Both the position numbers and the translations under genes were made by a program. This document shows positions 1 to 64,000 of a stretch of 64,000 bases of DNA, one piece after another; positions within the stretch are counted from its first letter, which is position 1; each line of letters opens with the position of its first letter. This DNA comes from Minisyncoccota bacterium. GTDB taxonomy: Bacteria; Patescibacteriota; Minisyncoccia; Phycocordibacterales; PALSA-1337. The stretch spans positions 23,037 to 87,036 of the forward strand of contig JBAZBL010000001.1 of NCBI GenBank assembly GCA_041671485.1, read 5' to 3'. The notes under the pieces were generated by a model. That model was given only the letters and a program-made list of their open reading frames with translations. It was not told the origin of the DNA and did not search any database.

Positions 1-113
1 TTTTTATTTCAATAAACTACACATATGCGAAAGACGAAAATAATTTTTATACAGATAATAATTCATCAAAATTTCTTGCGGCCACTAGTGGCTTATGGGG
101 TACAATAAAAGGC

Positions 114-3065
114 TTGTTTAGTTCAACTCCACAAGTATTGTCAGTACGACAAGCAGGGCGAATGGTATTGTATGGTACTAATTTCACTTCGGGAGATAAT
201 GCAGTAAAATTTATAAGTAATGATACAGGGAAAGAATATGAAGTTCTAGAGATACCAAGTAGTGATGGCGTCTCTATAGCATTCAATGTTCCTGTTGATG
301 TTATTCCTGGCACATATACAGTCAAAGCTGGCGCATTCAATAGTGATTGGTCAAATACTCTAACTTTCAATGTTTTGGGAGCTCAAGCGCCAACTCTCTC
401 ATTTACCGCTACTCCATCGGCAGTATTACTTGGTCAGTCTTCAACAATAAGTTGGATATCTTCTGGCGCCTCGTCATGCGCTGGTGAAAGCGAATTGGAT
501 AAATTGCCAACTGAATGGAAAAGTCCAGGACTAACTGGCTCTTTCTCTTTCACTCCTTCTGAAAATGCTTCATTTACACTCACTTGTACCGGACCGGGTG
601 GTAATGTAACAAAGACAGTTAGTATATCAGTCGGGAACTTCGCTGGTCCGATCGTCTCATTAAATGCCACTTCAAAAAATATAACAGAAGGTCAAGGCAC
701 AACTCTTTCATGGAGTACTGCTAGGGTTTCAAGTTGTTATGGTTCAGGAACAGGAGACAGCGCCACACTTTCAAAATGGAATAAAACACAGCCAATCACT
801 GGATCTCTCTATATTACACCTAGTCAAAATTCATCTCTTTCTCTTGTGTGCGCAGGAAATGGTAGTTCAGCAACAGCAACATCAACGATTACCATAAATG
901 TTGTTCAACCACCGCCTGTACCAGAAATCACTGCTTCTTGCACCAGAGTTCCAAATAGTCCAACCAGTACATATGATACAGCAATTAAATATACGGCAAA
1001 TCCGTCTGGTGGAAATGGTACTTATACATATCTTTGGAACGGAACAGATGGTTTATCTGGAAATAGTCAATCAGTTACTTTTAATTATTATAATCCTCTT
1101 GGCCAAAGAACAACGACCAAAACAGCCAATGTAAAAATTTCATCGGGTGACAAAAATATCACTATTCAATGTCCATCAATCATAATTAATGATTCACTTG
1201 GTCGAGCAACTGGTTCTATTCCGCCATACATTGCTAGTATTAGTCCTTCCTCCGGACCAACTGGTACAGTTATTACATTATCAACAGGACCGATAAGTGG
1301 CGCGAGTGGATCATTTGATATAAAACAACATTCTGTTTTCATTAGAAATGGTAATAATACAATATATGCTCAACCTTCTTTGACTAATACTGGATACTGT
1401 ACACCGGGAATAATTGCCACACAATGTAGCACTTTAACATTTACATTACCTCAAATATTATCTGCAATAAACGGTACAGTTTATAGTGTTGGCGTATTTA
1501 CACATGGTGGTGGGTCTTCTTTCGAGAGTAATGCTATCAATTTTACTCTTGGATCTATTCCAACACCAATACCAAACATTACTTCTATTACACCAAATAG
1601 TGGAAATATAAATACAAGTGTAATATTAAAAGGAAGCAATTTTTCTGCCGACACTACAGTCCAAATATCACAAGCGAGTGAGACATATTCAATTAGACCA
1701 ACATATGCTCCAGCTTCATATCCAAACCCTGCCACTCTCACATTCAATTTTTTTCCTACTTCTGGTAAAAGTGGTCCATATGCTGTAAAAGCAAATAATA
1801 AAGGTGTTTTTGGTAATGCAGTATTATTTCAAATGACAGCAAGTACACCAACGCTTCAATTGTCTGCAATACCATCTACTATCAATATAGGATCTGGGCA
1901 ACAGATAGTGGTCAATTGGTCGGCAACAAATGTTTCTTCATGCAAAGGCGATACCAGTAATTTCAATCCTTCACCTATATGGAGAAATCCGGGAAGTTCT
2001 GGATCATTCTCATTTTCTCCTTCCGATTCTACTGTATTGACACTAACATGTGTTGGAGATGGTGGCAGTGTAACAAAGAATGTATCCATAAATGTTATTC
2101 CATTGGCTACAGCTCCGAGTATCGATCCTTTTACTTCATCTTTGTATCCGGGGACTATAACGATAAGAGGTAGAGAATTTGATACAACTGGTCCAAATAG
2201 TGTTAGGTTTGTAAAGATATCAGGATCAGATTTCGAGAGATGGTCCGATGTTACTACTAACAATGCCAATTATCTCTCTGTAACATTCAGTGATCTTCGT
2301 CCCGGCACATATCAAGTGACAGTATCGAACAAAAATGGTATTAGTGCTTCTGCAACTCTTGTAATTGAGGCTACCCCAGAACAAGTTATTACACCGCCAG
2401 TTGTTATACCGACAATACCAGTACCATCACTTTATCTAAGATTATCTCAATTGATAGTCACGTCTACAAGTCAACCAATAACGGTATCGTGGTCTTCTGT
2501 AAATGCAACATCATGTATATTTTCAACTGATAATAAAGGAGATTACTGGTCAGGAATAGTTGGTCAAGTTGAAACCTCTGGTAGTCTAACTGGAACTTCT
2601 GACTCCAATACCTCTTTTACTGTTTCGTGTACAGGTGCTGGAGGTTCTACTACAAGAACTGGTTCTGTCGAAGTTAGGATAACAGATCCAGCTACACCTC
2701 CTACAGTCACACTTACCGCCGACCCTCTTATTGTTCCGCCTAGTGAGAAAGATGGCGAACCTGTGACTATAACTTGGTCATCAACAAATGCGTCGGCCTG
2801 TACACTCAATGCAATAGGTGGAGAAAAAAGCAGCGATGGATGGGGAGGCTATCTTGGTCCAATTGATTTATCAGGTAGTTTTACAGGAAATACGGCATTT
2901 GATACAGCATTTACGGTTACTTGTACTGGAGCTGGTGGTACAGCTTCAAAAACGGTTAGTGTAACTGTTGGTACAGGATCAATGCTACAAAGATTGAATA
3001 TGGCTCAAATACTTCAATCATTAGAATGGAATCCGTTTATATTTATCAGGAATATATTCAAATAA
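114..3065 (+). CDS. Large secreted/cell-surface protein built from tandem Ig-like (IPT/TIG-like) modules and five ~65-aa Cys-containing repeat modules; probably 5'-partial (no in-frame stop back to window start)
   Basis: 983-aa ORF, Ser/Thr/Gly/Asn-rich. Five repeats of a W(S/I)S..(S/A)SC...FT(L/V)(T/S)C.G.GG...K.VS(I/V)-type module. Three or four 'I.SI.P..G..GT.I.L.G..F'-type IPT-like modules. The frame stays open upstream to position 3, so the start is likely outside the window. Confidence 0.6.
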   Translation: MFSSTPQVLSVRQAGRMVLYGTNFTSGDNAVKFISNDTGKEYEVLEIPSSDGVSIAFNVPVDVIPGTYTVKAGAFNSDWSNTLTFNVLGAQAPTLSFTATPSAVLLGQSSTISWISSGASSCAGESELDKLPTEWKSPGLTGSFSFTPSENASFTLTCTGPGGNVTKTVSISVGNFAGPIVSLNATSKNITEGQGTTLSWSTARVSSCYGSGTGDSATLSKWNKTQPITGSLYITPSQNSSLSLVCAGNGSSATATSTITINVVQPPPVPEITASCTRVPNSPTSTYDTAIKYTANPSGGNGTYTYLWNGTDGLSGNSQSVTFNYYNPLGQRTTTKTANVKISSGDKNITIQCPSIIINDSLGRATGSIPPYIASISPSSGPTGTVITLSTGPISGASGSFDIKQHSVFIRNGNNTIYAQPSLTNTGYCTPGIIATQCSTLTFTLPQILSAINGTVYSVGVFTHGGGSSFESNAINFTLGSIPTPIPNITSITPNSGNINTSVILKGSNFSADTTVQISQASETYSIRPTYAPASYPNPATLTFNFFPTSGKSGPYAVKANNKGVFGNAVLFQMTASTPTLQLSAIPSTINIGSGQQIVVNWSATNVSSCKGDTSNFNPSPIWRNPGSSGSFSFSPSDSTVLTLTCVGDGGSVTKNVSINVIPLATAPSIDPFTSSLYPGTITIRGREFDTTGPNSVRFVKISGSDFERWSDVTTNNANYLSVTFSDLRPGTYQVTVSNKNGISASATLVIEATPEQVITPPVVIPTIPVPSLYLRLSQLIVTSTSQPITVSWSSVNATSCIFSTDNKGDYWSGIVGQVETSGSLTGTSDSNTSFTVSCTGAGGSTTRTGSVEVRITDPATPPTVTLTADPLIVPPSEKDGEPVTITWSSTNASACTLNAIGGEKSSDGWGGYLGPIDLSGSFTGNTAFDTAFTVTCTGAGGTASKTVSVTVGTGSMLQRLNMAQILQSLEWNPFIFIRNIFK

Positions 3066-3073
3066 CATCGAGC

Positions 3074-3103
3074 TTGACTCATATAACATATATCTGCTAA
3101 TAT
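3074..3103 (+). promoter_or_regulatory. Putative sigma70-type promoter (TTGACT - 18 nt - TAATAT) upstream of infA operon
   Basis: TTGACT at 3074-3079 and TAATAT at 3098-3103, about 20 nt upstream of the infA start codon. Confidence 0.4.
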
Positions 3104-3121
3104 ACACAAACGCGCAAAGCG

Positions 3122-3343
3122 ATGAATAAAGCGCCCAATCCAAAAGAAATAGTTACCGGCATAATCACGGAAGCATTGCCGGATACTTTGTTTCGAGTAG
3201 AACTCGGAACATCGAAAGAGATAATTCTTGCATATTTAGCAGGAAAGATGAGGATGCATCGTATTCGAGTCTTGGTTGGGGATAAAGTCGAACTTGAGTT
3301 AGATAAGTATGGTGGTAAAGCTCGTATTACAAAAAGAATATAA
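3122..3343 (+). CDS. infA: Translation initiation factor IF-1
   Basis: 73 aa. S1-like fold signature 'LPDTLFRVELGTSKEIILAYLAGKMRMHRIRVLVGDKVELE' matches IF-1. Confidence 0.9.
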   Translation: MNKAPNPKEIVTGIITEALPDTLFRVELGTSKEIILAYLAGKMRMHRIRVLVGDKVELELDKYGGKARITKRI

Positions 3344-3370
3344 GTTAGCAAACAGAAATTTCAATAAAGT

Positions 3371-3487
3371 ATGAAGGTAAAAGCCTCGGTCAAGAAAATA
3401 TGTTCTAAATGCAAAGTCGTCCGCCGTAACGGATATGTTTGTGTAACTTGCAAGGCAAATCCTAGACATAAACAGAGACAAGGATAA
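3371..3487 (+). CDS. rpmJ: 50S ribosomal protein L36 (not in ORF track, 38 aa)
   Basis: Manual translation gives [38 protein letters not shown]. This is the classic L36 C-x2-C...C zinc-ribbon, located between infA and rpsM as in most bacteria. Confidence 0.9.
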
Positions 3488-3495
3488 TAAAATAT

Positions 3496-3876
3496 ATGAG
3501 AATATCAGGTATAACACTTCCAGAAAATAAAAGAATAGAAATTGCTCTCACGGCAATATATGGTATAGGTCGTTCTAGAGCAAAGCATATACTTTTGCTT
3601 ACAAAGATTGATGCTGGTATGAAACCAGGTCAAATATCGGTTGAGCAAGAAAACTCTATCAAAAAGCTCATAGAAAAATTCAAAATTGAAGGTGATCTAA
3701 AGCGTGAAATCGGAGGTAATATCAAAAGACTAAAAGACATCAAATCATATCGAGGACTTCGTCATGCTAGACATTTACCAGTGAGAGGACAGAGAACAAA
3801 GACCAATTCTAGGACAGTGAGGGGCAATGTGAGAAAGACTATGGGTTCAGGGAAGAGAAAAGAAGAAAAGACATAA
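3496..3876 (+). CDS. rpsM: 30S ribosomal protein S13
   Basis: 126 aa. 'RISGITLPENKRIEIALTAIYGIGRSRA' and 'YRGLRHARHLPVRGQRTKTNSRT' are S13 hallmarks. Confidence 0.93.
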   Translation: MRISGITLPENKRIEIALTAIYGIGRSRAKHILLLTKIDAGMKPGQISVEQENSIKKLIEKFKIEGDLKREIGGNIKRLKDIKSYRGLRHARHLPVRGQRTKTNSRTVRGNVRKTMGSGKRKEEKT

Positions 3877-3890
3877 AATAATATATTCAA

Positions 3891-4322
3891 ATGGGTAAAA
3901 AAAGGATTGTAACAACAGGAAATAATGAAAGTGATGGAGGCAAGTCAAAGACTACTTCATCTTCTTCGAAGAAAAAAACCGAATACGGTATTTTGCATGT
4001 ACAATCAACTTATAATAATACAAAAGTGCTTTTGACAGACAAAAGTGGTAATGCACTTATGTGGGGATCGAGCGGAGCATCTGGTTTTCGTGGAGCAAAG
4101 AAGGGTACTCCTTTTGCTGCAGCCAAAGTAGGAGAGACCCTGGGTGCTAAAGCAGTGGATATAGGACTAAAAGAGATTGACGTTATAGTCAAAGGTGTTG
4201 GTTCTGGACGAGAGTCTGCAATAAGGGGGTTTATAGGTAAAGGATTTAATATCAATTCCATAAAAGATGAGACACCTGTACCATTCAATGGACCAAAGCC
4301 AAAGAAGCCAAGACGAGTATAA
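3891..4322 (+). CDS. rpsK: 30S ribosomal protein S11
   Basis: 143 aa. 'GILHVQSTYNNTKVLLTDKSGNALMWGSSGASGFRGAKKGTPFAA' matches S11. Confidence 0.93.
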   Translation: MGKKRIVTTGNNESDGGKSKTTSSSSKKKTEYGILHVQSTYNNTKVLLTDKSGNALMWGSSGASGFRGAKKGTPFAAAKVGETLGAKAVDIGLKEIDVIVKGVGSGRESAIRGFIGKGFNINSIKDETPVPFNGPKPKKPRRV

Positions 4323-4328
4323 AATACC

Positions 4329-4934
4329 ATGCAAATAGGACCAAGATACAAAAAAGCAAGATACCTAGGAGCGCCAGTCTTCCGAAAGACGCAAACGCAA
4401 AAGTTTGCTATGCGATCGCAAAAGAAAACAAAGGTTAGGAGAGGACGTGGTGGCAAAAGCGAATACGGTCAACAATTGTTAGAAAAACAAAAAGCAAGAT
4501 ACAGCTATGGTGTTTCTAGTGGTCAATTCACAAATTATGTAAAGAAAGCTCTCAAGTCAACAGGTGACAATTCTCGCAATCTTCTGAAACTATTGGAAGG
4601 ACGATTAGATAATATAGTATTGCGTGCCAACTTTGCCCTAAGCAGGTTTGCAGCGAGACAAATGGTCTCTCACGGCCATATTATGGTTAATGATAAAATA
4701 GTTACGATCCCTTCATACGAAGTCAAGATTGGTGACAAGATATCTATTCGCGAAGGTAGTAAAAAGAAGGGAATATTCACAGATCTGGATCAAAATCTCA
4801 TCAATTTGCAAACACCAGAGTGGATAAAGGTCGATACAAAGAAGAGAGAAATAGCAATAGCAAGTGAACCATCTGTAGATATGAGTGAATTGCTATTTGA
4901 CGTTCGGTCAGTACTAGAATTCTATACACGCTAG
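4329..4934 (+). CDS. rpsD: 30S ribosomal protein S4
   Basis: 201 aa. N-terminal 'RYKKARYLG' and the S4 RNA-binding domain 'RLDNIVLRANFALSRFAARQMVSHGHIMVND' are present. Confidence 0.93.
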   Translation: MQIGPRYKKARYLGAPVFRKTQTQKFAMRSQKKTKVRRGRGGKSEYGQQLLEKQKARYSYGVSSGQFTNYVKKALKSTGDNSRNLLKLLEGRLDNIVLRANFALSRFAARQMVSHGHIMVNDKIVTIPSYEVKIGDKISIREGSKKKGIFTDLDQNLINLQTPEWIKVDTKKREIAIASEPSVDMSELLFDVRSVLEFYTR

Positions 4935-5011
4935 ACTAAGTCAATTTTTAGTGTATAATTATATGTCCATTTGCATTTTTAATAAAAATCTTAATTTTAA
5001 TAAAATATAAT

Positions 5012-5992
5012 ATGAAATACGACCTTATTTTGCCATCAAAACCAAAAGTAGTTAAAGAAGACGGTATTGTTGGAATCTATGAGATAGATGGCCTATCTCC
5101 TGGATATGGCCATACTCTCGGCAATTCTTTGAGACGGATTATCCTATCATCTCTTCCTGGAGCTGCTATAACCAAAGTCAAAATAAAGGGTGTAGATCAT
5201 GAATTTTCTGTGATAAATGGTGTTAAAGAAGATGTTATAACGATTCTCCTAAATATAAAGAAACTCCGTGTTCGCATAGATACTGATGAACCTCAAAATT
5301 TGCGTATAAAGGTGAAGGGCATTTCATCTATTGATGCCAAGGATATTGAAGCACCTGGCCAAGTAGAGATCCTAAATAAAGACCAGAATATTGCTACTCT
5401 AACAGAAAAGTCTTCTGAACTCGATATAGAGATGACAGCAGAGAAGGGTCTCGGATATGTGCAAAAAGAAATCTTACAGAAAGAGCGAGTTGATATAGGT
5501 TCAATAACACTTGATGCTGCATTCACGCCTATCCGAAAAGCAAATTATGAAGTTGAAAATATGCGTGTTGGTGATAGAACAGACTACAATCGTCTAAGGG
5601 TTATGATAGAAACTGATGGATCGATAACTCCAAGGGAGGCACTGGAAAGGTCTATAGAAATAATGATCAATCAATTGAAGTCAATAATTGGTTTCAGAGA
5701 GGGGGATGAAAAAACAGGAGAAACAGAAAGTGAAAAAGAATTGGCAAAAAGCAAACGTGAATCCAACAAAGCAAAGAATGAGCTTGGGGCGGATCTCTTG
5801 AAGACAAGGATTGACTCTATGGATCTATCATCTAGAACGACAAAAGCATTGGCTGGAGCAAATATACATACTCTAGGAGGCCTTTCGAGGAAGAAGGAGG
5901 CTGACATTATGGATGTCGATGGTTTGGGTGCAAAAGGAATGCAGGAAATCAAAAAACTTTTAGCTCAATATAGTATTACATTGAGACAATAA
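5012..5992 (+). CDS. rpoA: DNA-directed RNA polymerase subunit alpha
   Basis: 326 aa. The NTD '[21 protein letters not shown]'-type motif appears here as '[25 protein letters not shown]'. The CTD carries an HhH ('[15 protein letters not shown]'). The gene follows rpsD as in the alpha operon. Confidence 0.93.
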   Translation: [326 protein letters not shown]

Positions 5993-5996
5993 TAAA

Positions 5997-6347
5997 ATGA
6001 GACATCATAGTAATACAAGGAAATTTGGTAGAGAGAAGAATCAACGCGCGGCTTTATTGCGTTCTCTAGCACGCAACTTGATACGAGATGGACGTATAAA
6101 AACAACATTAGCAAAAGCAAAAGAATTGAGACCGATGGTAGAAAAGATGGTAACAAAGGCAAAGGTTGTTACTGTCGCTTCTAGGAGACTCATATCTTCT
6201 AGATTGAGAGGAGTAGAAGAGACAAAGAAACTTTTTAGCGAATTGGGACCAAAATATATTTCGAGAAAAGGTGGTTATACGAGGATTATCCGTATGCCAA
6301 ATAGAGATAAAGACAATAGCTCTATGGCACTTATCGAATTTGTCTAA
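5997..6347 (+). CDS. rplQ: 50S ribosomal protein L17
   Basis: 116 aa. 'MRHHSNTRKFGREKNQRAALLRSLARNLI' is the L17 N-terminus. Confidence 0.93.
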   Translation: MRHHSNTRKFGREKNQRAALLRSLARNLIRDGRIKTTLAKAKELRPMVEKMVTKAKVVTVASRRLISSRLRGVEETKKLFSELGPKYISRKGGYTRIIRMPNRDKDNSSMALIEFV

Positions 6348-6348
6348 T

Positions 6349-6693
6349 ATGAAATATACAATAGATGCAAATGGGAAAAAGATAGGCAGAGTTGCAAGTG
6401 AAGCAGCTTCAATTTTGATGGGGAAAAACTCTGTAGAATTTGCAAAAAATAAAGTTCCCGATTGTACAGTAGAGATTATCAATGCTTCAAAGGCAGATAT
6501 CAATACAAAGAAAAAGACTGATGATGTCTATATAACATATACGGGTTTTCGAGGAGGTTTGAAAGAACAAACTCTTGGAGAATTGATAGTTAGGAGAGGT
6601 ATGGATGAAGTATTCCGAAGAGCAGTAGAAAATATGTTACCAAAGAATAAGCTTCAAAAGCTGATGATTAAAAATCTATTTGTAAAAGAATAG
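6349..6693 (+). CDS. rplM: 50S ribosomal protein L13 (start placed at internal ATG right after rplQ stop; ORF track start 6271 overlaps rplQ)
   Basis: 'MKYTIDANGKKIGRVASEAASILMGK...GFRGGLKEQTLGELI' is L13-like. The ATG at 6349 directly follows the rplQ TAA. Confidence 0.85.
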   Translation: MKYTIDANGKKIGRVASEAASILMGKNSVEFAKNKVPDCTVEIINASKADINTKKKTDDVYITYTGFRGGLKEQTLGELIVRRGMDEVFRRAVENMLPKNKLQKLMIKNLFVKE

Positions 6694-6703
6694 TATCAAT
6701 AAA

Positions 6704-7114
6704 ATGTCTACAAAGGTAATAGATAATAAATATTATGAGGCAGTAGGACGCAGGAAGACTGCTATTGCAAGAGTACGTCTCTTCTTGAATTCCGCAAATT
6801 CTTTTGTAATAAATGATAAGACTCTAGAAACATATTTTCCAGTTCGTGAAATGCGAATGATTGCAAGTGAAGCATTAAAAAACTCCAAAGTATCTGAAAA
6901 ATTCAAAGTGAGTGTAAAAGTCTATGGAGGAGGTCTTGCTTCTCAAGCAGAGGCTATGAGACATGGTATTGCAAGAGCTCTCATCAAATACGATATTCTT
7001 TTGCGTGGACAAGTAAAGAAACTTGGTTATTTGAAGCGTGATCCTAGAGCCAAAGAACGTAGAAAGTTCGGTCTAAAGAAGGCCCGAAAGTCAGCTCAAT
7101 GGTCAAAGCGTTAG
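6704..7114 (+). CDS. rpsI: 30S ribosomal protein S9
   Basis: 136 aa. 'YYEAVGRRKTAIARVRL' and the C-terminal 'RDPRAKERRKFGLKKARKSAQWSKR' are S9 signatures. Confidence 0.93.
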   Translation: MSTKVIDNKYYEAVGRRKTAIARVRLFLNSANSFVINDKTLETYFPVREMRMIASEALKNSKVSEKFKVSVKVYGGGLASQAEAMRHGIARALIKYDILLRGQVKKLGYLKRDPRAKERRKFGLKKARKSAQWSKR

Positions 7115-7136
7115 AATATTTGTTATACTAGGTTTC

Positions 7137-7700
7137 ATGGAAAATGACTCTATAAATATAGTATCAGATGATAGTTTGGACGATTCGGTCGTAGCAGAAG
7201 AACATACAGGAGAAATGATAAAGAAGCTTCGCGAGAAGCTGAAGATCTGTGAAAAAGAAAAACTTGAATATCTAACAGGTTGGCAACGAGCCAAGGCCGA
7301 TCTTATTAATGCTAGAAAAAGAGATGATGATGATCGTAAAGAATTTATCAGATTTGCAAATGAAGGACTTTTGAATGATATACTGCCTGTTCTAGAGAGT
7401 TGGGACTCTGCAATGAATCACAAAGAATCTTGGGAAAAGGGAGATCCGAGCTGGAGGCAGGGGATGGAGTCTATCATAAATCAATTGAAGGGAGTTCTTT
7501 CTAATAATGGTCTAGCAGAGATAAACCCACTAGGAGAGAAGTTTGACCATTCCAAACATGAATCTGTATCACATAAAATAGTTGATGATGCCAAACTCGA
7601 CCAAATGATTCTTGATGTTGTACAAAAAGGTTATTCTCTGGGTGATAAAATATTGAAGCCTGCAAAGGTGGTAGTAGCTGAATACCGGGCTGTAGTATAG
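7137..7700 (+). CDS. grpE: Nucleotide exchange factor GrpE (3' end overlaps tRNA-Pro by ~15 nt)
   Basis: 187 aa. 'WQRAKADLINARKR' (the GrpE 'AEFENYRKR'-like motif), 'LPVLESWDSAM' and the C-terminal 'PAKVVVAE' are present. The stop TAG at 7698-7700 lies inside the predicted tRNA. Confidence 0.8.
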   Translation: MENDSINIVSDDSLDDSVVAEEHTGEMIKKLREKLKICEKEKLEYLTGWQRAKADLINARKRDDDDRKEFIRFANEGLLNDILPVLESWDSAMNHKESWEKGDPSWRQGMESIINQLKGVLSNNGLAEINPLGEKFDHSKHESVSHKIVDDAKLDQMILDVVQKGYSLGDKILKPAKVVVAEYRAVV

Positions 7701-7756
7701 CGGTAGTATACACCCATGGGGTGGGTGTAGTCCGGGTTCGACTCCCGGCAGCCCGA
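7686..7756 (+). tRNA. tRNA-Pro (anticodon GGG), atypical D/anticodon junction (71 nt, no encoded CCA)
   Basis: Perfect 7-bp acceptor CGGGCTG/CAGCCCG with discriminator A. D arm GTAT/ATAC with loop AGCGGTAGT. T arm CCGGG-TTCGACT-CCCGG. Anticodon hairpin CACCC-[ATGGGGT]-GGGTG gives U33-GGG-G37. The stretch between the D stem and the T stem is 2-3 nt shorter than canonical, so the fold is non-standard. Confidence 0.55.
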
Positions 7757-7773
7757 AGGGATGAAACAAGTCG
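7739..7773 (+). repeat. 35-bp direct repeat copy 1 (tRNA-Pro T-loop/3' end plus 17 nt of 3' flank)
   Basis: CGACTCCCGGCAGCCCGAAGGGATGAAACAAGTCG, identical to 7874-7908. Confidence 0.9.
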
Positions 7774-7873
7774 CTAATGCGACTTGTTTAGGGAGGCGAA
7801 AGGGTTTTCGATGTTTGCGAGGACGAGCTTGTCGAGTCCAAGCAAACCGAAAACCACCTGGCGACGTAGTCGC

Positions 7874-7908
7874 CGACTCCCGGCAGCCCGAAGGGATGAA
7901 ACAAGTCG
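7874..7908 (+). repeat. 35-bp direct repeat copy 2 (displaced partial tRNA-Pro 3' end); a third degenerate fragment GTAGTCCGAC at ~7925-7935
   Basis: Exact 35/35 match to 7739-7773. It is preceded by GTAGTC...GCC, which mimics the tRNA variable-loop/T-stem region with a deletion. Confidence 0.9.
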
Positions 7909-7933
7909 TTTTAACGACTTCCTGGTAGTCCGA

Positions 7934-9502
7934 CTAAAACGAGAAACTAAATGTGCTACCCATTCCAGATCCATCCGACTCTGCCCAAATCTTGCCTTTG
8001 TGACGCTCTATAATGTCTTTGGACATGTATAAACCTATACCCATGCCTTCTGTATATTGAGAACGGGCACGATTGCCACGATAAAATTTACTAAAGAGTA
8101 ATGGTATTTCTTCTTTTGGTACTCCAATACCACTATCCTTGACAGAATAAACAATTGTACCATTGATTGTATTTTTTAGTGATATAACTATAGTACCATT
8201 TTCTTTTGAATAGTGAATTGCATTCTCTAAGAATACCTGAATTACAAATTTTATTCGACTTTCATCACATACTGTATTTACATTTTGATCAAAATTTTTC
8301 TCTATTTGTAGTTTCTTTGCTCCAATTTGATCTTTCAATGAATCCACAATATCTTCAATTAGTGGATTTAGATTAATATTTGTTTTGTGATATTCATATG
8401 ATGCATTGTCAGTCTCTGAAACATTGATAAGTAAATCTGTAAGACCTACAAGCTTTGAATTTGCTTCACGGATATAGTCTATTTGTGTACGGTCTTCTAC
8501 ATTTGAGACTGTTTTATTGAGATTCTCTGCGGCCCATTTGATATGTGTAAGTGGTGTTCTAAATTTGTGTGTAACTGTTGTAATAAATTCGTATTTGAGT
8601 AGATCTTGTTCACGCAATCTACGCCATACGACTATCGCTATACTAACAACAATGATAGATATAATTATCGGTGAAACCCAAATCGGAAAATTCTGATAAT
8701 AGACTTGTGCTAGTCTATTGAAATAATCAAACAATGCTATAACTCCACCAACCAAAGCAATAGCAACGCCATAAAAAAATGCTTGTTTGGCAATAACTTT
8801 TATATCACACAATCCGTATTTCACAGCACCATATATTAAAAATGGTACAGATAGGCCAAGGAATGCCATACCCCAGACAGGGTCTATATGTATATTATAT
8901 ACAAGAAAATTGGCAGTATTTCCTGGAACATAGCCAAAAAACATTGCCAATATAAAATATTTTATTTTATTTCTCCAAAGTGTATCTTCTTTCTTGGCTT
9001 TGAAATATGCAACAATAAGTAAGTACATACAATATGGAAATATCAATACATACATAAATAACATACGAACAAAGTTCAAAACTCCAGGATCATAGTAATT
9101 TGGAAAATACATCTTTGGTATTGATGGGAGCAAGAATGTCTCTGGGAATATAATGAAAAATACAAGCATAGATATGCTAAAAGCATATACTAGAGATATA
9201 CTATATCTACTCTTATATTCTATATTTAGGAATGTTGTGATTCCGTGATAATTGAAAGTAATTATAAAAAAGTTAACTAGGTTGAACATCAATGCAATCT
9301 TAGAAATATTTGGATCGGCAATATTGACGCCTATTACATGGGAAAGGGAAAATATAGCAGCACATAGCATTGTAAGAGCAAGTAGTATAGTAGTCTTTGA
9401 TCTAAAATTATTGAAAAAGAAAAATGAAGCCAAACCAATACCAGCTATTACTGATACAATACTCAAAATATTGTGAATAATTAGATTTATATTTGCATCC
9501 AT
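7934..9502 (-). CDS. Membrane-bound sensor histidine kinase (multi-TM N-terminus, HisKA + HATPase_c)
   Basis: 522 aa. About 8 predicted TM helices. H-box 'THKFRTPLTHIKWAAENL'. ATPase G-boxes 'DSGIGVPKEEIPLLFSKFYRG' and 'GMGIGLYMSKDII'. No cognate response regulator is adjacent. Confidence 0.85.
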   Translation of the reverse strand: MDANINLIIHNILSIVSVIAGIGLASFFFFNNFRSKTTILLALTMLCAAIFSLSHVIGVNIADPNISKIALMFNLVNFFIITFNYHGITTFLNIEYKSRYSISLVYAFSISMLVFFIIFPETFLLPSIPKMYFPNYYDPGVLNFVRMLFMYVLIFPYCMYLLIVAYFKAKKEDTLWRNKIKYFILAMFFGYVPGNTANFLVYNIHIDPVWGMAFLGLSVPFLIYGAVKYGLCDIKVIAKQAFFYGVAIALVGGVIALFDYFNRLAQVYYQNFPIWVSPIIISIIVVSIAIVVWRRLREQDLLKYEFITTVTHKFRTPLTHIKWAAENLNKTVSNVEDRTQIDYIREANSKLVGLTDLLINVSETDNASYEYHKTNINLNPLIEDIVDSLKDQIGAKKLQIEKNFDQNVNTVCDESRIKFVIQVFLENAIHYSKENGTIVISLKNTINGTIVYSVKDSGIGVPKEEIPLLFSKFYRGNRARSQYTEGMGIGLYMSKDIIERHKGKIWAESDGSGMGSTFSFSF

Positions 9503-9684
9503 ATTATAAGAGAAATTATAACACTATTTAAACATTGCAAAAAGGTCAAAATTGTGAGACGATGGTTTTTCAAGATATAAATTATGTTTTTCAAGATGAT
9601 CAAATTCTTCTTTTGGATATTGTCGGCAATAGTTGTTTTGCCATGTGTATTTGTTGCAGGAGAATTGTATCCAAAATGGGTTGA

Positions 9685-11115
9685 ATGGGGAGAAAGTTTT
9701 TAAGCTATAATGCAATTATGAACAATAATGATTCATTGACTCTATATCCAACAATATTTGTTATCTTTGGCATAACTGGTGACTTGGCTTCTAGGAAGCT
9801 TTTGCCAGCATTATTATCTCTCTATTCCAAACGACTTTTGCCTATACGATTTACTGTGATTGGTTTCTCGAGACGATCTTTCAATAAAGAAGAATTTCGT
9901 GATCTTATACGAAATAAGATGAATATTCGTCCTGGTCAATTCAAGGAAGAGGATATCAAACATTTTCTCGACCATATGTCATATGAACAGGGGTATTTCG
10001 ATGATTCTAGAGCATACGAAAGGTTGTCCAAGCGTATTCAGTCTATAGATCATGAATGGGATCAATGTTCAAATAAAATATTTCATCTATCAGTTCCTCC
10101 TTCTTTCTATGCAGGAATATTGACAAATCTTTCTTCTTCGAAGCTAAATCATACATGTAATGACGAAAGTGGTTGGACGAGAATTCTAATAGAAAAACCT
10201 TTTGGTAGTGATATAAAAGAGGCAAAGGCATTGGATAATCTTCTAGGTAAACTGTTCGATGAAAAGCAAATATTCCGTATAGATCATTATCTGGCAAAAG
10301 AAGCTCTACAAAATATATTAGCATTTCGTTTCTCCAACTCTCTATTTGAATCTGTTTGGAATAATCGGTCAATAAGCAGAGTCCATATAAAACTTTTCGA
10401 GAAGATAGGCATAGAAGGGCGTGGTGACCTATATGAATCTTTGGGTGCTTTGAAGGATATGGGACAAAACCATATGTTGGCAATGCTAGCCCTCATCACA
10501 ATGGATAGGCCAAAATCATTTATAGCAGGAAATATAAGAGATGAGCGTGCAAAAGTCCTATCTACACTCTCTACTATATCTCCTCGGAATTTGGAAAGAT
10601 TTGTATCCAGAGGGCAATATGACGGATATCTCGCTGAAAAAGGTGTAGCTTCAAATTCTAGGGTTGAAACATATTTTCGAATAGAAGCTAGGCTAAATAA
10701 TAAAAACTGGAAAGGAGTGCCATTTTATCTAGAAAATGGAAAAGCAATGAGAGAGACAAAAACAGAAATAGATGTGTATTTCAAGGGTAGCAAGAATATA
10801 GAAGAGCAAAATATACTGACATTTCGGATTCAGCCAGAAGAATGTATAAAGATAAGATTCTTCGTCAAGACTCCAGGGTTTGCGTGGGAGAGGGAAGCAA
10901 AGACTCTCAAATTCAAGTATTCTGATATACCATCATTTACTTCACTACCAAATGACTATGAAAGACTCATACACGATGCATTTATAGGCGACCAGACCCT
11001 CTTTGCTTCGACTGACGAAATCATGGCTTCATGGAAATTTGTTACACCTATCATAGAGAATTGGAATAGATTACCGCTCAAAAAATATCCGAAAGGAGCA
11101 ATAGAGGTAGAGTAG
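9685..11115 (+). CDS. zwf: Glucose-6-phosphate 1-dehydrogenase (alternative start at ATG 9718)
   Basis: NADP-binding 'IFGITGDLASRKLLPAL', active site 'RIDHYLAKE' and 'NHMLAMLAL' (the G6PD 'QNHLLQ' region) are present. Confidence 0.88.
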   Translation: MGRKFLSYNAIMNNNDSLTLYPTIFVIFGITGDLASRKLLPALLSLYSKRLLPIRFTVIGFSRRSFNKEEFRDLIRNKMNIRPGQFKEEDIKHFLDHMSYEQGYFDDSRAYERLSKRIQSIDHEWDQCSNKIFHLSVPPSFYAGILTNLSSSKLNHTCNDESGWTRILIEKPFGSDIKEAKALDNLLGKLFDEKQIFRIDHYLAKEALQNILAFRFSNSLFESVWNNRSISRVHIKLFEKIGIEGRGDLYESLGALKDMGQNHMLAMLALITMDRPKSFIAGNIRDERAKVLSTLSTISPRNLERFVSRGQYDGYLAEKGVASNSRVETYFRIEARLNNKNWKGVPFYLENGKAMRETKTEIDVYFKGSKNIEEQNILTFRIQPEECIKIRFFVKTPGFAWEREAKTLKFKYSDIPSFTSLPNDYERLIHDAFIGDQTLFASTDEIMASWKFVTPIIENWNRLPLKKYPKGAIEVE

Positions 11116-11262
11116 ATAGAGCCAAATATATCTTTTAATGTTATTATTTTGTTATTCCTCTGCAGGATGAGAGAGCTCGTGCTGTAATAGGAAATTCGAA
11201 ACATGGAAACCGACGCGTCAAAATCGTTTTTTGTGTTACGAAAAAGGGCAAAGGGAGGTTCC

Positions 11263-11310
11263 GACGGATGATGTGGCTTTCTGTCATTTCATCCGTCTTT
11301 TTATTTATTT
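11263..11310 (+). terminator. Rho-independent terminator-like hairpin (GACGGATGA...TCATCCGTC + TTTTTATTTATTT), ~150 nt downstream of zwf
   Basis: Perfect 9-bp inverted repeat with a 17-nt loop followed by a T-rich tract. The ~150-nt region between zwf and this hairpin (11150-11260) is GC-richer and has no ORF. Confidence 0.5.
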
Positions 11311-11419
11311 TATAGAAGAAATTGTATTGAGACAAGTCTCTGTCTCTGTTGAAAAGATTGATTTTGAGGTGCAGATTAAAATACAGTAAAAATGTTTCAA
11401 TTGTGATATAATTGAGCAA

Positions 11420-12382
11420 ATGATCAATCAACTTGTAAAATATATGCATCCATTTGAAAAAATACTAAGTGTTTCAAAAGAAAATATTGTTCTTGAAATA
11501 AAAGGCTTTTCTGATTTACCATGGGTAGATTTCTTACTTAATCCTCGCCGTTTAAGAGGTAGCGACTTCTTGATGCGATGGTCACAGGGGGTTTGGAGCG
11601 AAAATCGTCTTATTGAAGCGATAAATGAAAGCGGGAAATATTTTGCCGTTCCTTATGGTCCGAGCGGAACTGCCCCAACAGACGATGTACGGGCATTTGA
11701 ACTTTATTTTGAACGTTTAGAGAAAGCAGGTCTTGGTCATATAAAAAGACCAGATTTACTTGTATTCAAGAAAACAAACGAGAAAGCAGTGAGCAAGATT
11801 CTAAAAAATATTGGCGGAATACAAGAATTGCCTTTTACAGAAGAAAGTAAGCTTGATGGATTGCTTAAGATGGCAACGGTGGCAGTAGAATGTGAAAACA
11901 GTCTATGGAAATCAAAGAAAATGCCTGATTATGAAACTCTTCTTACACCACAGAAAAGATTAAACGGTCAGTTTGGATTGAAGAAAACAGCTGTTTTACC
12001 AACTGTAATCATTAAAGAAGAAGACCGAGAACCTCTTAATAAGTGGCAGGAAAATAATAAAGTACTGATTCATGTGTGGCATGTATTTTACGACCAAGCA
12101 TTTGGTATTCCTCTCAAAGAAGTGGAACGGTTGATCAGTAATGGTCTTATTCAGCCGACGATTCAAACATTTCAGGCACCCGGCGGAGCAACGACAAAGA
12201 AAGCCATATACAAAATCTATTACCGTTATGCCTATCCACTTGGTGACGCTATAGAAGAACCTACGCTTATTTCAGATTGTATTGAGGACAAGAATGGACA
12301 CATTTTGCCGTATGTTAAATTCCATGGAGGTAAGTTAAGACTTAACAATGAAGCTATTAAAGTCCTGGATTCAATTTTATGA
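11420..12382 (+). CDS. Putative type II restriction endonuclease (uncharacterised family), translationally coupled to downstream N6-adenine methyltransferase
   Basis: 320-aa ORF with no recognisable family. Its TGA stop overlaps the ATG of the methylase (ATGA). There is a possible PD-(D/E)xK-like 'RPDLLVFKK'. The call rests on genomic context. Confidence 0.4.
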   Translation: MINQLVKYMHPFEKILSVSKENIVLEIKGFSDLPWVDFLLNPRRLRGSDFLMRWSQGVWSENRLIEAINESGKYFAVPYGPSGTAPTDDVRAFELYFERLEKAGLGHIKRPDLLVFKKTNEKAVSKILKNIGGIQELPFTEESKLDGLLKMATVAVECENSLWKSKKMPDYETLLTPQKRLNGQFGLKKTAVLPTVIIKEEDREPLNKWQENNKVLIHVWHVFYDQAFGIPLKEVERLISNGLIQPTIQTFQAPGGATTKKAIYKIYYRYAYPLGDAIEEPTLISDCIEDKNGHILPYVKFHGGKLRLNNEAIKVLDSIL

Positions 12383-13890
12383 AAAGAATTATTCATCAAA
12401 AATTACCATCTCAACACAATGAGAGAGAAAGACTTAGAGATAAGGGACAATTTTGGACTCCGAGCTGGGTTGCTGATGCAATGGTTGCTTATGTGGCCAA
12501 AAATGCCGATCTTGTCTTCGATCCCGGAGTTGGTAAGGGTGTTTTTTATAGCTCGCTCAAAAAGATTAATCCGAAAATTAAATTCTACGGTACGGATATT
12601 GACCCAAATATTATTACTGATGCAAAAGCTGAAGGTATTTTTGATGATAATGCTCATCTCGAGATAAGAGATTTTATCCTCAATACTCCAAAGAAACTAT
12701 TCCGAGGTATTGTCGCAAATCCACCTTATATACGCCATCATCGTCTGTCACAAGAATATAAAGAAAAATTTAAAGCAATAAGTATACGGTCAATGAATGA
12801 CACACTCGATGGTCGCGCTGGTTTGCATATTTATTTCCTTATTCAAGCTCTAAACTTACTCGATAAAGGTGGTAGACTTGCTTTCATTATGCCAGCAGAT
12901 ACATGTGAAGGCATATTTTCAAAAAAGCTTTGGGATTGGATTTCAAAAGATTTCGCCATTGATGGTGTAATAACTTTTGACCATAAAGCTACACCTTTCC
13001 CTGGTGTAGATACTAATGCAGTTATCTTTTTAATCCGCAAAGACAGTCCAATAGAAAAAATAAAGTGGATTAAATGTTTGGAGCCAGAAACTACTCAATT
13101 ATTGAGTCTTATAAACGATGATTTCAAAGACGATAAGTTTTCTGATCTAGTTATCTATGATAGAGATTTAGAAGAAGCAATCTCGACAGGCTTGTCAAGG
13201 GCACCACAGGATAGAAAATTTGAATTCACTTTGGTCGATTTTGCAAAAGTAATGCGTGGTATCGCTACAGGTGCTAACGAATTCTTTTTTCTCACAAAGA
13301 AAAAGGTGAAGGAACTTAAGATTCCCGATAAATTCTTTCTTACAGCAGTTGGTCGGACACGCGATGCTGAGGGGTCTTATATTACAAAAGAAACTCTAGA
13401 AAAATTGGAAAGAAAAGGGAGGCCTACGCTTCTGTTTTTTCCTAATGGGACTGATTGGAAAAATATGCCTGATTCAGTTAAAAATTATATTATAGAGGGT
13501 CAGAAAATGGGATTGTCTAATCGCGCGTTGATTTCAACAAGACAACCTTGGTATAAAATGGAAGTTAGAGAAAAACCAGTATTTTTATTTGCTTATCTTG
13601 GTAGAAGAAATGCGCGGTTTATAAAAAATGAAGCAGGGATTATTCCACTCACTAGTTTCCTTTGTGTATATCCCCATTCAGATAATAAGGAATATATTGA
13701 TAAACTATGGGGAGTTTTACAACATCCAGATACAATCTCAAATTTGCAACTAGTTGGAAAATCTTATGGTTCTGGAGCAATTAAAGTTGAGCCTCGGTCA
13801 TTAGAGAGATTACCTATAAGTTCTAAAATTATTAAGGAATTTGGTCTAAATCCTATTAAGTTGGGATTATCTTTGTTTACACAAACATAG
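12379..13890 (+). CDS. N6-adenine DNA methyltransferase, gamma-class (Eco57I/TaqI-like), type II R-M
   Basis: Motif X 'GQFWTPSWVADAM', motif I 'FDPGVGKGVF', motif IV 'NPPYI' (NPPY), and a C-terminal target-recognition region. Confidence 0.85.
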   Translation: MKRIIHQKLPSQHNERERLRDKGQFWTPSWVADAMVAYVAKNADLVFDPGVGKGVFYSSLKKINPKIKFYGTDIDPNIITDAKAEGIFDDNAHLEIRDFILNTPKKLFRGIVANPPYIRHHRLSQEYKEKFKAISIRSMNDTLDGRAGLHIYFLIQALNLLDKGGRLAFIMPADTCEGIFSKKLWDWISKDFAIDGVITFDHKATPFPGVDTNAVIFLIRKDSPIEKIKWIKCLEPETTQLLSLINDDFKDDKFSDLVIYDRDLEEAISTGLSRAPQDRKFEFTLVDFAKVMRGIATGANEFFFLTKKKVKELKIPDKFFLTAVGRTRDAEGSYITKETLEKLERKGRPTLLFFPNGTDWKNMPDSVKNYIIEGQKMGLSNRALISTRQPWYKMEVREKPVFLFAYLGRRNARFIKNEAGIIPLTSFLCVYPHSDNKEYIDKLWGVLQHPDTISNLQLVGKSYGSGAIKVEPRSLERLPISSKIIKEFGLNPIKLGLSLFTQT

Positions 13891-13910
13891 AGGATTCTAT
13901 TTTAATAAAT

Positions 13911-13939
13911 TTGACAAGACACTAATCTTGGTTTATACT
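13911..13939 (+). promoter_or_regulatory. Putative sigma70 promoter TTGACA-17-TATACT upstream of DEAD-box helicase
   Basis: TTGACA at 13911-13916 and TATACT at 13934-13939. Confidence 0.45.
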
Positions 13940-13946
13940 TGTATTT

Positions 13947-15119
13947 GTGTACCATCCGAAATCACGAATAAGAAGCAGATTTTCTCGTCCTACTAGCAAG
14001 AGAGGTAGAGGTAAAAACGAAAGAATTGATATCCATCGCTTTATAAACAAAGTAACAGTAGCTCTAGAAGTTGCTCTTTTTGTGCCTATCAATAAGTTTG
14101 AGAACTTCCAAATAGATCAAAGATTGAGAGATTCTATCATTACAAAAGGTTATAGTATACCAACGCCCATACAAGATAAAACTATACCGCACATTCTTCT
14201 TGGTAATGATGTAGTAGGTATTGCCAATACTGGCACAGGCAAAACTGCTGCCTTTTTGGTACCTCTCATACACAAGATTTTACAAAATAGGAAAGAGCAG
14301 GTAATGATCATTGTGCCCACTCGCGAACTGAGTATTCAGATTGACACAGAATTGAAACAGTTTGTACGAGGTATGAAAATATTTTCTGTTTGCTGTGTAG
14401 GTGGAGCGCCGATTCGTAGACAGATTGCCGATTTGAGACATCAGAATAATTTTATTATAGGCACACCTGGTAGACTCAAAGATCTGATAGACCGTAAACT
14501 GATACGCCTTTCAGAATTTAATACTATTGTTTTGGATGAGGCCGATAGAATGCTCGATATGGGTTTCATAAATGAAATGCGTGCAATAATGCTAGCCATG
14601 CCGAAAAATCGCCAAACATTGTTTTTCTCCGCAACTATTTCACCAGAAATCGAAAGACTTATCGGTGAATTTCTGAAAAATCCAATACATATTTCTGTCA
14701 AAACTTCCAATACTCCTCAAAATGTTGATCAGGATATCATCCGCGTAAAACATGGTGAAGAAAAAATAGATACTTTATACAATTTGCTCATTCAAAAAGA
14801 ATTGACCAAAGTGCTTATCTTTGGACGAACTAAGCATGGTGTAGAGAGACTTTCTCAATATTTGAAAAAGAGGGGACTAAAAACAGAATCAATTCATGGT
14901 AATAAAAATCATAATAAACGTCAGGAAGCGCTTGGTTTATTCAAGAATAACTCTATACAGATACTTGTCGCTACAGATGTGGCCGCTAGAGGTCTCGACA
15001 TTGCCGATGTGAGCCATGTTATAAACTATGACATTCCAGCCACACACGATGACTATATACACCGCATCGGCCGTACTGGTCGTGCAGGTAAGCTTGGTAA
15101 GGCATTGACGTTTGTCTGA
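13947..15119 (+). CDS. DEAD-box ATP-dependent RNA helicase
   Basis: Q-motif region. Motif I 'ANTGTGKTAAF', motif II 'VLDEADRMLDMGF', 'SAT', and motif VI 'HRIGRTGRAG'. Confidence 0.9.
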   Translation: MYHPKSRIRSRFSRPTSKRGRGKNERIDIHRFINKVTVALEVALFVPINKFENFQIDQRLRDSIITKGYSIPTPIQDKTIPHILLGNDVVGIANTGTGKTAAFLVPLIHKILQNRKEQVMIIVPTRELSIQIDTELKQFVRGMKIFSVCCVGGAPIRRQIADLRHQNNFIIGTPGRLKDLIDRKLIRLSEFNTIVLDEADRMLDMGFINEMRAIMLAMPKNRQTLFFSATISPEIERLIGEFLKNPIHISVKTSNTPQNVDQDIIRVKHGEEKIDTLYNLLIQKELTKVLIFGRTKHGVERLSQYLKKRGLKTESIHGNKNHNKRQEALGLFKNNSIQILVATDVAARGLDIADVSHVINYDIPATHDDYIHRIGRTGRAGKLGKALTFV

Positions 15120-15219
15120 TTCTGTATTTCTCACTGCAATGTATAGAAAAGGAGTTTGTATTAGGGTGTTTACAATTACTTGACAATTAGATATAGATTG
15201 GTTTACAATTGATTTACGC

Positions 15220-16272
15220 ATGATTACAAAACAGAAAATACTAGAAACTGCAAGGATTAAAGGCAAAATATTCAGTAAGGATTTTACTGAAGATTTTAAT
15301 GTTTCTAGACAGTATATTAGTGTTCTCATTTCTAGACTTGTGAAATCCAAAGAACTTTTAAGGATCGGTTCAACAAAAAATGCATTTTATATCTTACCGG
15401 AATATGCAGAAAATCATCCAGAAATTTTACCGACAAAATATTCTAAAAGTTTCAAAAACAATAATTTAGAAGAGCACGATGTTCTTATTGAAGTAGAGGA
15501 AAAGTTTCCACAAATTTCCGGACTCAAAGAACATGTCCGTAATATTTTTACTTTTGCTTTCTCTGAAATGTTCAATAATGCAATTGAACATTCCCAGTCA
15601 AAAAATATTTCTGTTGAGGTTATGGTCGCTGATAATGATTTATTGTTTATCGTGAGCGATTCGGGAATCGGAGTGTTCAGGAGCGTGATGAGAAAGGGAA
15701 AATTGAAATCAGAATTAGAAGCAATCCAAGATTTATTAAAAGGAAAAACTACAACTATGCCAAAATCTCATTCCGGAGAAGGAATCTTCTTTACATCAAA
15801 AGCAGCAGATGTCTTTATTTTAGACAGTTTCGGACACCAAATGACTATGAATAATAAGAATGGAGATGTTTCCGTGAGACAAGTCAAAGAAAAAAGGGGG
15901 ACGAGGGTTGTGTTCAGGATTAACACTAGTTCATCTAAACACCTAAGTGATGTATTTAAAAAATACACAAATCTGAAAGAGGAGAGCGATTACGGATTTG
16001 ATAAGACCGAAATACGAGTTAAACTCTATACGGTTGCTGGTATCCATATTTCCCGTTCCCAAGCGCGCCGAATTCTACATGGACTCGAGAAGTTCAAGAT
16101 CATCCTTTTTGATTTTGACAAAGTACCGATAGTCGGTCAGGCTTTTGCCGATGAAATATATAGAGTCTTTCATAACAAACATCCCAATATTGAAATACAA
16201 GAAGAAAATATGGCCGAGGCTGTAAAGTTTATGATTGATCGTGCAAAAAATGAAGCAAAACGAGCAAGATAG
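15220..16272 (+). CDS. wHTH - GHKL/HATPase_c ATPase - C-terminal STAS-like (DUF4325-like) domain protein
   Basis: N-terminal HTH 'SRQYISVLISRLVKSKELLRIG'. ATPase N-box 'AFSEMFNNAIEHS' and G-box 'VSDSGIGVF'. C-terminal 'IILFDFDKVPIVGQAFADEIYRVF' resembles the STAS-like DUF4325 fold. The domain assignment is made from memory of these families. Confidence 0.55.
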   Translation: MITKQKILETARIKGKIFSKDFTEDFNVSRQYISVLISRLVKSKELLRIGSTKNAFYILPEYAENHPEILPTKYSKSFKNNNLEEHDVLIEVEEKFPQISGLKEHVRNIFTFAFSEMFNNAIEHSQSKNISVEVMVADNDLLFIVSDSGIGVFRSVMRKGKLKSELEAIQDLLKGKTTTMPKSHSGEGIFFTSKAADVFILDSFGHQMTMNNKNGDVSVRQVKEKRGTRVVFRINTSSSKHLSDVFKKYTNLKEESDYGFDKTEIRVKLYTVAGIHISRSQARRILHGLEKFKIILFDFDKVPIVGQAFADEIYRVFHNKHPNIEIQEENMAEAVKFMIDRAKNEAKRAR

Positions 16273-16309
16273 ATTTTACTTTTCCTTATTTTTTAGCTAT
16301 CTTTATGAG

Positions 16310-17308
16310 ATGAGTTTATCCATCGGCATCGTAGGACTCCCAAATGTGGGCAAATCCACGCTTTTTAATGCACTTACAAAGAAGGGTGTGCCTGCGGAGA
16401 ATTATCCGTTCTGCACAATCGATCCTTCTGTTGGCATTGTGCCTGTACCAGATGAGAGAGTTGCAAAGCTTTCAGAGTTTTCAAAATCGGCCAAAACTAT
16501 TCCGGCTGTTGTTGAATTTGTTGACATTGCTGGCCTTGTAAAGGGGGCATCGGAGGGTGAAGGATTGGGCAACAAATTCTTGGCTCATATTCGGGAAACG
16601 GATGCTATAGCTGAAGTTGTTCGAATATTCAAGGATGATAAAATTATTCACGTTGATAAAGAGATAAATCCACTTCGCGATATAGATGTCATAAACCTAG
16701 AATTGGTACTCGCTGATCTAGAAACAGTGACAAAGAGGTTAGCCTCGGTGGAAAAGGATGTCAAAAGCAATAAAAAAGAAGCAATATTGGAGAAGGGAAT
16801 GCTTCAAAAAGTAAAAGTATTATTGGATGAAGGGAAATTGGCAAGTGGTGTAATATTGCATGATGATGAAAAACCACTATTGAAACAATTAAATCTGCTT
16901 TCTGTTAAACCGATTCTATATGTTCTCAATAGTTCTGAAGCTAGTGATAATGATGAAGAAGTCCTGTCAAAAATCTCGGGTTCTTATGTTAAAGTTGATC
17001 CTATATTTGAAAATGGTTTGGGCGATCTTATAAAGAAAAGTTATGAACTATTGGATTTGATAACATATTTTACAACTGGTGAAGATGAGACTCGTGCTTG
17101 GACAATAAAGAGACATTCAACAGCACCTGTAGCTGGTATGGCAATTCACACTGATTTCCGTGACAAATTTATTCGCGCAGAAGTGATAGAGTGGCAAAAA
17201 TTGCTCGAAGCTGGATCATATGCAAAGGCGCGAGAGAAAGGGTGGGTGAGGACGGAGGGGAAAGGGTATGTGGTGAAAGATGGGGATGTGGTGGAGTTCA
17301 AAATCTAA
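16310..17308 (+). CDS. ychF: Ribosome-binding ATPase YchF (Obg-family GTPase); start at internal ATG 16310
   Basis: 'MSLSIGIVGLPNVGKSTLFNALT' is the G1 motif, 'FCTIDP' is the G2/TGS-coupling region, and a C-terminal TGS-like domain 'GKGYVVKDGDVVEFKI' is present. Confidence 0.9.
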   Translation: MSLSIGIVGLPNVGKSTLFNALTKKGVPAENYPFCTIDPSVGIVPVPDERVAKLSEFSKSAKTIPAVVEFVDIAGLVKGASEGEGLGNKFLAHIRETDAIAEVVRIFKDDKIIHVDKEINPLRDIDVINLELVLADLETVTKRLASVEKDVKSNKKEAILEKGMLQKVKVLLDEGKLASGVILHDDEKPLLKQLNLLSVKPILYVLNSSEASDNDEEVLSKISGSYVKVDPIFENGLGDLIKKSYELLDLITYFTTGEDETRAWTIKRHSTAPVAGMAIHTDFRDKFIRAEVIEWQKLLEAGSYAKAREKGWVRTEGKGYVVKDGDVVEFKI

Positions 17309-17453
17309 ATAGAAACAGCCCTTCCTTTCGGTTGGGCTGGGACCTGGGGAGACGCTCTTAACGTATCTAACCAAGCTTATATATAGTGTAGCAGATAACA
17401 TTATTCCTGTCAAGCGCAAGAAAATGTTGGTGTTTTAGACCAAATCATATGTT

Positions 17454-17498
17454 AATCGTATCATTTTGATACAATTATAGGTGTTAAATGATACGATT
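17454..17498. repeat. 13-bp perfect inverted repeat AATCGTATCATTT / AAATGATACGATT with 19-nt spacer
   Basis: Arms at 17454-17466 and 17486-17498. The repeat lies in the ~630-bp non-coding region after ychF. Confidence 0.8.
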
Positions 17499-17532
17499 AT
17501 GCAGTAGTTGCTGGGTAAGAATGGATGGGAAG

Positions 17533-17558
17533 GGGTATGTGGTGAAAGATGGGGATGT
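17533..17558 (+). repeat. Duplicate of the last ~26-35 nt of ychF coding sequence (GGGTATGTGGTGAAAGATGGGGATGT), 270 bp downstream of the original (17264-17289)
   Basis: 26/26 identity, extended with mismatches on both sides. It is followed by the terminator hairpin at 17566-17600. Confidence 0.85.
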
Positions 17559-17565
17559 AATGAAA

Positions 17566-17600
17566 AAGCCAGATGTATTTAATCTTTGTGCATCTGGCTT
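17566..17600 (+). terminator. Hairpin AAGCCAGATG...CATCTGGCTT (10-bp stem, 15-nt loop) after the duplicated ychF 3' fragment
   Basis: Perfect 10-bp inverted repeat. The downstream tract CTCTTAATTATTTTAATT is only moderately T-rich. Confidence 0.45.
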
Positions 17601-17813
17601 CTCTTAATTATTTTAATTATCTTAACCCCACTTCACACCAGTGTTTTGTTGGCTTCAGATAATCACACCACACATACACTATCATCATGACTAGTGATTG
17701 CGGAGACGGTACAAAGAGCGCTACCCGTCAAATACGACACCAATCACAAGCAATTGCTTGTACTCTCGATCATCGTGCCGTTCTGGTAATGAGCCTAACA
17801 TAGTAGATATTTT

Positions 17814-17852
17814 TTGTCAAGCAATTGACAATATTCAAAAACCCTGTATGAT
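17814..17852 (+). promoter_or_regulatory. Putative promoter TTGACA-16-TATGAT overlapping an operator-like palindrome TTGTCAA-GCAA-TTGACAA
   Basis: Palindrome at 17814-17831. The -35 is at 17825-17830 and the -10 at 17847-17852, upstream of the membrane-protein gene at 17942. Confidence 0.4.
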
Positions 17853-17941
17853 TCTTGCTGGAAAGTAGGGGAGGTCGGACGATCTTTCCTTGAAAACTAA
17901 AAACAAATGCGATTTAGTTCGCATAGAATGGAGCAAGCAAT

Positions 17942-18931
17942 ATGAAAAAGAATGAAGTGTTTGGTCAGTTTATCAGGATGTTCATATCCGGATTCATCGG
18001 CACCGCCATCGCAATCTTGTCGAGTAGGCGTTTCGATAGTTGGTGGGCAGGGCTCGTCGGTGTACCCGTAGCACTCCTTCTCTGTGATGTGAAGGAAAGT
18101 GTTCGGGCAACCCAGTTCGCTCTTGCGACAATCAAAAATGCTGTCAGTTCGATTCGTCTTCAGAAAACAGAATCGATCAAGAAATTTCTCACTCCCAGTG
18201 AAAAAACTATATCGGTTTTCAAAGATCTACTTCAGAGTTTCTTCTGTGGACTGACTACATGTACATGGGTCATCTCAACCACTTTCTTTTCAGCTATAAT
18301 TATCAGTCTGTTATGGATCTTTATGTTCCTATACATATTCGGTAGTACCCGTTATGAAGGTGGTTTGGAAACGGTGTTTCCTACCTTAATAATGATAGCT
18401 GCTGGAATTCCTTTGCTCAGTTTTAGCAGGCATATCGAAGGATCCAGTAAGTCGATGAAGATATTTCCAATAAATCACCTATTTAGGAAATTCAAATTCT
18501 TTCGAGTTTGGGACGAACCGTCATCACCAAACAATAGTAATAATCCGACATGTTCCATTCGCGATAGAGATGAGCGACTGTACTCATCTGGAGAAATAGT
18601 CCATGCTTTGAAAGAGACTTTTCTTGGTGGCGTTCCGTCCTGCTTGATACTCTTCCTTGCGTGTTTATTTGGTTTGTTTATATTGCTCATCGATGTCATT
18701 CTTTCTGTGTTATTGAATGTCATCACGAGCAAAAGCGTCTCGGTTGGAGCAGGAGTGATCTTTGGACTTAGTGTCGATTACTTCCTCAGTCCGGTCAATG
18801 CTACAGCTATCTGGTTCATCGGTTGCTGTTTCCTCGGTGCTGTATCTGGATGGATCTTCTGGTGTGTAAGAGAGAAGTTGCTTGACATGCCATTGCCATC
18901 TACGGTATATGCAAATTTGGCAAATACATAG
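17942..18931 (+). CDS. Hypothetical polytopic membrane protein
   Basis: 329 aa with about 8 hydrophobic segments. No recognisable motif. Confidence 0.6.
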   Translation: MKKNEVFGQFIRMFISGFIGTAIAILSSRRFDSWWAGLVGVPVALLLCDVKESVRATQFALATIKNAVSSIRLQKTESIKKFLTPSEKTISVFKDLLQSFFCGLTTCTWVISTTFFSAIIISLLWIFMFLYIFGSTRYEGGLETVFPTLIMIAAGIPLLSFSRHIEGSSKSMKIFPINHLFRKFKFFRVWDEPSSPNNSNNPTCSIRDRDERLYSSGEIVHALKETFLGGVPSCLILFLACLFGLFILLIDVILSVLLNVITSKSVSVGAGVIFGLSVDYFLSPVNATAIWFIGCCFLGAVSGWIFWCVREKLLDMPLPSTVYANLANT

Positions 18932-18948
18932 GATGCAAATCAAAACAT

Positions 18949-19119
18949 ATGCCCTTCTCTTTTCCAAAACGGGTTCGCCATCAAGTGATTGAAGGAAGAG
19001 TTGAGATGCTTACAAATATGGGATATGATGGTAATGGTGCCGTCTTGGCTCTCACGCTATCTGTAGTCGCTCTTCTTTCCGGAATTGCCTACGTGGCATA
19101 TTGTTCAATCGCTTACTAA
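18949..19119 (+). CDS. Small hypothetical membrane peptide (56 aa, not in ORF track)
   Basis: ATG-initiated MPFSFPKRVRHQVIEGRVEMLTNMGYDGNGAVLALTLSVVALLSGIAYVAYCSIAY with a C-terminal TM helix. The call is speculative. Confidence 0.3.
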   Translation: MPFSFPKRVRHQVIEGRVEMLTNMGYDGNGAVLALTLSVVALLSGIAYVAYCSIAY

Positions 19120-19196
19120 ACAGTGTTGAATTATTTCAGGGTCCCTCTGTGGCATACAGTTGGGACCTTTTGTTTTATAAGCAATTTTGATATATC

Positions 19197-22100
19197 ATGA
19201 TACACATGAAAAAGAAGACATACGGAGGTCAGACCTCCGGAGACAAATCAAAAGAATATAGTCCCTCTTTGATTGAAAATAAATGGCAAAGAAAATGGAA
19301 ATCTTCCAAGCTTTTCAAGACAAAAGAAGATACAAAGAAAGATAAATATTATATTCTAGACATGTTCCCATATCCTTCTGGTGAAGGACTTCATGTCGGG
19401 CATCCCAAAGGCTATATAGCGACCGATATAGTATCACGATACAGGAGAATGAGTGGGTACTCGGTTCTGCACCCTATGGGTTTCGATGCTTTCGGACTTC
19501 CTGCAGAGAATTATGCTATCCAGATGAAGACGAACCCAGCTATTGCAGTGTCTCAGAATGTCAAAAGATTCAAGAAGCAACTAGAAATTCTTGGCTTTGA
19601 CTATGATTGGTCTCGAGAAGTGAATACTACAGATCCAAAATACTATAAATGGACGCAATGGATCTTTCTACAACTTTTGAATAAGGGTCTAGCTTATGAA
19701 TCATATGAGCCGATAAACTGGTGTCCTTCTTGCAAAACTGGTTTGGCAAATGAAGATGTCGATGATGGTAGGTGCGAGAGGTGTGGTACTCCTGTAGAGA
19801 AGAAGCCGATGAGACAATGGGTCTTGAAGATCACTGATTATGCAGGAAGGTTGCTTGAGGATTTGGATGTAAAGAATAATGATGATAAACCCTTACTCGA
19901 CTGGCCGGAATCGATCAAAGAGGCTCAAAGGAATTGGATAGGGAGGAGTGAGGGAGCGGAGATAAAATTTCAAATTTCAAATTTCAAAGGTCAAAAATTA
20001 GAAAAGAACATAAAAGTCTTCACCACCCGCCCTGACACCATATTCGGCGTGACTTATTTGGTATTGGCACCAGAGCATAGATTGGTCAAAGAACTTTTGC
20101 CATTGGTTGAAAACAAAAAGGAAGTTGAGGAATATGTTGGTCGTGCCAAGAATGAGACCGAAATAGAGCGCACTGATGCCAAGAAAGAGAAGACCGGCGT
20201 TGAGATGAAGGGTATCAAGGTGATCAACCCCGCAAATAGAGAAGAGATACCTGTTTGGATAGCAGATTATGTTCTTGCCGACTATGGTACAGGCGCCGTC
20301 ATGGCTGTACCCTCACACGATGAGAGAGATTGGGATTTTGCGAAGAAGTTCGACTTACCGATAAAGCAGGTCATTGCACCTTACTTCACAGACAATCCTG
20401 GAAGTAAAGATGCTGTTAGAGATAATAAGAAAACAGTAAAAAGAAAGACTGCATATGCTCTTGTCTTTGACAAAAAAAATGATAAATTTTTATGCTTGAA
20501 TTGGGAAAAATTTGGTTGGCACTCTGGGATCATTGGTGGAGTTGATGATGGTGAAAGTTTCAAAGATGCAGCTTTACGAGAAATAAAAGAAGAAACTGGT
20601 TATAAAAATTTAAATTTGATCAAGAAATTGGGAGGTGAGCAACACAATCATTTCTTTGCTACTCATAAAGATGAAAACCGATATGCAATTGGCCATGGCA
20701 TGCTTTTTGAACTTGTGAATGATGAAAAAGAATTGGTTCTCGAAGAACATAGTTTAAACCATAAACCTGTGTGGATTGATATGGATAAAATGGAAGACTG
20801 GCTCAATTTGTCAGCTTTTAAATATATGTGGAAAGCTTACAAATCTAATTCGGATTGTTTTACTGGATATGGTAGGTTGTTAAATTCTGAGAAATTTGAT
20901 GGGACAGAAAGTAAAGATGTGATGAAAGAGATTACAGATTTTGTCGGTGGTCAGTGGGTCACAAAGTATAAACTCCGAGACTGGGTATTTTCTAGACAAC
21001 GGTATTGGGGCGAGCCGATACCTGTAATACATTGCACAAATTGTTTTGCAAAAGAGAATAAAACAAACGCAATTATTTTGCATGGCTGTCCTTCGAATGT
21101 TGAAAGAGCGATGGATCCTAAAAGACAAACATATGATAAACATTGGATACCATGGACAAAGAAACAATTAGAAATAGCAGGTATTGAGACACTAGTGCCA
21201 TTGATGCCAGAACCATGGCATATGTCATATGAAAAATGGAAGATAGAATTTGATAAATTACCGATAACTGAAAATAGTATTCTAATAGGACATAGTTGTG
21301 GATCTGCTTTTCTGGTTAGATGGTTGGGAGAGACAAAGAAAAAAGTGAGGATGCTTGTCTTGGTTGCACCTTGGAAAATAAATAGTAATAATGATGAATT
21401 TAGAAATAAATTCTATACATACACTATTGACAATGAAATTAAAGACAAAATAAAAAATATCTTTATCTTTACATCAGATGATGAGGAGGATAATGGAAAG
21501 AAAAGTGTCAATATCTTCAGAGAATCTTTGAATGCAAAAGTAATTGAATTAAAAAAACATGGTCATTATATTTACGGTGATATGAAAACAGAAGAATTCC
21601 CTGAATTAATAAATTTGATAAGTTCGTTTTCTTCCAAAGTAGTACCAGTTCCCGAGAAAGACCTACCAATAAAACTACCCAAAGTAAAATCCTATGAACC
21701 CACAGGAACAGGCGAATCGCCACTCGCTAATATAGACAAATGGGTCAATGTAAAGTGTCCAAAGTGCAAAGGTAAAGCCAAAAGAGAGACAAATACAATG
21801 CCACAATGGGCTGGCTCGTCTTGGTATTATTTGCGATATGAAGATCCAAAGAATAAAAAAGCATTCGTTGACACAAAGAAAGACAAATACTGGTCACCAG
21901 TTGACCTCTATGTAGGCGGAGCAGAACATGCCACGCGCCACCTCATATACGCTCGATTCTGGCACAAATTCTTGTACGATATAGGCATAGTCTCAACCAT
22001 CGAACCATTCATCAAACTTCAGAACGTAGGACTCATAATAGGTGAAGATGGAAGGAAGATGTCAAAAAGATTTGGTAATGTTGTCAATCCTGATGAAATT

Positions 22101-22802
22101 GTCGAAATATATGGAGCTGATACACTCCGAATATATGAAATGTTCATGGGTCCATTTGATCAACAGATCGCTTGGAATACGAACAGTATGGTTGGTTCTA
22201 GGAGATTTATCGAAAAAGTTTGGAGACTAAATAATAATCTAAAGACGAATAGAGGATCGACCGTCGCAGGGGCGACAAATGGCGACTTGGCGAAGCCAAC
22301 GAAGGCATTTAGTCGCCCCGAGGAGGGAGATCCGTATTTAATTTTGATTGATAAAACCCTTCACAAAGCAATTAAAAAGGTAACCGAAGACATTCAAGGA
22401 CTAAAATTCAATACTGCATTGAGTACACTTATGATTGCTGTGAATGAAATGGAGTCTTCGGGATCGGTGACTAGAGAACAATTCGAAATATTACTGAAAC
22501 TGCTAGCACCATTTGCTCCTTATGTAACAGAAGAATTGTGGTCTGGACTTGGTAATAAGAAATCGATACATATATCAGAATGGCCAGAGTATGATCCGAG
22601 CCTAATAGTTGATAATGAAGTAAAAATCATTGTTCAAGTGAATGGCAAGGTTCGTGGTTCATTTGACGCTGATCCAGATATAAATGAAGAAGAAATGAAG
22701 AAGAAAGCGCTCAATCTACCTGAAGTGAAAAAGTGGATTGATGGCAATCAAATCAAGAAAGTGATCGTCGTTAAAAGTAAGTTGGTGAGTTTGGTGGTTT
22801 AA
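19197..22802 (+). CDS. leuS: Leucyl-tRNA synthetase with two embedded extra domains (NUDIX hydrolase; alpha/beta serine hydrolase) and one in-frame palindromic element
   Basis: 1201 aa, versus ~800-880 typical. HIGH motif 'PYPSGEGLHVGHPKGY'. KMSKS motif 'KMSKRFGNVV'. 'YKLRDWVFSRQRYWGEPIP'. C-terminal anticodon-binding domain. The NUDIX box is 'GGVDDGESFKDAALREIKEETG'. A GxSxG hydrolase nucleophile 'IGHSCGSAF' lies within the insertion. Confidence 0.9.
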   Translation: MIHMKKKTYGGQTSGDKSKEYSPSLIENKWQRKWKSSKLFKTKEDTKKDKYYILDMFPYPSGEGLHVGHPKGYIATDIVSRYRRMSGYSVLHPMGFDAFGLPAENYAIQMKTNPAIAVSQNVKRFKKQLEILGFDYDWSREVNTTDPKYYKWTQWIFLQLLNKGLAYESYEPINWCPSCKTGLANEDVDDGRCERCGTPVEKKPMRQWVLKITDYAGRLLEDLDVKNNDDKPLLDWPESIKEAQRNWIGRSEGAEIKFQISNFKGQKLEKNIKVFTTRPDTIFGVTYLVLAPEHRLVKELLPLVENKKEVEEYVGRAKNETEIERTDAKKEKTGVEMKGIKVINPANREEIPVWIADYVLADYGTGAVMAVPSHDERDWDFAKKFDLPIKQVIAPYFTDNPGSKDAVRDNKKTVKRKTAYALVFDKKNDKFLCLNWEKFGWHSGIIGGVDDGESFKDAALREIKEETGYKNLNLIKKLGGEQHNHFFATHKDENRYAIGHGMLFELVNDEKELVLEEHSLNHKPVWIDMDKMEDWLNLSAFKYMWKAYKSNSDCFTGYGRLLNSEKFDGTESKDVMKEITDFVGGQWVTKYKLRDWVFSRQRYWGEPIPVIHCTNCFAKENKTNAIILHGCPSNVERAMDPKRQTYDKHWIPWTKKQLEIAGIETLVPLMPEPWHMSYEKWKIEFDKLPITENSILIGHSCGSAFLVRWLGETKKKVRMLVLVAPWKINSNNDEFRNKFYTYTIDNEIKDKIKNIFIFTSDDEEDNGKKSVNIFRESLNAKVIELKKHGHYIYGDMKTEEFPELINLISSFSSKVVPVPEKDLPIKLPKVKSYEPTGTGESPLANIDKWVNVKCPKCKGKAKRETNTMPQWAGSSWYYLRYEDPKNKKAFVDTKKDKYWSPVDLYVGGAEHATRHLIYARFWHKFLYDIGIVSTIEPFIKLQNVGLIIGEDGRKMSKRFGNVVNPDEIVEIYGADTLRIYEMFMGPFDQQIAWNTNSMVGSRRFIEKVWRLNNNLKTNRGSTVAGATNGDLAKPTKAFSRPEEGDPYLILIDKTLHKAIKKVTEDIQGLKFNTALSTLMIAVNEMESSGSVTREQFEILLKLLAPFAPYVTEELWSGLGNKKSIHISEWPEYDPSLIVDNEVKIIVQVNGKVRGSFDADPDINEEEMKKKALNLPEVKKWIDGNQIKKVIVVKSKLVSLVV
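19223..19239. repeat. Palindrome CGGAGGTC-A-GACCTCCG (family also at 49341 and 51121)
   Basis: Perfect 8-bp arms. It lies at codons 9-15 of the leuS ORF. Confidence 0.8.
19965..19985 (+). repeat. Heptanucleotide tandem repeat (AAATTTC)x3 inside leuS
   Basis: AAATTTCAAATTTCAAATTTC. The same heptamer, x4, occurs at the 5' end of the M23 peptidase gene. Confidence 0.85.
22254..22333. mobile_element. GC-rich palindromic miniature element (family A) inserted in-frame in leuS
   Basis: GGATC...CGTCGCAGGGGCGACAAATGGCGACTTGGCGAAGCCAACGAAGGCATTTAGTCGCCCCGAGGAGGG...GATCC. About 93% identical to the infB copy (44490-44576) and the topA copy (40424-40530, reverse complement). It encodes 'STVAGATNGDLAKPTKAFSRPEEGD' within an otherwise AT-rich gene. 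Confidence 0.75.
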
Positions 22803-22924
22803 ATCCCAATGAAATACGCTCTTGAGCCGACACGCAATGCAATGTGATTCTCCTTGACTTATATTGTAGGAGGTGATAAAACTATAGTATTAAATGGGAC
22901 AATATTATTATTAATAAAGCAAAC

Positions 22925-23971
22925 ATGGCAACAGCAAACATTTCATTCAAACCAAAGCAGATCGTAAAGAAACTACTTTCATCTCTACCCGATAGGGCAA
23001 GAGACGTTATCATATTTCGTTTTGGACTAGGTAAAGATACAAAAAGAATGACGCTTGATGCTATAGGAAAGAAGTATGGTATCACTAGAGAAAGAGTACG
23101 CCAGATAGAAAACTATGCAAAGAATACCATACAAAAATCCGAAGAATTCAAACAATCAAAAACAGTTTTTTCTGAAATGGAAGGATTACTTCATTCATTG
23201 GGTGGTATTGTCGTAGAAGAAGATTTCCTAGGCCACGTATCCAAAGACAAGAGTCTACAAAATAATATACATTTCTTGCTAACAGTAGGTGAACCTTTCA
23301 AGAAAATAAAAGAAGATGATGATTTCAAGCATCGCTGGCATGTCAATGAAGAGCTTTCAAAAAATGTAGAGAGTGCCCTGAAGAAACTCTATGCAAGCCT
23401 GTCAATGGATGACCTTTTGCCTGAAGGAGAGATAGTAAATAAGTTTTTGAATCATTTGGAGAACGTATCAGAGCAATACAAGAATCAAGAAGTAGTAAAG
23501 CGTTGGTTATCACTTTCGAAACAAATAGGCAAAAATGCTCTAGGTGATTGGGGCAAGTCCAAGTCTGCAAATATCAAAAGCAAGGGTGTAAGAGACTATG
23601 CATTTCTTGTCATGAAGAAACACGGCTCTCCTATACACTTCCGCGATGTTGCAAAACAGATAACAAAGCTTTTCAATAAAAAGGCACATGTTGCAACTAC
23701 ACACAATGAACTCATAAAAGATAAGAGATTTGTCTTGGTAGGACGTGGCTTGTATGCTCTAGCAGAATGGGGTTATATGCCAGGAGTTGTACGAGACGTA
23801 GTACGAGCACTACTCGAAAAGCATGGGCCACTCACAAAAGAAGACATAATCGCAAGAGTATTGAAAGAGAGATATGTCAAAGAAAATACAGTTATGGTCA
23901 ATCTTCAAGATACCAAACACTTCAAGCGTGATAAAGAAGGTAAATATTCACCTGTTGTATTGTTAGCATAG
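22925..23971 (+). CDS. Hypothetical DNA-binding protein: N-terminal sigma-70 region-4-like HTH, C-terminal Mrr_N-like winged helix
   Basis: 'LPDRARDVIIFRFGL...TLDAIGKKYGITRERVRQIENYA' looks like sigma-70 region 4. The C-terminal 'FVLVGRGLYALAEWGY' is Mrr_N-like. Confidence 0.5.
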   Translation: MATANISFKPKQIVKKLLSSLPDRARDVIIFRFGLGKDTKRMTLDAIGKKYGITRERVRQIENYAKNTIQKSEEFKQSKTVFSEMEGLLHSLGGIVVEEDFLGHVSKDKSLQNNIHFLLTVGEPFKKIKEDDDFKHRWHVNEELSKNVESALKKLYASLSMDDLLPEGEIVNKFLNHLENVSEQYKNQEVVKRWLSLSKQIGKNALGDWGKSKSANIKSKGVRDYAFLVMKKHGSPIHFRDVAKQITKLFNKKAHVATTHNELIKDKRFVLVGRGLYALAEWGYMPGVVRDVVRALLEKHGPLTKEDIIARVLKERYVKENTVMVNLQDTKHFKRDKEGKYSPVVLLA

Positions 23972-23999
23972 TCTTTCTCATTTATGGTAAAATATTGGT

Positions 24000-25274
24000 A
24001 TGACAATCAATGAGGTTATTTCTTTTGTAATAAATAATTTTCGCTCGGAAGCGTGGCCAATAACTATCAATATTCTGATTGTATTATCACCGATTTTCTT
24101 GGCAATAATACTTTTTGTGATTATGTGGGATTTGTGGATGCAATACATTCGAGCCAAGAATTATCTCAAAACAAAAAGAGTTGTACTAGAACTAAAATTA
24201 CCAAAAGAGACATTCAAATCCCCACTTGCTATGGAGACATTTCTGAACTCTTTGCATAATACAGCAGATGGAAGTAAATATGCACAATACTGGAAAGGTG
24301 AGTCAAGACCATGGTATTCACTAGAGTTGGTCTCTATCGAAGGAAATGTAAAATTCTTCATCTGGACAGAAGAGATAAGAAAGTCAAATCTTATTTCAGC
24401 TCTTTATTCTCAATTCCCAGAAATAGAAGTCCACGAAGCAGAAGACTATACAAGAAGTGTTCATTTCGATCCAAAAATCACTAGAATATGGGGTGGAGAA
24501 TTCAAATTCACAATGGCAGATCCGTATCCAATAAAAACATATATTGATTATGGATTGGATAAAGATCCAAAAGAAGAATACAAAGTAGATCCTCTAACAC
24601 CACTTATTGAATTCCTAAGTAGTGTACCTATCAATCAACAGGTGTGGATACAGATAATGATAAGAGCACATAAAGATGAGCAAAGAATACCAGGTAATTT
24701 TTTTAAAACTCATGATGCTTGGAAAGAAAAAGCAATTAAAGAAGTTGATAAATTGTTACTTCGAGATTCAAAAACAAAAGTTGCAGGTACGAAGGATGAA
24801 GCAACCGGTTTTACGAAACTTCCATCTATTTCAAAAGGGGAGCAAGATATTGTAGCGGCATTAGAGAGAAGTATAACAAAACATCCATTTGATGTTGGTA
24901 TCAGAGCTCTCTATATAGCTCCAAAAGACACCTTCAATACACCATTTGGCATAGGAGGAATCGTTGGGAGTATGAAACATTTCTCTTCACCACACTTAAA
25001 TGGCTTAAAGCCAAATAGTAAGTTATGGCATATGAAGCTCGACAATCCATGGCAAGACTTTAGGAATTACAGACGCAATTTATTTAGCAAATTGGCTCTA
25101 ATGGCATATAAAAGACGTTCATATTTCTATGCACCATTTGTTAGTACGCCACTAGTTATGAATTCAGAAGAACTTGCAACTATTTATCATTTCCCAGGAT
25201 CTGTCTCTGCTACACCAGGACTAGAGAGAGTACAGTCAAAGAAAGCTCAAGCGCCGACCAATCTACCTATCTGA
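24000..25274 (+). CDS. Hypothetical protein with N-terminal TM helix
   Basis: 424 aa. One TM segment ('ITINILIVLSPIFLAIILFVIMW'). No recognisable motifs. Confidence 0.5.
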   Translation: MTINEVISFVINNFRSEAWPITINILIVLSPIFLAIILFVIMWDLWMQYIRAKNYLKTKRVVLELKLPKETFKSPLAMETFLNSLHNTADGSKYAQYWKGESRPWYSLELVSIEGNVKFFIWTEEIRKSNLISALYSQFPEIEVHEAEDYTRSVHFDPKITRIWGGEFKFTMADPYPIKTYIDYGLDKDPKEEYKVDPLTPLIEFLSSVPINQQVWIQIMIRAHKDEQRIPGNFFKTHDAWKEKAIKEVDKLLLRDSKTKVAGTKDEATGFTKLPSISKGEQDIVAALERSITKHPFDVGIRALYIAPKDTFNTPFGIGGIVGSMKHFSSPHLNGLKPNSKLWHMKLDNPWQDFRNYRRNLFSKLALMAYKRRSYFYAPFVSTPLVMNSEELATIYHFPGSVSATPGLERVQSKKAQAPTNLPI

Positions 25275-26260
25275 TGAAAATTTTTATTCGTTATTTGAAA
25301 CGCATTGTAAATAAGAAGTATAGGTCTTTTTTTATTGCTTCATCTGCAATTGTCTTTTTATCTGTAGTAATATTGATATTTGTATCTATTGCACCGAGTA
25401 ATTTCCCTGAAAAGAAAATAATCTCTATAGAGAAAAATTTAGGCCTATCACAAGTAGCAGATTTGCTTCTCCACAATAATGTCATAAAACATCCAAATGT
25501 TTACAAAGCTTTTGTAGTTATTTTGGGTGGTAGTAAGAAAGTCATAGCAGGAGACTATCTTTTTGATAGTCCACAATCCGCACTTCGCATAGCATATAGA
25601 ACAATAAAAGGCATACAGGGCTTGAAGAAGATCAAGGTGACTATTCCAGAGGGATTGGCATCTTCAGATATTGGTAGATTATTGACCAAGAATATTCCTG
25701 GTTTTGATGAAAAAAAGTTTCGAAGTCTAGCAAAGAGACAAGAAGGGTATCTATTTCCAGATACATATTTCTTCTATGAAAATGTTGAGCCAGAAAAAAT
25801 CATAGATATGATGCATTCAAATTTCGATAGACAGATAGAAAGTGTCAAAATGCGAATATTAGCTTCTGGCAAATCTCTAGAAGATGTTATCAAGATGGCC
25901 TCTATAGTCGAGGAAGAAGCAGCATCTAGTACAGATCGTAAAATTATTGCTGGTATTCTATGGAAAAGATTAGAAAGTGATATGCCACTACAAATAGATG
26001 CGCCATTTTTCTATATTCTTGGCAAAACTTCTGCACAGCTGACTCGAGATGACTTGGCAATGGATTCACCATACAATCTGTATAAAAATAAAGGTTTACC
26101 AGCTACACCTATAAGTAATCCGGGGCTTGGATCTATACAAGATGTTCTGAATCCTATAAATACAAAATATTGGTTCTATCTAGCAGATTCAAAGGGTATT
26201 ACACATTATGCAGAAGACCATGAAGGGCATTTGGAGAATATAAGAAAGTATTTGCAATAA
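25274..26260 (+). CDS. mltG: Endolytic murein transglycosylase MltG (YceG family)
   Basis: N-terminal TM anchor. A YceG-like domain with the conserved 'GDYLF' and 'LYKNKGLPATPISNPG' region. Confidence 0.8.
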   Translation: MKIFIRYLKRIVNKKYRSFFIASSAIVFLSVVILIFVSIAPSNFPEKKIISIEKNLGLSQVADLLLHNNVIKHPNVYKAFVVILGGSKKVIAGDYLFDSPQSALRIAYRTIKGIQGLKKIKVTIPEGLASSDIGRLLTKNIPGFDEKKFRSLAKRQEGYLFPDTYFFYENVEPEKIIDMMHSNFDRQIESVKMRILASGKSLEDVIKMASIVEEEAASSTDRKIIAGILWKRLESDMPLQIDAPFFYILGKTSAQLTRDDLAMDSPYNLYKNKGLPATPISNPGLGSIQDVLNPINTKYWFYLADSKGITHYAEDHEGHLENIRKYLQ

Positions 26261-26302
26261 TTAACAAATAAGATAGGTTACACAATCAATCTCTTTCAAG
26301 AA

Positions 26303-26336
26303 GAAACCGCCACAACATCGAAGTGTGGCGGTAGTT
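26303..26336. terminator. Bidirectional terminator-like hairpin CCGCCACA...TGTGGCGG between convergent mltG and response regulator
   Basis: Perfect 8-bp stem with a 9-nt loop, flanked by A-rich and T-rich tracts. Confidence 0.5.
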
Positions 26337-26361
26337 TGGTGAAGTTGTTTGTCGGAATCTA

Positions 26362-26727
26362 TTAGATTCCCAGAACCTGAACCAAATCGTTGAAAAGAAA
26401 TGGCTTATGGATTGTATACTGGGCCCCTACCGAGATTGCGGCCGCAACATCCGCTTTGCCAAGGTCTCCAGACATGAGACATATCTTGGCATCGTCCGGC
26501 AGAAGCTCCTTCGCTTCTCTGATCAGCCTGATACCATTCCCATCTGGATTGATGTTGAGGTCGGTAATGAGGACATCGAACTCTGGATCTCCAGACAAGT
26601 ATTCCAGAGTTTCACTTTCAGATCCAAAATCAACGACATGATGACCCAGTCCTCGAAAACGTATTGCCAACGTGAGACGAAGAAGCTCAGTGTCATCAAC
26701 GATTAGTATCTTTAGTAACTTATTCAT
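26362..26727 (-). CDS. Single-domain response regulator (CheY-like receiver)
   Basis: 121 aa. 'ILIVDDTELLR' and the phospho-acceptor region 'DVLITDLNI'. Confidence 0.85.
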   Translation of the reverse strand: MNKLLKILIVDDTELLRLTLAIRFRGLGHHVVDFGSESETLEYLSGDPEFDVLITDLNINPDGNGIRLIREAKELLPDDAKICLMSGDLGKADVAAAISVGAQYTIHKPFLFNDLVQVLGI

Positions 26728-26797
26728 CGTATTTTTCTCTTTCTTTATCCGAATTTATTTCTTTATCTGTTCTAAAAAGTATGATATCATCATTAAT

Positions 26798-28003
26798 ATG
26801 ATTCGTCAAGACAGAAAAAAGGTATTCATCGGCCTATCTGGAGGAGTAGATAGTGCTGTTTCTGCGACACTATTGAAAAGAGCTGGCTATGATATAACTG
26901 GTGTCTTCATCAAAGTCTGGCAACCAGATTGGATAGAGTGCTCTTGGCGAGAAGATAGGCTCGATGCAATGAGGGTTGCAGCACATCTAGATATACCCTT
27001 CATTACACTAGACCTAGAAAAAGAGTATAAACATGAAGTTATAGATTATATGATAGAGGAATACAAAAGAGGCAAAACACCAAATCCAGATGTAATGTGC
27101 AATCGAACAATCAAATTTGGTGCATTTTATGATTGGGCAATGCAAAATGGTGGAGACTTCGTAGCAACGGGGCACTATGCAAGAATCAGATGCCAGAACA
27201 TTGTCGGCGCTGACTTGTACCTGCGCGAAGCCTTTTCGCCTCACCACTACTCGCGGTTCGGCGAGAAAGGTTCGCTTCGGCACGCGTCAGCACCTGACAA
27301 TGTTAAATATTCTCTATCTATGGGAAAAGACTCAAATAAAGACCAATCGTATTTTCTCTGGACATTGAAGCAGGAACAATTGCCACATATTTTATTTCCT
27401 GTTGGCAATATGACAAAGCCGGAGGTTAGGAAGCTGGCAAAAAGGTTTGATTTGCCAAATGCTGACAAAAAAGACAGTCAAGGACTATGCTTTATTGGCA
27501 AGGTTGATGTAAAAGATTTTCTTTCACATTACATTGAGAGAGAAAGTGGTAATGTTCTAAATATGAATGGTGAAATCATAGGTAAACACCCAGGATCATT
27601 ATTTTTCACTATTGGAGAGAGACATGGTTTTAGTTTAGACAAGAAGACACCAAATGATGAGCCAATGTATGTCGTAGACAAAGACATAGAGCAAAATACG
27701 ATTACTGTCGGGGTGCGATTGGCTCGCGAAGTAAATGTGTCCGACTTGATGAACACTTCATCAGAGCAAATTTCAATTGAACAAGTGAATTGGATTCGAG
27801 GGAGTGTTCCAGAAAATTTCAAGGATAAAATATTCACTGCAAGGACTAGATATAGACAAAGACTCGAAAAAATAAGAATCATTTCTGTAACATTTACTGA
27901 AACAATAATAGAATTTATGGAAAAACAAGAGAATTTAGCTAGTGGACAATCACTTGTTATATATGATGGGGATGAATGTTTTGGTGGGGGAGTGATATCT
28001 TGA
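26798..28003 (+). CDS. mnmA: tRNA-specific 2-thiouridylase MnmA (start at internal ATG; contains ~30-aa in-frame GC-rich insertion)
   Basis: PP-loop 'VFIGLSGGVDSAVSA', 'GHYARI' and 'KDQSYFL'. The ORF track start at 26672 encodes an implausible low-complexity leader. Confidence 0.88.
   Translation: MIRQDRKKVFIGLSGGVDSAVSATLLKRAGYDITGVFIKVWQPDWIECSWREDRLDAMRVAAHLDIPFITLDLEKEYKHEVIDYMIEEYKRGKTPNPDVMCNRTIKFGAFYDWAMQNGGDFVATGHYARIRCQNIVGADLYLREAFSPHHYSRFGEKGSLRHASAPDNVKYSLSMGKDSNKDQSYFLWTLKQEQLPHILFPVGNMTKPEVRKLAKRFDLPNADKKDSQGLCFIGKVDVKDFLSHYIERESGNVLNMNGEIIGKHPGSLFFTIGERHGFSLDKKTPNDEPMYVVDKDIEQNTITVGVRLAREVNVSDLMNTSSEQISIEQVNWIRGSVPENFKDKIFTARTRYRQRLEKIRIISVTFTETIIEFMEKQENLASGQSLVIYDGDECFGGGVIS
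27204..27296. repeat. GC-rich palindromic in-frame insertion within mnmA (~90 bp)
   Basis: GGCGCTGAC...GCGCGAAGCCTTTTCGCC...GGCGAGAAAGGTTCGCTTCGGC...GCGTCAGCACC, with approximately reverse-complementary halves. It encodes 'VGADLYLREAFSPHHYSRFGEKGSLRHASAP' between the conserved GHYAR and KDQSYFL motifs. It is far GC-richer than its flanks. Confidence 0.7.
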
Positions 28004-28010
28004 TAAATAC

Positions 28011-28065
28011 GGTTAACGTCAAGGACTAACCTTACTGTTCCCAAGGTTAGTCCTTGACGTTAACC
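28011..28065. repeat. 23-bp perfect inverted repeat (GGTTAACGTCAAGGACTAACCTT - 9 nt - AAGGTTAGTCCTTGACGTTAACC) between mnmA stop and clpB start
   Basis: Seen directly in the sequence. A collapsed relative (TTACGTCAAGGTTAGTTCTTG) occurs at 31193-31215. It could be a terminator or an operator. Confidence 0.8.
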
Positions 28066-28107
28066 GAACTCCTTCCCCAGCTAGAAAATCTGTGTTATTA
28101 TACTTTT

Positions 28108-30858
28108 ATGCCTCCATTAAATAAGCTTACAACCAAAGCCCGTGAAGCTCTAAAAAGAGCCCATGAACTCGCTATTGAACGTGGACAAAACCATGTCAAT
28201 CCAGCACATTTGCTCTGTGCACTTCTTTTGCAAGAAGAAAGTATGGTTACATCTGTCTTAGACAAATTGGATATAGATACAACCATGCTTATTGATGTAG
28301 TTCTGGAACATATAGAAGCACCTGATGGATCCAATGTCCTTTCACCTTCATATCAGATATATATTACTCCAGACTTAGCACAAATTCTCGACAATTCTTT
28401 ACGAGTAACAACAAATATGAAAGAGGAATTTATATCAACCGAACATTTATTCTTGGCAATATTTGAAGTACCCTGTATAGCTCGTGATATTTTGAGTAGA
28501 TTCAAGATAGAGCGCGATCAGATAATAAAGATCATAGAGGAGCTCAAAGCCAATCCGCCATCCAAAGAAAATCAGCCAAAGAAATTTAGAACTCTATACA
28601 AATATGCAAGAAGTCTAACCAGGCTTGCACATGAAAATAAACTCGATCCTGTGATCGGTCGTGATGCAGAGATAATGCGAATAGTACAAATATTATCTCG
28701 AAGAACAAAAAACAATCCTATACTGATAGGTGAAGCTGGGGTAGGAAAGACTGCAATAGCAGAAGGCTTGGCTCTCCGTATGGCACAGGGTGATATTCCA
28801 GAATCTCTGAAAGACAAAGAGCTTGTATCACTAGATTTGGGTTCTCTCATAGCAGGTACAAAATATCGTGGAGAATTCGAAGAAAGACTCAAAAATATAC
28901 TGAAAGAAATAGAGCGTGCAGATGGAAAAATAATTTTATTTATAGATGAAATGCATACACTAGTTGGAGCTGGTGCCGCAGAAGGTTCTATGGATGCTTC
29001 AAATATGCTAAAACCTGCTCTTGCTCGTGGAGAATTGCGTGCTATAGGAGCTACAACACTCAAGGAATATCAGAAACATATAGAGAAGGATCCGGCCCTG
29101 ACTCGCAGATTTCAACCTGTTTTCGTACAAGAACCAAGTATAGAAGATGCAATAGCTATATTGCGTGGAATAAAGGAAAAATATGAACTATATCATGGTG
29201 TTAGGATCACAGACGATGCTATCGTTGCATCTGTCACCCTAGCAAGCCGTTATATCACCGACAGATTCTTGCCTGATAAAGTAGTTGATCTTATAGATGA
29301 AGCAGCATCATCTCTACGTATTTCACTAGAGAATATGCCTCCAGAACTTGAAGAGTCTAGGAGAAAGATCATGCGTCTAGAAATAGAAAAAGAGGCTTTA
29401 AAGAAAGAAAATGATCTACCGGACAAGCAAAGTAATAAAACGACTAAAACAAGGATGTTGAAGATAGAAAAAGAGATTGCTGATATTAGAGAAAGTACTT
29501 CCGAAATCGAATTGAAATGGAAAAATGAAAAATCTGCAATAGGTGATATAAAGAGAATAAAGAAAGAATTGGAGACTTTGCGTATAGAAGCAGAGATGGC
29601 AGAGTCGAGGTCCGATCTATCCAAAGCTGCAGAGATAAGATATGGCAAACTTCCTGCATTAGAAAAGGAATTGGACCAGAAGAATAAACGTCTCAAGAAA
29701 TTGCAATCCTCGAGAAGAATACTAAAAGAAGAAATAAATGCAGAAGATATAGCAGGAGTTGTATCTCGTTGGACTGGTATACCAGTCTCTAGAATGCTAG
29801 AATCCGAAGCATCAAAACTAATGCGTATGGAAAATGAATTGCAGAGGAGAATTGTTGGGCAAAATGATGCAGTATCAAAGATAGCCGATACAATAAGACG
29901 TTCTCGCGCAGGTATAGCAGATCCAAATCGCCCAATTGGCTCATTTATATTCCTAGGTCCTACTGGAGTAGGGAAAACAGAACTTACAAAAGCTCTTGCA
30001 GAATTCTTATTCAATGATGAAAAATCTCTAGTGCGAGTAGATATGTCAGAATTCATGGAGAAACATTCTGTATCAAAGTTGATCGGGGCTCCTCCTGGTT
30101 ATATTGGCCATGATGATGGAGGATCATTCACGGAAACTATAAGACATAGGCCTTACTCGGTAGTTCTCTTTGATGAAATCGAAAAGGCTCATCCAGAAGT
30201 CTTCAATATCTTACTTCAAGTACTAGACAATGGTCGCCTCACAGATGCAAAAGGCCGTATTGTCAATTTTAGAAATACGGTTATCATCATGACTTCGAAT
30301 ATTGGCGCACAATATATTGAAAAAATGGAAAAGATAGGTTTTGCAAAAAATGTGAAAGATGTTGATAGAGACAATTATACTGGAGCAAAAGAAAAAGTTA
30401 TGACATCCCTCAAGGATTATTTTCGACCAGAATTTTTGAATCGCGTAGATGATATTATAATCTTCGATATCTTGTCCCATGAAGCAATAAAAGAAATAGT
30501 TGGTATTCAGGTCAAAGAAGTTGTAAAGAGGCTTGTAGACAAAAATATCGAGCTTATCTTATCTCCAGAAGTTATGGATTATCTTTCCCTAGAAGGATAT
30601 AACCCACAATATGGTGCTAGACCATTGAAAAGACTGATCCAGACCAAGATTTTGACTCCAGTAGCTAGATTGCTCATAAGTAATGAAGTGGGTAAAAACG
30701 GTATCATAAATGTTACAATGCCAATACTACAAAAAGTTTCAAAAGATATTTCTTTAGATTCTACAGAAAAGAAAGAAGTCAATTTCGTATTTGAAGTAAG
30801 CAAGAAGAGGAAAAACAATAGATCGATTGTACTAGGGGAGATGGTACTTCAAAAATAG
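28108..30858 (+). CDS. clpB: ATP-dependent chaperone ClpB (AAA+ disaggregase); start at internal ATG 28108
   Basis: Clp_N repeats. NBD1 Walker A 'GEAGVGKTAIAEGLA'. A long coiled-coil M-domain. NBD2 Walker A 'LGPTGVGKTELTKALA'. A sensor-2 region is present. Confidence 0.9.
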   Translation: MPPLNKLTTKAREALKRAHELAIERGQNHVNPAHLLCALLLQEESMVTSVLDKLDIDTTMLIDVVLEHIEAPDGSNVLSPSYQIYITPDLAQILDNSLRVTTNMKEEFISTEHLFLAIFEVPCIARDILSRFKIERDQIIKIIEELKANPPSKENQPKKFRTLYKYARSLTRLAHENKLDPVIGRDAEIMRIVQILSRRTKNNPILIGEAGVGKTAIAEGLALRMAQGDIPESLKDKELVSLDLGSLIAGTKYRGEFEERLKNILKEIERADGKIILFIDEMHTLVGAGAAEGSMDASNMLKPALARGELRAIGATTLKEYQKHIEKDPALTRRFQPVFVQEPSIEDAIAILRGIKEKYELYHGVRITDDAIVASVTLASRYITDRFLPDKVVDLIDEAASSLRISLENMPPELEESRRKIMRLEIEKEALKKENDLPDKQSNKTTKTRMLKIEKEIADIRESTSEIELKWKNEKSAIGDIKRIKKELETLRIEAEMAESRSDLSKAAEIRYGKLPALEKELDQKNKRLKKLQSSRRILKEEINAEDIAGVVSRWTGIPVSRMLESEASKLMRMENELQRRIVGQNDAVSKIADTIRRSRAGIADPNRPIGSFIFLGPTGVGKTELTKALAEFLFNDEKSLVRVDMSEFMEKHSVSKLIGAPPGYIGHDDGGSFTETIRHRPYSVVLFDEIEKAHPEVFNILLQVLDNGRLTDAKGRIVNFRNTVIIMTSNIGAQYIEKMEKIGFAKNVKDVDRDNYTGAKEKVMTSLKDYFRPEFLNRVDDIIIFDILSHEAIKEIVGIQVKEVVKRLVDKNIELILSPEVMDYLSLEGYNPQYGARPLKRLIQTKILTPVARLLISNEVGKNGIINVTMPILQKVSKDISLDSTEKKEVNFVFEVSKKRKNNRSIVLGEMVLQK

Positions 30859-30918
30859 TATTGACTAAGTAAAGATAAAAATCTACTATATAGTAAGTAC
30901 TTTTATTATAAATTAAAT

Positions 30919-31002
30919 GCGCAGGTGGCAGAGTGGTCAATTGCAGTGGACTGTAAATCCATCGCCCTATGGGCTCCGGGGGTTCAAATCCCTCCCTGCG
31001 CA
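30919..31002 (+). tRNA. tRNA-Tyr (GTA), class II with long variable arm
   Basis: Acceptor GCGCAGG/CCTGCGC with discriminator A. Anticodon arm GTGGA-[CTGTAAA]-TCCAT. Variable hairpin GCCC-TAT-GGGC. T arm GGGGG-TTCAAAT-CCCTC. Confidence 0.9.
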
Positions 31003-31012
31003 CATGAAAAAA

Positions 31013-31032
31013 CCGAGCAAAGCTCGGTTTTT
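31013..31032 (+). terminator. Rho-independent terminator CCGAGC-AAA-GCTCGG-TTTTT immediately after tRNA-Tyr
   Basis: 6-bp GC stem followed by a T5 tract. Confidence 0.7.
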
Positions 31033-31187
31033 GAGTGGACGCAGAGCAAAGCGCTTGAGCGCTTTGCGTGGAGGGATTTGAAAAGGTCGAGCATATTTTC
31101 GAACCTGAGCGAGCGATCAGCGAGTCGAAGGTGAGAAAATGCGAGACCTGTACAGAGTCTGTAAGACTCAAATCCCTCCCTGCGCAC
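31033..31187 (+). mobile_element. tRNA-3'-end-associated miniature element (copy 1), ending in a 20-bp duplicate of the tRNA-Tyr 3' end
   Basis: The direct repeat TCAAATCCCTCCCTGCGCAC occurs at 30984-31003 and 31168-31187. The left arm ACGCAG-[GC hairpin AGCAAAGCGCTTGAGCGCTTTGC]-GTGGAGGGATTTGAA is antisense to the tRNA 3' end. A ~60-nt core GAAAAGGTCGAGCATATTTTCGAACCTGAGCGAGCGATCAGCGAGTCGAAGGTGAGAAAATGCGA is ~97% identical to 43378-43438. Confidence 0.7.
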
Positions 31188-31219
31188 AAAATTTTACGTC
31201 AAGGTTAGTTCTTGCTGTA

Positions 31220-32389
31220 TCATACAATGACTCTTTTCAAATGTGCTGGTATCTTGACCACTATTTCATAGGGAATAGTGTTGCACTTCTGTGCAATTGA
31301 TATTATTGAATTCTGATCAGAGCTATTGTCGCTTATCACCGTGACTGGTGTATTGATCTTAATATCTTTCACATTTGATACATCAATAGAAGTGATATTC
31401 ATACTCACGTGGCCGATGATGGGGCATGGAATATTATTATCTCCAACCAATATTGTTCCAACATTAGATAGTCTCCTATCCACACCTTCGAAATAACCAA
31501 CAGGTATGGTTGCAATTCGCATATCATTCAATGCTTTGAATGTATTGCCATAGCCAACTGTCTCGCCCTTCTTTATTTGTTTTATACTTGTAATGATAGT
31601 CTTCATCTTGAGAACTGGTAATAAATTGATCTTATGTTCAAATAGATCTCCATCTTTGAGACCATAAAGACCTATCCCTAGTCTTGAAACATTGGACTTT
31701 ATTTTATCCGAAAATTTGTTACCATCTGTATTGCTTATATGAAAATATTTTATGTCAGGAAAAGTTTTCTTGAATTTGTCTACAATACTATTCCAAAGAA
31801 TTATTTGCTTCTGTGTAAAAAAAGTGTCTAGATTATCTGCATCAGATAAGTGTGAAGCAATGCCTTCTATCTTAATATTTTTATTATTCTTTATGATCTC
31901 TATTGCTTGATTTACTTCTTCGGGTAATATACCTTGGCGATGCATACCTGTATCTATCTTCAAATGAATAGGGGATTTGATCTTTTTGTATTTGGATAAG
32001 GCATGAAGTACTTCGACACTACTAACAGTAAAAGAGATATTTTTTAGTCTAGAATTGGCAATCGTTTCTGGGTGAGAATAGCCGATGATAAGTAGTGGAG
32101 TCTTTATACCTTTTGCTCTCAATGCAATTGCTTCAAAATACGAATCGACAACGAAAAATGGTATATCTCCGTTCACGAGGTCCGACCTTGCGGAATTCAA
32201 TATTTGAGCTACCTCTAATAGACCATGACCATAGGCATTACTCTTCAATACGGGGGCAATTTGACCATTTGGCACCAATTTACGGAACTCATTGAGATTG
32301 TCCAATAGGCGACTTTTAGAAATCTCAATAGTTATAAGTGGTTCGTAAGGAAAACATGATTTGGACAAGCTTTTGAGCCATTTTTTCAT
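31220..32389 (-). CDS. alr: Alanine racemase
   Basis: PLP-lysine motif 'APVLKSNAYGHG'. 389 aa with a TIM-barrel plus beta C-domain architecture. Confidence 0.88.
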   Translation of the reverse strand: MKKWLKSLSKSCFPYEPLITIEISKSRLLDNLNEFRKLVPNGQIAPVLKSNAYGHGLLEVAQILNSARSDLVNGDIPFFVVDSYFEAIALRAKGIKTPLLIIGYSHPETIANSRLKNISFTVSSVEVLHALSKYKKIKSPIHLKIDTGMHRQGILPEEVNQAIEIIKNNKNIKIEGIASHLSDADNLDTFFTQKQIILWNSIVDKFKKTFPDIKYFHISNTDGNKFSDKIKSNVSRLGIGLYGLKDGDLFEHKINLLPVLKMKTIITSIKQIKKGETVGYGNTFKALNDMRIATIPVGYFEGVDRRLSNVGTILVGDNNIPCPIIGHVSMNITSIDVSNVKDIKINTPVTVISDNSSDQNSIISIAQKCNTIPYEIVVKIPAHLKRVIV

Positions 32390-32554
32390 AATCTATATTG
32401 TACCCCTCATTTATGGCGAAAACCACCTTGACAGATACTTTGCTATATGCTAGACTATCTTCCAGTTAAACCGAGGCTATAATAGCCTCATTTTCGTTCT
32501 TTTACAGTCGCATATTGTCAGTAAACATAGCTTTTTGCGAGTAGCAAGAAGCGT

Positions 32555-32839
32555 GTGCGAATGTTTGAGGACGATGAACGGAGTATTATGATCCAAAAAC
32601 AAAGATTCATTTTGTCTGTCGCCATGTTGATGGCCCTGGTAGCAGCGCTACTAGTGTTCATCAGCTATCCAAAAGAGGTGGCGCCGGTGATGACTCCGGT
32701 CATCACGAACACGGCTCCTGTAGAGGAGATCGTTGAGACCAACAATGTAGTCACCAATTCCGCGAAAGTGGATGGGGTGATAAACAAAACTGGATCAGTC
32801 TCGGTGACTGGAACAGTTCGTGCAGAGTTCGGGAAGTGA
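32555..32839 (+). CDS. Small membrane-anchored hypothetical protein (GC-rich island)
   Basis: 94 aa. One TM ('FILSVAMLMALVAALLVFI') and a Thr/Val-rich tail. Its GC content is distinctly higher than the surrounding genome. Confidence 0.5.
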   Translation: MRMFEDDERSIMIQKQRFILSVAMLMALVAALLVFISYPKEVAPVMTPVITNTAPVEEIVETNNVVTNSAKVDGVINKTGSVSVTGTVRAEFGK

Positions 32840-32898
32840 AGTGCAGTGCAGAAAACAACAGAAACAAACACAACAAACAGAGAAGAAAGACAACGCAG

Positions 32899-33990
32899 AT
32901 GAAAAAAACACAAATCCTATCGGTAATCTTATCAGTCACACTGCTCGCAGTCGGCGCCTTTGCGCAATCACCTCCAGCTTCTAGCGGTGGTGGTTCGAGC
33001 GGAGGCACGGGGACAATCGTGGTTCCGGCAGATAAAATGCCAACCGCGCTTGCCTTCCTCGGTTCCAAGGCGGCACTACGCGCTTTCGCTCGTGAAAGTG
33101 CAAGGAGCGCGAACTTAAACATCAACTCTGCCGGCATGCAGGGTACATGGGGAACTGGTTCCTCATGGGATTCCCCAAAAAGTCAAGAACAAATCCTTTC
33201 GATAATCAATGCGTGGAGGTTCACCTTCACCATGGAGAATCCAGCGGATTCTGTTCAGGCGACGACGGAAATCAAGAACAGCGACTGGGAGACTCTCTTC
33301 AGCGCGGAGTCTTGGCGGACGCCACAGCTTGTGAGTGGAAGTAGTTACCGATTGCCGGAACTTTACTTCCACTTAACACTGGCGGATATCATCCCATTCA
33401 AGGTTGACAGGTCGGTTCAATGGGGTCAAATCAAGTACCTCAATGACGACGGCAGAACGATCACTACCGTTGACCTTGTTGTCCGGAACGGAAAAGTTTA
33501 TTTCCGATCCGATCTCGCAGGTAAGGGAATTCTCGTCCTGCACAATAACGATGGGAGAACATTCCTGTATAACCTCCGGAATGGTGGAGTACAGGTACCA
33601 GTTGCAAGTGTTCAGTACATGGGGAGTTCCTCGTGGATTGAGAATATGCCATGGTTCAACAACCCAAGCACCATCAATCAGCAGGTCTGGAGCTGGAATG
33701 GTGTTGGCCAAAATCCTACATTCGATGTCAACATGGACTCGAGTGCATGGGTATCGTTCAGGACATATTCCAACGAAGGTGCCGAAGCGATTGGTTTCCA
33801 GGTACGACCACAAGGTGGCACGAACTGGACTTTCTATCCGGTTGTCCTACCTGCCAAGTATGTACCAATCCAACTCACCCCAGGCACCTCGTTTATCATT
33901 CCGGTATGGAATCCGGATGAGTTCAAGGAACCGGAGCCGTACATTCCTGAGAATGGGACGCCGGTGGGTTTCTTCGATGGTAAGGGTTAA
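32899..33990 (+). CDS. Secreted hypothetical protein with signal peptide (GC-rich island); start at ATG 32899
   Basis: 'MKKTQILSVILSVTLLAVGAFAQSP' looks like a signal peptide. It is followed by a Gly/Ser linker and a ~330-aa beta-rich domain rich in W and Y. No family was recognised. Confidence 0.6.
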   Translation: MKKTQILSVILSVTLLAVGAFAQSPPASSGGGSSGGTGTIVVPADKMPTALAFLGSKAALRAFARESARSANLNINSAGMQGTWGTGSSWDSPKSQEQILSIINAWRFTFTMENPADSVQATTEIKNSDWETLFSAESWRTPQLVSGSSYRLPELYFHLTLADIIPFKVDRSVQWGQIKYLNDDGRTITTVDLVVRNGKVYFRSDLAGKGILVLHNNDGRTFLYNLRNGGVQVPVASVQYMGSSSWIENMPWFNNPSTINQQVWSWNGVGQNPTFDVNMDSSAWVSFRTYSNEGAEAIGFQVRPQGGTNWTFYPVVLPAKYVPIQLTPGTSFIIPVWNPDEFKEPEPYIPENGTPVGFFDGKG

Positions 33991-34012
33991 CTGACCCCCG
34001 AATCAGTTTCAT

Positions 34013-34051
34013 CCCCGCAAGTTGCGCAAGCAGCTTGCGGGGTATTCTTTT
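34013..34051 (+). terminator. Rho-independent terminator CCCCGCAAG...CTTGCGGGG + TATTCTTTT
   Basis: 9-bp GC-rich stem with a 12-nt loop and a T-rich tail, directly after the island ORF. Confidence 0.75.
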
Positions 34052-34073
34052 ATACGCTATAGTAATGCTTACC

Positions 34074-34229
34074 ATGTCCCAAAATTCACTCATACAACTC
34101 AAGAACAAATCAACTGGCGAAGTGTATTGGACACGCAAGAATAAGAAAACAGTTGAAAAGAAGATAGAACTCAAGAAATATAGTGCCAAGTTGAGAAAGC
34201 ATGTAGTGTTCAAAGAGACTAAGAAATAA
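34074..34229 (+). CDS. rpmG: 50S ribosomal protein L33 (Cys-less form); start at ATG 34074
   Basis: 'LIQLKNKSTGEVYWTRKNKKTVEKKIELKKYSAKLRKHVVFKETKK' matches the L33 pattern (...YTT.KNKRN.PERLELKKY.P..RKH..HKETK) without zinc-binding cysteines. Confidence 0.85.
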   Translation: MSQNSLIQLKNKSTGEVYWTRKNKKTVEKKIELKKYSAKLRKHVVFKETKK

Positions 34230-34260
34230 ACATACAAATATACGGATTAGTTGATTGCTT

Positions 34261-34306
34261 TTATTCGTATTCATTCGTATCATTAGTATTATTCGTATAT
34301 TCGAAT
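34261..34306. repeat. ~10-bp-periodic tandem repeats of ATTCGTAT (4 copies) ending in palindrome TATTCGAATA, upstream of tRNA-Trp
   Basis: ttATTCGTATtcATTCGTATcATTaGTATtATTCGTATattcgaataa. Confidence 0.75.
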
Positions 34307-34314
34307 AATTTTTT

Positions 34315-34385
34315 GGGCGATTAGTTAAGTGGTATAACTACGGTCTCCAAAACCGTTGTCCGAGGTCCGATTCCTCGATCGCCCG
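34315..34385 (+). tRNA. tRNA-Trp (CCA)
   Basis: Acceptor GGGCGAT/ATCGCCC with discriminator G. Anticodon arm ACGGT-[CTCCAAA]-ACCGT. T arm CGAGG-TCCGATT-CCTCG. The rpmG-tRNA-Trp order is conserved in bacteria. Confidence 0.9.
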
Positions 34386-34476
34386 CCTTTGATTAATAGT
34401 CTTCTAGTTTTATTGTATAATTGATAAATATTTGTTAGTATAAGTATATTATTAATCATATTTATAATATATTATT

Positions 34477-34875
34477 ATGAGTGAATTTAATGAAAAAGCA
34501 CCAATAGAGGCAGTAAATCCTGATGTTAAACCAAAACATGAAGCAGATAATAAGATACTAGAATTGTCAGAAGAACAAATGGATATGATTGTTAGAACAA
34601 TTATTGACCGTCTCACAGAAAAAAAGGGGCTTCCAAATCGTCAAAATGTTTCTCCGAGACCACCCATGGTTTCTCCGGAAACTCCTAAAGGTGTACCTAC
34701 TGAAGAAAAAAGACCTGAACTTAGTAAAGACGAAGTGTGGTCTCGTGAAGTAGATAAATTTGTTTTGAGAGCATTAGATAGAGTTATTGATAACGCTGAT
34801 GCTACAAAGCGACTTGATGATAAGCTTAGAGAGGAATATAAAAATACAGCAAAGTATCGAGAAGGTTTGAAATAA
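34477..34875 (+). CDS. Hypothetical protein (charged, coiled-coil-like)
   Basis: 132 aa. No motif recognised. Confidence 0.45.
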   Translation: MSEFNEKAPIEAVNPDVKPKHEADNKILELSEEQMDMIVRTIIDRLTEKKGLPNRQNVSPRPPMVSPETPKGVPTEEKRPELSKDEVWSREVDKFVLRALDRVIDNADATKRLDDKLREEYKNTAKYREGLK

Positions 34876-34976
34876 CAAGTTTCTTCATAATAGTTACTAT
34901 ATAGGTTCTAGATTATATTTGACACAATAGTGATGACTATGTTAATATATATTTATTAAATATTAATATAAAATTC

Positions 34977-35483
34977 ATGCAAATATCCCCAAATAAATGG
35001 ACAGTAATAGCTTCTATTTTGACAGCAGTCATTGTTGTTTCAACTGCATTGAATATTCCAGGTACAAAATCTCCTAGCCTCATATATGACAATCTTGGTA
35101 ATAGTGGTAATACAGTATTCACATTTCTCGATCCAAATATATCTTCTGTAGAAGTCGGTCAAGTTGAAACAATTCGCTGGATATCCGAAGGTTATATTCC
35201 AAGAACAGTCAGTATCAATCTAATTCGTAAAGTATCCAGTATGCCAGAACAGTATGAATTGATTCGTACTATAGCAACTAGTACCATGAATGATGGTGTA
35301 GCTATATGGGTACCGGGAAAAAGTGATGTAGGAGACAATCTTTATATAGAGATAGGGTGTGAACTTTCTCAAAATTCATGTAATGCTGGAGGATCGATCT
35401 CTCCTATAGCAGTTAACGATACTGGTCGTTTTGCTAATACCGCCGCGAGTTATCAAGCTATCGAACAGTTGAATAATAGATAA
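34977..35483 (+). CDS. Hypothetical exported/membrane-anchored protein
   Basis: 168 aa. N-terminal signal-anchor ('WTVIASILTAVIVVSTAL'). Confidence 0.5.
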   Translation: MQISPNKWTVIASILTAVIVVSTALNIPGTKSPSLIYDNLGNSGNTVFTFLDPNISSVEVGQVETIRWISEGYIPRTVSINLIRKVSSMPEQYELIRTIATSTMNDGVAIWVPGKSDVGDNLYIEIGCELSQNSCNAGGSISPIAVNDTGRFANTAASYQAIEQLNNR

Positions 35484-35534
35484 AAAGTGGCACTCAAGAC
35501 TACTAGAGTCTCGAGTGCCGTGAAGATCTTACCA

Positions 35535-35819
35535 CTAATTGTTGTGTACGCTGGCATTTGCCAATGCCAAGCGTTTCGCAATTGTTTCCGGGTGCCAGTC
35601 AAACGCGAGAGTGGCGCCTGTACCTGGAACAATGATTCTCGCCACAAGAGTCCTTGGATCTCCATGTGCTGGTCCAACTTCAAATGCGAGTTGGCCACAA
35701 TGTCTGAATTCCCTGACAATTTCCTCGAGATGAGGATTGAGGTCAGTTACCATCAAACTCATTGTTGGTAACTCAGAGATGAGCGCATCTAACGCTATAA
35801 GATCAGCCTTCGTTATCAT
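35535..35819 (-). CDS. Hypothetical protein in a GC-richer patch
   Basis: 94 aa. It is convergent with the upstream gene and separated from it by a hairpin (GGCACTC...GAGTGCC at ~35490-35525). Confidence 0.4.
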   Translation of the reverse strand: MITKADLIALDALISELPTMSLMVTDLNPHLEEIVREFRHCGQLAFEVGPAHGDPRTLVARIIVPGTGATLAFDWHPETIAKRLALANASVHNN

Positions 35820-35859
35820 ACGTTTTTAGCTTTTGTGCAGTTTACCTACTAGTATAGTA

Positions 35860-36831
35860 TTACATAAGTAATTGTTTGTCAATAGCACACTTTTCTATCA
35901 GATTCTTAGGATCAAACCACTTTATCCTCTCATCTTTCCTCCACCATGTCTTCTGTCTTCTAGCATATTGCCATATCTTCGTAGAAAGTATTTCAATCAA
36001 TTGATCTTTGTCTATTTTTCCTTGTAGGAATTCTGCTAGATAGCGATATTCAAGTCCCAATTCATTCATACGTTCATATGATAAACCATTTTTATGTAAA
36101 TTTTTTGCTTCATCTATCATTCCTATATCAATCCTATCTACAAGACGTTTGTGAATGCGTTTTCTCAATTCTTCTGATGATATATTGACACCAATAAATA
36201 TTGGATCATAATGATCGTGGAGGGATGGCTCATGAGGAAGCATTCGACTGGTTGATTCGTCGACTGGTTGACTGGCACAAACCCGCTGTCCCTCCATCTT
36301 TTCTTGTACTGAAGTCGCTATCTCAATAGCTCTTATCAAACGCCTTTTATTCTTATCATCACCATTTCTCGATCCAGATATCATTTTCTTTGCATAAACA
36401 GGATCTAACCTCTTCAAAATATCAAACAATTCCTCGACTGACTTTTCTCCTAATTCTCTGCGCAAATCTTCATTTGGTGATACATCTGGTATTTCCAGAT
36501 TATCGACTAAAGCAGAAATATAGAAACCTGTACCGCCACATATTATTGGCAATTTACCTCTATTGTGAATATCCAAGATCGCTTGTCTGGCTTTCTCTTT
36601 CCAGTCTACAACAGTGAATCTATCTCTCGGATCAGCAATATCTAAACAATAGTGGGGAATTCCTTGCATTTCTTCTTTTGTAATCTTACCAGTACCGATA
36701 TCAAGTCCTTTATATACTTGCCTAGAATCAGCAGATATCACTTCACCATTCCATTGTTGGGCCAGTTTAACAGCCAAATCACTTTTGCCAGAAGCGGTGG
36801 GACCTAGGATAATTAGGATCTTAAATTTCAT
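35860..36831 (-). CDS. miaA: tRNA dimethylallyltransferase MiaA (contains in-frame GC-rich palindromic insertion)
   Basis: P-loop 'ILGPTASGKSDLAV' and 'ISADSRQVYKGLDIGTGKIT'. An internal ~26-aa GC-rich segment encodes 'RVCASQPVDESTSRMLPHEP'. Confidence 0.88.
   Translation of the reverse strand: MKFKILIILGPTASGKSDLAVKLAQQWNGEVISADSRQVYKGLDIGTGKITKEEMQGIPHYCLDIADPRDRFTVVDWKEKARQAILDIHNRGKLPIICGGTGFYISALVDNLEIPDVSPNEDLRRELGEKSVEELFDILKRLDPVYAKKMISGSRNGDDKNKRRLIRAIEIATSVQEKMEGQRVCASQPVDESTSRMLPHEPSLHDHYDPIFIGVNISSEELRKRIHKRLVDRIDIGMIDEAKNLHKNGLSYERMNELGLEYRYLAEFLQGKIDKDQLIEILSTKIWQYARRQKTWWRKDERIKWFDPKNLIEKCAIDKQLLM
36219..36295. repeat. GC-rich in-frame element in miaA with 7-bp terminal inverted repeats GGAGGGA/TCCCTCC and internal 11-bp tandem duplication CGACTGGTTGA x2
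   Basis: Seen directly in the sequence. It is GC-rich relative to its flanks. Confidence 0.6.
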
Positions 36832-36900
36832 ATATCAAATAAGCTGTATTTGAATCTTTATAATTCATGGTGCGCCGTCTGTGACAATCTTAGATAGCAA

Positions 36901-37170
36901 CTAGATTATAGTGAGTTTCAAACCTAACCCAGAGGTAACTTTTTGGAGAAAAGAAAGGGTAGGATTTGTTCTACCGGATTCAAGACGAGAAAGGGCTGCT
37001 TGAGTAATACCCAATTTTAATGCCAGTTGTTTCTGGGTGAGTTTCTTTTGGATCCGAGCTTCTATAAGTGCATCGTGAATTTTGAATTCCACCTCAAGAC
37101 TATCATAAGCTTTCTTGTTCTCTGGATCACTAAGAAACTCCTCCATGACTTGTTTGTGTGTTTTCATCAT
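36901..37170 (-). CDS. HTH XRE-family antitoxin (HigA-like)
   Basis: 89 aa. C-terminal HTH 'LTQKQLALKLGITQAALSRLESGRTNPTLSFLQKV'. It sits immediately downstream of the toxin gene on the same strand. Confidence 0.75.
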   Translation of the reverse strand: MMKTHKQVMEEFLSDPENKKAYDSLEVEFKIHDALIEARIQKKLTQKQLALKLGITQAALSRLESGRTNPTLSFLQKVTSGLGLKLTII

Positions 37171-37196
37171 AAAACTAATATAGCATATACGGCATA

Positions 37197-37514
37197 TTAT
37201 GCAAATCCAACAACCTCTTTCTGAATTCTCCTGGCATAACTAATATCTTTTAAACTTATTCTCCAAGCTTTCTTGATAAAACCATGAACAATGTATGCTT
37301 TATTATTCTGGAATACGTACAAGATTCTTATTTGATTTTTACCAAGAGTTCTAAGTTCAAATAACCCCTTACCCAGACTTTTAGAATCAGGCATCCCTAA
37401 TAAATATCCGAATTTTTCCAGAGAATTTACTGTCTTTTTTATGCGGGAGGATGTGATCTTGTCTAGACCATTTATAAATTCTCGCACTTTTTCATTCCAA
37501 TAAATTATTTCCAT
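37197..37514 (-). CDS. RelE/HigB-type toxin (Gp49-like, DUF891 family)
   Basis: 'GLFELRTLGKNQIRILYVFQNNKAYIVHGFIKK' matches the Gp49/HigB family pattern. It lies upstream of an XRE antitoxin, the reversed HigBA order. Confidence 0.7.
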   Translation of the reverse strand: MEIIYWNEKVREFINGLDKITSSRIKKTVNSLEKFGYLLGMPDSKSLGKGLFELRTLGKNQIRILYVFQNNKAYIVHGFIKKAWRISLKDISYARRIQKEVVGFA

Positions 37515-37598
37515 ATCCGCATAATACATCACACATAAGAAAATGCAAAAAGATGGCATTGAATGACTGTGTCCACTTTATGGGGTACAGATCAATTG

Positions 37599-37680
37599 TG
37601 CCGGGAGAGAGAATCGAACTCTCATGGATTACTCCGTACGATTTTGAGTCGTATGCGTCTACCAATTCCGCCATCCCGGC
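37599..37680 (-). tRNA. tRNA-Leu (CAA), class II
   Basis: Reverse complement reads GCCGGGATGGCGGAATTGGTAGACGCATACGACTCAAAATCGTACGGAGTAATCCATGAGAGTTCGATTCTCTCTCCCGGCA. Anticodon arm TACGA-[CTCAAAA]-TCGTA, with a long variable arm. Confidence 0.9.
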
Positions 37681-37769
37681 TTGTTATTCAATATTACAAG
37701 AAATACAACTAAAATCAATGATCAAAATTACAAAAAAACTTATAAGAATTTCGCAAATAGAAATATTGA

Positions 37770-38255
37770 TTAAAGGGGTAGGTATTGTCGGCCTGTATCA
37801 AATGCAGTATCCGATATAGCTACCATCCATTGTTTATTCTTGCCATCACTACTTCGCCACCTTTTTTCAAATTTATCTATCTCCAATGTAAATCCTTCAC
37901 CATTCCAAGGATCATTGAGGATAATATTATCTTCATCTATACCAATAACAACAGCATAATGACCTTCTTCATTTGAAGGTTCAATAAAATTTATGATCAC
38001 TGGGTGACCATTATTTATTTGGTCTTTGATAGAGATTATTGATGTATCATTATCAACAAAAGCATATAATCCAGACTTTACTATTACATGAATGATGCCA
38101 CCGTGTTTTGTCCCATCTTTTCCTTGTTTAGAAATCTCTTTCAATTCAAGTTCTGATTTCTTTATACCATAATATTCAAGAACCATACGCAAAGAAGCAG
38201 GACCACATGATGTATTTGAATTTTGACTATAGAATGGTACCTTTATTGTTTTCAT
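37770..38255 (-). CDS. C39-like papain-fold cysteine peptidase
   Basis: 'PFYSQNSNTSCGPASLRMVLEYYG' carries the Gln and catalytic Cys. 'EGHYAVVIG' is the His region and 'NDPW' the Asp/Asn region. Confidence 0.7.
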   Translation of the reverse strand: MKTIKVPFYSQNSNTSCGPASLRMVLEYYGIKKSELELKEISKQGKDGTKHGGIIHVIVKSGLYAFVDNDTSIISIKDQINNGHPVIINFIEPSNEEGHYAVVIGIDEDNIILNDPWNGEGFTLEIDKFEKRWRSSDGKNKQWMVAISDTAFDTGRQYLPL

Positions 38256-38290
38256 AGATTCCTATATTTGCTATAATAACACTTAATACT

Positions 38291-39253
38291 ATGTCCACAC
38301 CATATGTAAACAATGCGATATTCTGGATAGAGATAGAGAAGGTCAGCCCAAATCCATATCAACCGCGACGAGAATTTGACGAGATGGCTTTGAAGAGCTT
38401 GGCAGAATCCATAAGGATGTATGGTGTACTCCAACCCCTAGTTGTGACTAGGAAAGAAGTCGAAAAAGATGATGGTGGACTTTCTGTAGAATATGAACTC
38501 ATTTCAGGTGAAAGGAGACTACGCGCATCGAAACTAGCTGGATTATCACAAGTACCAGCTCTCATAAGGAGCGGGGAAGACGGAGCGAGAGAAAAACTAG
38601 AGATCGCTATCATAGAAAATCTACAAAGAGAAGATCTCAATCCTGTTGAGAGAGCAAGATCTTTCAGTAGACTTATCAAAGAATTTGGCTTGAAGCAAAT
38701 ACAAGTCGCAGACAAAGTAGGCAAGAGCCGTGAATATGTAGCTAACACTTTGCGTATATTGGCTTTGCCAGAAGAAATACTAACTGCTTTGGGAGAAGGA
38801 AAAATATCAGAAGGGCATACAAGACCGCTTCTTATGTTATCGGGAAGACCCGAAGAACAGCTTGTTCTATTCAAGGAAATTTTGATCAAGAAATTATCAG
38901 TGCGTGATGCAGAATCAGCTTCGAGAAGGGTTGCAACAGATAGGGTCAGGAATCGTGACAAATATCTGGACCCAGCAGTACTTGAAATTGAAAAGAAACT
39001 GAACGAAGCTCTAGGTACACGAGTAAAGGTTGATAGGACAAATGAAAATGGTGGTACTGTAAAAATTGACTTCTTTTCTACAGATGATCTTCGCGCATTA
39101 TTGGTCAAACTAGGCGCAGAATTGAATCTAGGTGAAGCAACAAAAGCAGACGCCAAATTGCAAAATAATTCACCAGTTGATGATCGTTCACCAGATGAAA
39201 TACAAAAAGAAGAGAACGAGGATCTTTATTCTCTGAAGAATTTTTCGGTTTAA
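38291..39253 (+). CDS. parB: Chromosome partitioning protein ParB/Spo0J
   Basis: ParB box 'GERRLRASKLAGLSQVPALIR', an HTH 'IQVADKVGKSREYVANTLRIL', and a C-terminal dimerisation region. Confidence 0.88.
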   Translation: MSTPYVNNAIFWIEIEKVSPNPYQPRREFDEMALKSLAESIRMYGVLQPLVVTRKEVEKDDGGLSVEYELISGERRLRASKLAGLSQVPALIRSGEDGAREKLEIAIIENLQREDLNPVERARSFSRLIKEFGLKQIQVADKVGKSREYVANTLRILALPEEILTALGEGKISEGHTRPLLMLSGRPEEQLVLFKEILIKKLSVRDAESASRRVATDRVRNRDKYLDPAVLEIEKKLNEALGTRVKVDRTNENGGTVKIDFFSTDDLRALLVKLGAELNLGEATKADAKLQNNSPVDDRSPDEIQKEENEDLYSLKNFSV

Positions 39254-39259
39254 CCTGTA

Positions 39260-41710
39260 TCAAGGATTAACTTCCTTTATTTTCTTTTTGAATCCACGTT
39301 GTTTCTTTTCTTGTGCCAATAACTCTAATGCACGTTCGAATGTAATATTGTAAATATCATCTGGTGCTTTGACTGAACGGAAGTCGCCATCAAGGACGAC
39401 GTATGGACCAAAACGTCCGATCGAAGCTGTAATTTCTTTATTTGTCTTTGGATCTATACCCAATACTTTTGGCAAACTCAAATATTTGAGAGCATCTGCA
39501 ACCGTAACTTTCATAGGATCAGCGTTCTTTGGAATCGAGGCCATCTTTGGTTTAAAATTAGCAACAATTTTATTGGCATCTTGCTCTTCACTTTTCACTT
39601 TTAACTTTTCCCCGCGCGCCAAGCTTCGCCCGGCGAAGCGGGCGGGACTTTTAATCTTTATTTTCCCCTTAATCCTCTCCCCCAACTGCACATATGGTCC
39701 AAATCTTCCATTCAAAACAAATATTGGCAATCCTGTTGTCGGATCTATACCTATAGGTTCATCTTTCTTGAATTCCATACCGTCTATAGTGAGTGCTCCA
39801 TCACAATCGGGATATTTTGAACATGATATAAATTTGCCGTTCTTTCCTAGTTTTATTTCCATAGAAGGACTGCCACATTTCGGACATTTGAACTTTGAAT
39901 CTGCTAAACCAAGATTGGTCAATTTGTCTATCTTTTCTTTGGACTTCACTTCTTTGTGAAATGGTCCATAAAAGTCAGTAAGAGTCTTCAAATATGTACG
40001 TTCACCATTTGCTATTTCATCGAGTTCATTCTCCATCTCTGCTGTAAAGTCATCACTTATATAAGTAGGGAAGTTCTCCTCTAGGAATGTAGAAACAACT
40101 TCACCTATATCGGTCGGCTTTAGAGAGCGACCCTCCTTTTCTACATAACCTCTATCTTCTATAGTCTTTGAAATAGAAGCGTATGTAGAAGGACGCCCTA
40201 TGCCTCTCTTTTCCAATTCTTTGATCAAACCTGCTTCTGTATATCGAGACGGTGGTTGTGTTTGCTTTTCTTCGGAATCAATATTCAAAAGCTTCAATGA
40301 TTCTCCTTTATCACATTTTGGTAAATTAACTTCATCGCCACTTGAATCTGGATCAGCCTTGAGCCAGCCGTCGAATAAAATACGAGAACCATTTGCTTCG
40401 AAGTTTGGGATGCCACCGGCCGCTTCTCCCTCCTCGGCGCGACTAAATGTCTTCGTTTGCTTCGCAAAGTCGACATTTGTCGCCGCCTCGACGGTCGAAG
40501 CGGCCTCCGACGCCGTTCGCGGAGGGAGAATGTTCTCCACCGATTCCAAAATGTTTGCAATAATCTTTGTTTTCGCCAATCTTGCATCTGCCATTTGAGA
40601 AGCAACCGCTCTTTGCCAAATAAGTTTATAAAGACGCTTTTGTTCATCCGTATGTCCAGCAACAGATTTATTGAAATGACTTGGTCTTATAGCTTCATGT
40701 GCTTCTTGAGCATTTTTGCTCTTTGTAGCATATGTTCTTATATGTAGGTAATTTTTGCCATATTCTTTTTCTACCACTTGGCTTATCTGTGCCAATGCTT
40801 GCTCTCCTAGATTCGTAGAATCTGTCCTCATATATGTGATATATCCAGATTCGTACAATTTCTGGGCAATACTCATTGTCCTAGAAGGAGAAAAACCGAG
40901 TCTTGAACTAGCGGTCTGTTGCAAAGTAGATGTTATAAATGGTGCGCGTGGAGATCTCTTTTGTTCTGATTCTTCTATGTCTATGACTTTCCAATCATTC
41001 TTTTTTGCAGTGTCAATTATGTATTCAGCTTCTTCTTTCTTCTTTGGCTCTACAGAACAAGATAGATGCAATTTACCATCTTTTGTAGTCAACCAATCTC
41101 CAGCAATAGTCCAATATGTCTCTGGCTTGAATGCACGGATCTCTCTTTCTCTCTCCATTATTATACGTAGAGCAGGGGACTGGACTCGGCCAGCAGACAA
41201 GCCATAACGAACTTTTTTCCAGATAAGTCCGGAGAGATCATATCCTACTATCCTGTCTAGAACACGACGAGCTTCTTGTGCTTCTTTTAGATTTTCATCT
41301 ATAGGTCTAGGACTTTTGAGAGCTTCCTCTACAGCTTCTTTTGTAACTTCATGATATGTGATTCTCTTTATCTTCGATGCAGGGATCTTGTCATAACCAT
41401 CAGACAAGCCCTTCTTGGTCAGAAGCTCCTTCAAATGCCAAGCTATGGCTTCACCTTCACGGTCTGGGTCGGTTGCAAGAAGTATTTCATCGGCTTTCTC
41501 TGCTTCAATCCTTATTTCATCTATGATAGTTTGCTTCTTTGCTACGACTTCATAGTGGGGTATAAAACCGCCTTCTATATCTACTGCTTTTTTATTGGAC
41601 TTTGGCAGATCACGCACATGACCAACAGAAGCACGTACGATAAAATCTTTTCCCAAATATTTGGAAATAGTTTTTGCTTTTGAGGGGGACTCGACGATCA
41701 GTAGTTTCAT
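39260..41710 (-). CDS. topA: DNA topoisomerase I (with two in-frame GC-rich palindromic insertions)
   Basis: Toprim N-terminus 'LLIVESPSKAKTISKYLG', the catalytic Tyr region, and C-terminal zinc ribbons 'CPKCGS...CSKYPDC'. Confidence 0.92.
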   Translation of the reverse strand: MKLLIVESPSKAKTISKYLGKDFIVRASVGHVRDLPKSNKKAVDIEGGFIPHYEVVAKKQTIIDEIRIEAEKADEILLATDPDREGEAIAWHLKELLTKKGLSDGYDKIPASKIKRITYHEVTKEAVEEALKSPRPIDENLKEAQEARRVLDRIVGYDLSGLIWKKVRYGLSAGRVQSPALRIIMEREREIRAFKPETYWTIAGDWLTTKDGKLHLSCSVEPKKKEEAEYIIDTAKKNDWKVIDIEESEQKRSPRAPFITSTLQQTASSRLGFSPSRTMSIAQKLYESGYITYMRTDSTNLGEQALAQISQVVEKEYGKNYLHIRTYATKSKNAQEAHEAIRPSHFNKSVAGHTDEQKRLYKLIWQRAVASQMADARLAKTKIIANILESVENILPPRTASEAASTVEAATNVDFAKQTKTFSRAEEGEAAGGIPNFEANGSRILFDGWLKADPDSSGDEVNLPKCDKGESLKLLNIDSEEKQTQPPSRYTEAGLIKELEKRGIGRPSTYASISKTIEDRGYVEKEGRSLKPTDIGEVVSTFLEENFPTYISDDFTAEMENELDEIANGERTYLKTLTDFYGPFHKEVKSKEKIDKLTNLGLADSKFKCPKCGSPSMEIKLGKNGKFISCSKYPDCDGALTIDGMEFKKDEPIGIDPTTGLPIFVLNGRFGPYVQLGERIKGKIKIKSPARFAGRSLARGEKLKVKSEEQDANKIVANFKPKMASIPKNADPMKVTVADALKYLSLPKVLGIDPKTNKEITASIGRFGPYVVLDGDFRSVKAPDDIYNITFERALELLAQEKKQRGFKKKIKEVNP
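39596..39653. repeat. 42-bp GC-rich palindromic element (CTTTTCCCCGCGCGCCAAGCTTCGCCCGGCGAAGCGGGCGGG) flanked by 8-bp direct repeat ACTTTTAA, in-frame in topA
   Basis: The direct repeats sit at 39596-39603 and 39646-39653. The element contains the perfect palindrome GCTTCGCC-C-GGCGAAGC. It encodes 'SPARFAGRSLARGE' between KIK and KVK codons. Confidence 0.7.
40424..40530. mobile_element. GC-rich palindromic miniature element (family A, reverse orientation) with 10-bp perfect TIR TTCTCCCTCC/GGAGGGAGAA, in-frame in topA
   Basis: The reverse complement of the inner ~65 nt (CCGTCGAGGCGGCGACAAATGTCGACTTTGCGAAGCAAACGAAGACATTTAGTCGCGCCGAGGAGGG) matches the leuS and infB copies at ~85-90%. It encodes 'STVEAATNVDFAKQTKTFSRAEEGE', paralleling the leuS peptide. 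Confidence 0.75.
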
Positions 41711-41771
41711 GACTTTTAGTATTGCATGAATGAATTGTCTAAGTCAAAAAAATCTGGTAGATTATGCATAT

Positions 41772-41844
41772 CCGCCCATAGCTCAGCTGGTAGAGCAGAT
41801 CCCTCTTAAGGATAAGGTCGTAGGTTCAAATCCTACTGGGCGGA
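41772..41844 (+). tRNA. tRNA-Lys (CTT)
   Basis: Acceptor CCGCCCA/TGGGCGG with discriminator A. Anticodon arm GATCC-[CTCTTAA]-GGATA. T arm GTAGG-TTCAAAT-CCTAC. Confidence 0.88.
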
Positions 41845-41874
41845 CAGAAATAGATAAAAGATCAAAAATAAAAA

Positions 41875-42246
41875 ATGATAAAAAACAAGAATAAATTTAA
41901 GAAGAGGTTGTATTCATGGACTTTGAATATAATTAGATTAACAGACACATTACCTGATTTATTGTCTGCGGATGTAATAGGTAAACAATTGATGAGAAGC
42001 GGAACAAGCATTATTGCCAATTATGTTGAAGCAAAATCTGCCAGTTCAAGAAAAGATTATATAAACTTTTTCACTCACGCACTAAAATCTGCCAATGAAT
42101 CAAAAGTGTGGTTAACAATGATGAAAGATTTAGAAATTGGAAATAGAGAGCAAACCTGTGTATTATTAAGAGAGTTAGATGAAATATCAAAAATATTGGC
42201 ATCTAGTATCATAACCCTTAAGAATAAAGGTGATAAAAATCTTTGA
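41875..42246 (+). CDS. Four-helix-bundle protein (family often found in rRNA IVS/tRNA loci)
   Basis: 'LMRSGTSIIANYVEAKSASSRKDYINFFTHALKSANESKVWL' fits the four-helix-bundle (PF05635-like) pattern. Family membership is recalled from memory. Confidence 0.6.
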   Translation: MIKNKNKFKKRLYSWTLNIIRLTDTLPDLLSADVIGKQLMRSGTSIIANYVEAKSASSRKDYINFFTHALKSANESKVWLTMMKDLEIGNREQTCVLLRELDEISKILASSIITLKNKGDKNL

Positions 42247-42276
42247 TTTTTGATCTTTTATTTTTGATTTATTTCC

Positions 42277-42361
42277 GCCGGGGTGGCGAAATTGGTAGAC
42301 GCACTTGGCTTAGGACCAAGCGAAGCAATTCATGGAGGTTCGAGTCCTCTCCCCGGCACCA
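42277..42361 (+). tRNA. tRNA-Leu (TAG), class II, CCA encoded
   Basis: Acceptor GCCGGGG/CCCCGGC with discriminator A plus CCA. Anticodon arm CTTGG-[CTTAGGA]-CCAAG. Long variable arm. Confidence 0.9.
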
Positions 42362-42367
42362 AATAAA

Positions 42368-42949
42368 ATGGACACCCTCCACTTCTTCAAAGAGTCAATA
42401 ATAGACTTCAAAAATACTGGTAGTTTCTTGCCGAGTTCGAACAGGCTGGCAAAGCGTTTGAGTCGACCGATAATTGGAAAACCAAAATTGATAATAGTTG
42501 AGCTTGGTGCTGGTACTGGATCGGTAACAAAATACCTTTTGAAAATACTACCAAAAGACTCAATGCTCATATCCCTAGAGATAAATGAATCGCTTATAAA
42601 CAAACTGACAAAGAATATTCATGATCCTAGACTAATGCTGATCAAAGGGGATGCATCGAAACTTGGTACATATTTACAAGAATTGAATATTGGTAAGGTT
42701 GATTATATAGTTTCTGGATTGCCACTAGGCAATTTCTCACGAAAATCTCGCTATGCTATATATTCAGAAATTTGCACAAATCTAAAAGATAACGGTATAT
42801 ACACTCAATTCCAATACCTTCTTGCCAGCTTTGTTGAAATTCGAAGGATCTTCTCTATAACAGATCTTGCTTTTGAATGGCGCAATATGCCTCCAGCATT
42901 CGTATATACTTGTAAATTGCGTCAGCTGAATAATTTTGTACGAGGATAA
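42368..42949 (+). CDS. Class I SAM-dependent methyltransferase (start at ATG 42368; ORF-track start 42332 lies inside tRNA-Leu)
   Basis: Motif I 'IIVELGAGTGSVTKYL'. Motif II/post-I acidic residue 'LEINESL'. 'LIKGDASKL...DYIVSGLPL' is of the rRNA/small-molecule methyltransferase type. Confidence 0.7.
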   Translation: MDTLHFFKESIIDFKNTGSFLPSSNRLAKRLSRPIIGKPKLIIVELGAGTGSVTKYLLKILPKDSMLISLEINESLINKLTKNIHDPRLMLIKGDASKLGTYLQELNIGKVDYIVSGLPLGNFSRKSRYAIYSEICTNLKDNGIYTQFQYLLASFVEIRRIFSITDLAFEWRNMPPAFVYTCKLRQLNNFVRG

Positions 42950-43011
42950 GCAGAAATATGACCAAATACTAGTTTGTCAATACTCTAAACTTACTGTAAT
43001 ATTTGGAAAGT

Positions 43012-43083
43012 GGCCACGTAGACAAGTGGTAAGTCAGCGGTCTGCAAAACCGCTATACGCGAGTTCGATTCTCGCCGTGGCCT
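43012..43083 (+). tRNA. tRNA-Cys (GCA)
   Basis: Acceptor GGCCACG/CGTGGCC with discriminator U, as is universal for Cys. Anticodon arm GCGGT-[CTGCAAA]-ACCGC. T arm GCGAG-TTCGATT-CTCGC. Confidence 0.9.
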
Positions 43084-43220
43084 CTGCGAATTTTGCATAA
43101 GCGTAGCGAATGGCAAAATTCAGCATCCTCTCGAAGTTCGATCCGCCAGCTGGCGGAGAGGGACGAAGCAGGAATTAGTATTAATTTTTGATCTTTGATT
43201 TTTAATTTTTGACTTAATAT

Positions 43221-43304
43221 GCCCGGGTGGCGAAATTGGTATACGCGCAAGACTTAAAATTTTGTAGCCGTAAGGCTGTGTGGGTTCGATTCCCACCCCG
43301 GGCA
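43221..43304 (+). tRNA. tRNA-Leu (TAA), class II
   Basis: Acceptor GCCCGGG/CCCGGGC with discriminator A. Anticodon arm CAAGA-[CTTAAAA]-TTTTG. Variable hairpin TAGCCGTAAGGCTG. T arm TGGGT-TCGATTC-CCACC. Confidence 0.85.
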
Positions 43305-43486
43305 CACTAAAAAATATATAATGATAGACTTATTTGCCCGGGAGCAAGGTGCATTTGCACCTTGCGAGTGAGAATCGAAAAGTCTGAGCATATTTTCGAA
43401 CCTGAGCGAGCGATCAGCGAGTGGAAGGTGAGAAAATGCGAAGACTATACCGTTCCAGTATGGAAAGATTCCCACCCCGGGCACAC
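43305..43486 (+). mobile_element. tRNA-3'-end-associated miniature element (copy 2), ending in a 20-bp duplicate of the tRNA-Leu(TAA) 3' end
   Basis: The direct repeat GATTCCCACCCCGGGCACAC occurs at 43288-43307 and 43467-43486. The left arm TTTGCCCGGG-[GC hairpin AGCAAGGTGCATTTGCACCTTGC]-GAGTGAGAATCGAA is antisense to the tRNA 3' end. The ~60-nt core at 43378-43438 is shared with the tRNA-Tyr copy. Confidence 0.7.
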
Positions 43487-43502
43487 TTGATCTGTACCCC
43501 AT

Positions 43503-43820
43503 TTATATAGCAATCATATCTATCTTCTGCCTATTTTTCTCGCCTTTGTCTATTGCCACATCAAAATAGGGGACTCTCATCATCCTTGCGTGTTCGCATA
43601 CATATGTTCGAAAATCTGTGAGTTGTCTATGTATAAAGTCTAGTGCAGCCGGCTCTTGATCTTGAGGCAAAACAGTAAACATGATGACTGCCCTTGATCC
43701 ACGATTTTTTATTTCTACATCTGTAATCGTGATTAGGGAAGTGCGGTTTGATTCACGCGAAAAAAACTCCGCTGCTAACTCTTTTATAAGTTCTTTGAGT
43801 TTTTGTTCTTTGAAGCTCAT
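43503..43820 (-). CDS. rbfA: Ribosome-binding factor A
   Basis: 105 aa. KH-like RbfA pattern 'RESNRTSLITITDVEIKNRGSRAVIMFTV'. It sits downstream of infB as in the nusA-infB-rbfA operon. Confidence 0.8.
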   Translation of the reverse strand: MSFKEQKLKELIKELAAEFFSRESNRTSLITITDVEIKNRGSRAVIMFTVLPQDQEPAALDFIHRQLTDFRTYVCEHARMMRVPYFDVAIDKGEKNRQKIDMIAI

Positions 43821-43835
43821 GATTATTTTTCACTT

Positions 43836-45437
43836 TTAACCTACCTTTTCCACCGTCTTCACCGCCTCCACTCTATCTCCAACAGCAATTTCAACTTTTG
43901 CTTCTACCATAACACCAAATTCATGTCCCTCTCTAACTTCACCTGTTCTCATCTTCTTTTCTTGAAGTTCTCTTATCTTACCTCGTCCAATCTCTGCATC
44001 TCTTCTAATTATCTTTACTTCATTTCCAGTCAAAATAGTACCCGTTACAACCTTTCCACCAATAACTTGTTTATCTCTTTCTTTTGAAAATATCGCAAGA
44101 ATCTTGGCGAGGCCAATTGATTCCTCTATATATTCTTTTGGCACTTTTGCCAGTAATGAATCACGAACGAATTGAACCAATTCATATATAACTTTGAATG
44201 TTTTGACATTTACAGAATTGTGCTCGATCACAGCAACAACCTTCTTGTCTGGCATTGAATTGAAACCAATTATTGTAATATTTGGATCACCCATGGCAAT
44301 CTTTACATCATTTTCATTTATATCACCAATACCTTCGGAAACAACCTTTATTTGCACCTTATCATGTTTTATCTTTGCCAATTCATGTTTGACACCATCG
44401 AGACTGCCTATAACATCAGCTTTGATGATAATGGGGAATGAAATAATTTCTGTCTCTGTATTCTCTTCAGAATCAATAGCTGACTTGTTGTCGTCGCCCC
44501 CGTCGCAGGCGGCGACAAATGGCGACTTCGCGAAGCGAACGAAGGCATTTCGTCGCGCCGAGGAGGGGGCGACGACTGAAATCTTATTTACCTCCACCAA
44601 CTTCTCTGCCTCTTTCTTTGTATCAACTATAGTAAATGTACTTCCACAAACAGGTATTTCATTCCAGCCACTAACAATTACAGGCATTGAAGCTATCGCT
44701 CTATCAATCTTTTGTCCTTTGAAATCTTCTATAAAACGAATTGGTGTGTAAGATACACCTGCAACAGCAAATGTACCTATTCCAAGTGTTCCATTTTTTA
44801 TCAATAATGTGGCTTGTATTCCTTTTTGTGTATCCATTTCAGATTCTATGACTATACCTTCTGCAGATTTATCTGGATCTGTTTTGAGATCGGCCAATTC
44901 GGAAATCAAAATAACCATATCCAAAAGTTCTGAAATGCCTTCTCCATTCAAGGAAGAAATTGATACATTTGGAATATCACCACCCCAACCTTCAAGATAT
45001 ACCTCATTCTCGCCCAAACTTTGTTTTGTCTTATTTATATCTGCATTTGGTTTGTCTATCTTATTTATAGCAACAACATAGGGGATTTTTGCATTTTTAA
45101 TTTCGTTCAAAGCTTCTATCGTTTGTGGCTTTACACCATCTTCAGCAGAAACAACCAATATTGCTACATCAGCAGCTTTGGCACCTCTCTCACGGATAGT
45201 ACAAAAGGCTTCATGACCTGGTGTATCCAAAAATGTGATTTCATGTTTATTCCCATCACTACTTATATGCTCTACTTCATATGCGCCAACGTGCTGGGTT
45301 ATACCACCAGCTTCGCCTGCAACTATATTTGATTTCCTGATGAAATCGAGCAGAGTAGATTTGCCATGATCTATATGACCCATAACAACGACTATAGGAG
45401 GCCGCTTTATGCAGTTTTTTGTATTCTTATTTGGCAT
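43836..45437 (-). CDS. infB: Translation initiation factor IF-2 (short form; contains in-frame palindromic element)
   Basis: G-domain 'VVVMGHIDHGKSTLLDFIR', 'DTPGHEAF' and 'NKIDK'. The C-terminal beta-barrel domains are present. Confidence 0.92.
   Translation of the reverse strand: MPNKNTKNCIKRPPIVVVMGHIDHGKSTLLDFIRKSNIVAGEAGGITQHVGAYEVEHISSDGNKHEITFLDTPGHEAFCTIRERGAKAADVAILVVSAEDGVKPQTIEALNEIKNAKIPYVVAINKIDKPNADINKTKQSLGENEVYLEGWGGDIPNVSISSLNGEGISELLDMVILISELADLKTDPDKSAEGIVIESEMDTQKGIQATLLIKNGTLGIGTFAVAGVSYTPIRFIEDFKGQKIDRAIASMPVIVSGWNEIPVCGSTFTIVDTKKEAEKLVEVNKISVVAPSSARRNAFVRFAKSPFVAACDGGDDNKSAIDSEENTETEIISFPIIIKADVIGSLDGVKHELAKIKHDKVQIKVVSEGIGDINENDVKIAMGDPNITIIGFNSMPDKKVVAVIEHNSVNVKTFKVIYELVQFVRDSLLAKVPKEYIEESIGLAKILAIFSKERDKQVIGGKVVTGTILTGNEVKIIRRDAEIGRGKIRELQEKKMRTGEVREGHEFGVMVEAKVEIAVGDRVEAVKTVEKVG
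44490..44576. mobile_element. GC-rich palindromic miniature element (family A) with 12-14-bp perfect TIR GTCGTCGCCCCC/GGGGGCGACGAC, 87 bp (29 codons), in-frame in infB
   Basis: Inner sequence CGTCGCAGGCGGCGACAAATGGCGACTTCGCGAAGCGAACGAAGGCATTTCGTCGCGCCGAGGAGGG. It is in the opposite coding orientation to the leuS and topA copies. It encodes 'SSARRNAFVRFAKSPFVAACDGGDD' in IF-2. Confidence 0.8.
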
Positions 45438-45534
45438 TTGCTAAATAATAACACAGACTTTGGCCGTTTGACAAGTCACAATATTCAAAAAGATCTAGAT
45501 TATTGTCAATAATAAGATTATAATCGATAGTAAT

Positions 45535-46647
45535 ATGCAAACAGCCCTTGTAGTACTCGTTGTAATAGCAGTAATTACCAATATCATTCTAGGTATTGCT
45601 CTTTTCAGGCGAAAAAATAAAGGAGAATATAAATATACTAGTAACAATGATGGATTACAACTCATATTGGAACAGGTCAATGAATTATCACGTACAGTTG
45701 ATCGTAAAGTCGGTGACCTTACAAAAACGGTTGATTCAAAAATGCATGACACTGCAAAAAATATGCAGGAATCAGTCCGCAATCAACTTTCAGAATCTTC
45801 AAAACTTATACGAGAAGTAACAGAGGGTATTACCAAGCTAGACGAGACCAATAAACAAGTAATATCATTTGCAGATCAGTTACAAAACCTTCAGGATATC
45901 CTGAAGAATCCGAAGCAAAGAGGAATATTGGGTGAATACTATCTCGAAACTCTGCTAAAAAATGTCATGCCACCAGGAAGTTATGCTATGCAATATGAAT
46001 TGCCGTCAAAAGAAGAAGATGGCAAAAAAGTGATAGCGGATGCAGTTGTATTTGTGAAAGACAAGATAATACCTATTGACTCCAAATTCTCATTGGAAAA
46101 TTACAATCGTCTTGTAGAAGAAAAGAATCCTATAGAAAGAGACAGACTTGAAAAACTATTCAAAAACGATTTGAAGACAAGGATAGATGAAACATCAAAA
46201 TATATACAACCAGAAAACGGAACTATGGACTTTGCTTTTATGTTTATACCTCATGAAGCTATCTACTATGACCTATTGGTCGCAGAAGTTGGGGGCATGA
46301 AGATAAATACACGAGATCTTATCGAATATGCTTTCAAAGATAGGCATGTACTTATCGTATCACCAACTTCATTCCTGGCATTCTTGCAAACTGTACTTCA
46401 AGGATTAAAAGCATTACAGATAGAAGAAACTGCAAAAGATATAGTAAAGAGAGTAGGTGAGCTAGGCAAACATTTGAAATCATTTGAAGATTTCTACGAA
46501 AAGATGGGAGTACATCTCGGCACTGTAGTCAGTCAATACAATAAAGCTGGTCATGAATTCAAGAAAATAGATAAAGATGTTATGAGGATCACTGGAATAA
46601 GTCCAGAACTAGAAGTCCCACTCATAGAAAAGCCAGAAGTTGAATAA
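45535..46647 (+). CDS. rmuC: DNA recombination protein RmuC
   Basis: N-terminal TM helix followed by coiled coil. The RmuC domain shows 'QRGILGEYYLETLL' and 'MFIPHEAIYYDLL'. Confidence 0.8.
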   Translation: MQTALVVLVVIAVITNIILGIALFRRKNKGEYKYTSNNDGLQLILEQVNELSRTVDRKVGDLTKTVDSKMHDTAKNMQESVRNQLSESSKLIREVTEGITKLDETNKQVISFADQLQNLQDILKNPKQRGILGEYYLETLLKNVMPPGSYAMQYELPSKEEDGKKVIADAVVFVKDKIIPIDSKFSLENYNRLVEEKNPIERDRLEKLFKNDLKTRIDETSKYIQPENGTMDFAFMFIPHEAIYYDLLVAEVGGMKINTRDLIEYAFKDRHVLIVSPTSFLAFLQTVLQGLKALQIEETAKDIVKRVGELGKHLKSFEDFYEKMGVHLGTVVSQYNKAGHEFKKIDKDVMRITGISPELEVPLIEKPEVE

Positions 46648-46676
46648 TTCGGCAGTCCATGTATAATATAGCGACT

Positions 46677-46994
46677 ATGGAATTTGCCATTATTAAAACT
46701 GGTGGAAAGCAGTACAATGTCTCAAAAGGGGACGTTATTACTATTGAAAAGCTTGGTGATACCCAAAAAGAGGGTGATTCTGTTATATTTGACAAGGTTT
46801 TACTAGTTGATGATGGCAAAAATACTACAATTGGTACTCCTTACATTCCAAAAGCACAAGTAAAAGGCACAATCGAGAAGATAGGCCGTGCACAAAAGAT
46901 CATAGTAACTCACTACAAACAAAAGAGCCGTTACTGGAAAAGAAACGGCCACAGACAACATTTCTTCAATGTGAAGATTGATTCGATCAAATAA
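46677..46994 (+). CDS. rplU: 50S ribosomal protein L21 (start at internal ATG 46677)
   Basis: 'MEFAIIKTGGKQYNVSKGDVITIEKL' matches the L21 N-terminus (MYAVIKTGGKQYKV). Confidence 0.88.
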   Translation: MEFAIIKTGGKQYNVSKGDVITIEKLGDTQKEGDSVIFDKVLLVDDGKNTTIGTPYIPKAQVKGTIEKIGRAQKIIVTHYKQKSRYWKRNGHRQHFFNVKIDSIK

Positions 46995-47037
46995 TAATTT
47001 GAAAGGAGTCAAATAAATTGGACCCTTTCAAATAGGG

Positions 47038-47213
47038 TTTGGAGGTGCAAATACAGAAACTCAAACCTGCGTAACTCGCTTGCGTCATTCTCTTGTATTT
47101 TCACAAAAGACTCGACCTCTCGGACATGAACGGCCTCGTCTTTTGGAAAATACTAGTCGAATGACTACGCTCGAACAGTACTCGGTTTGAGTTTCTGTAT
47201 TTGCACCTCCAAA
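47038..47213. repeat. 176-bp element with 30-bp perfect terminal inverted repeats (TTTGGAGGTGCAAATACAGAAACTCAAACC ... GGTTTGAGTTTCTGTATTTGCACCTCCAAA); interior is an imperfect palindrome
   Basis: Arms at 47038-47067 and 47184-47213. The interior halves (GCGTCATTC.../...GAATGAC...GC and TTTTCACAAAAGAC/GTCTTTTGGAAAA) are also roughly symmetric. The element is intergenic between rplU and recR. Confidence 0.85.
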
Positions 47214-47226
47214 CTAAACTTTTCTG

Positions 47227-47838
47227 TCAAAATCGATTCTTCAATGCATTTTTTATCGTATCACTATCTGCATATTCAAGTTCTGAACCAGTAGATAGAC
47301 CTCTCCCTAAAATAGATACTTTTGTCTCTTTTGTATCGATGAATTTTGAGATTGCATCTTTGACTATATTTGTTGTATGTTCACCGTCTGGTGTAGCATT
47401 GAGAGATAGGATTATTTCTTTAGGTTTGGATTCGTCCGATATTCTTTCGAGCAATTCTTTTAGCCTAATTCTCTTGTCTGGTTCTTTGTCGAGAATTGGC
47501 ACGATGCCACCAAGAACAAAATATAATCCTCTATATGCACCACTCTTTTCTATAGATTCAAGATCTGTATCTCTAGCAACTATCATCAATGCCGATACAT
47601 CTCTAGAATTGTCATTGCATATATCACATGTAGTTTTCTTGATACCATTCTCTATAAAAAATCGATGGCATTTATTACATTCATGAGCAAGTCTCTTTAT
47701 AGTCTCTATGAGATATGTAAATTCTTTTGCAAAAGATGGTGGCCTACTCAATACATAATTCACAAAACGCCTAGCTTGTCTCGGTCCAATACCAGGGAAA
47801 TGTGCAAATATTTCTTCTAAACGATGCAACGAATCCAT
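47227..47838 (-). CDS. recR: Recombination protein RecR
   Basis: HhH 'FPGIGPRQARRF', C4 zinc finger 'CNKCHRF...CDIC', and a Toprim domain. Confidence 0.9.
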   Translation of the reverse strand: MDSLHRLEEIFAHFPGIGPRQARRFVNYVLSRPPSFAKEFTYLIETIKRLAHECNKCHRFFIENGIKKTTCDICNDNSRDVSALMIVARDTDLESIEKSGAYRGLYFVLGGIVPILDKEPDKRIRLKELLERISDESKPKEIILSLNATPDGEHTTNIVKDAISKFIDTKETKVSILGRGLSTGSELEYADSDTIKNALKNRF

Positions 47839-47869
47839 ATGAGAATAATAGCATACCTATTGGCATGAA

Positions 47870-49261
47870 TCAGTCTTTTGTCTCACTTTTTTCAAAATCC
47901 CCAAATTCTCCTTTGTCCATAGAGAGAAATGTAGTTTTTTTGCTATCAAAATAGAGCTTTGCAATACCAGTAGGACCATTTCTATGTTTTTCGATGAGAA
48001 TATCTGTTTCTTCTTTCTTGCCACCCTGATCCTGATCAATTTCGCGGTGAATGAACATAACAACATCGGCGTCTTGTTCAATAGATCCAGAATCGCGCAG
48101 GTCTGATAGTCTAGGACGGCCACCACGCTGTTCGACAGCACGACTCAATTGTGAAAGTGCCAATACTGGTACTTCGAGTTCACGGGCTAAATTCTTGAGT
48201 GAACGAGAAATCTCTGTTACTTGTTGTACCAAATTGTCATTGTATCTAGCATTGGTAGGTAACATCAATTGCAAATAATCAACAACGATTAGTCCTAGCC
48301 CTTTTTCATTTTTAAGTCTCCTAGCTACAGCTCTCATTTTCAAAATATTATTGCCTGGCTGATCATCTATATATATTGGTGCTTGCGAAAGTCGAGATAT
48401 AGCATCACCAATTGCACGAAAATCATTTTCAACAGATAGATTGTGTCCTGTCCTTATCTTCCAAGAATCAACTTGAGATTCGGCAGAAAGCATACGATCT
48501 ACCAATTGCTGTGAACTCATTTCAAGGGAAAATATTGCAACAGGTACTTTGTGATTGACTGCTGTCTTCCTAGCAATATCGAGTGCTAGGGAAGTCTTAC
48601 CCATAGAAGGTCTTGCTGCAAGAATGATGAGATCTGACTTTTGCAAACCAGACAATTTATTGTCCAGTTCTGGAAAACCTGTTGGCACACCGCGCAATTC
48701 ATCTTTTGTTTTATGGAGATGATCAAGCCTTTCCCATGCTTCGTCCAATGTATCTTTGAGAGCAACGTATTTGTGTGAACCTGTTTTATTTGTTACTGCA
48801 TACAGAGCTTTTTCGGCTTTTTCCAAGACTTCATGTAATTCTGTTTCCTCATCATATCCAAGAATATTTATCTGTTCTCCTGCGTGTAAAAGTTCGCGCA
48901 TAACATGCTTATTTTCTACAATTTCTGCATAGTGATGGGCATTTGCAGATGATGGAACAATATTCACCAACTCTGTGAGATATGTCATACCACCCGCATT
49001 CTCCAATAAATTTTTCTCTTTGAGACGTAAAGATACAGACAGAAGATCTATGGGTATTCCTTTGCCGTGAAGTTCGAAGAGTACTATCCATACAGAGCGA
49101 TTTTGATTGGAATAGAAAGAAGTCTCATGAATAATATCTATGACATCATGCATAACTTCTGGATTCATGAGTATTGATCCAAGAAGAGCTTTCTCCGCAT
49201 CAATACTATGAGGTGGAATTTTGAGGTCTCTGGCTTTTAGAAAAGGGGATACTGTAGACAT
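47870..49261 (-). CDS. dnaB: Replicative DNA helicase DnaB
   Basis: N-terminal DnaB domain 'PHSIDAEKALLGSIL'. Walker A 'ILAARPSMGKTSLALDIA'. The H4 'SQLSR' region is present. Confidence 0.92.
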   Translation of the reverse strand: MSTVSPFLKARDLKIPPHSIDAEKALLGSILMNPEVMHDVIDIIHETSFYSNQNRSVWIVLFELHGKGIPIDLLSVSLRLKEKNLLENAGGMTYLTELVNIVPSSANAHHYAEIVENKHVMRELLHAGEQINILGYDEETELHEVLEKAEKALYAVTNKTGSHKYVALKDTLDEAWERLDHLHKTKDELRGVPTGFPELDNKLSGLQKSDLIILAARPSMGKTSLALDIARKTAVNHKVPVAIFSLEMSSQQLVDRMLSAESQVDSWKIRTGHNLSVENDFRAIGDAISRLSQAPIYIDDQPGNNILKMRAVARRLKNEKGLGLIVVDYLQLMLPTNARYNDNLVQQVTEISRSLKNLARELEVPVLALSQLSRAVEQRGGRPRLSDLRDSGSIEQDADVVMFIHREIDQDQGGKKEETDILIEKHRNGPTGIAKLYFDSKKTTFLSMDKGEFGDFEKSETKD

Positions 49262-49340
49262 GAAAGCTATTATAACAGAAGATCAAATCTTTAATCTCAT
49301 AATAAATCAAAAATGGGGATATGATGTGGATTACATCTAA

Positions 49341-49359
49341 TACGAGGTCCGACCTCGTA
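49341..49359. repeat. Palindrome TACGAGGTC-C-GACCTCGTA (variant of the CGGAGGTC/GACCTCCG family), ~80 nt upstream of dnaB start
   Basis: Perfect 9-bp arms. Confidence 0.8.
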
Positions 49360-49476
49360 GCGCCGAAAGAAAACTTTATCATTTCTTCAGCGGAAATTTA
49401 TCAAAATTTTAGGAGAATTTTATCAGGATTTTATCTCCATTTTATATGATTATCTATTATTAGGTAATAAATAAAT

Positions 49477-49722
49477 ATGTCATTAGATCAAAAAGATTTG
49501 GAACTTATAGAACGCATAATATACAAATGCGGTGATGATATTGCTATTGCAATAGGGCGTAGCTTCGAACATCTAGAAGAACGTATAGATGGTGTCGAAT
49601 CGCGCATGTATTCGAGATTGGCCGATGTCGAAGAGAGGATAGAGGATTCACATCAGAGTTCTGTTGATTGTTTCGACTTGATCCGTGAAGATATACGTGG
49701 ACTCGATCAAGAAGAAGTATAG
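49477..49722 (+). CDS. Hypothetical small acidic protein
   Basis: 81 aa. No recognisable motif. It is Glu/Asp-rich. Confidence 0.4.
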   Translation: MSLDQKDLELIERIIYKCGDDIAIAIGRSFEHLEERIDGVESRMYSRLADVEERIEDSHQSSVDCFDLIREDIRGLDQEEV

Positions 49723-49725
49723 AGA

Positions 49726-51111
49726 TCAATTGCTATGAATTACTGAACCACTATCTGTATCAATAACATTAAAGCCTTTTCCTTCTATTTCTTTACGGAG
49801 TATATCTGCCTTTGACCAATCTTTATCATTGCGTGCTTTTTCTCTTTCTTTTGAAAGAGTCACTATATCTTCTGGAATATTCTCATCTGAAATAATCTTC
49901 AAAGCTGATCCTAAATTCAAGCCAAGTACACGATCAAAATCAAGTATCGTAGACTTCTTGTCTGCATCAGAATGACTAGGATCTTTGACCAATTCCCAAA
50001 TAAGCGCTATTGCTTGTGGAGTATCCAAATCATTACCTATAAAAGCCTCAAAACGGCCCTTATATTGGGATATAATGCTTCCTTGGCCTCCATACCCAGA
50101 AACAGTAATATTTAGACGTATAAGGGCATTTTGGGCCGATTCTAGGGCTTCAAATGAGAAGTTGATAGGTGAACGATAGTGCGCTGTCAAAAGCCAGTAA
50201 CGATATGCCAGAGGAGGAATCCTTTTATCTAATAATGTACCAACTGTAATAGTATTACCCTTTGACTTCGACATTTTGTCTTCATTCATTATCAAAAATT
50301 CATTGTGCATCCAATAATTGGAAAGTTGAGTATCATATGCCGATTCTGATTGAGCAATTTCATTATTGTGGTGTACTGGAATATGATCGATACCACCAGT
50401 ATGAATATCGAAAGGCTGTCCCAAATATTTTCTAGACATTGCCGAACATTCTATATGCCAACCAGGGAAACCTTTTCCCCAAGGACTGTCCCAACCGATA
50501 TTTGCATCGGATTTCCATAAAAGAAAATCTGTAGGATTTCTCTTTTCCGAATCAGACGCTATACGAGCACCTTCTCTAAGTGATTTGACATCGATATTTC
50601 CAAGCTTGCCATAAGTAGGGAATAGGGAAGTATCAAAACATATTCCACTTGATATTTGATATGCAATACCTTTCTTCATCAAAAGATCTATGATTTCTAT
50701 ATCTTCTTTTATATTCTCACTTGCTTTGGGGAATTCATCTGGCAATTTGATATTCAAAGCCTTTAAATCTTCGACAAATATATCAAAAAATTTTATGCCT
50801 ACTTCTTGCATTGCTTCTATAGTCAGTGGTTTATTCTCTCTTTTGAGTGCTTTCGTCATCTTGTCTTCTCCTTCATCAGCATCACTTGAGAGATGACCAA
50901 CGTCAGTAATATTTATGATTTGATGTACTTTGTAATCGAAATATTCAAATGTCCTCCTCAAAGTATCTGCAAAAATATATGAACGCAAATTGCCTATATG
51001 AGCCCTGTCATAAACAGTTGGTCCACAATTGTACATGCCTACTTGTTTGGGCTTAATGGGCTGGAATACTTCTTTTTCCTTTGAAAGGGTATTGTATAAC
51101 TTTATTTCCAT
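49726..51111 (-). CDS. cysS: Cysteinyl-tRNA synthetase
   Basis: HIGH motif 'GPTVYDRAHIGN'. KMSKS motif 'KMSKSKGN'. Zinc-binding Cys residues are present. Confidence 0.92.
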   Translation of the reverse strand: MEIKLYNTLSKEKEVFQPIKPKQVGMYNCGPTVYDRAHIGNLRSYIFADTLRRTFEYFDYKVHQIINITDVGHLSSDADEGEDKMTKALKRENKPLTIEAMQEVGIKFFDIFVEDLKALNIKLPDEFPKASENIKEDIEIIDLLMKKGIAYQISSGICFDTSLFPTYGKLGNIDVKSLREGARIASDSEKRNPTDFLLWKSDANIGWDSPWGKGFPGWHIECSAMSRKYLGQPFDIHTGGIDHIPVHHNNEIAQSESAYDTQLSNYWMHNEFLIMNEDKMSKSKGNTITVGTLLDKRIPPLAYRYWLLTAHYRSPINFSFEALESAQNALIRLNITVSGYGGQGSIISQYKGRFEAFIGNDLDTPQAIALIWELVKDPSHSDADKKSTILDFDRVLGLNLGSALKIISDENIPEDIVTLSKEREKARNDKDWSKADILRKEIEGKGFNVIDTDSGSVIHSN

Positions 51112-51120
51112 ATTTATTCA

Positions 51121-51141
51121 TACGGAGGTCTGACCTCCGTA
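51121..51141. repeat. Palindrome TACGGAGGTC-T-GACCTCCGTA, ~10 nt upstream of the cysS start codon
   Basis: Perfect 10-bp arms. It contains an SD-like GGAGGT and its complement. Confidence 0.8.
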
Positions 51142-51151
51142 TCGCTCGGCA

Positions 51152-52078
51152 TTACTGTAACCATTTCTTCTTCTTGAATGTTATCCAGATACTTGCTGTT
51201 ATTATGACCATAAATACCAATATACCCATCCAACCATAAGAACTTCCGATAAAAGGGACTTTTATGGCAGGAATAGTAAAGAGTGCAGAGATAAATGTGA
51301 GTGGATAAAATATAAAGGCTACAAGTGTAAGGACTTTGATTATCTGATTCTGTTTTGTATTGAGTAGAGAATCATTGGTTTCTCGAAGATCTATGAGCAA
51401 TTCACGACAATTGCCGATCAATTCATGAACTCTATTGAATTGATCTCTTATATCACGGAGATATGGCACGAAGTCTTTTCCGAGTAAATTTGGATTGTCA
51501 TATTCCAAGAATTCATTCCATATATCCCTATGAATACGAGCGGTTTGCCGAAAGTCAATGAGTTCGCGACTTAGATTGGAAAGATTTTTGACCATTTTCA
51601 ATTCGTCTCCACTAAATATCTTTGTTTCCGAACTAGTGAGTGAATCACGAATATTTTCTAGATCTTCGAACATTCCAGAATATATCTTTTTCATCATAAA
51701 ATAAAAAAGATTTGCCGCATTTTCGATCTTTTCATCTTTGTCGAGAATAGAATTGGCTTCGAAAATCTTTGCAAAATATTCCAATTGTTCGATGGTATCA
51801 TTCCTAGCAGTGATCATGAAATTCTTGCCAATGACAAAATCTATTTCTCTATCGACAACTGTATATGAATTACCATCTCTCTCTCTTATTGGCAAAGTCA
51901 ACACAATCAAAATGTATTCTTCATAAAAGTCTATCTTAGCTAGAGATGAAGAACTCTTCAATTCTTCGCCTACCAATGGGTGTAAACCGTACCGTCGGAC
52001 GAGTCCCCCTATTTCAGTATCACTAGGAGACTCGAGATCAATCCATACAATACCACGATATGTGTGAGTTGTAGTCAT
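51152..52078 (-). CDS. corA: CorA-family divalent cation transporter (non-canonical GMN motif)
   Basis: N-terminal CorA-like cytoplasmic domain ('GIVWIDLESPSDTEIGGLVRRYGLHPL'). Two C-terminal TM helices with 'YGWMG' in place of YGMN. Confidence 0.7.
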   Translation of the reverse strand: MTTTHTYRGIVWIDLESPSDTEIGGLVRRYGLHPLVGEELKSSSSLAKIDFYEEYILIVLTLPIRERDGNSYTVVDREIDFVIGKNFMITARNDTIEQLEYFAKIFEANSILDKDEKIENAANLFYFMMKKIYSGMFEDLENIRDSLTSSETKIFSGDELKMVKNLSNLSRELIDFRQTARIHRDIWNEFLEYDNPNLLGKDFVPYLRDIRDQFNRVHELIGNCRELLIDLRETNDSLLNTKQNQIIKVLTLVAFIFYPLTFISALFTIPAIKVPFIGSSYGWMGILVFMVIITASIWITFKKKKWLQ

Positions 52079-52112
52079 TTGTATTTTATATTAGTTATGC
52101 AATAATTATATC

Positions 52113-53318
52113 GTGAATCAGCAAAACAAGACAACTGTTAGATTTTTGGTCTCAATAGCGATTGTGATCACTTTTATTTTGGGTCTATACATTGGCCGAA
52201 GCCAAATGCCTATAAGGTTTGCAAATTCAAATCTAACCGATCTTACAAAAGTTGAACAGGATCAGTTTTCATCATTCTGGAAAGCTTGGAGATTACTCGA
52301 TGAAAAATATGTTACTGCCGCTAGTACTACTATACAAGACAAGATATGGGGGTCTATCGGTGGTTTGGCTGGATCATATAAAGATCCATACACTGTTTTC
52401 TTTCCACCAGTTGAAGACAAAATGTTCAAAGAAGATATATCTGGTGATTTCGAAGGAGTGGGTATGGAGATAGGTATAAAGAATAAACAATTGCAAGTTG
52501 TATCTCCACTAAAGGGAAGTCCTGCTGACAATGCAGGAGTAAAGTCTGGTGACTTTATATTGAAGATTGATGACAAATCAACCGTGGATATGGCAGTTGA
52601 CCAGGCTGTAAAGCTCATTCGTGGTCCAAAGGGCAGTGTAGTAAAAATAACTTTCCTACCTCAAGGCGCTTCGAAGACTGTTGATAGATCTATCACTCGT
52701 GACAAGATAAGCATACCAACGATAGAAACATCAACAAAAGGGAATGGTATATTTGTAATCCGTTTATTTAGCTTTACTGCACAGTCGCCAGACCTATTCC
52801 GTAATGCTCTAAGGGAATTTGTACTTTCTGGTAAAGAAAAACTTATTCTCGATCTTCGTGGCAATCCAGGTGGCTATTTAGACGCTGCATGGGATATGGC
52901 TTCATGGTTCCTTCCAGCAGGGAAGATAGTTGTAAACGAAGACTTTGGCAACAAAGAATCTCCAAAAATTTATCGCAGTAAAGGATATGATATATTCAAT
53001 AACAATCTAAAAATGCTAATACTAGTAGATGGTGGATCTGCATCAGCATCAGAAATATTGGCTGGAGCTCTGGCCGAGAATAGTAAAGCCAAGCTCGTTG
53101 GTACAAAGACTTTTGGCAAGGGTTCGGTCCAAGAATTGGTACCTATCACTTCAGATACATCTCTAAAGATTACAATTGCTCGTTGGCTTACGCCCAATGG
53201 TCACAATCTATCTCAAAGCGGTTTGGATCCAGACTATCCTGTAGAGATAACAGAAGAAAATACAAAAAATGGCAGAGACCCAGTGATGGAGAAGGCAGTT
53301 GAGTTGCTGTCAAAATAG
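52113..53318 (+). CDS. ctpA: Carboxy-terminal processing protease (S41 family, PDZ domain)
   Basis: PDZ 'SPLKGSPADNAGVKSGDFILKID'. S41 catalytic region 'LRGNPGGYLDAA' and 'VDGGSASASEI'. Confidence 0.88.
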   Translation: MNQQNKTTVRFLVSIAIVITFILGLYIGRSQMPIRFANSNLTDLTKVEQDQFSSFWKAWRLLDEKYVTAASTTIQDKIWGSIGGLAGSYKDPYTVFFPPVEDKMFKEDISGDFEGVGMEIGIKNKQLQVVSPLKGSPADNAGVKSGDFILKIDDKSTVDMAVDQAVKLIRGPKGSVVKITFLPQGASKTVDRSITRDKISIPTIETSTKGNGIFVIRLFSFTAQSPDLFRNALREFVLSGKEKLILDLRGNPGGYLDAAWDMASWFLPAGKIVVNEDFGNKESPKIYRSKGYDIFNNNLKMLILVDGGSASASEILAGALAENSKAKLVGTKTFGKGSVQELVPITSDTSLKITIARWLTPNGHNLSQSGLDPDYPVEITEENTKNGRDPVMEKAVELLSK

Positions 53319-53339
53319 ATTGATGGTAGATTGGAAGAT

Positions 53340-53780
53340 ATGAAAATCATTTTACTCAAAGATGTTCCGAAGCTTGGTCATCGTCTCGATATCAAAGACG
53401 TTAGTTCTGGCTATGCCACAAATCTCCTCATACCAAAAGGAATGGCTGTATCTGCTACAAAAGAAATGATAAGAAAAACAGAAATAGAAAAGGCTATGAT
53501 AGAAGGGGAGAAGAGGGTACAACAAGATCTATTGGTCAAAAATATCCAAGACTTGGAAGGTATCACTATCACCATGAAGAGTAAGGCCAATGAAAAAGGC
53601 CACCTTTTTGCAGGACTTCATAAAGAAGCTATAGCAGAAGAATTGGCAAAACAAACAAAACTAACTATAGATCCAACATTTATTCAGCTAGAACACCCTA
53701 TCAAAGAAATTGGTGAGCACAATATAGAGGTCAAGGGAATAAAAAAATCAGTCAAGTTCAAACTAGTGATTGAGACCTAA
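53340..53780 (+). CDS. rplI: 50S ribosomal protein L9 (start at ATG 53340)
   Basis: 'MKIILLKDVPKLGHRLDIKDVSSGYATNLLIPKGMA' matches the L9 N-domain. Confidence 0.88.
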   Translation: MKIILLKDVPKLGHRLDIKDVSSGYATNLLIPKGMAVSATKEMIRKTEIEKAMIEGEKRVQQDLLVKNIQDLEGITITMKSKANEKGHLFAGLHKEAIAEELAKQTKLTIDPTFIQLEHPIKEIGEHNIEVKGIKKSVKFKLVIET

Positions 53781-53786
53781 ATATAA

Positions 53787-54059
53787 TTAGACGATACTTA
53801 CTAGTTTCTTTCTATCAATATCGTTATTGAAAGAGATTTTTCTTTTTGTAGCAAATTGGACAGTTCCATCCTTCAAAGCAAAAAGGGTATAGTCTTTACC
53901 CATACCTACATTCCTGCCTGGCAAGACTGTAGTACCACGCTGGCGGACGATTATTTGTCCAGTATTGGCATTTTGGCCATGGTTAATCTTGATACCAAGG
54001 AATTTTGGATTTGAATCGCGACCATTTTTGGTTGATCCTTCTGCTTTACGATGGGCCAT
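53787..54059 (-). CDS. rpmA: 50S ribosomal protein L27
   Basis: '[61 protein letters not shown]' is canonical L27. It is not adjacent to rplU here. Confidence 0.92.
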
Positions 54060-54298
54060 AAAATTAAATCAAAGATTAAAGATAAAAAATCAAAAATTAG
54101 TATAAAAATAGCTTAACATGGGACTATTCTTTATGCAAGTCTCTAAATATGGCTCAAAATAAGGGTATTTATGGTGTTTTATATGGCTTTGTTGAGCCAT
54201 ATTCTGACAGTATGGACTTGACTTTATGCCTTTGAGGTGCTAAGCTATATGCAAATGAGTAAAGTGGGCACCATGCTTACGAAGCTCGTTTTTTATTT

Positions 54299-54766
54299 AT
54301 GATTGAACTTACAACAGGTGTAATCTTCCTAATGTCATCCCTATACGGCTCTCAACATGCAGATATGCAAGTTGCAAATATTGCAAATGCACAGATGCAG
54401 GACGAAGAAAAAGTAGAGAAGGTGGCAATTGTGAAGATTGTTGATCCAAAAGACATCGAAGCATATATCCGCAAAGAATTTTCTGATAAGCCAATCCTAA
54501 TTGAAATTGCATGGTGCGAATCACGCTTCAGGCAATTCAATGAAAATGGAACAGTAATTCGTGGTGAAAAAAATAGCAAAGATGTCGGTGTGATGCAGAT
54601 CAATGAAAGATTCCATGCCGAAGATGCAGTCGAACTAGGATATAACATATATTCAACACAGGGTAATACAGCATTTGGTAAATATCTTTATGAGAAGTAT
54701 GGAACAGATCCATGGAGCGCGTCCAAGAAGTGTTGGAGTCAGTCGGGTGATCTCGCGAAGAAGTAA
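54299..54766 (+). CDS. Small lysozyme-like / lytic transglycosylase (SLT-like) domain protein
   Basis: N-terminal hydrophobic segment. Catalytic-Glu context 'IAWCESRFRQ' and 'GVMQIN' fit the family-1 lytic transglycosylase pattern. Confidence 0.6.
   Translation: MIELTTGVIFLMSSLYGSQHADMQVANIANAQMQDEEKVEKVAIVKIVDPKDIEAYIRKEFSDKPILIEIAWCESRFRQFNENGTVIRGEKNSKDVGVMQINERFHAEDAVELGYNIYSTQGNTAFGKYLYEKYGTDPWSASKKCWSQSGDLAKK
54639..54766 (+). repeat. 128-bp direct repeat, copy 1 (3' end of SLT-like gene)
   Basis: 126/128 identical to 57332-57459. Similarity continues ~45 bp further downstream into terminator-like hairpins (GGCTCC..GGAGTCTTTTGTT). Confidence 0.9.
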
Positions 54767-54922
54767 AATTATTATTCAAGAACAAAACAAGAGGCTCCCC
54801 AACAGGGGAGTCTTTTGTTATACAGTACCGCGCTTTACACACCATGTCGCACAATAGAAACTTGCAAGTCACATTGTCGCACAACTGTGGATAACTCTTT
54901 TGATCGTGTTTTATCCTGAAAT

Positions 54923-55324
54923 CTACTTGTCGATGATACATCGATATTTAGCAGTCACAGCTTGTCCAGGAGAAAGGTAAGGATACAATTTACTGTCAGT
55001 CAATTTCTGTAAGCTTACTGGAGAACAAATAGGATCAGCGGGACCCGATAACGAAATTGAGGAACCGGTACTATCTCCCTTACAATAACCGACTGATTCT
55101 CCAGTAGGAGTAAAATAATATGTAGTAGCCTTGGCGACATCTGCTAATTTCATTAACTTTCTCTCTATTTTACAAATACCCAGCTCCTTCTCGGTCTCAT
55201 CAAAATACTTACCTGATTGGACGGTCACATTCTCAACTTGGTTCAGATAAAAGAATAGAGCGAGTCCACACAAAATTATAATCACAAGCACTACTAGAAA
55301 GGAGATTAAGATTTTCTTTTTCAT
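54923..55324 (-). CDS. Hypothetical membrane-anchored protein (inside repeat-flanked cassette)
   Basis: 133 aa. N-terminal TM ('ILISFLVVLVIIILCGLALFFYL') and several Cys residues. Confidence 0.5.
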   Translation of the reverse strand: MKKKILISFLVVLVIIILCGLALFFYLNQVENVTVQSGKYFDETEKELGICKIERKLMKLADVAKATTYYFTPTGESVGYCKGDSTGSSISLSGPADPICSPVSLQKLTDSKLYPYLSPGQAVTAKYRCIIDK

Positions 55325-55351
55325 AGATTAAGCATACCACATTTAGCCAAC

Positions 55352-55986
55352 TTGTGGTATAATATTCCACATATGAAAAACTCACAAAAAGGTTTTATAA
55401 ATATTATTATTGCTATAGTAGTTGTCGTCGCGATCGCTGGATATGTTGCTTGGGATAACAATCTGATCCCCAAAAATATTCTTTCTAATAACAGCGAGAA
55501 ACAGGAAAATGTGGAAATAAATACAAGACTCTTCCGATCGGTCAATCATACAAAAACATCCAATATGGAATTGAAATAACTCCACCTGCGAATTGGGCAG
55601 TAGACGAAAGTAAAAAAGATGGCCAGGTAGTTGGTTTTATTGAGAGATCGCAAGATATTTTATCAATCATATCGGTAACAGCCATTTCTGATCCTGATAT
55701 TACACCGTCTTTCTTTGATCAATACATTGATAACGGGATTCAGCAAGCTCGTGCTACACAAGGAGTTACTTTTATTGGTAGCAGTAAACTCGAATCCAGC
55801 AACCTCCCTACGTACTTGATCGAGTTAAAAATGAATGTAGGGAACAAGCTTATGCACGCTTTACAATTGAGTCTTTTAGCTAAGTCGGGACAAGTGTTCA
55901 TTATTACTGGGATGAGTGAGGATACTCAATGGATAAATCGTAAAGACTTGATCAGAGATTCACTAATGAGTTTCCATTTGCTGTAA
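55352..55986 (+). pseudogene. Frameshifted gene for a TM-anchored exported protein (N-terminal part 55352-55579 in one frame, C-terminal ~140 codons continue in the -1 frame to 55986 without any start codon)
   Basis: Frame A gives 'MWYNIPHMKNSQKGFINIIIAIVVVVAIAGYVAW...'. The frame ending at 55986 is open from 55492 and reads '...KNIQYGIEITPPANWAVDESKKDGQVVGFIE...'. The frames probably join near the A5 run at 55552-55556. Confidence 0.5.
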
Positions 55987-56130
55987 TTTAGAGGTGTCTA
56001 GTATTACCATTACCGAAATGCTCATGTCTATGTTATCAACACATTTGCTATTAACTTTTAATCTGAATTGTCTATACTAGTAGAGTCATCAGAAAACGCT
56101 GGCCTGTACGGCGTTTTTCTTTGTATATAA

Positions 56131-57174
56131 CTATGCTCTTTTCCACTCCTCTATATCAGGATGAAAATCAACTTGATACTCTGGGATTCCTAGAGAGATT
56201 CCATATTCTTTAGCTTCGTTGTACTGGTCTTTACTTTTCCTGTCTATGAGAAATACCTTGTTTTTGAAAATAATATAGTGATGTGATTCACTCTTGAAAT
56301 CTGCATACCAATTATATTTACTATCGAGGGCTTTGGATATTTCCTCTGCCACCTCTTTTGATTCTTTTACTGGGATTATGACTGAGTGCATTGTCCATTG
56401 AGATACCCATGGAGTTTTATGCTCATCAGTGACTTTTTCAATTTCTGTTGAGATAATTTCGATTTTCTTAAGTATATCCTTATTTTCCAGAGACTCATCA
56501 ATAATTACTCCCTTAAATGGTTGTTTTCGGAGCAATTTCTTTAGGTCACTTTCTACTAGGACTCTTTGTGTGTCAGTATTTGATATCATAGATTGGAGTG
56601 GCTTAGTCGAATTCTTGGGATTAGACTTGTCCTCAATAGAAAAACCGATATACTCCACGTGCTTTTTCTTCCGGTCACGCACCCACTTGATAGCAGGGAG
56701 GAGATCAGCGTCAGAACTTACGACAATAGCTATATCATATACATTCTCAACTGCCCCTACGATGAGATCTGTGGCGAGCATGACATCAATACCTTTTTCT
56801 CTTTTTCGCTCGTATGTTATTTCGGTGATACCAGCTTTTTTGAGTTTCTGATATTCTTTCATGCGATCATCTACAGTTATAGTTTCAGTGCGGGTTTTCA
56901 ATTTGCTTGTGCGTAATATCCAGCCATACTTCTTGAGTTCGGCAAAAAACCTCGTCTGTCGTGCCATTGAATATTTTGATTTGAGATTTCCTTCTTGTTC
57001 CCGGACTGTACCGATGTAGTAGCGCTTGTGACCAGATGAGATAGTTTTGCCGTTCGCAAGAAGTGCGGTGAATGCTTCAAAATCAAAACCGAGTTCTGAT
57101 ACCCCGATCTTCTTCAGGGCTATATGGTGGAGATTCCCTCCGTCTATAAAAATGGCAGCTCGGTTCTTATTCAT
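56131..57174 (-). CDS. NYN-domain (LabA-like PIN) protein with uncharacterised C-terminal extension
   Basis: 'AAIFIDGGNL' and 'DIAIVVSSDADLLPAIKWVRD' are NYN/LabA acidic motifs. The ~150-aa C-terminal region has no recognised domain. Confidence 0.65.
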   Translation of the reverse strand: MNKNRAAIFIDGGNLHHIALKKIGVSELGFDFEAFTALLANGKTISSGHKRYYIGTVREQEGNLKSKYSMARQTRFFAELKKYGWILRTSKLKTRTETITVDDRMKEYQKLKKAGITEITYERKREKGIDVMLATDLIVGAVENVYDIAIVVSSDADLLPAIKWVRDRKKKHVEYIGFSIEDKSNPKNSTKPLQSMISNTDTQRVLVESDLKKLLRKQPFKGVIIDESLENKDILKKIEIISTEIEKVTDEHKTPWVSQWTMHSVIIPVKESKEVAEEISKALDSKYNWYADFKSESHHYIIFKNKVFLIDRKSKDQYNEAKEYGISLGIPEYQVDFHPDIEEWKRA

Positions 57175-57331
57175 GGATATATTGACTGAATCATATCAAA
57201 AAAACGGCTAATAACAAAACTCGCACACACATTGCTGTGGCGCGAGTGACTTGTACTTATAGCATTACAAATAACGTTGCAGAAGTCAAGGGATTACATG
57301 AGGATACAGAAAAGGGAAGTGTCAGTATTTT

Positions 57332-57459
57332 GATATAACATATATTCAACACAGGGTAATACAGCATTTGGTAAATATCTTTATGAGAAGTATGGAACAG
57401 ATCCATGGAGCGCGTCCAAGAAGTGTTGGAATCAGGCGGGTGATCTCGCGAAGAAGTAA
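57332..57459 (+). repeat. 128-bp direct repeat, copy 2 (orphan 3' fragment of the SLT-like gene; preceded by in-frame stop)
   Basis: It matches 54639-54766 with 2 mismatches. It has no upstream coding continuation. Confidence 0.9.
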
Positions 57460-57630
57460 TCTAAACTAATTGCACTAATAGCAATTTCAAAAAACACAAA
57501 AGGCTCCACGAAATGGAGTCTTTTGTGTTGGAAAAAATGAATACTTTGTTAAAGTTTCTGCCAAAAATACTTCCAACACATTTTTTCATCGTTGGGAACT
57601 TCACAGAAATTTTTTGTTTGATACAATTAC

Positions 57631-58245
57631 GTGATGATGAAGCAAGAAATCATTCAACAACTCCACAGAAACTTTGATGATTACGTCCAGAAGACTGACG
57701 GTGGAGTTGAATTTTGGTTTGCCCGTGATTTGCAGGTGTTGCTTGGATATGACGAGTGGCGTAATTTCCTTAAGGTTGTTGAGAAGGCCAAAATTGCGTG
57801 TAAAAAAAGTGGTTTAGTCATTGAGGATCAATTTGTTGATGTCAACAAGATGATCGTTGCCGGTAAAGGAGCGGAGCGCGAAATTGATGACATTTCACTA
57901 ACCCGTTACGCCTGTTATCTCATTGCACAAAATGGTGACCCTAACAAAGAACCTATCGCTTTTGCTATGGCCTATTTCGCGATACAGACGCGCAAACAGG
58001 AACTGATCGAAAAAAGATTGAACGAACTGGAAAGATTAACTCTTCGTGAAAAACTTTCTGGTTCAGAGAAACTATTGTCCGGAATCATGTACGAACGGGG
58101 TGTTGATAGTGCTGGTTTCGCACGCATTAGAAGCAAGGGGGATCAGGCTCTATTTGGTGGTAGAACAACTTTAGATATGAAAAATAAACTAAATAAATTA
58201 GTCATACGTTTACCTTCAGTCTATCGATATGAACTACAAAGGTAA
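57631..58245 (+). CDS. dinD: DNA damage-inducible protein D (DinD family), C-terminally shorter than E. coli DinD
   Basis: 'EFWFARDLQVLLGYDEWRNFLKV' and 'LTRYACYLIAQNGDPNKEPIAFAMAYFAIQTRKQEL' align with the E. coli DinD motifs (EFWSARELAPLLDYRDWRNFQKV; LSRYACYLVVQNGDPAKP...YFAIQTRRQEL). Confidence 0.75.
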   Translation: MMMKQEIIQQLHRNFDDYVQKTDGGVEFWFARDLQVLLGYDEWRNFLKVVEKAKIACKKSGLVIEDQFVDVNKMIVAGKGAEREIDDISLTRYACYLIAQNGDPNKEPIAFAMAYFAIQTRKQELIEKRLNELERLTLREKLSGSEKLLSGIMYERGVDSAGFARIRSKGDQALFGGRTTLDMKNKLNKLVIRLPSVYRYELQR

Positions 58246-58456
58246 GAGTCCACAAGTTGGCGGCCCTCTTGTTCATACCTATTACTCCAAAGATGAATTC
58301 ATAAAGAAATGTGCAGAGTGGGGAATAGATATTATTGAATATTCAAACTGTGGTTTCTGTCAGAAAACTATTTATGGTTCGTGTACATTCAGAGATGGAA
58401 AACTTTGTTGTTATAGTTGTGAGTTGAAAACAGAACATAAAAAAGTTCAGGGATAA
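58229..58456 (+). CDS. Small Cys-rich (zinc-ribbon-like) hypothetical protein
   Basis: 75 aa with 'CGFC...CTFRDGKLCCYSC'. It overlaps the dinD end in another frame. Confidence 0.4.
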   Translation: MNYKGKSPQVGGPLVHTYYSKDEFIKKCAEWGIDIIEYSNCGFCQKTIYGSCTFRDGKLCCYSCELKTEHKKVQG

Positions 58457-58563
58457 TAATTACCGGAACATTCTGTGCTAGAGGGGATAGTGGTGATGCG
58501 CCAGCCTTGGCCAGATTTATCCTCTACATACCATGTCGCACAATATATGTTGGGTACACTATA

Positions 58564-58911
58564 TCATCTAACTATGGGGAGGAGGGGTGAAGTGGTCGAC
58601 ATCTTTGGTACTTGATCTCTTGTAATAGCTGGACCGCCATCCTTCATCCTATCTATCGTAGTGAAGAATGGATCCCATATATATGGCAAGAAGAATTTGT
58701 CCCAAAGATATGTTGCAGGTCTCTTCAGATAGTCATTCCAGCCAACTACAACCAATTCTTTGGCATAGATGAGGTTATCATGGACTACAGGAGAAGCTAC
58801 AATGTTCCTTAGATTGAAACCAAAGTATCCTAGAATGATGAGAATAGCGACAATAAATATGACTGTTCTCAATAGCCCTCCCCTTCTGTAATAAATTTTT
58901 TTTGAATTCAT
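58564..58911 (-). CDS. Hypothetical membrane-anchored protein
   Basis: 115 aa. One TM helix ('TVIFIVAILIILGYFGF'). Confidence 0.45.
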   Translation of the reverse strand: MNSKKIYYRRGGLLRTVIFIVAILIILGYFGFNLRNIVASPVVHDNLIYAKELVVVGWNDYLKRPATYLWDKFFLPYIWDPFFTTIDRMKDGGPAITRDQVPKMSTTSPLLPIVR

Positions 58912-58963
58912 TTGTGAGACTTAAATGATTAATCAATATAATTATCTTATTAATAGCAAAAAA

Positions 58964-60274
58964 TTACAAATAGGAAAGTGGATTGAGATATGCTTTGAAA
59001 TCAGCGAGTGGTATAAGTGCACCTGCACAATTCCTGCTTTGCCCAGCAGTAAGCTTCTGGATCTCTACACCCTCTGTAGCATATACACCAAAGTGTAGAT
59101 GTGGCCCTGTAGTGTATCCTGTATTACCTGTGTAACCAACGATTTGTCCTACTGAAACATCCTGACCTTTTTGTACTGATTGAAGTGATAAATGAGCATA
59201 TAGTGTTGATAAACCATTTACATGTTTGATCATGACCCATTTACCATATGAATAACATCCTCTCACCAAATCTGTATTGCCGACACCTATGACAGTACCT
59301 GATAGAGATGCCTTTATAGGTGTTCCTATAGATGCCCTGAAGTCTATACCATTATGCCCCTTCCCTCCATAAACTTGTGGATTTGCTGTAGCAAAAGATG
59401 TATTGCCGAAATATTGAGTAATAAATACTTTATCGAGTGGCCAAGACAATACACCAGATCCGGTGCTAGGTAATTTTGAAGCATCAACTGCCAGTTTCAA
59501 TTGTGATTCATAAGCTAGTACTTCCCTTTCGAATGCTTCTTTTTGGGCCAACTTTTCAGACATCATCTTTTTGTATTGGGATTCTGATTGTTTTGTTTCC
59601 TTGAGAAGAGTATTTTTCTCTGATTGAGTATCTATTACAACTTGCCTCTGGTCTTTGAGTTGCTTATTCAACCTTATCAATTCATCTTTTGCTTTCTCTG
59701 TCGCTTTTTTATTTGCTTCAAGATTGGATTTCACTAGACGTAGATTCTCGATGCGCTTCAAAAGGCTTCCTTGTATTGAACTTAATTCATCCATAGAATT
59801 CCATGCAGAAAGTAATGAATTGCTACTTAATAAAACCTCTATTAGCGATTGATCTTCTGTTCTCTGTATAAGTGCCAATGAATGAGATATTATCCTTTTA
59901 TCATCTATTATAGTATCTTCTTTATTTATAATTTCCGAAGACAATCCTTGTATTTCATCATTCTTTACCCCTATCTTATTCTCTGTGAGCTGGATATCAG
60001 CCTTCAATTTCTTCTCTGTAAGATCAAGTGATTTGACTGTTGCAGATAATGTATTCACTTCTTTACCTAGATCCTCAATCTCTTTTTGATATCCTAGAAT
60101 CTCTTTCTCAAGATTTTGTATATCTGTATTCCTCTGATCTATTTTTTCCTGCAATTGAGAAGCTGTTTGCGCATTGGAATTTGGTATAGTAAATATGAGT
60201 AAACAAAATAGTGCAAAGAATAAAAATAATACTCCGACATTTGAAATTTGAAATTTGAAATTTGAAATTCTCAC
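58964..60274 (-). CDS. M23 family metallopeptidase with N-terminal coiled coil (EnvC-like); GTG start coupled to gltX stop
   Basis: M23 zinc motifs 'GHNGIDF' (HxxxD) and 'GNTGYTTGPHLHF' (HxH), a long coiled-coil region, and a signal peptide. Confidence 0.88.
   Translation of the reverse strand: MRISNFKFQISNVGVLFLFFALFCLLIFTIPNSNAQTASQLQEKIDQRNTDIQNLEKEILGYQKEIEDLGKEVNTLSATVKSLDLTEKKLKADIQLTENKIGVKNDEIQGLSSEIINKEDTIIDDKRIISHSLALIQRTEDQSLIEVLLSSNSLLSAWNSMDELSSIQGSLLKRIENLRLVKSNLEANKKATEKAKDELIRLNKQLKDQRQVVIDTQSEKNTLLKETKQSESQYKKMMSEKLAQKEAFEREVLAYESQLKLAVDASKLPSTGSGVLSWPLDKVFITQYFGNTSFATANPQVYGGKGHNGIDFRASIGTPIKASLSGTVIGVGNTDLVRGCYSYGKWVMIKHVNGLSTLYAHLSLQSVQKGQDVSVGQIVGYTGNTGYTTGPHLHFGVYATEGVEIQKLTAGQSRNCAGALIPLADFKAYLNPLSYL
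60239..60266. repeat. Heptanucleotide tandem repeat (ATTTGAA)x4 (coding strand AAATTTC x4) at codons 3-12 of the M23 peptidase gene
   Basis: Plus strand ATTTGAAATTTGAAATTTGAAATTTGAA. The repeat unit is not a multiple of 3. Confidence 0.85.
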
Positions 60275-61608
60275 ATCAGTTTACTTATTGCCAGATCTAT
60301 TCTGACCAGTGATTCGTCTTTACCAAGAATATATGCAGAGCTAAATGGATCTGGTGACTTCTCTTGGCCCGTAAGAGCAAATCTAAATGGCCATAAGACG
60401 TCACCTTTGCCATTCCCTTCTGCATATGGCCAGATTGCACTCTTCACTACTTCACTGGTGAAATTATCTTTGGCAATTGTATCTAATAATTTCTTTATCT
60501 CTTTCAAATGATTTGAAGCTATTTCTTTATTTGGATTCTTTTTCCACAAAAGAGAGTCAGCAGTATATTCTCCTAGGTCTTGAATAAAATTCATCTCACT
60601 TCCCTTCTCAAAAATTTTTGCTATATCACCGAAAGAATGTATTTTCTCACGAATGATATGTAATGCTCTGCCAAATAATTCTGGCTTATTGGAGAGCCAT
60701 TTAGGGACAAATTTAGAGCAATGATCTATAAAATCTTCATTGCTCAACTTTGACATATATTGTTTATTGAACCAGTCCAATTTTTCTCTATTGAATACTG
60801 CTCCGGCTTTTTGTACCTTTTCAATATTGAATTTCTCAATCATTTGATCGATACTCAATATCTCTTCATCATTTCCTGGATTCCAGCCGAGTAAGACTAG
60901 AAAATTGAGCAGTGCATCCCTCAAATATCCTTGTTCTTTATAATATTCTACAGAAACTATTTCTCCATGCTTTCTCTTGGATATCTTTTCTCTATTCTCG
61001 GAAAGTATGAGTGGAATATGTGCATATCGAGGTAGTGACACTTCATTTATCGCTTCCCATATGAGTATTTGTCTCGGAGTATTGGATAGATGCTCTTCAC
61101 CACGTATCACATGAGTTATGCCTGAAGTGATATCATCAACGACGTTCGATAGATGGAAAATAGGTTCATCGAGACTTTTGGCAATAACAAAATCACCTAG
61201 TTCTGTAGTATTGAACTTGACTTGACCTTTTATGATATCATCTACCGTAACATCTTTATTTGGATTCTTGAATCTTATAACTTCATTCCTATCTCCTTCT
61301 TTTTTTATTTCTTCTTTGGAAATATATGCTTTTCCAGATGATATGAGTTTTTCTATGTATTTCCTATGAATTGGGAAATTGTCAGATTGTTTGTATGTCA
61401 GATCGAAACCTATACCAAGCCATTTGAATGCATCGGTAATTCCTGTAATATATTCTTCTTTATTCCTCTCTATATCTGTATCTTCTATCCTCAATATGAT
61501 TTGCCCGCCATTTTGCTTTGCAAAAAGATAATTGAACAATGCCGAACGAGCTCCTCCTACATGGAGAAAGCCAGTTGGTGATGGTGCAAAACGGGTAATG
61601 ACTTTCAT
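60271..61608 (-). CDS. gltX: Glutamyl-tRNA synthetase
   Basis: HIGH motif 'PSPTGFLHVGGARSALFNYLFA'. KMSKS-like motif 'KISKRKHG'. Confidence 0.92.
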   Translation of the reverse strand: MKVITRFAPSPTGFLHVGGARSALFNYLFAKQNGGQIILRIEDTDIERNKEEYITGITDAFKWLGIGFDLTYKQSDNFPIHRKYIEKLISSGKAYISKEEIKKEGDRNEVIRFKNPNKDVTVDDIIKGQVKFNTTELGDFVIAKSLDEPIFHLSNVVDDITSGITHVIRGEEHLSNTPRQILIWEAINEVSLPRYAHIPLILSENREKISKRKHGEIVSVEYYKEQGYLRDALLNFLVLLGWNPGNDEEILSIDQMIEKFNIEKVQKAGAVFNREKLDWFNKQYMSKLSNEDFIDHCSKFVPKWLSNKPELFGRALHIIREKIHSFGDIAKIFEKGSEMNFIQDLGEYTADSLLWKKNPNKEIASNHLKEIKKLLDTIAKDNFTSEVVKSAIWPYAEGNGKGDVLWPFRFALTGQEKSPDPFSSAYILGKDESLVRIDLAISKLM

Positions 61609-61843
61609 ATGGGTATTATAGCAAGAAAGTATATGAATTTCTTTATGCTAGAGTTATCAACAACAAGTAAATTTGACTATATATATCCAATTTGTTAGTC
61701 TTTAATTAGAAGTATGCAATAATAACTTACGAGGTGCTCCGATGTTCCCTCAGAATATCTGGGGCTTGAGTTGGAGAACACCACCTTGTGAGACGCTACT
61801 TCTAACAAAGAACCCCTTTCCACTTCGGTCAGGGATTTTTTGT

Positions 61844-62509
61844 TTATATTATAATCGATTTTCCATTGAACAATTCCCTCCCCTTTCCAATAATATTTTT
61901 CTTCAGAATTTTGAAACATTCCTCACCTAGTTTTCCTTTTTCAAGATATCGTGCCAAAGCTCCTGCAATCCAGTCGGCAATTTGAATATTCACTACCGCA
62001 GTTGAATCAACCATTTCAATTTGTAAAACTACACCCTTTGGCAAGGATGGTAACAGACGAGCTTTTAGGACTTCCTTGAATTCTGTCTCGGACATACCAC
62101 TCAATCTTCTACGGTCGCAGAAAACACGAAACTCTTTATCAGTTGTCGGTAAATATGATGTTAGTATTTCGCCGACTATATTTGTATATAAAAGTCCGCT
62201 CTGTAATTTATTTTTATGATGATACTCTGCTGGAATATTTCTATGAAGTAAATAGGCAAAATGTATTCGAACATCTAGTTTTGAAATCTCTCTCAAAGTC
62301 TTTAGGCGTAAGGCATCAGAAAATCCGGTACTTGCCCATTTAATCTCACTCAGATCACGCATCTTTCTAGGAAAATGGCCACGAAGCCATGCTCGAAATC
62401 CCTTTGCTGTTCGCCGAACATTGCCAACAGTAAATGAAGCAACAATAAAATAGTTTTTATTACTGTACTTGGAAAATTGTCCACTTTCATCAAGAAAAAT
62501 ATATGGCAT
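61844..62509 (-). CDS. DUF3800-family protein
   Basis: N-terminal 'YIFLDESG' and C-terminal 'IQIADWIAGAL' match the DUF3800 signature motifs. Family membership is recalled from memory. Confidence 0.6.
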   Translation of the reverse strand: MPYIFLDESGQFSKYSNKNYFIVASFTVGNVRRTAKGFRAWLRGHFPRKMRDLSEIKWASTGFSDALRLKTLREISKLDVRIHFAYLLHRNIPAEYHHKNKLQSGLLYTNIVGEILTSYLPTTDKEFRVFCDRRRLSGMSETEFKEVLKARLLPSLPKGVVLQIEMVDSTAVVNIQIADWIAGALARYLEKGKLGEECFKILKKNIIGKGRELFNGKSIII

Positions 62510-62587
62510 GTAGCAAATATGCTAACGTAAATTAGAATCTCCAGCAACTTAAAAGAGAATAGAAAACATGTTATAATATCTCAGTAT

Positions 62588-63205
62588 ATGGAAGTCTCAT
62601 TTAATGATCTACCAGTTGGACCATATTCAGAAGAAATGTGGCGAAAACAATGGCATGGCGTTACAAAGCCTCGCGGTGTTGCCGAAGGTAGACTTTCAGT
62701 AGTTGAACTTCACAATGAGCATGTCCTCTGTGTCACCTGCTTAAAAGATAAGTGTGGCCCTGATCAAGGTGGAACATCATGGAGTTCTTGTTTTGATAAG
62801 TCTTACGAAGAGGCAACGGTTGAATATAAGGTGAGGATTAGCAGTGACTTTGACTATAAGCGAGGCGGTAAACTTCCGGGATTTTGTGGTGGTTCAAGCC
62901 CTATGGGAGGAAGGAATACGACTGATGGATTTTCCGCACGAGTAATGTGGAGAGAGTTGGGTATGATGACTCAGTATGTATATTATTTGGAAAAAGATAC
63001 GACGAAACAATGGGGACAAGATTTTATCTGGACTAAAGCAGAAAACAAACAAGTTCCGATCACTTCTCACATGTGGAAAATGTGGGACACCTTAAAGACA
63101 CATCATGAAGATAGGGTGTATTTGACACATAGGGTATGGCATACAATAAAAACTTATATCAAAATGAATACTCCAGACAAAGAAGATAGTAAACTTATTT
63201 CTTGA
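62588..63205 (+). CDS. Hypothetical protein, possibly beta-jelly-roll (polysaccharide-lyase/lectin-like) fold
   Basis: 205 aa, W/Y/G-rich ('KLPGFCGGSSPMGG', 'YVYYLEK'). The family assignment is uncertain. Confidence 0.35.
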   Translation: MEVSFNDLPVGPYSEEMWRKQWHGVTKPRGVAEGRLSVVELHNEHVLCVTCLKDKCGPDQGGTSWSSCFDKSYEEATVEYKVRISSDFDYKRGGKLPGFCGGSSPMGGRNTTDGFSARVMWRELGMMTQYVYYLEKDTTKQWGQDFIWTKAENKQVPITSHMWKMWDTLKTHHEDRVYLTHRVWHTIKTYIKMNTPDKEDSKLIS

Positions 63206-63448
63206 TTCGATGGAGATGAAGTCGCCAATCTAACATTACGCTTTAGAAATGATAAATCATTTGGTATAGATGCATTCAAATTTGCAGTATTTTTTGGCAG
63301 GAATGATGAAACATGGGCACCAGAAAAAGACGAAAAGATTTACTTCAAAGATTTCAAATTTTCTTTCTAAAAGATATCTAGTAACCTTTCTCACAATCAA
63401 AAAACCAGTATAAAACTGGTTTTTTGATTCACATAATGTGAGAGTATA

Positions 63449-63949
63449 CTATCCCTTGACCTCCGAATCTGCAGACGTAGTTGCGCGGAATATCTTCATG
63501 ATGACGCTGCCATTTTTGTCTTTGACAGTCGTATCTTTTGTAATGTCAAATAATCCATTACCATCGTCCTTATACATAACTGCATAGTATGTAGCACCAT
63601 CCAAGGTTGGTTCTGTAAGAGTAACTTTGCCTGGATTGATACCTACTGCAAATATAGTCTTACCAATAACCTTGCCCGGCTTACCTGCATCATCCTTTTG
63701 TACAACTACCCATGAAGGATTCTCTGCTTGTACAGATGATATATATACTACATCACCTGGGAATTGATCACTCATTATTATACGGTTTACAGGTTGAGTT
63801 GGTATTTCTGTATTTGGTGTTTCTGTAGTAACTGGAGCTTCGGTCTTTTTGCCACCAAAGACGAATATACCAATAATGATAAGTGCAATAATAACTATCA
63901 CAGTAACTACCCATTGCCATGTCTTCACACCATTTGTTTCTGGTTGCAT
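63449..63949 (-). CDS. Hypothetical membrane-anchored exported protein
   Basis: 166 aa. N-terminal TM ('WQWVVTVIVIIALIIIGIFVF') and a Thr/Pro linker. Confidence 0.5.
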   Translation of the reverse strand: MQPETNGVKTWQWVVTVIVIIALIIIGIFVFGGKKTEAPVTTETPNTEIPTQPVNRIIMSDQFPGDVVYISSVQAENPSWVVVQKDDAGKPGKVIGKTIFAVGINPGKVTLTEPTLDGATYYAVMYKDDGNGLFDITKDTTVKDKNGSVIMKIFRATTSADSEVKG

Positions 63950-64000
63950 TTTATTAAAATTATTTATAATTAACTGATAATTCGACTTTGTTTATTTTGC

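Follow-up and report, generated by a model that had tools for sequence, protein, structure and literature searches.

An in-frame GC-rich palindrome within a lysine-codon repeat of topA in a Paceibacterota genome

How does a short, GC-rich palindrome come to lie in frame within an essential gene of an AT-rich bacterium, and does the direct repeat that brackets it record a transposition event? The question is raised by a segment of topA, which an earlier note on this DNA had described as a 42-bp element flanked by an 8-bp direct repeat, a candidate target-site duplication (TSD). The source genome is AT-rich, reduced, and assigned to the Paceibacterota (CPR); the window, by which we mean the whole 64-kb stretch of DNA that was analysed, has an overall GC content of 37.5%. 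The host gene codes for a type IA DNA topoisomerase I of 816 amino acids and converges on parB—the two stop codons are separated by 6 nt. The insert cannot be put down to faulty assembly of a single contig, since its region is 100% identical in the ENA assembly and in the Logan assembly of run SRR6484324; three assemblies therefore agree. The closest TopA relative in the databases shares 76% amino acid identity over its full length, and a protein search with the last 217 amino acids of TopA as query gave C-terminal fragments of which the best has 70% identity. Among these database relatives, the closest being at 76% amino acid identity, no topA allele with an empty site (that is, without the insert) was available. 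The features discussed below are collected in Table 1.

Table 1. Positions of the insert, its surroundings, and the family A copies, numbered along the 64-kb window.
Feature	Position	Strand	Remark
parB	38291..39253	+	convergent with topA
topA	39260..41710	-	host of the insert
Hypervariable K-rich TopA linker (about residues 681-718)	39557..39670	-	between two Toprim_C_rpt repeats (Pfam)
Lysine-codon tandem repeat, period 7, 3.4 copies	39587..39610	-	found with TRF; abuts the core
Left ACTTTTAA copy, proposed 'TSD'	39597..39604		within the period-7 tandem repeat
GC-rich core of the insert	39611..39646	-	36 nt = 12 codons, 83% GC
Perfect 8-1-8 palindrome GCTTCGCC-C-GGCGAAGC	39623..39639		centre of the core
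Intrinsic-terminator-like architecture: GC stem-loop, then ACTTTTAATCTTTATTTT	39625..39664	+	antisense to topA
Right ACTTTTAA copy	39647..39654		adjoins the core
Family A copy in topA	40425..40498	-	larger and unrelated; context only
Family A copy in leuS	22257..22330
Family A copy in infB	44507..44567

The GC-rich core reads CCCGCCCGCTTCGCCGGGCGAAGCTTGGCGCGCGGG in gene sense and codes for PARFAGRSLARG, residues 689-700 of TopA; translation across the insert region of the gene gives KIKSPARFAGRSLARGEKLKVK, and on the + strand the order of the parts is ACTTTTAA-CTTTTCCCCGCGCGCCAAGCTTCGCCCGGCGAAGCGGGCGGG-ACTTTTAA. The core is an imperfect palindrome—its arms of 20 and 15 nt are arranged about one central base, with two bulges—and it begins with CCCG in whichever orientation it is read. 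Folded as DNA it reaches -14.7 kcal/mol (z = -2.9), and the GC island at the insert peaks at 80% GC when averaged over 40 nt. Four perfect GC-rich hairpins whose stems reach 7 bp or more, the insert among them, occur in the 64 kb, where block shuffles yield 0-3; there are also four gene-internal GC islands, the other three being the copies of family A. The insert contains no stop codon and its 12 codons keep the reading frame, and the topA open reading frame stays open, at 804 codons, once the core is removed. GC content, palindrome, and 12-codon length thus bear out the description of a compositionally foreign, palindromic, in-frame segment in topA, and the insert is indeed distinct from the other, larger GC-rich element that topA contains. 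Its size, however, had been overestimated: the GC-rich core comprises 36 nt rather than 42.

The part of TopA that carries the insert varies widely in length, with 12-150 amino acids between the flanking repeats among 120 orthologues (65-76% identity), and AlphaFold gives residues 681-718 as coil with a pLDDT below 50. The best reading of these data is that the linker is probably disordered, that its length is unconstrained, and that the insert is tolerated there. The PARFAGRSLARG peptide occurs in none of the 120 orthologues, nor was it found among 240 TopA relatives.

If the segment belonged to a mobile family, further copies might be expected—and the earlier note had proposed that the 42-mer be looked for elsewhere and its copies be checked for short AT-rich flanking duplications. 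The sequence searched yielded no second copy, which leaves no flanks to compare. Within the window, both a pattern search with mismatches and blastn-short found none, and when the core was compared by blastn-short with 75 kb of related loci, no match exceeded 11 nt. The exact 21-mer at the centre of the core has 13 matches in GTDB representative genomes (the source genome not included), all in non-CPR genomes of 43-72% GC; none extends further, and we regard them as chance matches rather than true copies. The same 21-mer has 25 matches in JGI metagenome contigs (the source contig not included), all from GC-rich genomes and most of them in one orthologous Limisphaerales-type gene, while two insert-derived 20/21-mers have 0 matches in IMG/VR. 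Against plasmids and phages, blastn gave chance matches only (E of 0.02 or more); across GTDB representatives, JGI metagenomes, plasmids, and phages, no donor matched beyond the 21-mer. A pattern for the empty site, with both flanks and a gap of 0-30, had 0 matches in metagenome contigs, which is no evidence either way because the source contig is not among them; Rfam at a permissive E gave nothing for the insert, and no transposase domain was present in the 10 candidate open reading frames scanned, out of about 60 in the window. The insert is single-copy in all the sequence searched, and with no second copy found its membership in a mobile family is not demonstrated.

Other palindromes of similar character are nevertheless at hand for comparison. 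Family A, of about 75 bp, has three copies, each in frame in an essential gene (leuS, topA, and infB), and none of the three copies has flanking direct repeats of 5 nt or more. A profile of the family A peptide found three matches among 1.84 billion representatives, two of them tiny open reading frames with the same peptide; the query is short. In relatives, the same two topA loops hold yet other GC-rich palindromes. Between the insert and a hairpin in the family A copy in topA there is a weak 16/19 match, a comparison that is inflated by both sequences being palindromes; 6 of 300 shuffles do equally well, and apart from this match a kinship of the insert with family A was rejected as not significant.

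The direct repeat beside the insert had been taken in the earlier note to favour transposition over replication slippage, and its setting decides how far that argument carries. The two ACTTTTAA copies do bracket the GC island, although the span assigned to the element (39596-39653) is off by one with respect to them. An exact 8-nt direct repeat in such a place is uncommon—among random 36-nt segments of the window, only 0.6% are bracketed by a comparable repeat at a distance of up to 10 nt on each side—and it gives some initial appeal to the idea that a transposase brought in a miniature transposable element of 42 bp, with ACTTTTAA as its 8-bp TSD. However, the 8-mer itself occurs about as often as chance predicts (7 times in the window, 6.2 expected), and it forms part of an interrupted tandem array of period 7 or 14. 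Positions 39590-39610 read GAAAAGT TAAAAGT GAAAAGT in gene sense, and 39647-39653 (TAAAAGT in gene sense) supply the opening half of a unit in the 14-nt repeat that the core interrupts. Once the core is removed, the two sides meet as a lysine-codon repeat, a perfect (TAAAAGTGAAAAGT)x2; in the core-deleted sequence the array amounts to 4.3 copies of period 7 or to a perfect 14-nt unit repeated twice (TRF scores of 53 and 59). The frame arithmetic points the same way. For a TSD, the length added is the repeat period, which is 50 nt and not the 48 nt obtained in the earlier note by adding 42 and 6; that sum is invalid for a duplication of this kind. Because 50 is not a multiple of 3, the gene before insertion would have run into a TGA: taking away one ACTTTTAA and the 42-mer leaves AAG ATT AAA AGT GAA AAG TGA, an in-frame stop. 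The flanking repeat also turns out to be what the earlier note had itself held to be incompatible with its proposal, a K-rich coding repeat seen in orthologues as well: lysine-codon microsatellites and K-rich composition recur in the linkers of the topA orthologues. With the element single-copy in the sequence searched and family A lacking TSDs in the same genome, we regard the TSD model as very improbable; since the TSD is unsupported, so is the transposition that had been read from it. More generally, where an insert lies in coding DNA of low complexity, a neighbouring direct repeat counts as evidence for transposition only if the frame arithmetic works.

What we favour instead, with moderate confidence, is that the segment is a solo 36-bp, 83% GC, imperfectly palindromic 12-codon insertion without a TSD, placed within a pre-existing lysine-codon repeat of the disordered TopA linker, and probably a relic or low-copy member of the GC-rich, hairpin-forming 'selfish' kind. 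It would have arrived by insertion, splitting the lysine-codon tandem repeat between the C-terminal Toprim_C_rpt repeats. The route may have been the TSD-less one of other palindromic inserts, that is, hairpin-dependent recombination or a single-strand transposition of the REP/RAYT kind. Its kin would be the general class of GC-rich hairpin-forming inserts, as exemplified by family A (leuS, topA, infB) and by the same topA loops of relatives. Once in place, the insert could persist because it is in frame, lacks stop codons, and extends by 12 residues a segment that can vary freely in length. An origin on the spot, without any mobile element, is a possibility that we rate as unlikely: the repair of a break in the unstable lysine-codon microsatellite may have taken up a short piece of GC-rich filler, or the palindrome may have been built in place by snap-back or template-switch copying, with only in-frame outcomes surviving. 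Such an origin would fit a segment that is single-copy wherever searched, that lies in a tandem repeat and hence at a fragile, slippage-prone site, and whose palindromic centre is perfect, as expected of snap-back copying; moreover, many soil bacteria of high GC content contain the 21-nt centre by chance, which shows that environmental DNA includes fragments of this sort. However, template switching on the local AT-rich template cannot yield 83% GC, no donor matches past the 21-mer, and recurrent GC-rich palindromic inserts occur in clearly repeated families in the genome and its relatives—these families make a family-type origin the simpler assumption. That the segment is ordinary coding sequence, its palindrome and GC content being coincidental or the product of selection for an Arg/Ala/Gly-rich peptide, is scarcely credible. 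All orthologues have a basic linker, and the inserted peptide contributes three Arg, but orthologue linkers gain their basic charge through Lys codons, the GC content exceeds the genome average more than twofold across exactly 12 codons, and the chance expectation for the palindrome pattern is 0.02 matches even with up to three mismatches allowed. Two further ideas were set aside. A CRISPR-repeat origin was considered for a resemblance to type I-E repeats and dropped, as the resemblance covers 10 nt only; translational bypass is unnecessary, the insert being in frame and stop-free.

Whatever its origin, the hairpin could have been kept for a function on the other strand, as an intrinsic terminator that stops parB read-through antisense to topA. 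The + strand stem-loop at 39625-39646 is followed by ACTTTTAATC, with the U-rich tract within the 0-2 nt expected of an intrinsic terminator; as RNA, the hairpin folds at -21.3 kcal/mol and runs into ACUUUUAAUCUUUAUUUU. No other terminator-like site occurs within 38000-42000, and among the 56 such sites in 60 kb it ranks third in strength. The arrangement would be strand-specific, as the tail on the sense strand is A-rich and topA itself would not be terminated, and the close spacing of the parB and topA stops leaves no intergenic room for a conventional terminator. Such a role would be compatible with any origin, but we consider it unlikely, and several observations speak against it. From the parB stop to the hairpin, which lies downstream, there are 358 nt, and lysine codons on one strand automatically produce a T-run on the other; the fold has a z-score of only -1.5 against shuffles, and the regional count of terminator-like sites does not exceed that of shuffles. 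Furthermore, neither a reciprocal topA terminator within parB nor a comparable arrangement in the topA-parB region of the closest relative was found. A broader proposal would combine function and mobility: GC-rich hairpins would be a class of mobile elements in Paceibacterota/CPR genomes that insert without a TSD, lodged in disordered loops of essential proteins, and the 36-mer would be a second very small family beside the 75-bp family A, doubling—by virtue of its lysine-codon context—as a strand-specific terminator, embedded in coding sequence, that shields topA from convergent parB transcription. We judge this combined proposal to be quite unlikely.

Taken alone, the topA insert is a minor curiosity and matters little, as one 12-codon insertion in a length-tolerant linker. 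Its value is as a data point in a wider pattern of in-frame GC-rich palindromes in essential genes (topA, leuS, infB). No description of in-frame GC-rich palindromes in Patescibacteria was found in the full-text literature searched; the pattern in the source genome and its relatives resembles Rickettsia palindromic elements and the GC clusters of yeast mitochondria.

Among known systems, miniature inverted-repeat elements (MITEs) such as Correia and ERIC are small, non-autonomous, and hairpin-capable, and sometimes form intragenic in-frame fusions (PMC10969869). MITEs have terminal inverted repeats and a TSD and are multi-copy, whereas the topA insert fails the TSD test and has no further copies in the sequence searched. 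SPRITE of Streptococcus pneumoniae is a terminator-like mobile repeat (PMC10969869). The insert shares with SPRITE and with intrinsic terminators a GC-rich stem-loop that, on one strand, leads into a T-run; unlike them, it lies within a coding region, antisense to its host gene, and is single-copy in the sequence searched, and its termination is predicted. REP sequences (repetitive extragenic palindromes) are imperfect GC-rich palindromes of 20-40 nt that RAYT (Y1) transposases mobilise in the IS200/IS605 manner without a TSD. They are extragenic, occur in tens to hundreds of copies, carry a conserved 5' GTAG tetranucleotide, and have a RAYT gene alongside. The topA insert, an imperfect GC-rich palindrome of 36 nt, falls within this size range; in contrast to REP, it starts with CCCG, is intragenic, and is single-copy in the sequence searched.

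The GC clusters of yeast mitochondria are short GC-rich palindromes in a very AT-rich genome, sometimes in frame, and give rise to protein-length polymorphism (PMC8811140). The topA insert is likewise short, GC-rich, palindromic, and in frame in an AT-rich genome; however, the yeast clusters form multi-copy families with AG/TAG terminal repeats read as TSDs and spread by mitochondrial gene conversion, whereas the insert has one copy in the sequence searched, no valid TSD, and a place on the chromosome of a bacterium. The palindromic elements of Rickettsia (RPE) are hairpin-forming selfish DNA that lies in frame within housekeeping genes unrelated to one another and becomes part of their protein products (PMC10969869). 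As with RPE, the insert lies in frame in a housekeeping open reading frame at a structurally tolerant site; RPE, however, measure about 100-150 bp, encode a conserved peptide, and occur in families of dozens of copies in Rickettsia, while the insert is 36 bp, resides in a CPR host, encodes a peptide that was not found in the 240 TopA relatives, and is single-copy in the sequence searched. With its length of about 75 bp and its three copies, family A is a closer analogue of RPE than the 36-bp insert.

The GC-rich palindrome in topA, flanked by an 8-mer direct repeat as the earlier note had described, is real. On the + strand the locus reads CACTTTTCACTTTTAA, then CTTTTCCCCGCGCGCCAAGCTTCGCCCGGCGAAGCGGGCGGG, then ACTTTTAATCTTTATTTTCCCC; positions 39623-39639 form the perfect palindrome GCTTCGCC-C-GGCGAAGC, and ACTTTTAA lies on both sides, at 39597-39604 and 39647-39654 (the span first given, 39596-39653, was off by one). 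GC content peaks here at 80% (40-nt window) against 37.5% for the window overall; shuffles yield an expected 0.02 matches to the palindrome pattern at up to three mismatches, and perfect GC-rich hairpins with stems of at least 7 bp number four in 64 kb, this one included, versus 0-3 in block shuffles. By chance the 8-mer itself would be expected 6.2 times in the window, and it occurs seven times. An ENA assembly (L001) and the Logan assembly of run SRR6484324 (L044) match the insert region at 100% identity, and a Candidatus Paceibacterota MAG carries an annotated protein identical to this TopA.

At the codon level, the stretch of foreign composition measures exactly 36 nt (39611-39646, 83% GC)—12 codons encoding PARFAGRSLARG, TopA residues 689-700. 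In gene sense this core, shown between its flanks, reads ATT AAA AGT / CCC GCC CGC TTC GCC GGG CGA AGC TTG GCG CGC GGG / GAA AAG TTA AAA GTG AAA AGT GAA GAG. A 7-nt tandem repeat (TRF, 39587-39610) directly adjoins the core; when the 36 nt are removed in silico, the flanks fuse to a perfect 28-nt array, (TAAAAGTGAAAAGT)x2, in which TRF finds 4.3 copies of period 7 and 2.4 of period 14, and topA stays open at 804 codons. The two ACTTTTAA 8-mers are the first halves of the two 14-nt units. We propose that a disordered linker received a short GC-rich palindrome within its lysine-codon microsatellite, without target duplication, and that the insert would have persisted because the outcome was in frame.

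The earlier note had read the locus as a 42-bp element with an 8-bp target-site duplication (TSD); a foreign, in-frame palindromic insert stands, while the TSD falls and we find no evidence of transposition. In any TSD model the added length equals the repeat spacing, which here is 50 nt and not divisible by three, so the sum 42 + 6 = 48 is invalid; excising one ACTTTTAA plus the 42-mer gives AAG ATT AAA AGT GAA AAG TGA, a stop codon. Neither the sub-repeat AAAAGT (period 43 nt) nor a 57-nt period, which needs non-adjacent repeats, rescues the model. An 8-mer repeat flanks only 0.6% of random 36-nt segments, but despite this rarity it is found here because the tandem array supplies both copies. 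The linkers of TopA orthologues are K-rich too and contain K-codon microsatellites (AAGGAAA x3.3 in L041, AAAAAG x2.7 in L046, AGAAAGCC x2.6 in L047), an outcome that the note had itself named as refuting its reading, and we consider the literal transposon model improbable.

The linker is itself highly variable: across 120 TopA orthologues (65-76% identity) the GRFGPYVQLG-to-KPKMASIP segment runs from ~12 to ~150 residues. AlphaFold (53-sequence alignment) models residues 681-718, the linker with the insert, as coil with pLDDT <50; the second hypervariable loop, residues 393-431 with family A, comes out likewise. The insert thus sits where extra residues are tolerated. Neither PARFAGRSLARG nor its other-frame translations occur in any of the 120 orthologues. 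An origin by chance or purely at the protein level is very unlikely. The topA of the closest relative (L040, 76%) lacks any GC island, and the C-terminal 217 aa as query recovered nothing closer than 70% identity; no empty site came to light.

Features of the window and of related loci
Feature	Position	Strand	Remarks
topA ORF	39260..41710	minus	816 aa, type IA topoisomerase I: Toprim, Topoisom_bac, Zn ribbon, two Toprim_C_rpt repeats
parB	38291..39253	+	convergent with topA, stops 6 nt apart
Family A copy, leuS	22257-22330		in frame
Family A copy, topA	40425-40498		in frame
Family A copy, infB	44507-44567		in frame
GC-rich palindromes, TopA loops	L045 11180-11288, 12212-12242		GTCACCCCCGCGAAAGCGGGGGTCCAG / CTGGATTCCGGCCTTCGCCGGA types
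GC-rich palindromes, TopA loops	L046 3824-3922, 4814-4844, 5506-5536		GTCACCCCCGCGAAAGCGGGGGTCCAG / CTGGATTCCGGCCTTCGCCGGA types
Extra hairpin GCCGCCTCGACGGTCGAAGCGGC	40482-40504		joined to the family A copy in topA GC island 40402-40532 (131 nt, longer than other family A copies)
Perfect GC-rich palindrome CGGAGGTCAGACCTCCG	19223-19239		within first 15 codons of leuS; includes GGAGG and complement CCTCC; terminator-like score on minus strand
Perfect 16-nt palindrome TCCGCCAGCTGGCGGA	43142-43157		tRNA-Cys/tRNA-Leu spacer
Perfect inverted repeat	47037-47067 / 47184-47214		31-nt arms, 116 nt apart, not GC-rich
Perfect inverted repeat	28010-28033 / 28043-28066		24-nt arms, 9 nt apart, not GC-rich
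tRNA-Pro (7686-7756) 3' end plus ~30 nt downstream	7739-7785 / 7874-7920		duplicated 135 nt on, 89% identity; looks like att-site remnant of an integrated element
Partial duplicates of tRNA 3' ends	30981-31004 / 31165-31188		
114-nt repeat	31075-31188 / 43372-43485		78% identical; downstream of tRNA-Tyr and tRNA-Leu
Inverted match	37580-37615 / 43467-43502		adjoins another tRNA-Leu
128-nt direct repeat	54639-54766 / 57332-57459		98% identical, 2.7 kb apart; encloses NYN-domain gene (56131-57174) and small unknown ORFs, Bro-N gene next; possibly a cassette that moved or recombined
Gene for 384-aa secreted-looking protein	32836-33990		~51% GC vs 37.5% genome; candidate for horizontal acquisition
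Terminator-like hairpin	34013-34042		after the 384-aa protein gene; window's strongest, 13 bp stem
23S rRNA intervening-sequence protein gene (PF05635)	41875-42246		alone between tRNA-Lys and tRNA-Leu, beside topA
DUF3800-V RNA (Rfam RF02964, 82.6 bits)	61708-61803		adjoins DUF3800 gene (61844-62509); Logan contigs L042 and L043 (two different runs) both stop within it, at 61786

The search for further copies, as the earlier note had suggested, returned none in the 64-kb window and no meaningful match in 75 kb of related Paceibacterota loci, IMG/VR, plasmids or phages. The central 21-mer AAGCTTCGCCNGGCGAAGCGG has 13 matches in 185,579 GTDB representative genomes, and JGI metagenome contigs give a further 25; every one comes from a non-CPR genome with 43-72% GC and none reaches past the core, which argues against a conserved, widespread CPR element; the source contig is absent from both sets, so these negatives are silent on uniqueness within its own genome. 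Logan contig files hold every 31-mer of an accession as distinct by construction (PMC12424806), and L044 runs unbroken through the insert; hence SRR6484324 has no second copy that lies between other flanks and shares a 31-mer with this one, a statement about near-identical copies only.

Selfish hairpin DNA of the kind that demonstrably recurs here and in related genomes is the simplest source, and we give even chances to the insert being a solo copy or relic member of such DNA. Family A, a larger element of ~75 bp, has three window copies (89-93% identical over 61-74 nt) in essential genes and in both orientations, none of the three with a flanking direct repeat of at least 5 nt; A-like sequences, as DNA or peptide, recur in other Paceibacterota, for example in L046 (once in topA, once at a contig end), in P0036 (within its linker peptide) and in the tiny ORFs P0241 and P0242. 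In other relatives the same two TopA loops hold different REP-like palindromes, e.g. GTCACCCCCGCGAAAGCGGGGGTCCAG and CTGGATTCCGGCCTTCGCCGGA, whose types translate as IPAKAGIQ- and LDSRLRGND-like peptides, and both hypervariable loops look like recurrent landing sites. We found no demonstrable kinship of the 36-mer to family A or to the relatives' palindromes; its best match, 16/19 at the centre to a hairpin spanning 40482-40501, is weak and may be coincidence, equalled by 6 of 300 shuffles in a test inflated because both sequences are palindromic. A single local event, for instance a break in the microsatellite that took up filler DNA, is a less likely source.

A terminator role would add to the origin question rather than compete with it. 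On the + strand the hairpin (RNA fold -21.3 kcal/mol) runs on into ACTTTTAATCTTTATTTT; no other terminator-like site lies in 38000-42000, and of the 56 such sites in 60 kb only two are stronger. Given the convergence of parB with topA, it could halt parB read-through antisense into topA, and its A-rich tail in the sense direction would leave topA itself unterminated. However, the T-run is an automatic by-product of opposite-strand lysine codons, the site lies 358 nt beyond the parB stop, and comparative support was sought and none found; we regard this putative role as rather doubtful.

Full-text literature searches found no description of in-frame palindromes of this kind in Patescibacteria—a negative that concerns the wider phenomenon, family A above all, rather than the single 36-mer. 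In this CPR genome, family A resembles Rickettsia palindromic elements (RPE). The insert lacks the TSD that is a criterion for MITEs; it resembles REP sequences in size and in the absence of a TSD. Being multi-copy defines yeast GC clusters, RPE and REP alike, whereas the insert is single-copy in the sequence searched. In behaviour, its nearest counterparts are RPE (PMC10969869) and the GC clusters that sit in frame within var1 of yeast mitochondria (PMC8811140).

Follow-up and report, generated by a model that had tools for sequence, protein, structure and literature searches.

A family of structured, protein-less cassettes behind tRNA genes of Patescibacteria

What is the origin of a second copy of a tRNA gene end located a short distance downstream of the first, and what is the nature of the structured DNA enclosed between the two? 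This question is raised by the tRNA-Leu(TAA) gene at positions 43221-43305 (+) of the stretch of 64,000 nucleotides analysed here (the window), a low-GC (37.5%) chromosome segment of the Patescibacteria/Paceibacteria type with a housekeeping gene content, whose alanine racemase (Alr) has its best matches in proteins assigned to Patescibacteria or Paceibacterota. The gene was called by ARAGORN and by the Rfam tRNA model (60.2 bits), it does not encode CCA, and its discriminator A is followed by CAC. It is succeeded by a non-coding cassette of roughly 180 bases, for which a promoter scan revealed no promoter of the element's own. A protein-coding reading was rejected, because the overlying open reading frames, e.g. 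43254-43502 (-), run into the tRNA gene and because the core lengths of different copies differ by non-multiples of three.

A preliminary description of the locus had noted that 20 nt of the tRNA-Leu 3' end are duplicated 159 bp downstream. This is borne out by the 20-mer GATTCCCACCCCGGGCACAC, which is present at two places in the window (43288-43307 and 43467-43486) and nowhere else in it, where shuffles lead to an expectation of 0, and the direct repeat even reaches one base further, to 21 nt (GATTCCCACCCCGGGCACACT; 43288-43308 and 43467-43487); the gap between the copies is 159 nt by the 20-nt definition and 158 nt by the 21-nt definition. The first copy, designated S1 (43288-43308), represents the tRNA's 3' end from G57 of the T-loop to 4 nt past the discriminator and is followed, all features being described for the + strand, by an AT-rich spacer (43309-43332), which lacks a terminator in this copy. 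The antisense left arm split by a GC hairpin, which had likewise been proposed, occupies positions 43333-43379 and is composed of three parts: arm A (TTTGCCCGGG; 43333-43342), which is antisense to the acceptor 3' strand and the discriminator (8/8 Watson-Crick pairs over GCCCGGG+); a perfect 9-bp hairpin, H1 (43344-43365), which divides the antisense sequence where the T-stem adjoins the acceptor (tRNA positions 65/66); and arm B (GAGTGAGAATCGAA; 43366-43379), which is antisense to the T-stem 3' strand and the T-loop. Arm B shows two A:C mismatches to its own tRNA, and since these fall at positions where tRNA-Leu(CAA) has T, it can be regarded as a Leu(CAA)/Leu(TAA) hybrid. The repeats and the arms alike exceed chance expectation by far.

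The core of the cassette is a rod (43381-43446) with a closing stem AGTCT/AGACT that covaries across the family, and with an interior formed by GA / GCAT-AT-TTTC / GA opposite GA / GAAA-ATGC / GA, which can be read as two tandem G.A loops of the CGAG/CGAG type or, equivalently, as a stem with a U:G pair. The rod is capped by a variable apical stem-loop (43400-43429). It is followed by a conserved TATAC/TGTAC motif, placed just before a 5-bp hairpin with a GTA triloop, H3 (43453-43465), and by the second copy of the repeat, S2 (43467-43487), which pairs with arms B and A and thereby closes the fold. In the predicted fold of this copy and of a sister copy behind tRNA-Tyr, the downstream repeat is the partner of the arms, H1 branches off at the junction, and the rod and H3 are located inside; the + strand folds much more stably than shuffles, with z = -8.0 for the Leu(TAA) copy and z = -6.1 for the Tyr copy.

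The Tyr copy (30984-31188, +) has the same layout with a 21-nt repeat of its own (TCAAATCCCTCCCTGCGCACA; S1 30984-31004, S2 31168-31188), a terminator hairpin (31007-31032), arm A (31040-31044), H1 (31046-31067), arm B (31069-31082), the rod (31085-31148), and H3 (31155-31169). The conserved core of about 60 nt recognized earlier was confirmed, and instead of the approximately two differences from the Tyr copy that had been counted, 55/56 bases are identical, with a single mismatch. Both copies have a long apical loop in common, which is different in every other genome. The Leu and Tyr copies, which had both been described before, are joined by a third one in the window and by about 19-20 further copies. 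The third, diverged copy is located behind tRNA-Pro(GGG) (7739-7908, +; covariance model match 7747-7897, 39 bits, E = 6e-8) and comprises a 35-nt repeat (7739-7773 and 7874-7908), an H1-like hairpin (7764-7789), a variant rod, and an H3 with a GTA loop, followed by a partial second unit to about position 7950.

Copies in other genomes were detected starting from a relative with 66% Alr identity (L009), which has a diverged copy behind tRNA-Tyr with a different apical loop, in which the two blocks GAGCATATTTTCGA...GAGAAAATGCGA are kept. A gapped pattern derived from these blocks was used in one metagenome scan and returned 23 loci, about 19 of them true copies, in Patescibacteria, on contigs with a GC content of 44-54%. 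All scan copies are co-oriented with the tRNA and lie 60-130 nt downstream, and at least nine kinds of tRNA are occupied (Arg-CCG, Ala-TGC, Leu-GAG, Val-GAC, Val-CAC, His, Ser-GCT, Gly-GCC, and Tyr), only some of the tRNAs in a given genome carrying a cassette. A covariance model trained on 20 copies recovered all training copies and additional, more diverged members, which are likewise situated directly behind tRNAs. The succession of parts, S1 - spacer - arm A - H1 - arm B - rod - H3 - S2, is invariant. Also constant are the split of the antisense sequence at tRNA positions 65/66, the rod sequence including both CGAG/CGAG-type loops, the motif TGTAC, and the GTA loop in H3. H1 follows a family consensus of A-GCRnnnnGC-loop-GCnnnnYGC-G. 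Where the repeat begins on its 5' side depends on the type of H3 and ranges from T54 to G57. In about half of the family, the spacer position is occupied by an intrinsic-terminator hairpin or a GA-GC-loop-GC-GA mini-hairpin; the stem of these terminators is lengthened by pairing of the tRNA end with arm A, which is often complementary to the first bases of the spacer, too. Other tRNA trailers in these genomes contain a different inner module but likewise combine an antisense arm with a repeat on either side.

A search of the literature yielded no description of this cassette family; a paper on group I introns located within Patescibacteria tRNA genes (PMC13011429) and one on tRNA disruption in archaea (PMC3293823) deal with different subjects. 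The family of protein-less structured cassettes of ~150-190 nt behind tRNA genes is real and widespread and, apparently, hitherto undescribed. The core had not been recognized as any known RNA family, and in Rfam 15 the whole window matched only tRNAs and DUF3800-V at the gathering threshold; when the Leu and Tyr copies were scanned permissively, all matches stayed below threshold and were attributable to chance or to terminators.

Conservation of the structure, which the preliminary description had left to be checked, is strong. In a MAFFT alignment, double changes were present at 22/36 pairs; in a model-fitted alignment, 97.2% of the cells were paired and 26/36 pairs were compensatory, a value equalled by 0/500 shuffles and far from that of slid controls, and because such an alignment favours the structure by construction, the MAFFT figure is the more conservative of the two. 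Compensatory pairs are distributed over H1 (helix 1; 8/9 pairs, 99.5% paired), the closing stem of the rod (helix 3; 5/5), H3 (helix 5; 5/5), and the helix formed by arm B and S2 (6/7), and helix 4 is nearly invariant. At variable pairs, G:U outnumbers A:C by 25 to 5, one paired position being G:C in 12 copies and G:U in 10. This excess indicates that it is the single-stranded form of the tRNA-sense (+) strand, be it RNA or DNA, that is under constraint. A minus-strand RNA was rejected on the same count, though the minus strand folds well too.

The correspondence between the arms and the adjacent tRNA was tested by joining the reverse complements of arms B and A and comparing them with 28 candidate tRNA 3' ends. 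In 16 of the 17 testable copies, no candidate matched better than the adjacent tRNA (or the same isoacceptor taken from another genome), confirming that the variable arms match the tRNA next to them. Arm A complements the 3' strand of the tRNA and is no copy of the 5' strand or half; in the tRNA-Ala copy, it makes an A:U pair where the tRNA has G3:U70. The exception is L018, a tandem cassette located behind tRNA-Val(GAC) whose arms and S2 fit tRNA-Leu(TAG), and which has only GCACAAAA (8 nt) in common with the tRNA-Val(GAC). The earlier idea of a targeting module is plausible, and the combination of a conserved core with tRNA-matching ends, on which it was based, turned out to be general. The data give less reason to assume a specificity region that is programmable or templated anew by the tRNA at each insertion: the lineage-specific arms, the mosaicism of modules, L018, and the hybrid arm B fit slow retargeting better than templated rewriting; the arms and S2 thus appear to be retargeted slowly, via mutation or gene conversion.

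Several features are indicative of insertion. The sequence TTGATCTGTACCCCAT (16 nt; 43487-43502), whose first T is the last base of S2, has two matches in the window where 0.04 are expected, and the other one (37580-37595, -) is the trailer directly behind the unoccupied tRNA-Leu(CAA). S2 together with its flank therefore resembles an ordinary tRNA-Leu end, and the cassette an insertion. With respect to empty sites in related genomes, a relative with 87% Alr identity has a tRNA-Tyr without a cassette, the gene downstream differing as well; a pair of occupied and empty sites with alignable flanks was not found, the contigs of the relative with 86-88% identity, approached via IF2 and the neighbouring methyltransferase, ending before tRNA-Leu(TAA). 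Short-read contigs of the same species, located through identical proteins, break within the core, as would be expected of a repeat. Head-to-tail arrays with one common repeat are present in L034, L018, and the Pro copy of the window, and truncated, decayed, 5'-deleted, or tRNA-less copies in L020, L022, L025, L026, and L028. Modules are shuffled among copies with respect to the types of H1, closing stem, apical loop, H3, and spacer; the Tyr copy of the window, for example, is similar to the Tyr copy of L009 throughout, except for the apical loop, which is that of the Leu copy of the window.

Taken together, we consider it about an even bet (probability roughly 0.5) that the cassette is a non-autonomous insertion element targeted by base pairing. 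According to this proposal, cassettes would integrate, or would have done so in the past, directly 3' of the final ~21 nt of Patescibacteria tRNA genes. The split guide, formed by arms A and B around H1, would complement the sense strand of the tRNA gene end and be split at the acceptor/T-stem junction, the rod with its two tandem G.A loops and the GUA-triloop hairpin would serve as recognition modules, and the right end would carry S2 as the element's own sense copy of its target. In a single-stranded tRNA-sense form, either RNA or ssDNA, the arms would pair with S2, giving a compact, multi-branched, closed fold; alternatively, they would pair with the target S1, thereby bringing the target end beside the left end of the cassette. 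In the free single strand, S2 and the start of the spacer would lie side by side on arm A as a nicked hairpin, which might be closed to form a circle or, when placed on the target, linked to S1; we propose that this arrangement is the reason why arm A is often complementary to the first spacer bases. Insertion at the 3' edge of S1 would result in S1-spacer-antisense-core-S2 and leave the tRNA intact, many copies supplying a terminator. Since the target would be regenerated, the head-to-tail arrays would be explained as well. We infer from this pattern that the arms are a targeting device, that insertion takes place at the DNA level via a single-stranded intermediate, and that a trans-acting enzyme for the cassettes exists.

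A more far-reaching version, which we regard as rather doubtful, holds that the cassettes are the non-autonomous form of a new nucleic-acid-guided insertion system, in which a scaffold (H1, rod, and GUA hairpin) would recruit the enzyme, a split guide of ~20 nt would recognize a single DNA strand at the end of the tRNA gene, and the element's own copy of the target would mask the guide until strand exchange. Specificity would be retargetable via the arms and S2, as is suggested by the spread over at least nine kinds of tRNA.

Candidates for a partner enzyme were sought in the vicinity. Neither the 49 open reading frames of the window, searched with Pfam, nor the surroundings of the fetched copies contained an integrase, transposase, HUH nuclease, or reverse transcriptase. 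An autonomous version of the cassette was not encountered either: scans of viral contigs with three patterns gave chance matches or nothing, and BLAST against phage and plasmid collections gave no match. The 21-mer of the apical loop had a single chance match in a set of one genome per species, in a gene of high-GC Hyphomicrobium, the loop being specific to the genome of the window.

Comparison with established categories led to the rejection of several assignments. Classical miniature inverted-repeat elements (MITEs) are defined by terminal inverted repeats and a target-site duplication that is short (2-15 bp) and variable in sequence; the cassettes possess no terminal inverted repeats, the left end being the A-rich spacer and the right end H3, and their repeat of 21 nt is always a tRNA 3' end. 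A fragment of a group I or group II intron was dismissed in view of the lack of a match to the intron covariance models in Rfam and of the length of only about 160 nt. An H/ACA-like guide would require a target U and one further nucleotide to stay unpaired below the upper stem, and an ACA box some 15 nt downstream; the cassettes leave 0-2 target bases unpaired, which are not U (e.g. CG in L013, none in the Tyr copy), and arm B is followed by GAAAAG and no ACA. H1 is flanked by single A and G linkers only, without the CUGANGA and GAAA strands of a trans-type hammerhead, and no Rfam ribozyme matched. A tRNA-like structure or tmRNA was rejected as well: ARAGORN and the Rfam tRNA model call the true tRNAs only, and the fold engages the T-loop bases in pairing with arm B. 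The bridge RNA of IS110 and the seekRNA of IS1111 have two internal loops that read opposite DNA strands of target and donor, and a DEDD recombinase gene beside them; they were set aside, since the two cassette arms are complementary to adjoining stretches of one and the same target strand and the window contains no recombinase gene.

The competitor that survives best assumes that the element serves the host as a structured RNA in the 3' trailer of the tRNA, being co-transcribed with it and freed by 3' processing; we consider this possible, though on balance unlikely. Such an RNA could be a stable small RNA, a scaffold for protein binding, or a device controlling tRNA maturation or termination, in which the arms would capture the 3' half of the tRNA, S2 would act as an anti-antisense sequence, and the repeat would be a historical trace. 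The proposal accounts for the invariable co-orientation of an element without its own promoter and its proximity to the tRNA promoter, for the very strong covariation with a G:U bias on the transcribed strand, and for the resemblance of the invariant tandem-G.A rod and the GUA triloop to protein-binding RNA. In the predicted minimum free energy fold of the transcript comprising tRNA and element, moreover, partners are swapped, in that the arms take up S1 and S2 takes up the tRNA 5' strand, so that a switch is physically conceivable. About every second copy, however, has a canonical intrinsic terminator (A-run, GC stem, and T-run) between the tRNA and arm A, which would keep most of the element outside the tRNA transcript. 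A host-serving RNA is likewise disfavoured by the many copies that are truncated, tandem, mosaic, or, as L018, non-cognate, by the tRNA-Tyr of a close relative that lacks a cassette, and by the occupation of only some tRNAs per genome.

The persistence of cassettes bears on the trailer RNA and on the insertion element alike. Cassettes are kept with compensatory changes at orthologous tRNAs, which speaks for the trailer RNA. L017 and L031 have identical tRNA-Leu(GAG) genes and cassettes differing compensatorily in the terminator stem and in two pairs of H1, and their similarity ends exactly after a 10-nt stump of S2, beyond which the flanks are unalignable. The structure is also kept via compensatory changes between the window and L009 at tRNA-Tyr, again with unalignable flanks. 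In several old copies, S2 is shortened to ~10 nt and paired with arm B only, and arm A still matches the tRNA. The full S2 is therefore dispensable for persistence, and the fact that the arms remain complementary to the tRNA even after the decay of S2 again favours a trailer RNA. Long retention fits selection of the structure in place, and it fits equally a second interpretation, in which gene conversion from active relatives would maintain the cassettes and the loss of most of S2 would prevent deletion by recombination between the repeats. Compensatory retention at the same tRNA with unalignable flanks is compatible with a selected host function, too.

That the locus might harbour att-site-carrying mini-elements had been suggested at the outset. 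In its explicit form, the cassette would be a remnant or miniature version of an integrase-driven element, i.e. a cis-mobilisable att cassette: a crossover by a tyrosine integrase in the T-loop would have restored the tRNA with a 3' end brought by the element, the original end would have become the right repeat, and the ~160 nt between them would be the remnant of an attP site or a minimal attP. The repeat considered here spans about 21 nt from the T-loop to the tRNA 3' end, which is the identity block typical of tRNA-targeting integrases in integration of the T-loop type, and both a terminator provided for the restored tRNA and a flank after S2 resembling the original trailer would be in line with such an event, the flank agreeing equally with insertion at the 3' edge of S1. 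The suggestion is possible as far as the repeat as a tRNA 3' segment is concerned, but the internal antisense arms, H1, the rod, H3, and the strand-asymmetric covariation are foreign to double-stranded att sites and are left unexplained by it. In L018, S1 is the own end of the tRNA-Val, whereas S2 and the arms are those of tRNA-Leu(TAG), which argues for a joint on the 3' side of the S sequence, at its very edge, and against one in the T-loop. As, in addition, the start of the repeat shifts between T54 and G57 depending on the H3 type, independent remnants would not have one architecture in common at more than nine kinds of tRNA, and neither the window nor the neighbourhood of the copies contains an integrase gene, we regard this origin as improbable.

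Very improbable is a passive spread by homologous recombination after DNA uptake, in which the tRNA gene would serve as left and S2 as right homology arm, no dedicated enzyme would participate, and the internal structure would be selected for other ends, e.g. stability of the incoming single strand or termination: Patescibacteria commonly encode machinery for DNA uptake, the layout tRNA-S1-cassette-S2 suffices to enter any genome with the same tRNA, related cassettes occur at the same tRNA types in genomes whose proteins are ~60-66% identical and whose flanks are unrelated, and the mosaicism of modules is evidence of frequent recombination among copies, but the antisense arms and the jumps to new kinds of tRNA within one genome, as implied by the common core of the Tyr and Leu copies of the window, would be unexplained, 21 nt would be a very short right homology arm, and the off-target copy in L018 has only 8 nt in common with its site.

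If the cassettes are mobile, as assumed for a base-pair-targeted insertion element, an element without genes would select a safe and universal landing site, the end of a tRNA gene, by pairing over about 20 nt, and this in a phylum whose genomes are tiny and in which few transposons are known; its partner enzyme could provide a new guided-insertion activity. If they are functional trailer RNAs, they would constitute a widespread, unannotated class of RNA linked to tRNA expression in Patescibacteria. In either case, the cassettes break short-read assemblies and give rise to spurious open reading frames over tRNA loci, and the additional copies of tRNA 3' ends could mislead predictors of att sites and genomic islands.

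Comparison of the cassettes with known systems reveals several partial resemblances. With integrative elements targeting tRNA genes, and the attL/attR identity blocks of their tyrosine integrases, they have in common a directly repeated tRNA 3' end that starts in the T-loop, the intact tRNA, and the reuse of the site; they differ by the lack of an integrase, a size 100 times smaller, the antisense arms, a structure conserved on a single strand, and a joint that in L018 lies at the repeat's 3' edge. A conserved scaffold combined with variable parts that pair with the insertion site recalls the EBS/IBS interactions of group II introns and the IS110 bridge RNA. The latter, however, reads both strands in two loops, whereas the cassette arms read one strand contiguously, and in contrast to both systems the cassette carries its own target copy and no gene for a recombinase or reverse transcriptase. 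REPIN/REP sequences and other miniature repeats are similarly short, non-coding, rich in hairpins, multi-copy, intergenic, long-lived, and dependent on a protein acting in trans, as would be assumed for the cassettes, but have no fixed gene target and neither target-matching arms nor repeats.

The CTX phage and other elements of the IMEX type, which use XerCD, show the same succession of target copy, loop, inverted copy, body, and target copy, a likeness restricted to the layout. In those systems, it is left by recombination between a double-stranded site and a hairpin mimic, and head-to-tail arrays are typical. The target of the cassettes, in contrast, is the end of a tRNA gene and not dif, the cassettes measure ~180 nt and contain no genes, and their inverted copy is broken by a conserved hairpin; inspection by eye revealed no Xer-type half-sites or dif-like motif in the cassette, and there is no Rep gene in the window. 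IS200/IS605 elements insert in a strand-specific manner 3' of a target that remains unharmed, with folded hairpins at their ends and a base-paired guide at the foot of the hairpin, and their protein-less derivatives (PATEs) are mobilised in trans. The strand asymmetry of the cassettes (G:U to A:C, 25 to 5) and the arms beside hairpin H1 that match the target follow a similar logic, and it is the logic alone that is alike. The Y1 HUH transposase of these elements (TnpA) has no counterpart in the window. Whereas IS200/IS605 elements have a guide of 4-5 nt, a short target motif, no long repeat, and left and right hairpins that are alike, the cassettes have a guide of about 20-24 nt split by a hairpin, carry a full copy of their target, and possess unrelated hairpins H1 and H3. 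The resemblances to CTX and to IS200/IS605 are thus best described as analogies and do not amount to membership in either group.

The tRNA-trailer elements are not confined to the cassette family represented at tRNA-Leu(TAA) and tRNA-Tyr in the window, a second type being found among the loci from metagenomes and related genomes. It is distinguished by a GC-rich inner part (...GAGCCGGGGTCGCGRR...CGTGACC) and is located at tRNA-Val-TAC and tRNA-Arg-TCT (L017), tRNA-Ala-TGC (L023), tRNA-Tyr (L021), and tRNA-Val-TAC (L026). Its logic is that of the first type, with an antisense arm B and the tRNA end duplicated as a direct repeat; in the cassette at tRNA-Ala-TGC, the encoded CCA falls within the 21-nt repeat. 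Within the window, a diverged third member of the first family is present 3' of tRNA-Pro(GGG) (7739-7950), where the direct repeat comprises 35 nt, reaching into the spacer and the hairpin H1, and is followed by a partial second unit.

The tRNA genes of the window and of the loci mostly end in the discriminator, C, and a base other than C (often CA-A) rather than CCA, the full CCA being encoded in a minority. In several cassette-free trailers, an extended terminator stem folds back on the acceptor 3' strand, as at tRNA-Gly-TCC of locus L030. The trailer of tRNA-Cys in the window (43085-43165) carries a structured module unlike the cassette core, in which an initial hairpin (GAATTTTGC-ATAAGCGTAGCGAATG-GCAAAATTC) is followed by the stretch CGATCCGCCAGCTGGCGGAGAG. 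Except for one base, this stretch is identical to the apical-loop motif CGATCCGCCGGCTGGCGGAGAG in the core of two cassette copies (L020 and L028), so that tRNA-trailer elements apparently trade small hairpin modules with one another.

A 16-nt motif, TTGATCTGTACCCCAT, is located 3' of tRNA-Leu(CAA) (37580-37595, minus strand) and, in identical form, 3' of the second repeat of the tRNA-Leu(TAA) cassette (43487-43502, plus strand); it may act as a trailer, processing, or terminator signal. Immediately downstream of tRNA-Leu(CAA), a gene of the Gp49/HigB-like toxin family is found (37197-37559, minus strand); the corresponding tRNA-rich regions of a relative with 86-88% identity (L036, L038) contain PemK-family toxin genes. 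A gene of the PF05635 family ("23S rRNA intervening-sequence protein"; 41875-42246, plus strand) stands alone between tRNA-Lys and tRNA-Leu(TAG).

Elsewhere in the window, in a leucyl-tRNA synthetase ORF of 1201 amino acids (19197-22802, plus strand), the synthetase domains are separated by inserted NUDIX and serine-hydrolase domains. A gene for an AccI-like restriction endonuclease followed by one for an Eco57I-type methylase (11420-13890, plus strand) likely constitutes a restriction-modification pair. A DUF3800-V RNA (Rfam RF02964, 82.6 bits; 61708-61803, plus strand) adjoins a DUF3800 protein gene (61844-62509, minus strand).

Follow-up and report, generated by a model that had tools for sequence, protein, structure and literature searches.

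The gene infB, encoding a short 533-aa CPR form of IF-2, lies on the minus strand of the window (the whole 64-kb stretch of DNA that was analysed) and is followed by rbfA (Table 1). It contains, in antisense orientation, an 87 bp imperfect palindrome with the letters GTCGTCGCCCCC GTCGCAGGCGGCGACAAATGGCGACTTCGCGAAGCGAACGAAGGCATTTCGTCGCGCCGAGGA GGGGGCGACGAC. Frame arithmetic (45437 − 44576 = 861 = 3 × 287) places the element at codons 288–316 of infB, in phase 0, and this agrees with the length of exactly 87 bp, or 29 codons in frame, given in the initial annotation of this DNA. That annotation had also put the terminal inverted repeats at 12–14 bp: the 12 bp are perfect, and the extension to 14 bp fails, as the neighbouring pairs are mismatched both outward (TT vs TG) and inward (G vs A). 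With up to 2 mismatches allowed, the terminal 12-mer has 2 matches in the 64-kb window, one per strand, both at the ends of the element.

Table 1. Positions of the infB element, its parts, its host gene and the related copies in the window
Feature	Position	Strand	Remarks
rbfA	43503..43820	-	next gene after infB
infB (IF-2)	43836..45437	-	533 aa; Pfam GTP_EFTU, EF-G_D2, IF-2 (C1)
Palindromic element, Family A	44490..44576	+	antisense to infB; encodes IF-2 residues 288-316, VVAPSSARRNAFVRFAKSPFVAACDGGDD
Left terminal inverted repeat	44490..44501	+	GTCGTCGCCCCC; holds CGTC
Right terminal inverted repeat	44565..44576	+	GGGGGCGACGAC; perfect complement of left arm
Apical stem-loop	44527..44539	+	TTCGC-GAA-GCGAA; contains GCGAAGC
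infB copy, covariance-model match	44487-44575	+	98 bits, E = 1.3e-22, model positions 1-88
Antisense ORF, 185 aa	44194..44751	+	wholly within infB; reads element in frame F1
leuS host ORF	19197..22802	+	
leuS copy	22248..22335	+	in frame, sense; 96 bits; peptide STVAGATNGDLAKPTKAFSRPEEGD; closing stem GGATC/GATCC
topA host ORF	39260..41710	-	
topA copy	40420..40507	-	in frame, sense; 105 bits; peptide STVEAATNVDFAKQTKTFSRAEEGE; closing stem GGCCGCTTC/GAAGCGGCC

The element has a GC content of 67%, against a window average of about 37%, and folds as RNA into a single long imperfect hairpin of −55.4 kcal/mol on the plus and −51.5 kcal/mol on the minus strand (z = −6.8 and −5.4), a stability that none of 200 shuffles reaches; DNA folding parameters give z = −6.0 and −4.5. 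Its apex carries GCGAAGC, an extraordinarily stable DNA mini-hairpin motif (PMC13037366). All six frames of the 87 bp are free of stop codons, so that the element is open in both orientations, as had been claimed. The 185-aa antisense ORF that crosses it gave no match in a Pfam search and lies wholly inside the deeply conserved infB, and we consider it spurious, as did the earlier reading of this DNA. Over the element this ORF is in the frame (F1) that is used by most other host genes. Peptides that would mark a translated element are NAFVRFAK and SPFVAACDGGDDNK.

The window infB has 8000 scored homologues, the nearest of which carry Patescibacteria, Paceibacterota and Taylorbacteria annotations. 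The 29 residues are not a conserved part of IF-2: a family-derived peptide is present in 4 of the 120 closest orthologues and missing from the other 116. When the 60 closest orthologues are aligned, the stretch joining domain II to C1 ranges in length from 0 (P0008, 491 aa) to about 60 residues. An AlphaFold2 model of the window protein (mean pLDDT 81.5) places a helix at residues 274–289 and the first C1 strand at residue 332, with pLDDT below 50 across residues 290–328 between them, so that the 29 element residues are predicted to sit in a disordered, hypervariable linker between domain II and C1, and not in a loop of domain G or II, where the initial annotation had proposed to look for them.

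Copies in the Window and in Other Genomes

Covariance model R1 (88 positions, 28 pairs) was built from 15 copies. In the window, BLAST and this model, run unfiltered, recover three copies and no more, those in infB, leuS and topA, and establish the infB segment as a member of a repeat family; the infB score of Table 1 is that of a copy belonging to the seed alignment of the model. By BLAST, the infB copy is 92.6% identical to the leuS copy over 68 bp (22261–22327), matching the earlier estimate of about 93%, and 91.8% identical to the topA copy over 61 bp (40428–40488, minus). The reverse strands of the three copies score 21–25 bits only (98 on the plus against 23 on the minus strand for infB); this shows that the element is asymmetric and has a definite orientation. 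It is sense to the host gene in leuS and topA and, alone among the window copies, antisense in infB, which bears out the reversal relative to leuS noted at the outset. The topA site is a loop of 0–100 residues, occupied by the element in the query only; 2 of 120 TopA orthologues carry the element, that in P0161 at a site different from that in the window TopA. No near-isogenic empty site was found, the closest orthologues of topA being just 71–76% identical, and the ends given for the element are therefore provisional.

Copies elsewhere were sampled by scanning GTDB genomes and JGI/ENA metagenomes with a pattern, once for each collection. The two scans yielded 17 further unique copies, 20 unique in all; the first, strict pattern for GTDB genomes had returned 8 loci, with 3 true copies and one diverged relative among them. 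The named genome records with copies are Patescibacteria or Saccharibacteria MAGs, and the metagenome contigs carry no organism label. Independent copies in the contigs L009, L017, L021 and L011 score 84–103 bits, and E-values of 1e-22 to 1e-25 are reached by copies across unrelated genes and genomes. The census rests on DNA samples because protein searches miss 25-aa inserts within long proteins: just 4 matches came out of an exhaustive HMMER search through 1.84 billion representatives, and a concatenated F1 + R2 protein profile found only 3 short ORFs of 39–40 aa, as called across intergenic copies. Two observations go beyond the initial annotation, namely the third window copy, in topA, and the wide occurrence of the family in Patescibacteria, also between genes.

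In the alignment of the 20 copies the family has a conserved core, GGCGACAARTGKCGACTT...AACGAAGRCAYTTNGTCGCGCCGAGGAGGG. The short form of 88 nt has the apex TTNGC-GAA-GCNAA with its GCGAAGC motif, and the long form of 101 nt has a larger apex; the apical stem pair beside the loop covaries among copies (C:G, G:C, T:A). Nearly every copy has a closing stem of its own, which is always self-complementary (examples are GTCGTCGCCCCC, GGATC, GGCCGCTTC, GGTCGC, CCTCCGTCTC, CCAC, CCGC and AGCCTC). Among the 20 copies aligned, 14 carry CGTC or CGTT ahead (5′) of this stem, unpaired in most, and in the infB copy CGTC falls within the paired 12-bp terminal repeat; the family has a GC closing stem and the tail GT(A). 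Over the 15 copies of the model 98.8% of the pair cells are paired and 7 of the 28 pairs show compensatory changes on both sides, with which RNAalifold agrees; 0 of 500 shuffles match the observed pairing, and slid partners leave 32–53% paired. One U-G pair, which would give an A-C mismatch on the opposite strand, is invariant, and the internal loops are conserved among the copies. Intergenic, untranslated copies share these arms with coding copies, and the two orientations of the element encode unrelated peptides; what is constrained is therefore the nucleic acid and not the peptide.

Several candidate identities were rejected. Rfam has no family at the element (window searched at the gathering threshold, five copy-bearing loci at E ≤ 1), and a known RNA family or ribozyme is rejected on this ground. 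Integron attC sites have conserved ends and a variable centre, the reverse of what is seen here. A small arginine-rich ORF in frame F2 (MNRVSRDRRRRRQ...) finds start codons in some intergenic copies only. Two patterns run on IMG/VR viral contigs returned no copy, and a phage vector was discarded.

Intergenic copies, lying right behind stop codons, occur in L016, L021 (two), L015, L017 and L003/L013. In-frame copies outside the window lie in the genes for PNPase, MetRS, Dus, SecA, a SAM methyltransferase, GatB and a GT4 glycosyltransferase, with Pfam domains on either side, and also in IF-2 of three other lineages (L009, L011, P0015). Copies occur both ways relative to transcription, as the window infB and L002 show. 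In every in-gene copy examined the host frame is kept and the frame used is stop-free. That frame is F1 (..AATxxDFAKxTKxFRRAEEG..) in 11 of 14 in-gene copies, including most hosts; R2 (window infB), R0 (GT4 glycosyltransferase) and F2 shifting to F0 (Dus) are used once each. If the six frames were equally likely and the insertions independent, 11 of 14 copies in F1 would have a binomial probability of about 6e-7, and the bias points either to selection favouring the F1 peptide, which is benign and hydrophilic, or to a preference at insertion.

An Inverted Copy in a Relative

The relative represented by the Logan contigs L009 and L010 encodes an IF-2 that is 86% identical to that of the window overall and 92% outside the linker, and its infB carries an element of the same subfamily. 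The 59-nt core of this copy is identical to that of the window copy at 59 of 59 positions but inverted, that is, sense to the gene, whereas the synonymous third positions of the two genes are 76.6% identical (23% divergence). The downstream junction aligns, the upstream junction differs by an indel of 21–23 nt, and the closing stems of the two copies are related (GTCGC/GCGAC). The window infB copy is nearer to the L009 infB copy than to the leuS and topA copies of its own genome (about 92% identical). Two histories fit these data. One ancestral insertion may have been inverted in place and its core held by selection at the level of the nucleic acid, which cannot act on the peptide, since the two orientations encode unrelated ones. 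Alternatively, an active subfamily may have been re-inserted recently into the same permissive or targeted site.

Discussion

We consider it likely that the infB element belongs to a family of palindromic repeats in Patescibacteria, GC-rich and non-autonomous, that combines a REP-like anatomy with an RPE-like behaviour. The evidence for a dispersed repeat consists of three copies in three unrelated genes within 64 kb, of the family's occurrence in unrelated loci of other CPR genomes and metagenomes, and of its sporadic presence among IF-2 and TopA orthologues, at sites that are hypervariable loops. In this explanation copies would scatter among unrelated loci; intergenic ones would be neutral, and the in-gene survivors would be only those inserted in frame, free of stops and in permissive disordered loops. 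For infB we infer that the insert is transcribed and translated as 29 extra linker residues, for which a role of the peptide would not be needed. None of the window ORFs has a transposase, Y1_Tnp, RAYT/IS200-type or recombinase domain, and no direct repeat that could be a target-site duplication flanks the examined copies; mobility of the family is thus something we infer from its distribution only, and the most likely route would be recognition of the hairpin, as single-stranded DNA, by a trans-acting enzyme whose gene lies elsewhere. Apart from the missing enzyme domains and the missing duplication, two results speak against this explanation as it stands: a neutral, decaying selfish insert does not account for a core unchanged at 59 of 59 positions despite 23% synonymous divergence, and the prevalence of F1 among the in-gene copies needs either peptide selection or an insertion bias.

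A rival explanation is an intragenic inverton, or flip-flop. The 63-bp segment that the 12-bp inverted repeats enclose would invert in situ inside an essential gene, mediated by a recombinase or by the hairpin itself (replication template-switching across it), and would so switch the IF-2 linker between two 29-aa sequences, F1 and R2. Besides the reversed core, homologous downstream junction and related stems of the L009 copy, and its closeness to the window infB copy, the element length is a multiple of 3 with both orientations open, and recoding intragenic invertons down to 57 bp have been documented (PMC10028968). We nevertheless find in-situ flipping unlikely. The case for it comes from one comparison, that of an identical inverted core at a homologous junction with 23% synonymous divergence around it, and the 21–23 nt by which the upstream junctions differ are just as well explained by excision followed by re-insertion, or by an independent insertion; the window encodes neither an invertase nor a recombinase, and no flipped infB allele was found in the same 90% protein cluster. 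The family moreover occurs in many genes and between genes, mostly in one orientation, which is the pattern of a dispersed repeat and not of a dedicated switch.

A hairpin kept for a role in cis would accord with the constancy of the core. It could be a site for RNase III or another protein that tunes mRNA stability, cause a translation pause between the IF-2 domains, serve as an intergenic terminator or insulator, or act at the DNA level, and the strong conservation of sequence and structure over distant CPR lineages, with covariation, conserved internal loops, the strand-specific U-G pair and intergenic copies directly behind stop codons, can all be cited for it. The chances of this reading we rate as slim. 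Copies in both orientations to transcription, at unrelated positions in unrelated genes, offer no consistent cis context; the hairpin is not followed by a T-run and has no Rfam match; and most orthologues are without the element, which those genes therefore do not need in order to function. The conservation may itself be due to recent spread or to what a mobilising enzyme requires.

It is very improbable that the element is removed or skipped and never translated, in the manner of an intron or of the bypassed segments of T4 gene 60 and the mitochondrial 'byp' elements. Such a fate would suit a very stable GC-rich hairpin in essential genes of an AT-rich genome, but an excised or bypassed element would escape the demand for an open, frame-keeping sequence that every examined in-gene copy satisfies, no copy among the intergenic loci inspected splits one gene into two ORFs, and no ribozyme or intron model matches. 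Finally, that the segment is an ordinary lineage-specific linker resembling the other copies by chance or compositional convergence is hardly credible and already refuted, for all the hypervariable length and composition of the CPR IF-2 linker, by the covariance-model E-values across unrelated genes and genomes, and it is at odds with the perfect 12-bp inverted repeat, the GC contrast with the window and the fold z-scores.

Comparison with Known Repeats

Among described systems, the palindromic elements of Rickettsia (RPE-1 to RPE-10) resemble in their behaviour the repeat family that we favour; they insert in frame into genes and have no linked transposase (Ogata et al., summarised in PMC10969869). 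Both are short palindromes dispersed in the small AT-rich genome of a host-dependent bacterium, intergenic as well as in frame inside unrelated housekeeping genes, both would add a short peptide at fold-compatible sites (here the IF-2 linker predicted to be disordered and the TopA loop), and both lack a transposase of their own. They differ in that the present host belongs to the Patescibacteria and not to the Alphaproteobacteria, that the element measures 87–101 bp against about 100–150 bp for RPEs, that it is strongly GC-rich relative to its host, that it forms one long hairpin whose apex contains GCGAAGC and whose closing stem changes from copy to copy, and that even very distant lineages have almost the same core. 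By this descriptive likeness, and with a host in the Paceibacterota, the element may be called at most an RPE analogue.

In anatomy it is like the CGTC/GTAG-tagged REPs (PMC3733652), with which it shares a GC-rich hairpin and, probably, mobilisation as a single-stranded DNA hairpin. In most copies an unpaired CGTC (CGTT/TGTC) 5′ of the stem recalls the tag of these REPs; in the infB copy CGTC is paired. CGTC REPs have no linked transposase, and although mostly intergenic they are documented in frame as well (PMC3733652); the element is likewise found in both settings. REPs are, on the other hand, 20–40 bp long, with an 8–9 bp stem, A/T at the first two stem positions, a 4–5 nt loop and a CCA tail (PMC3733652), and an element of 87–101 nt with about 28 pairs and internal loops agrees with them in neither size, stem nor tail. 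A REPtron, that is, a REP with its RAYT, is not apparent either, no window ORF having a RAYT or Y1_Tnp domain. The CGTC tag of most copies, the stable apex and the per-copy stems make the element resemble REPs, which are handled by HUH tyrosine transposases, more than DDE-type MITEs. With bacterial MITEs (ERIC/IRU, Correia/NEMIS and the Coxiella QMITE), which can fuse in frame with host ORFs (PMC10969869, PMC5896051), it has in common that it is small and non-autonomous and has terminal inverted repeats. MITEs have family-constant, IS-derived terminal repeats and target-site duplications, whereas here the stem varies per copy, the conserved part is internal and no duplication is seen. Like the intragenic invertons of PMC10028968 the element is a short genic segment flanked by inverted repeats, open in both orientations and seen in both in two related genomes; unlike them it belongs to a dispersed repeat family, and no invertase is found in the window.

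Organellar genomes offer a further parallel, as the element shares its in-frame position in protein genes with mitochondrial GC clusters and coding palindromes, which have other sequences and sizes. The GC clusters of yeast mitochondria and the coding palindromes of Nematomorpha mitochondria (PMC6649704) are GC-rich or palindromic hairpins that have entered compact, AT-rich genomes and are maintained in frame within protein genes. The palindromes of Nematomorpha are reported to encode conserved protein in both arms and are not loop insertions. Full-text searches for such elements in CPR or Patescibacteria found nothing relevant in the literature searched, and the family and its phylum appear new; nor was a description found of the essential genes that serve as hosts or of the conservation across lineages; the behaviour of an in-frame palindrome is itself already known, from Rickettsia.

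Implications

In-frame selfish DNA in protein genes has so far been essentially a matter of Rickettsia, and a different hairpin family is now seen in the Patescibacteria, a very large radiation whose members are mostly uncultured, with core genes as hosts (those for IF-2, TopA, LeuRS, MetRS, SecA, PNPase and GatB). The family is one concrete source of loop length variation in CPR IF-2 and TopA. Annotation calls for caution accordingly: GC-rich peptides in such proteins, and "hypothetical proteins" of 39–45 aa, can be derived from repeats. The family is also a marker for recent DNA exchange among CPR lineages, and the inverted, identical core in a diverged relative points either to selection on the hairpins at the level of the nucleic acid or to flipping in place.

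Palindromic Inserts in Coding Sequences and Their Peptides

In the TopA orthologues P0141 and P0144, peptides such as VTPAKAGVQ...LDSRLRGNDK and VIPAEAGIQ...LDPRFRGGDK, which are typical of translated short CGTC-type REPs, are placed in the same loops, near residue 400 and in the C-terminal region. With REP-type peptides thus present in the same CPR TopA loops, several repeat families seem to make use of the same permissive loops. Four public "hypothetical proteins" of 39-45 aa (P0121, P0122, P0123 and P0125) match the peptide profile of element reading frame F1 or that of F1 and R2 combined, and are probably annotation artefacts. P0122 is recorded on a contig of 73,874 bp, and the contig bearing the intergenic element copy L013 is likewise 73,874 bp long.

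Genes of the window hold other GC-rich hairpin-forming segments as well (see the table). The insert in mnmA, comprising 108 bp or 36 codons and beginning at a codon boundary, ends on either side in 9-bp inverted repeats without mismatch (AACATTGTC/GACAATGTT); its inner arms, 40 nt long, are 70% complementary, and its DNA fold amounts to -29.1 kcal/mol (z = -4.5). It probably represents a further in-frame repeat family. The small island in topA is set within a lysine-rich hypervariable segment of the protein, folds weakly (z = -1.9) and may be a decayed insert.

Features of the window and of related contigs, with coordinates
Feature	Location	Strand	Remarks
Second GC-rich palindromic insert	window 27197-27304	+	within mnmA ORF 26672..28003; unrelated to Family A element
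Small GC-rich island	window 39595-39660		topA C-terminal variable region; hairpin GCTTCGCC/GGCGAAGC
Chimeric element copy	L019 2828-2927 and L022 947-1046		3' half normal long form, 5' arm replaced
384-aa ORF	window 32836..33990	+	51% GC block vs window average of ~37%
23S rRNA intervening-sequence protein gene	window 41875..42246	+	PF05635
DUF3800-V RNA (Rfam)	window 61708-61803	+	82.6 bits
DUF3800 protein gene	window 61844..62509	-	adjoins DUF3800-V RNA

Variant Copies of the Element

The topA copy of the element lies in a GC-rich block (40392-40549) that holds an additional 13-nt inverted repeat, 92% complementary, in which the 3' arm of the copy (40424-40436) pairs with sequence immediately upstream of that copy (40518-40530). 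This extra repeat may be what is left of another copy in head-to-head orientation, and the arrangement would then be similar to that of REP dimers. At 40469-40474 the topA copy reads GTCGAC, which matches the AccI site GTMKAC; the corresponding bases are GGCGAC in both the infB and the leuS copy. A gene for an AccI-like restriction endonuclease adjoins an Eco57I-type methylase gene at window 11420-13890; the joint occurrence of site and endonuclease gene may be coincidence.

On the other contigs, the chimeric copy has a different GC-rich sequence, GGCGATCCCCCTTCGCCAAGGCTACGGAGGACGCTGC, in place of the 5' arm, and its covariance model score is down to 44 bits. In the IF-2 copy of contig L011 (8813-8928), the 5' arm is interrupted by a 21-nt insertion. 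Some 650 bp downstream of infB-rbfA, at 10265-11526, this contig carries transposase genes of the IS3 family (HTH_Tnp_2, rve), which have no evident link to the element. Contig L016, which bears an intergenic element copy, also gives a match to the hammerhead type III ribozyme on the minus strand (10072-10126) that falls below threshold, scoring 42.1 bits (E = 6e-6) where the gathering score is 48.5.

Other Features of the Window

LeuRS, encoded by leuS (19197-22802), is 1201 aa long and has an unusual domain architecture: NUDIX (residues 416-532) and Ser_hydrolase/alpha-beta hydrolase (646-805) domains are both embedded in it, with the editing domain on one side and the remaining part of the catalytic core on the other; this exact protein is absent from a collection of 15 billion proteins. 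A segment at 7739-7785, made up of the 3' end of tRNA-Pro(GGG) (7686-7756) and downstream sequence, is repeated 135 bp on, at 7874-7920. This repeat, 47 nt in length and 89% identical, looks like an att-type duplication left behind by an integrative element. The block of the 384-aa ORF, which is without Pfam match, may be foreign or repeat-rich DNA. The PF05635 gene is free-standing between tRNA-Lys and tRNA-Leu, outside any rRNA gene. Finally, the association of DUF3800-V RNA with a DUF3800 gene is already known, and is seen here in a Paceibacterota genome.

Follow-up and report, generated by a model that had tools for sequence, protein, structure and literature searches.

A lineage-specific 232-bp insertion carrying a 178-bp palindrome between the convergent genes rplU and recR in a Patescibacteria genome

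The rplU/recR junction and its palindrome

The rplU and recR genes converge in the 64-kb window, by which we mean the whole stretch of DNA that was analyzed, and are separated by noncoding DNA containing a long palindrome. On the forward strand, rmuC (45535-46647, assigned by Pfam) is followed by rplU, the gene for ribosomal protein L21 (46659-46994; Pfam PF00829, L21p, E 1.7e-33), and a promoter-like site with 10 of 12 positions matching lies just upstream of rplU at 46640-46667. On the reverse strand, recR (47227-47838; Pfam Toprim_4, RecR_C and RecR_HhH) faces rplU and is accompanied by dnaB (47870-49261, also assigned by Pfam). The RecR protein is recorded as MFA6404543.1 and MFA6974401.1, which NCBI places in a Candidatus Paceibacterota bacterium MAG, a member of the Patescibacteria (Candidate Phyla Radiation). 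The stop codon of rplU (TAA, 46992-46994) and that of recR (TCA as read on the forward strand, 47227-47229) form the left and right borders of a stretch of 232 bp (46995-47226) that alignment with relative L004, described below, identifies as a lineage-specific noncoding insertion. It is composed of 42 nt on the left, a quasi-palindrome of 178 nt and a 12-nt linker on the right.

The quasi-palindrome occupies 47037-47214 and its ends are perfect. An inverted-repeat search returned two arms of 31 nt, 47037-47067 on the left (GTTTGGAGGTGCAAATACAGAAACTCAAACC) and 47184-47214 on the right (the exact reverse complement), that show 100% complementarity and enclose 116 nt, a pair that ranks first in length and perfection among the inverted repeats of the window. 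The arm 31-mer occurs at only two sites in the window, and none of 100 dinucleotide-preserving shuffles matched it. For comparison with the ends of IS elements, the arm-end sequence is GTTTGGAGGTGCAAATAC. The 116-nt interior (47068-47183) is a degenerate palindrome with indels, in which perfect sub-stems of 7-9 bp are found, namely GTCATTC/GAATGAC, GTATTTTC/GAAAATAC and AAAAGAC/GTCTTTT. An earlier note on this DNA, made from the sequence alone, had described a 176-bp element with 30-bp perfect inverted termini and an internally symmetric core; the symmetry of the core and the perfection of the termini hold, but the termini measure 31 bp and the unit 178 bp, one base more at each end. The GC content is 0.46 for the interior and 0.44 for the whole 178-bp hairpin, compared with 0.375 for the window. 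Whereas the outer 31 bp are perfect, the inner half-arms of 58 nt are heavily mismatched and contain indels. A perfect outer stem beside a decayed interior is not explained by simple neutral decay, and homogenization of the arms by template switching could account for it.

A small hairpin with a 10-bp stem and a 17-nt loop (46997-47033) is found in the 42 nt to the left of the palindrome. Overlapping this hairpin on the reverse strand is a 5-bp terminator-like stem that runs from 47038 down to 47022 and has a T-rich tail, CCAATTTATT. On the right, the nonpalindromic 12-nt linker TAAACTTTTCTG (47215-47226) joins the palindrome to the recR stop codon. The longest open reading frame (ORF) contained in the insertion is 36 aa, and a small ORF of at most this length is unsupported as a gene. 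Comparison of the 232 nt with the window by blastn-short returned only the insertion itself, its own arms and chance matches of 9-12 nt. Therefore, the insertion is not derived from the flanking genes or from the rest of the window.

On either strand the palindrome is predicted to fold into a single rod-shaped hairpin of 71-72 pairs. RNA folding of 193 nt gave -91.3 kcal/mol for the forward strand (z -13.6) and -101.4 kcal/mol for the reverse strand (z -14.0), and none of 200 shuffles was as good in either case. Folded as DNA, the palindrome gave -55.8 kcal/mol (z -12.4). Among 2553 sliding windows of 193 nt (mean -37.7 kcal/mol, standard deviation 10.1 kcal/mol), the palindrome is the second most stable. 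The suggestion in the earlier note that the whole unit can form one hairpin, there put at about 80 bp, agrees with the predicted rod of about 72 pairs, and its structural description of something far beyond a typical terminator also stands. The reverse-strand fold is better by 10 kcal/mol and contains four G-U pairs, as opposed to one on the forward strand, which may be a weak hint of strand-specific pairing as RNA.

Inverted repeats of length equal to or greater than k confuse de Bruijn assemblers, and so the insertion could conceivably be an artifact of assembly or amplification, such as an inverted chimera. Indeed, Logan contigs from two other runs (SRR18595301 and SRR6484324) contain recR, the 12 nt and the arm, and end exactly at the end of the arm. 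A break at this point is to be expected, because an assembler working with k=31 should stop at a 31-bp inverted repeat, and the same two contigs confirm the junction between recR and the arm in further runs. Moreover, the same 232 nt are found in the same place in L001, an independent assembly from ENA that matches the window with 100% identity across 550 nt, and the interior symmetry is imperfect with indels, which is not what a chimera would produce. An artifact is therefore extremely unlikely. In three other samples the insertion is either identical or at least present and, as far as these sequences indicate, it is fixed in the population.

The junction in relatives and the search for further copies

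The closest relative on record is L004 (Logan run SRR22216446), with a RecR protein that is 94% identical and flanking DNA that is 90% identical at the nucleotide level. In L004 the gene order is the same, and the stop codon of rplU directly abuts that of recR with 0 nt between them (...AAATAA followed by TCAAAC...). Alignment of the window with L004 shows a single clean gap of 232 nt that corresponds to 46995-47226, and the ambiguity in the placement of its junctions is at most 1 nt. In L006, a more distant relative with a RecR that is 69% identical, 1 nt separates the two stop codons, and at the P0004 locus (RecR 71% identical) they are 33 nt apart. Other relatives carry a small ORF without a Pfam match between the stop codons, of 147 aa at the P0005 locus (RecR 68%) and of 99-109 aa at the P0033 loci (RecR 70%). 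These ORFs show no similarity to the insert of the window and contain no long inverted repeats. The unrelated small ORFs of the P0005 and P0033 lineages indicate that the rplU/recR junction tolerates insertions. Given that the junction measures 0, 1 and 33 nt in L004, L006 and P0004, respectively, the parsimonious reading of these alignments is that the 232 bp were gained in the lineage of the window. Relatives chosen by their RmuC protein (82-87% identical) are uninformative on the junction, with rmuC located beside gyrA or a DUF892 gene and not beside rplU. In L004, a gene for a PemK-family toxin lies between rmuC and infB (2874-3260); it is absent from the window, a further small difference in gene content between these sister lineages.

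No hairpin is found at the junction in L004, in L006 or at the loci with small ORFs. Therefore, any function that the hairpin may have would be dispensable, as these relatives manage without it. The earlier note had named, as a combination that would speak against its own proposal, a sequence that is single-copy genome-wide and a conserved but unrelated hairpin at this place in relatives. As far as can be seen the element is indeed single-copy, but the relatives have no hairpin at all, related or otherwise.

The same note had pointed out that the element sits where rpmA, the gene for ribosomal protein L27, would be expected to follow rplU, and that comparison of rplU-rpmA synteny in relatives could be telling. 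That rpmA is located elsewhere in the window is correct (53787-54059, reverse strand). However, the arrangement of dnaB and recR facing rplU and rmuC is kept in the relatives, and in none of them does rpmA occupy this site; in L004, L006, P0004, P0005 and P0033 rpmA never follows rplU. Because rpmA is also absent from the site in these relatives, the comparison indicates that the hairpin did not displace it and that the separation of rplU and rpmA is ancestral in this clade, so that the element is not its cause.

In order to look for further copies within the same genome, about 70.5 kb were available, consisting of the 64-kb window and about 6.5 kb of adjoining Logan contigs that were reached via the proteins at the window edges. 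The element is present once in this stretch. Searches of large collections were likewise negative. No two-armed match was detected for an arm 19-mer in 185,579 GTDB species-representative genomes, for an arm 20-mer in JGI metagenome contigs or for an arm 18-mer in IMG/VR, and none of these three collections includes the window's own copy. Since the collections lack that copy too, they are silent on copy number in this genome. In total, the scans with arm pieces returned 19 loci from GTDB, JGI and IMG/VR, all of them one-armed chance matches that do not reach the full 31-mer, and those inspected resemble coding sequence, such as a recurring phage gene. A two-arm pattern (12 + 12 nt, separated by a gap of 139-169) gave no match in IMG/VR, and neither did two 21-mers from the interior. 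Distant-mode blastn returned no match among PLSDB plasmids and nothing meaningful among INPHARED phages, where one 31-nt match had an E value of 0.8. The 178-nt hairpin was also compared with Rfam 15, including the models for 6S RNA, and showed no overlap with any family at the gathering threshold or at E values up to 10. Weak Rfam matches of about 12 bits were seen to the left of the hairpin at 46964-47031, partly in the left part of the insertion.

Origin of the insertion

Given the observed structure of the insertion and its absence from the relatives and from the databases searched, our tentative reading, which we hold to be quite possible rather than established, is that it is an orphan palindromic insertion, either a foldback-type element or an imported intergenic spacer, that now acts as a two-way barrier at the 3' ends of the two genes or is merely tolerated. 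According to this reading, 232 bp of noncoding DNA would have been gained by one lineage exactly between the convergent stop codons of rplU and recR, and the palindrome would most likely have come ready-made, in the form of a foldback-type mobile element or of a spacer recombined in from an unsampled donor. The insertion is probably of foreign or mobile origin, a conclusion reached solely by exclusion, because the searches turned up neither a second copy nor a donor nor any relative of the sequence. A much more specific form of this idea, and a long shot, is that Patescibacteria harbor a family of foldback-type mobile elements, sampled here for the first time, whose members enter zero-length convergent stop-codon junctions without duplicating their target and are carried as a hairpin-forming single strand. 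If that were true, such an element, once fixed, would provide two abutting genes with a ready-made two-way transcription insulator.

Bacterial MITEs are defined by terminal inverted repeats, the lack of a transposase and a length that is generally below 200 bp but reaches about 400 bp, together with flanking direct repeats and the existence of multiple copies or of an IS with the same ends, and they fold into long RNA stem-loops (PMC3184786). The earlier note had proposed a MITE as one option, and in its build the element conforms well to this definition, with inverted termini of 31 nt that are 100% complementary, a length of 178 bp, no transposase gene (the longest ORF in the insertion being 36 aa), an intergenic location and a long stable stem-loop of -91 or -101 kcal/mol (z about -14). 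It is also present in one and absent from another of two lineages that differ by about 10% in DNA. Considered as a classical MITE, the element would be a nonautonomous transposon with 31-bp ends that is mobilized in trans by a transposase encoded elsewhere and exists in several copies, and such copies could be located outside the roughly 70.5 kb searched, in what is probably more than 85% of the genome. However, neither a duplication nor further copies were found in the sequence searched. We searched for target-site duplications of 2-12 bp, at offsets of 0-3 nt and for both the 178-bp and the 232-bp boundaries, and found none; in particular, no direct repeat of at least 2 bp abuts the 178-bp unit. 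The pentamer TCAAA, located 3 nt off the left junction, was considered as a duplication and rejected, as it belongs to the coding sequence of rplU and differs synonymously from L004. It is unlikely that a flanking duplication was once present and has decayed, because the arms are still perfect. Furthermore, the gap relative to the empty site is 232 bp and not 178 bp plus a duplication, which leaves the extra 42 + 12 nt without an explanation. The element is present only once in the 70.5 kb, the neighboring genes include no transposase according to Pfam, and no 18- to 20-mer of the arm was found in two-armed form in the 185,579 species-representative genomes, the JGI metagenomes or IMG/VR. We therefore do not class the element with the MITEs, to which it corresponds only in architecture, and we consider a classical MITE doubtful.

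The resemblance to known MITEs is nonetheless close in several respects. Correia/NEMIS elements of Neisseria, ERIC, RUP and Chunjie share with the element inverted termini of about 26-31 bp, a length of 100-200 bp, the lack of a transposase, a quasi-palindromic organization of the whole, an intergenic location and presence or absence between close strains (PMC3184786). The RNA stem-loop of Chunjie, at about -98 to -130 kcal/mol, is comparable to the hairpin described here (PMC3184786). Unlike those families, no duplication, further copies or IS with matching ends were found for the element at the rplU/recR junction, which also comes with 54 additional nonpalindromic bases.

A different explanation is that the palindrome arose or grew at the site itself when template switching or fold-back priming copied one arm from the other around an older imperfect hairpin. 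Creation and extension of perfect hairpin stems by template switching have been documented (PMC8794818 and PMC5941160), and the contrast between the perfect outer 31 bp and the mismatched, indel-bearing inner half-arms of 58 nt, which uniform decay would almost never produce, fits such a process, as does the lack of a target-site duplication, which would be expected. In quasi-palindrome correction, too, a perfect extension surrounds an older imperfect hairpin and no duplication is left; however, most documented events of this kind involve only a few bases to tens of bases, whereas here all 232 nt are new relative to the nearest relative. L004 lacks the whole of the insertion, interior included, the arms are unlike rplU, recR or any other sequence of the window, and no intermediate state is known. 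As the interior is missing from L004 and the arms match nothing in the window, the starting material would still have to come from elsewhere, and growth of the palindrome in place is an unlikely account of the insertion.

We give hardly any credence to an invertible switch or other site-specific recombination site, whether an inverton, an attC-like or a dif-like site. The 31-bp inverted repeats and the roughly 116 bp that they flank fall within the size range of invertons, but inversion of a palindromic interior would change little, no promoter-like site lies inside, no recombinase is encoded among the neighbors according to Pfam, and the element lies between the 3' ends of two genes. For the cruciform-forming recombination site that the earlier note had listed as an option, the analysis offers evidence neither for nor against. 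Integron attC sites occur within integrons and have an R'' box (RYYYAAC) at the 5' side and an R' box (GTTRRRY) at the 3' side, with a stem that is imperfect and contains extrahelical bases. The termini of the palindrome, GTTTGGA...TCCAAAC, are in the reverse order, and GTTTGGA does not fit GTTRRRY; with its outer stem perfect and no integrase among the neighboring genes, the element was rejected as an attC site. A replication terminus or dif site was rejected because the maximum of the cumulative GC skew lies near 35 kb and not at 47 kb. Elements derived from IS200/IS605 carry distinct subterminal hairpins on the left and right, have no terminal inverted repeats, make no duplication and rely on a TnpA/TnpB partner. 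The missing duplication fits this description, but one symmetric rod with true inverted arms and neighbors without TnpA or TnpB do not, and this assignment was also rejected. A retron was dismissed on account of a mismatched architecture and the lack of a partner gene nearby.

Possible roles of the hairpin and other structured sequences in the window

In our favored reading of an orphan palindromic insertion, a plausible role of the hairpin, based on its position and predicted fold, is that of a two-way 3' barrier for rplU and recR. A transcript of rplU from its own promoter-like site would run into the hairpin, where a short transcript would end, and a transcript of recR would enter the hairpin from the other side. 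Since the element is part of the 3' untranslated region of rplU and of recR alike, each of the two transcripts would fold it into the same rod of about 72 bp. Such a rod should keep transcription from continuing in antisense through the opposite gene and should stop 3'-to-5' exonucleases, and its perfect duplex of 31 bp is of the type that RNase III cleaves. NEMIS hairpins are processed by RNase III. Alternatively, the junction may be one of the few positions in a compact genome that can take up an insertion without damage, and the element may do no more than persist there.

Beyond the stem, the forward strand continues with UAAACUUUUCU and the reverse strand with CCUAUUUGAAAGG, and no U run follows directly after the stem on either strand. 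Therefore, the hairpin is not a canonical intrinsic terminator, nor is its stem short. A terminator scan called only a small internal stem and the reverse-strand stem at 47038-47022, and not the large hairpin. Bidirectional intrinsic terminators between convergent genes are similar in that a symmetric hairpin is common to two facing transcripts; however, the stem described here is about 10 times longer than needed and is not directly flanked by a U-tract or A-tract. REP, SPRITE and NEMIS-type repeats accumulate between convergent genes, and roles like those considered here, such as a hairpin at the 3' end of transcripts, stabilization of mRNA and termination, have been proposed for them (PMC3184786). 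The element resembles REP/BIME and SPRITE palindromes in its position between convergent genes, its inclusion in 3' untranslated regions and these proposed roles (PMC3184786), but REPs are 20-40 bp long and SPRITEs are short terminator-like units, both GC rich and present in tens to hundreds of copies, whereas here a single unit of 178 bp is found. With this length, a GC content of 0.44 and a single copy in the window, membership of the REP/BIME class was rejected.

A structured RNA was another option put forward in the earlier note, and it finds no support in Rfam. The corresponding alternative is that the insertion is an independent gene for a structured noncoding RNA acquired by the lineage, for instance a rod-shaped regulatory RNA similar to 6S. 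A length of about 180 nt, a rod-like shape with internal loops and a GC content above that of the surroundings, as is seen for RNA genes in AT-rich genomes, are compatible with such a gene, and the reverse-strand fold, with its advantage of 10 kcal/mol and four G-U pairs against one, is a weak hint in the same direction. Nevertheless, no Rfam family is matched even at E values up to 10, no promoter-like site is located inside or beside the element, the sequence is absent from L004 at this locus, and there are no homologues in which covariation could be sought. In addition, a perfect duplex of 31 bp is atypical of a functional RNA and typical of a repeat at the DNA level. Taken together, an independent RNA gene is decidedly improbable.

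The genomes of Patescibacteria are very compact, often leaving no spacer between convergent genes, and how transcription ends at such places is poorly understood. A junction of 0 nt in one lineage and of 232 nt in its sister lineage is a natural test case for read-through and for the mRNA stability of rplU and recR. As a single orphan locus without relatives, the element is of limited general importance, and the other small palindromic or structured insertions of the window, which are unrelated in sequence to the 178-bp hairpin, may be the more rewarding thread. Their presence suggests that small noncoding insertions are a recurring feature that contributes to genome change in this lineage, and because they recur here, the prior for a mobile arrival of the 178-nt unit is modestly raised.

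One of these is a palindromic repeat, rich in GC and about 67 nt long, that is found in three copies, 89-93% identical, at 22261-22327 and 44500-44567 on the forward strand and at 40425-40494 on the reverse strand. All copies lie inside ORFs, namely a 1201-aa ORF, infB and the gene for topoisomerase I, and a further copy is located in L004 at 4267-4333. At the repeat, IF-2 of both the window and L004 carries about 22-25 extra residues that are absent in the relative L039, and between the window and L004 the amino acids differ though the DNA repeat is 97% identical. This arrangement resembles the palindromic elements that are found in frame in Rickettsia. Three tRNA genes (with ends at 31002, 43304 and 7756) are followed by structured inserts of 135-185 nt, at 31003-31219, 43305-43485 and 7757-7933, each of which ends in a copy of the tRNA 3' end: 30984-31004 is repeated at 31168-31188 and 43288-43306 at 43467-43485, and for the third, 7739-7785 resembles 7874-7920. 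A 65-nt core that is 94% identical is common to two of these inserts. Fold z-scores of -7.7 and -4.8 were obtained. The tRNA inserts resemble duplicated attachment sites of the kind that a miniature or decayed integrative element leaves behind.

Several further features of the window were observed. At 28010-28066, 6 nt past the stop of the ORF at 26672-28003, a perfect 24-bp stem closes a loop of 9 nt, with no T-run after it; this hairpin, again unusually long and perfect and located at the 3' end of a gene, counts among the small structured insertions mentioned above. A DUF3800-V motif of Rfam is present on the forward strand at 61708-61803, with 82.6 bits (gathering score 37.4), and adjoins a DUF3800 gene on the reverse strand (61844-62509); the motif contains the point, 61786, at which two independent Logan contigs are interrupted. 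Between another pair of convergent genes, a 376-nt intergenic region (35484-35859) folds with a z of -5.1 and matches no Rfam family, and from this predicted fold it may hold an unannotated structured RNA. The region from 32000 to 34000 reaches a GC content of 0.47, compared with 0.375 for the window, and has very low folding energies at 32600-33170; it contains no Rfam match and is overlapped by an ORF of 384 aa. Finally, a direct repeat of 128 nt, 98% identical, occurs at 54639-54766 and 57332-57459, 2.7 kb apart, and its first copy covers the 3' end of a gene with an SLT domain.
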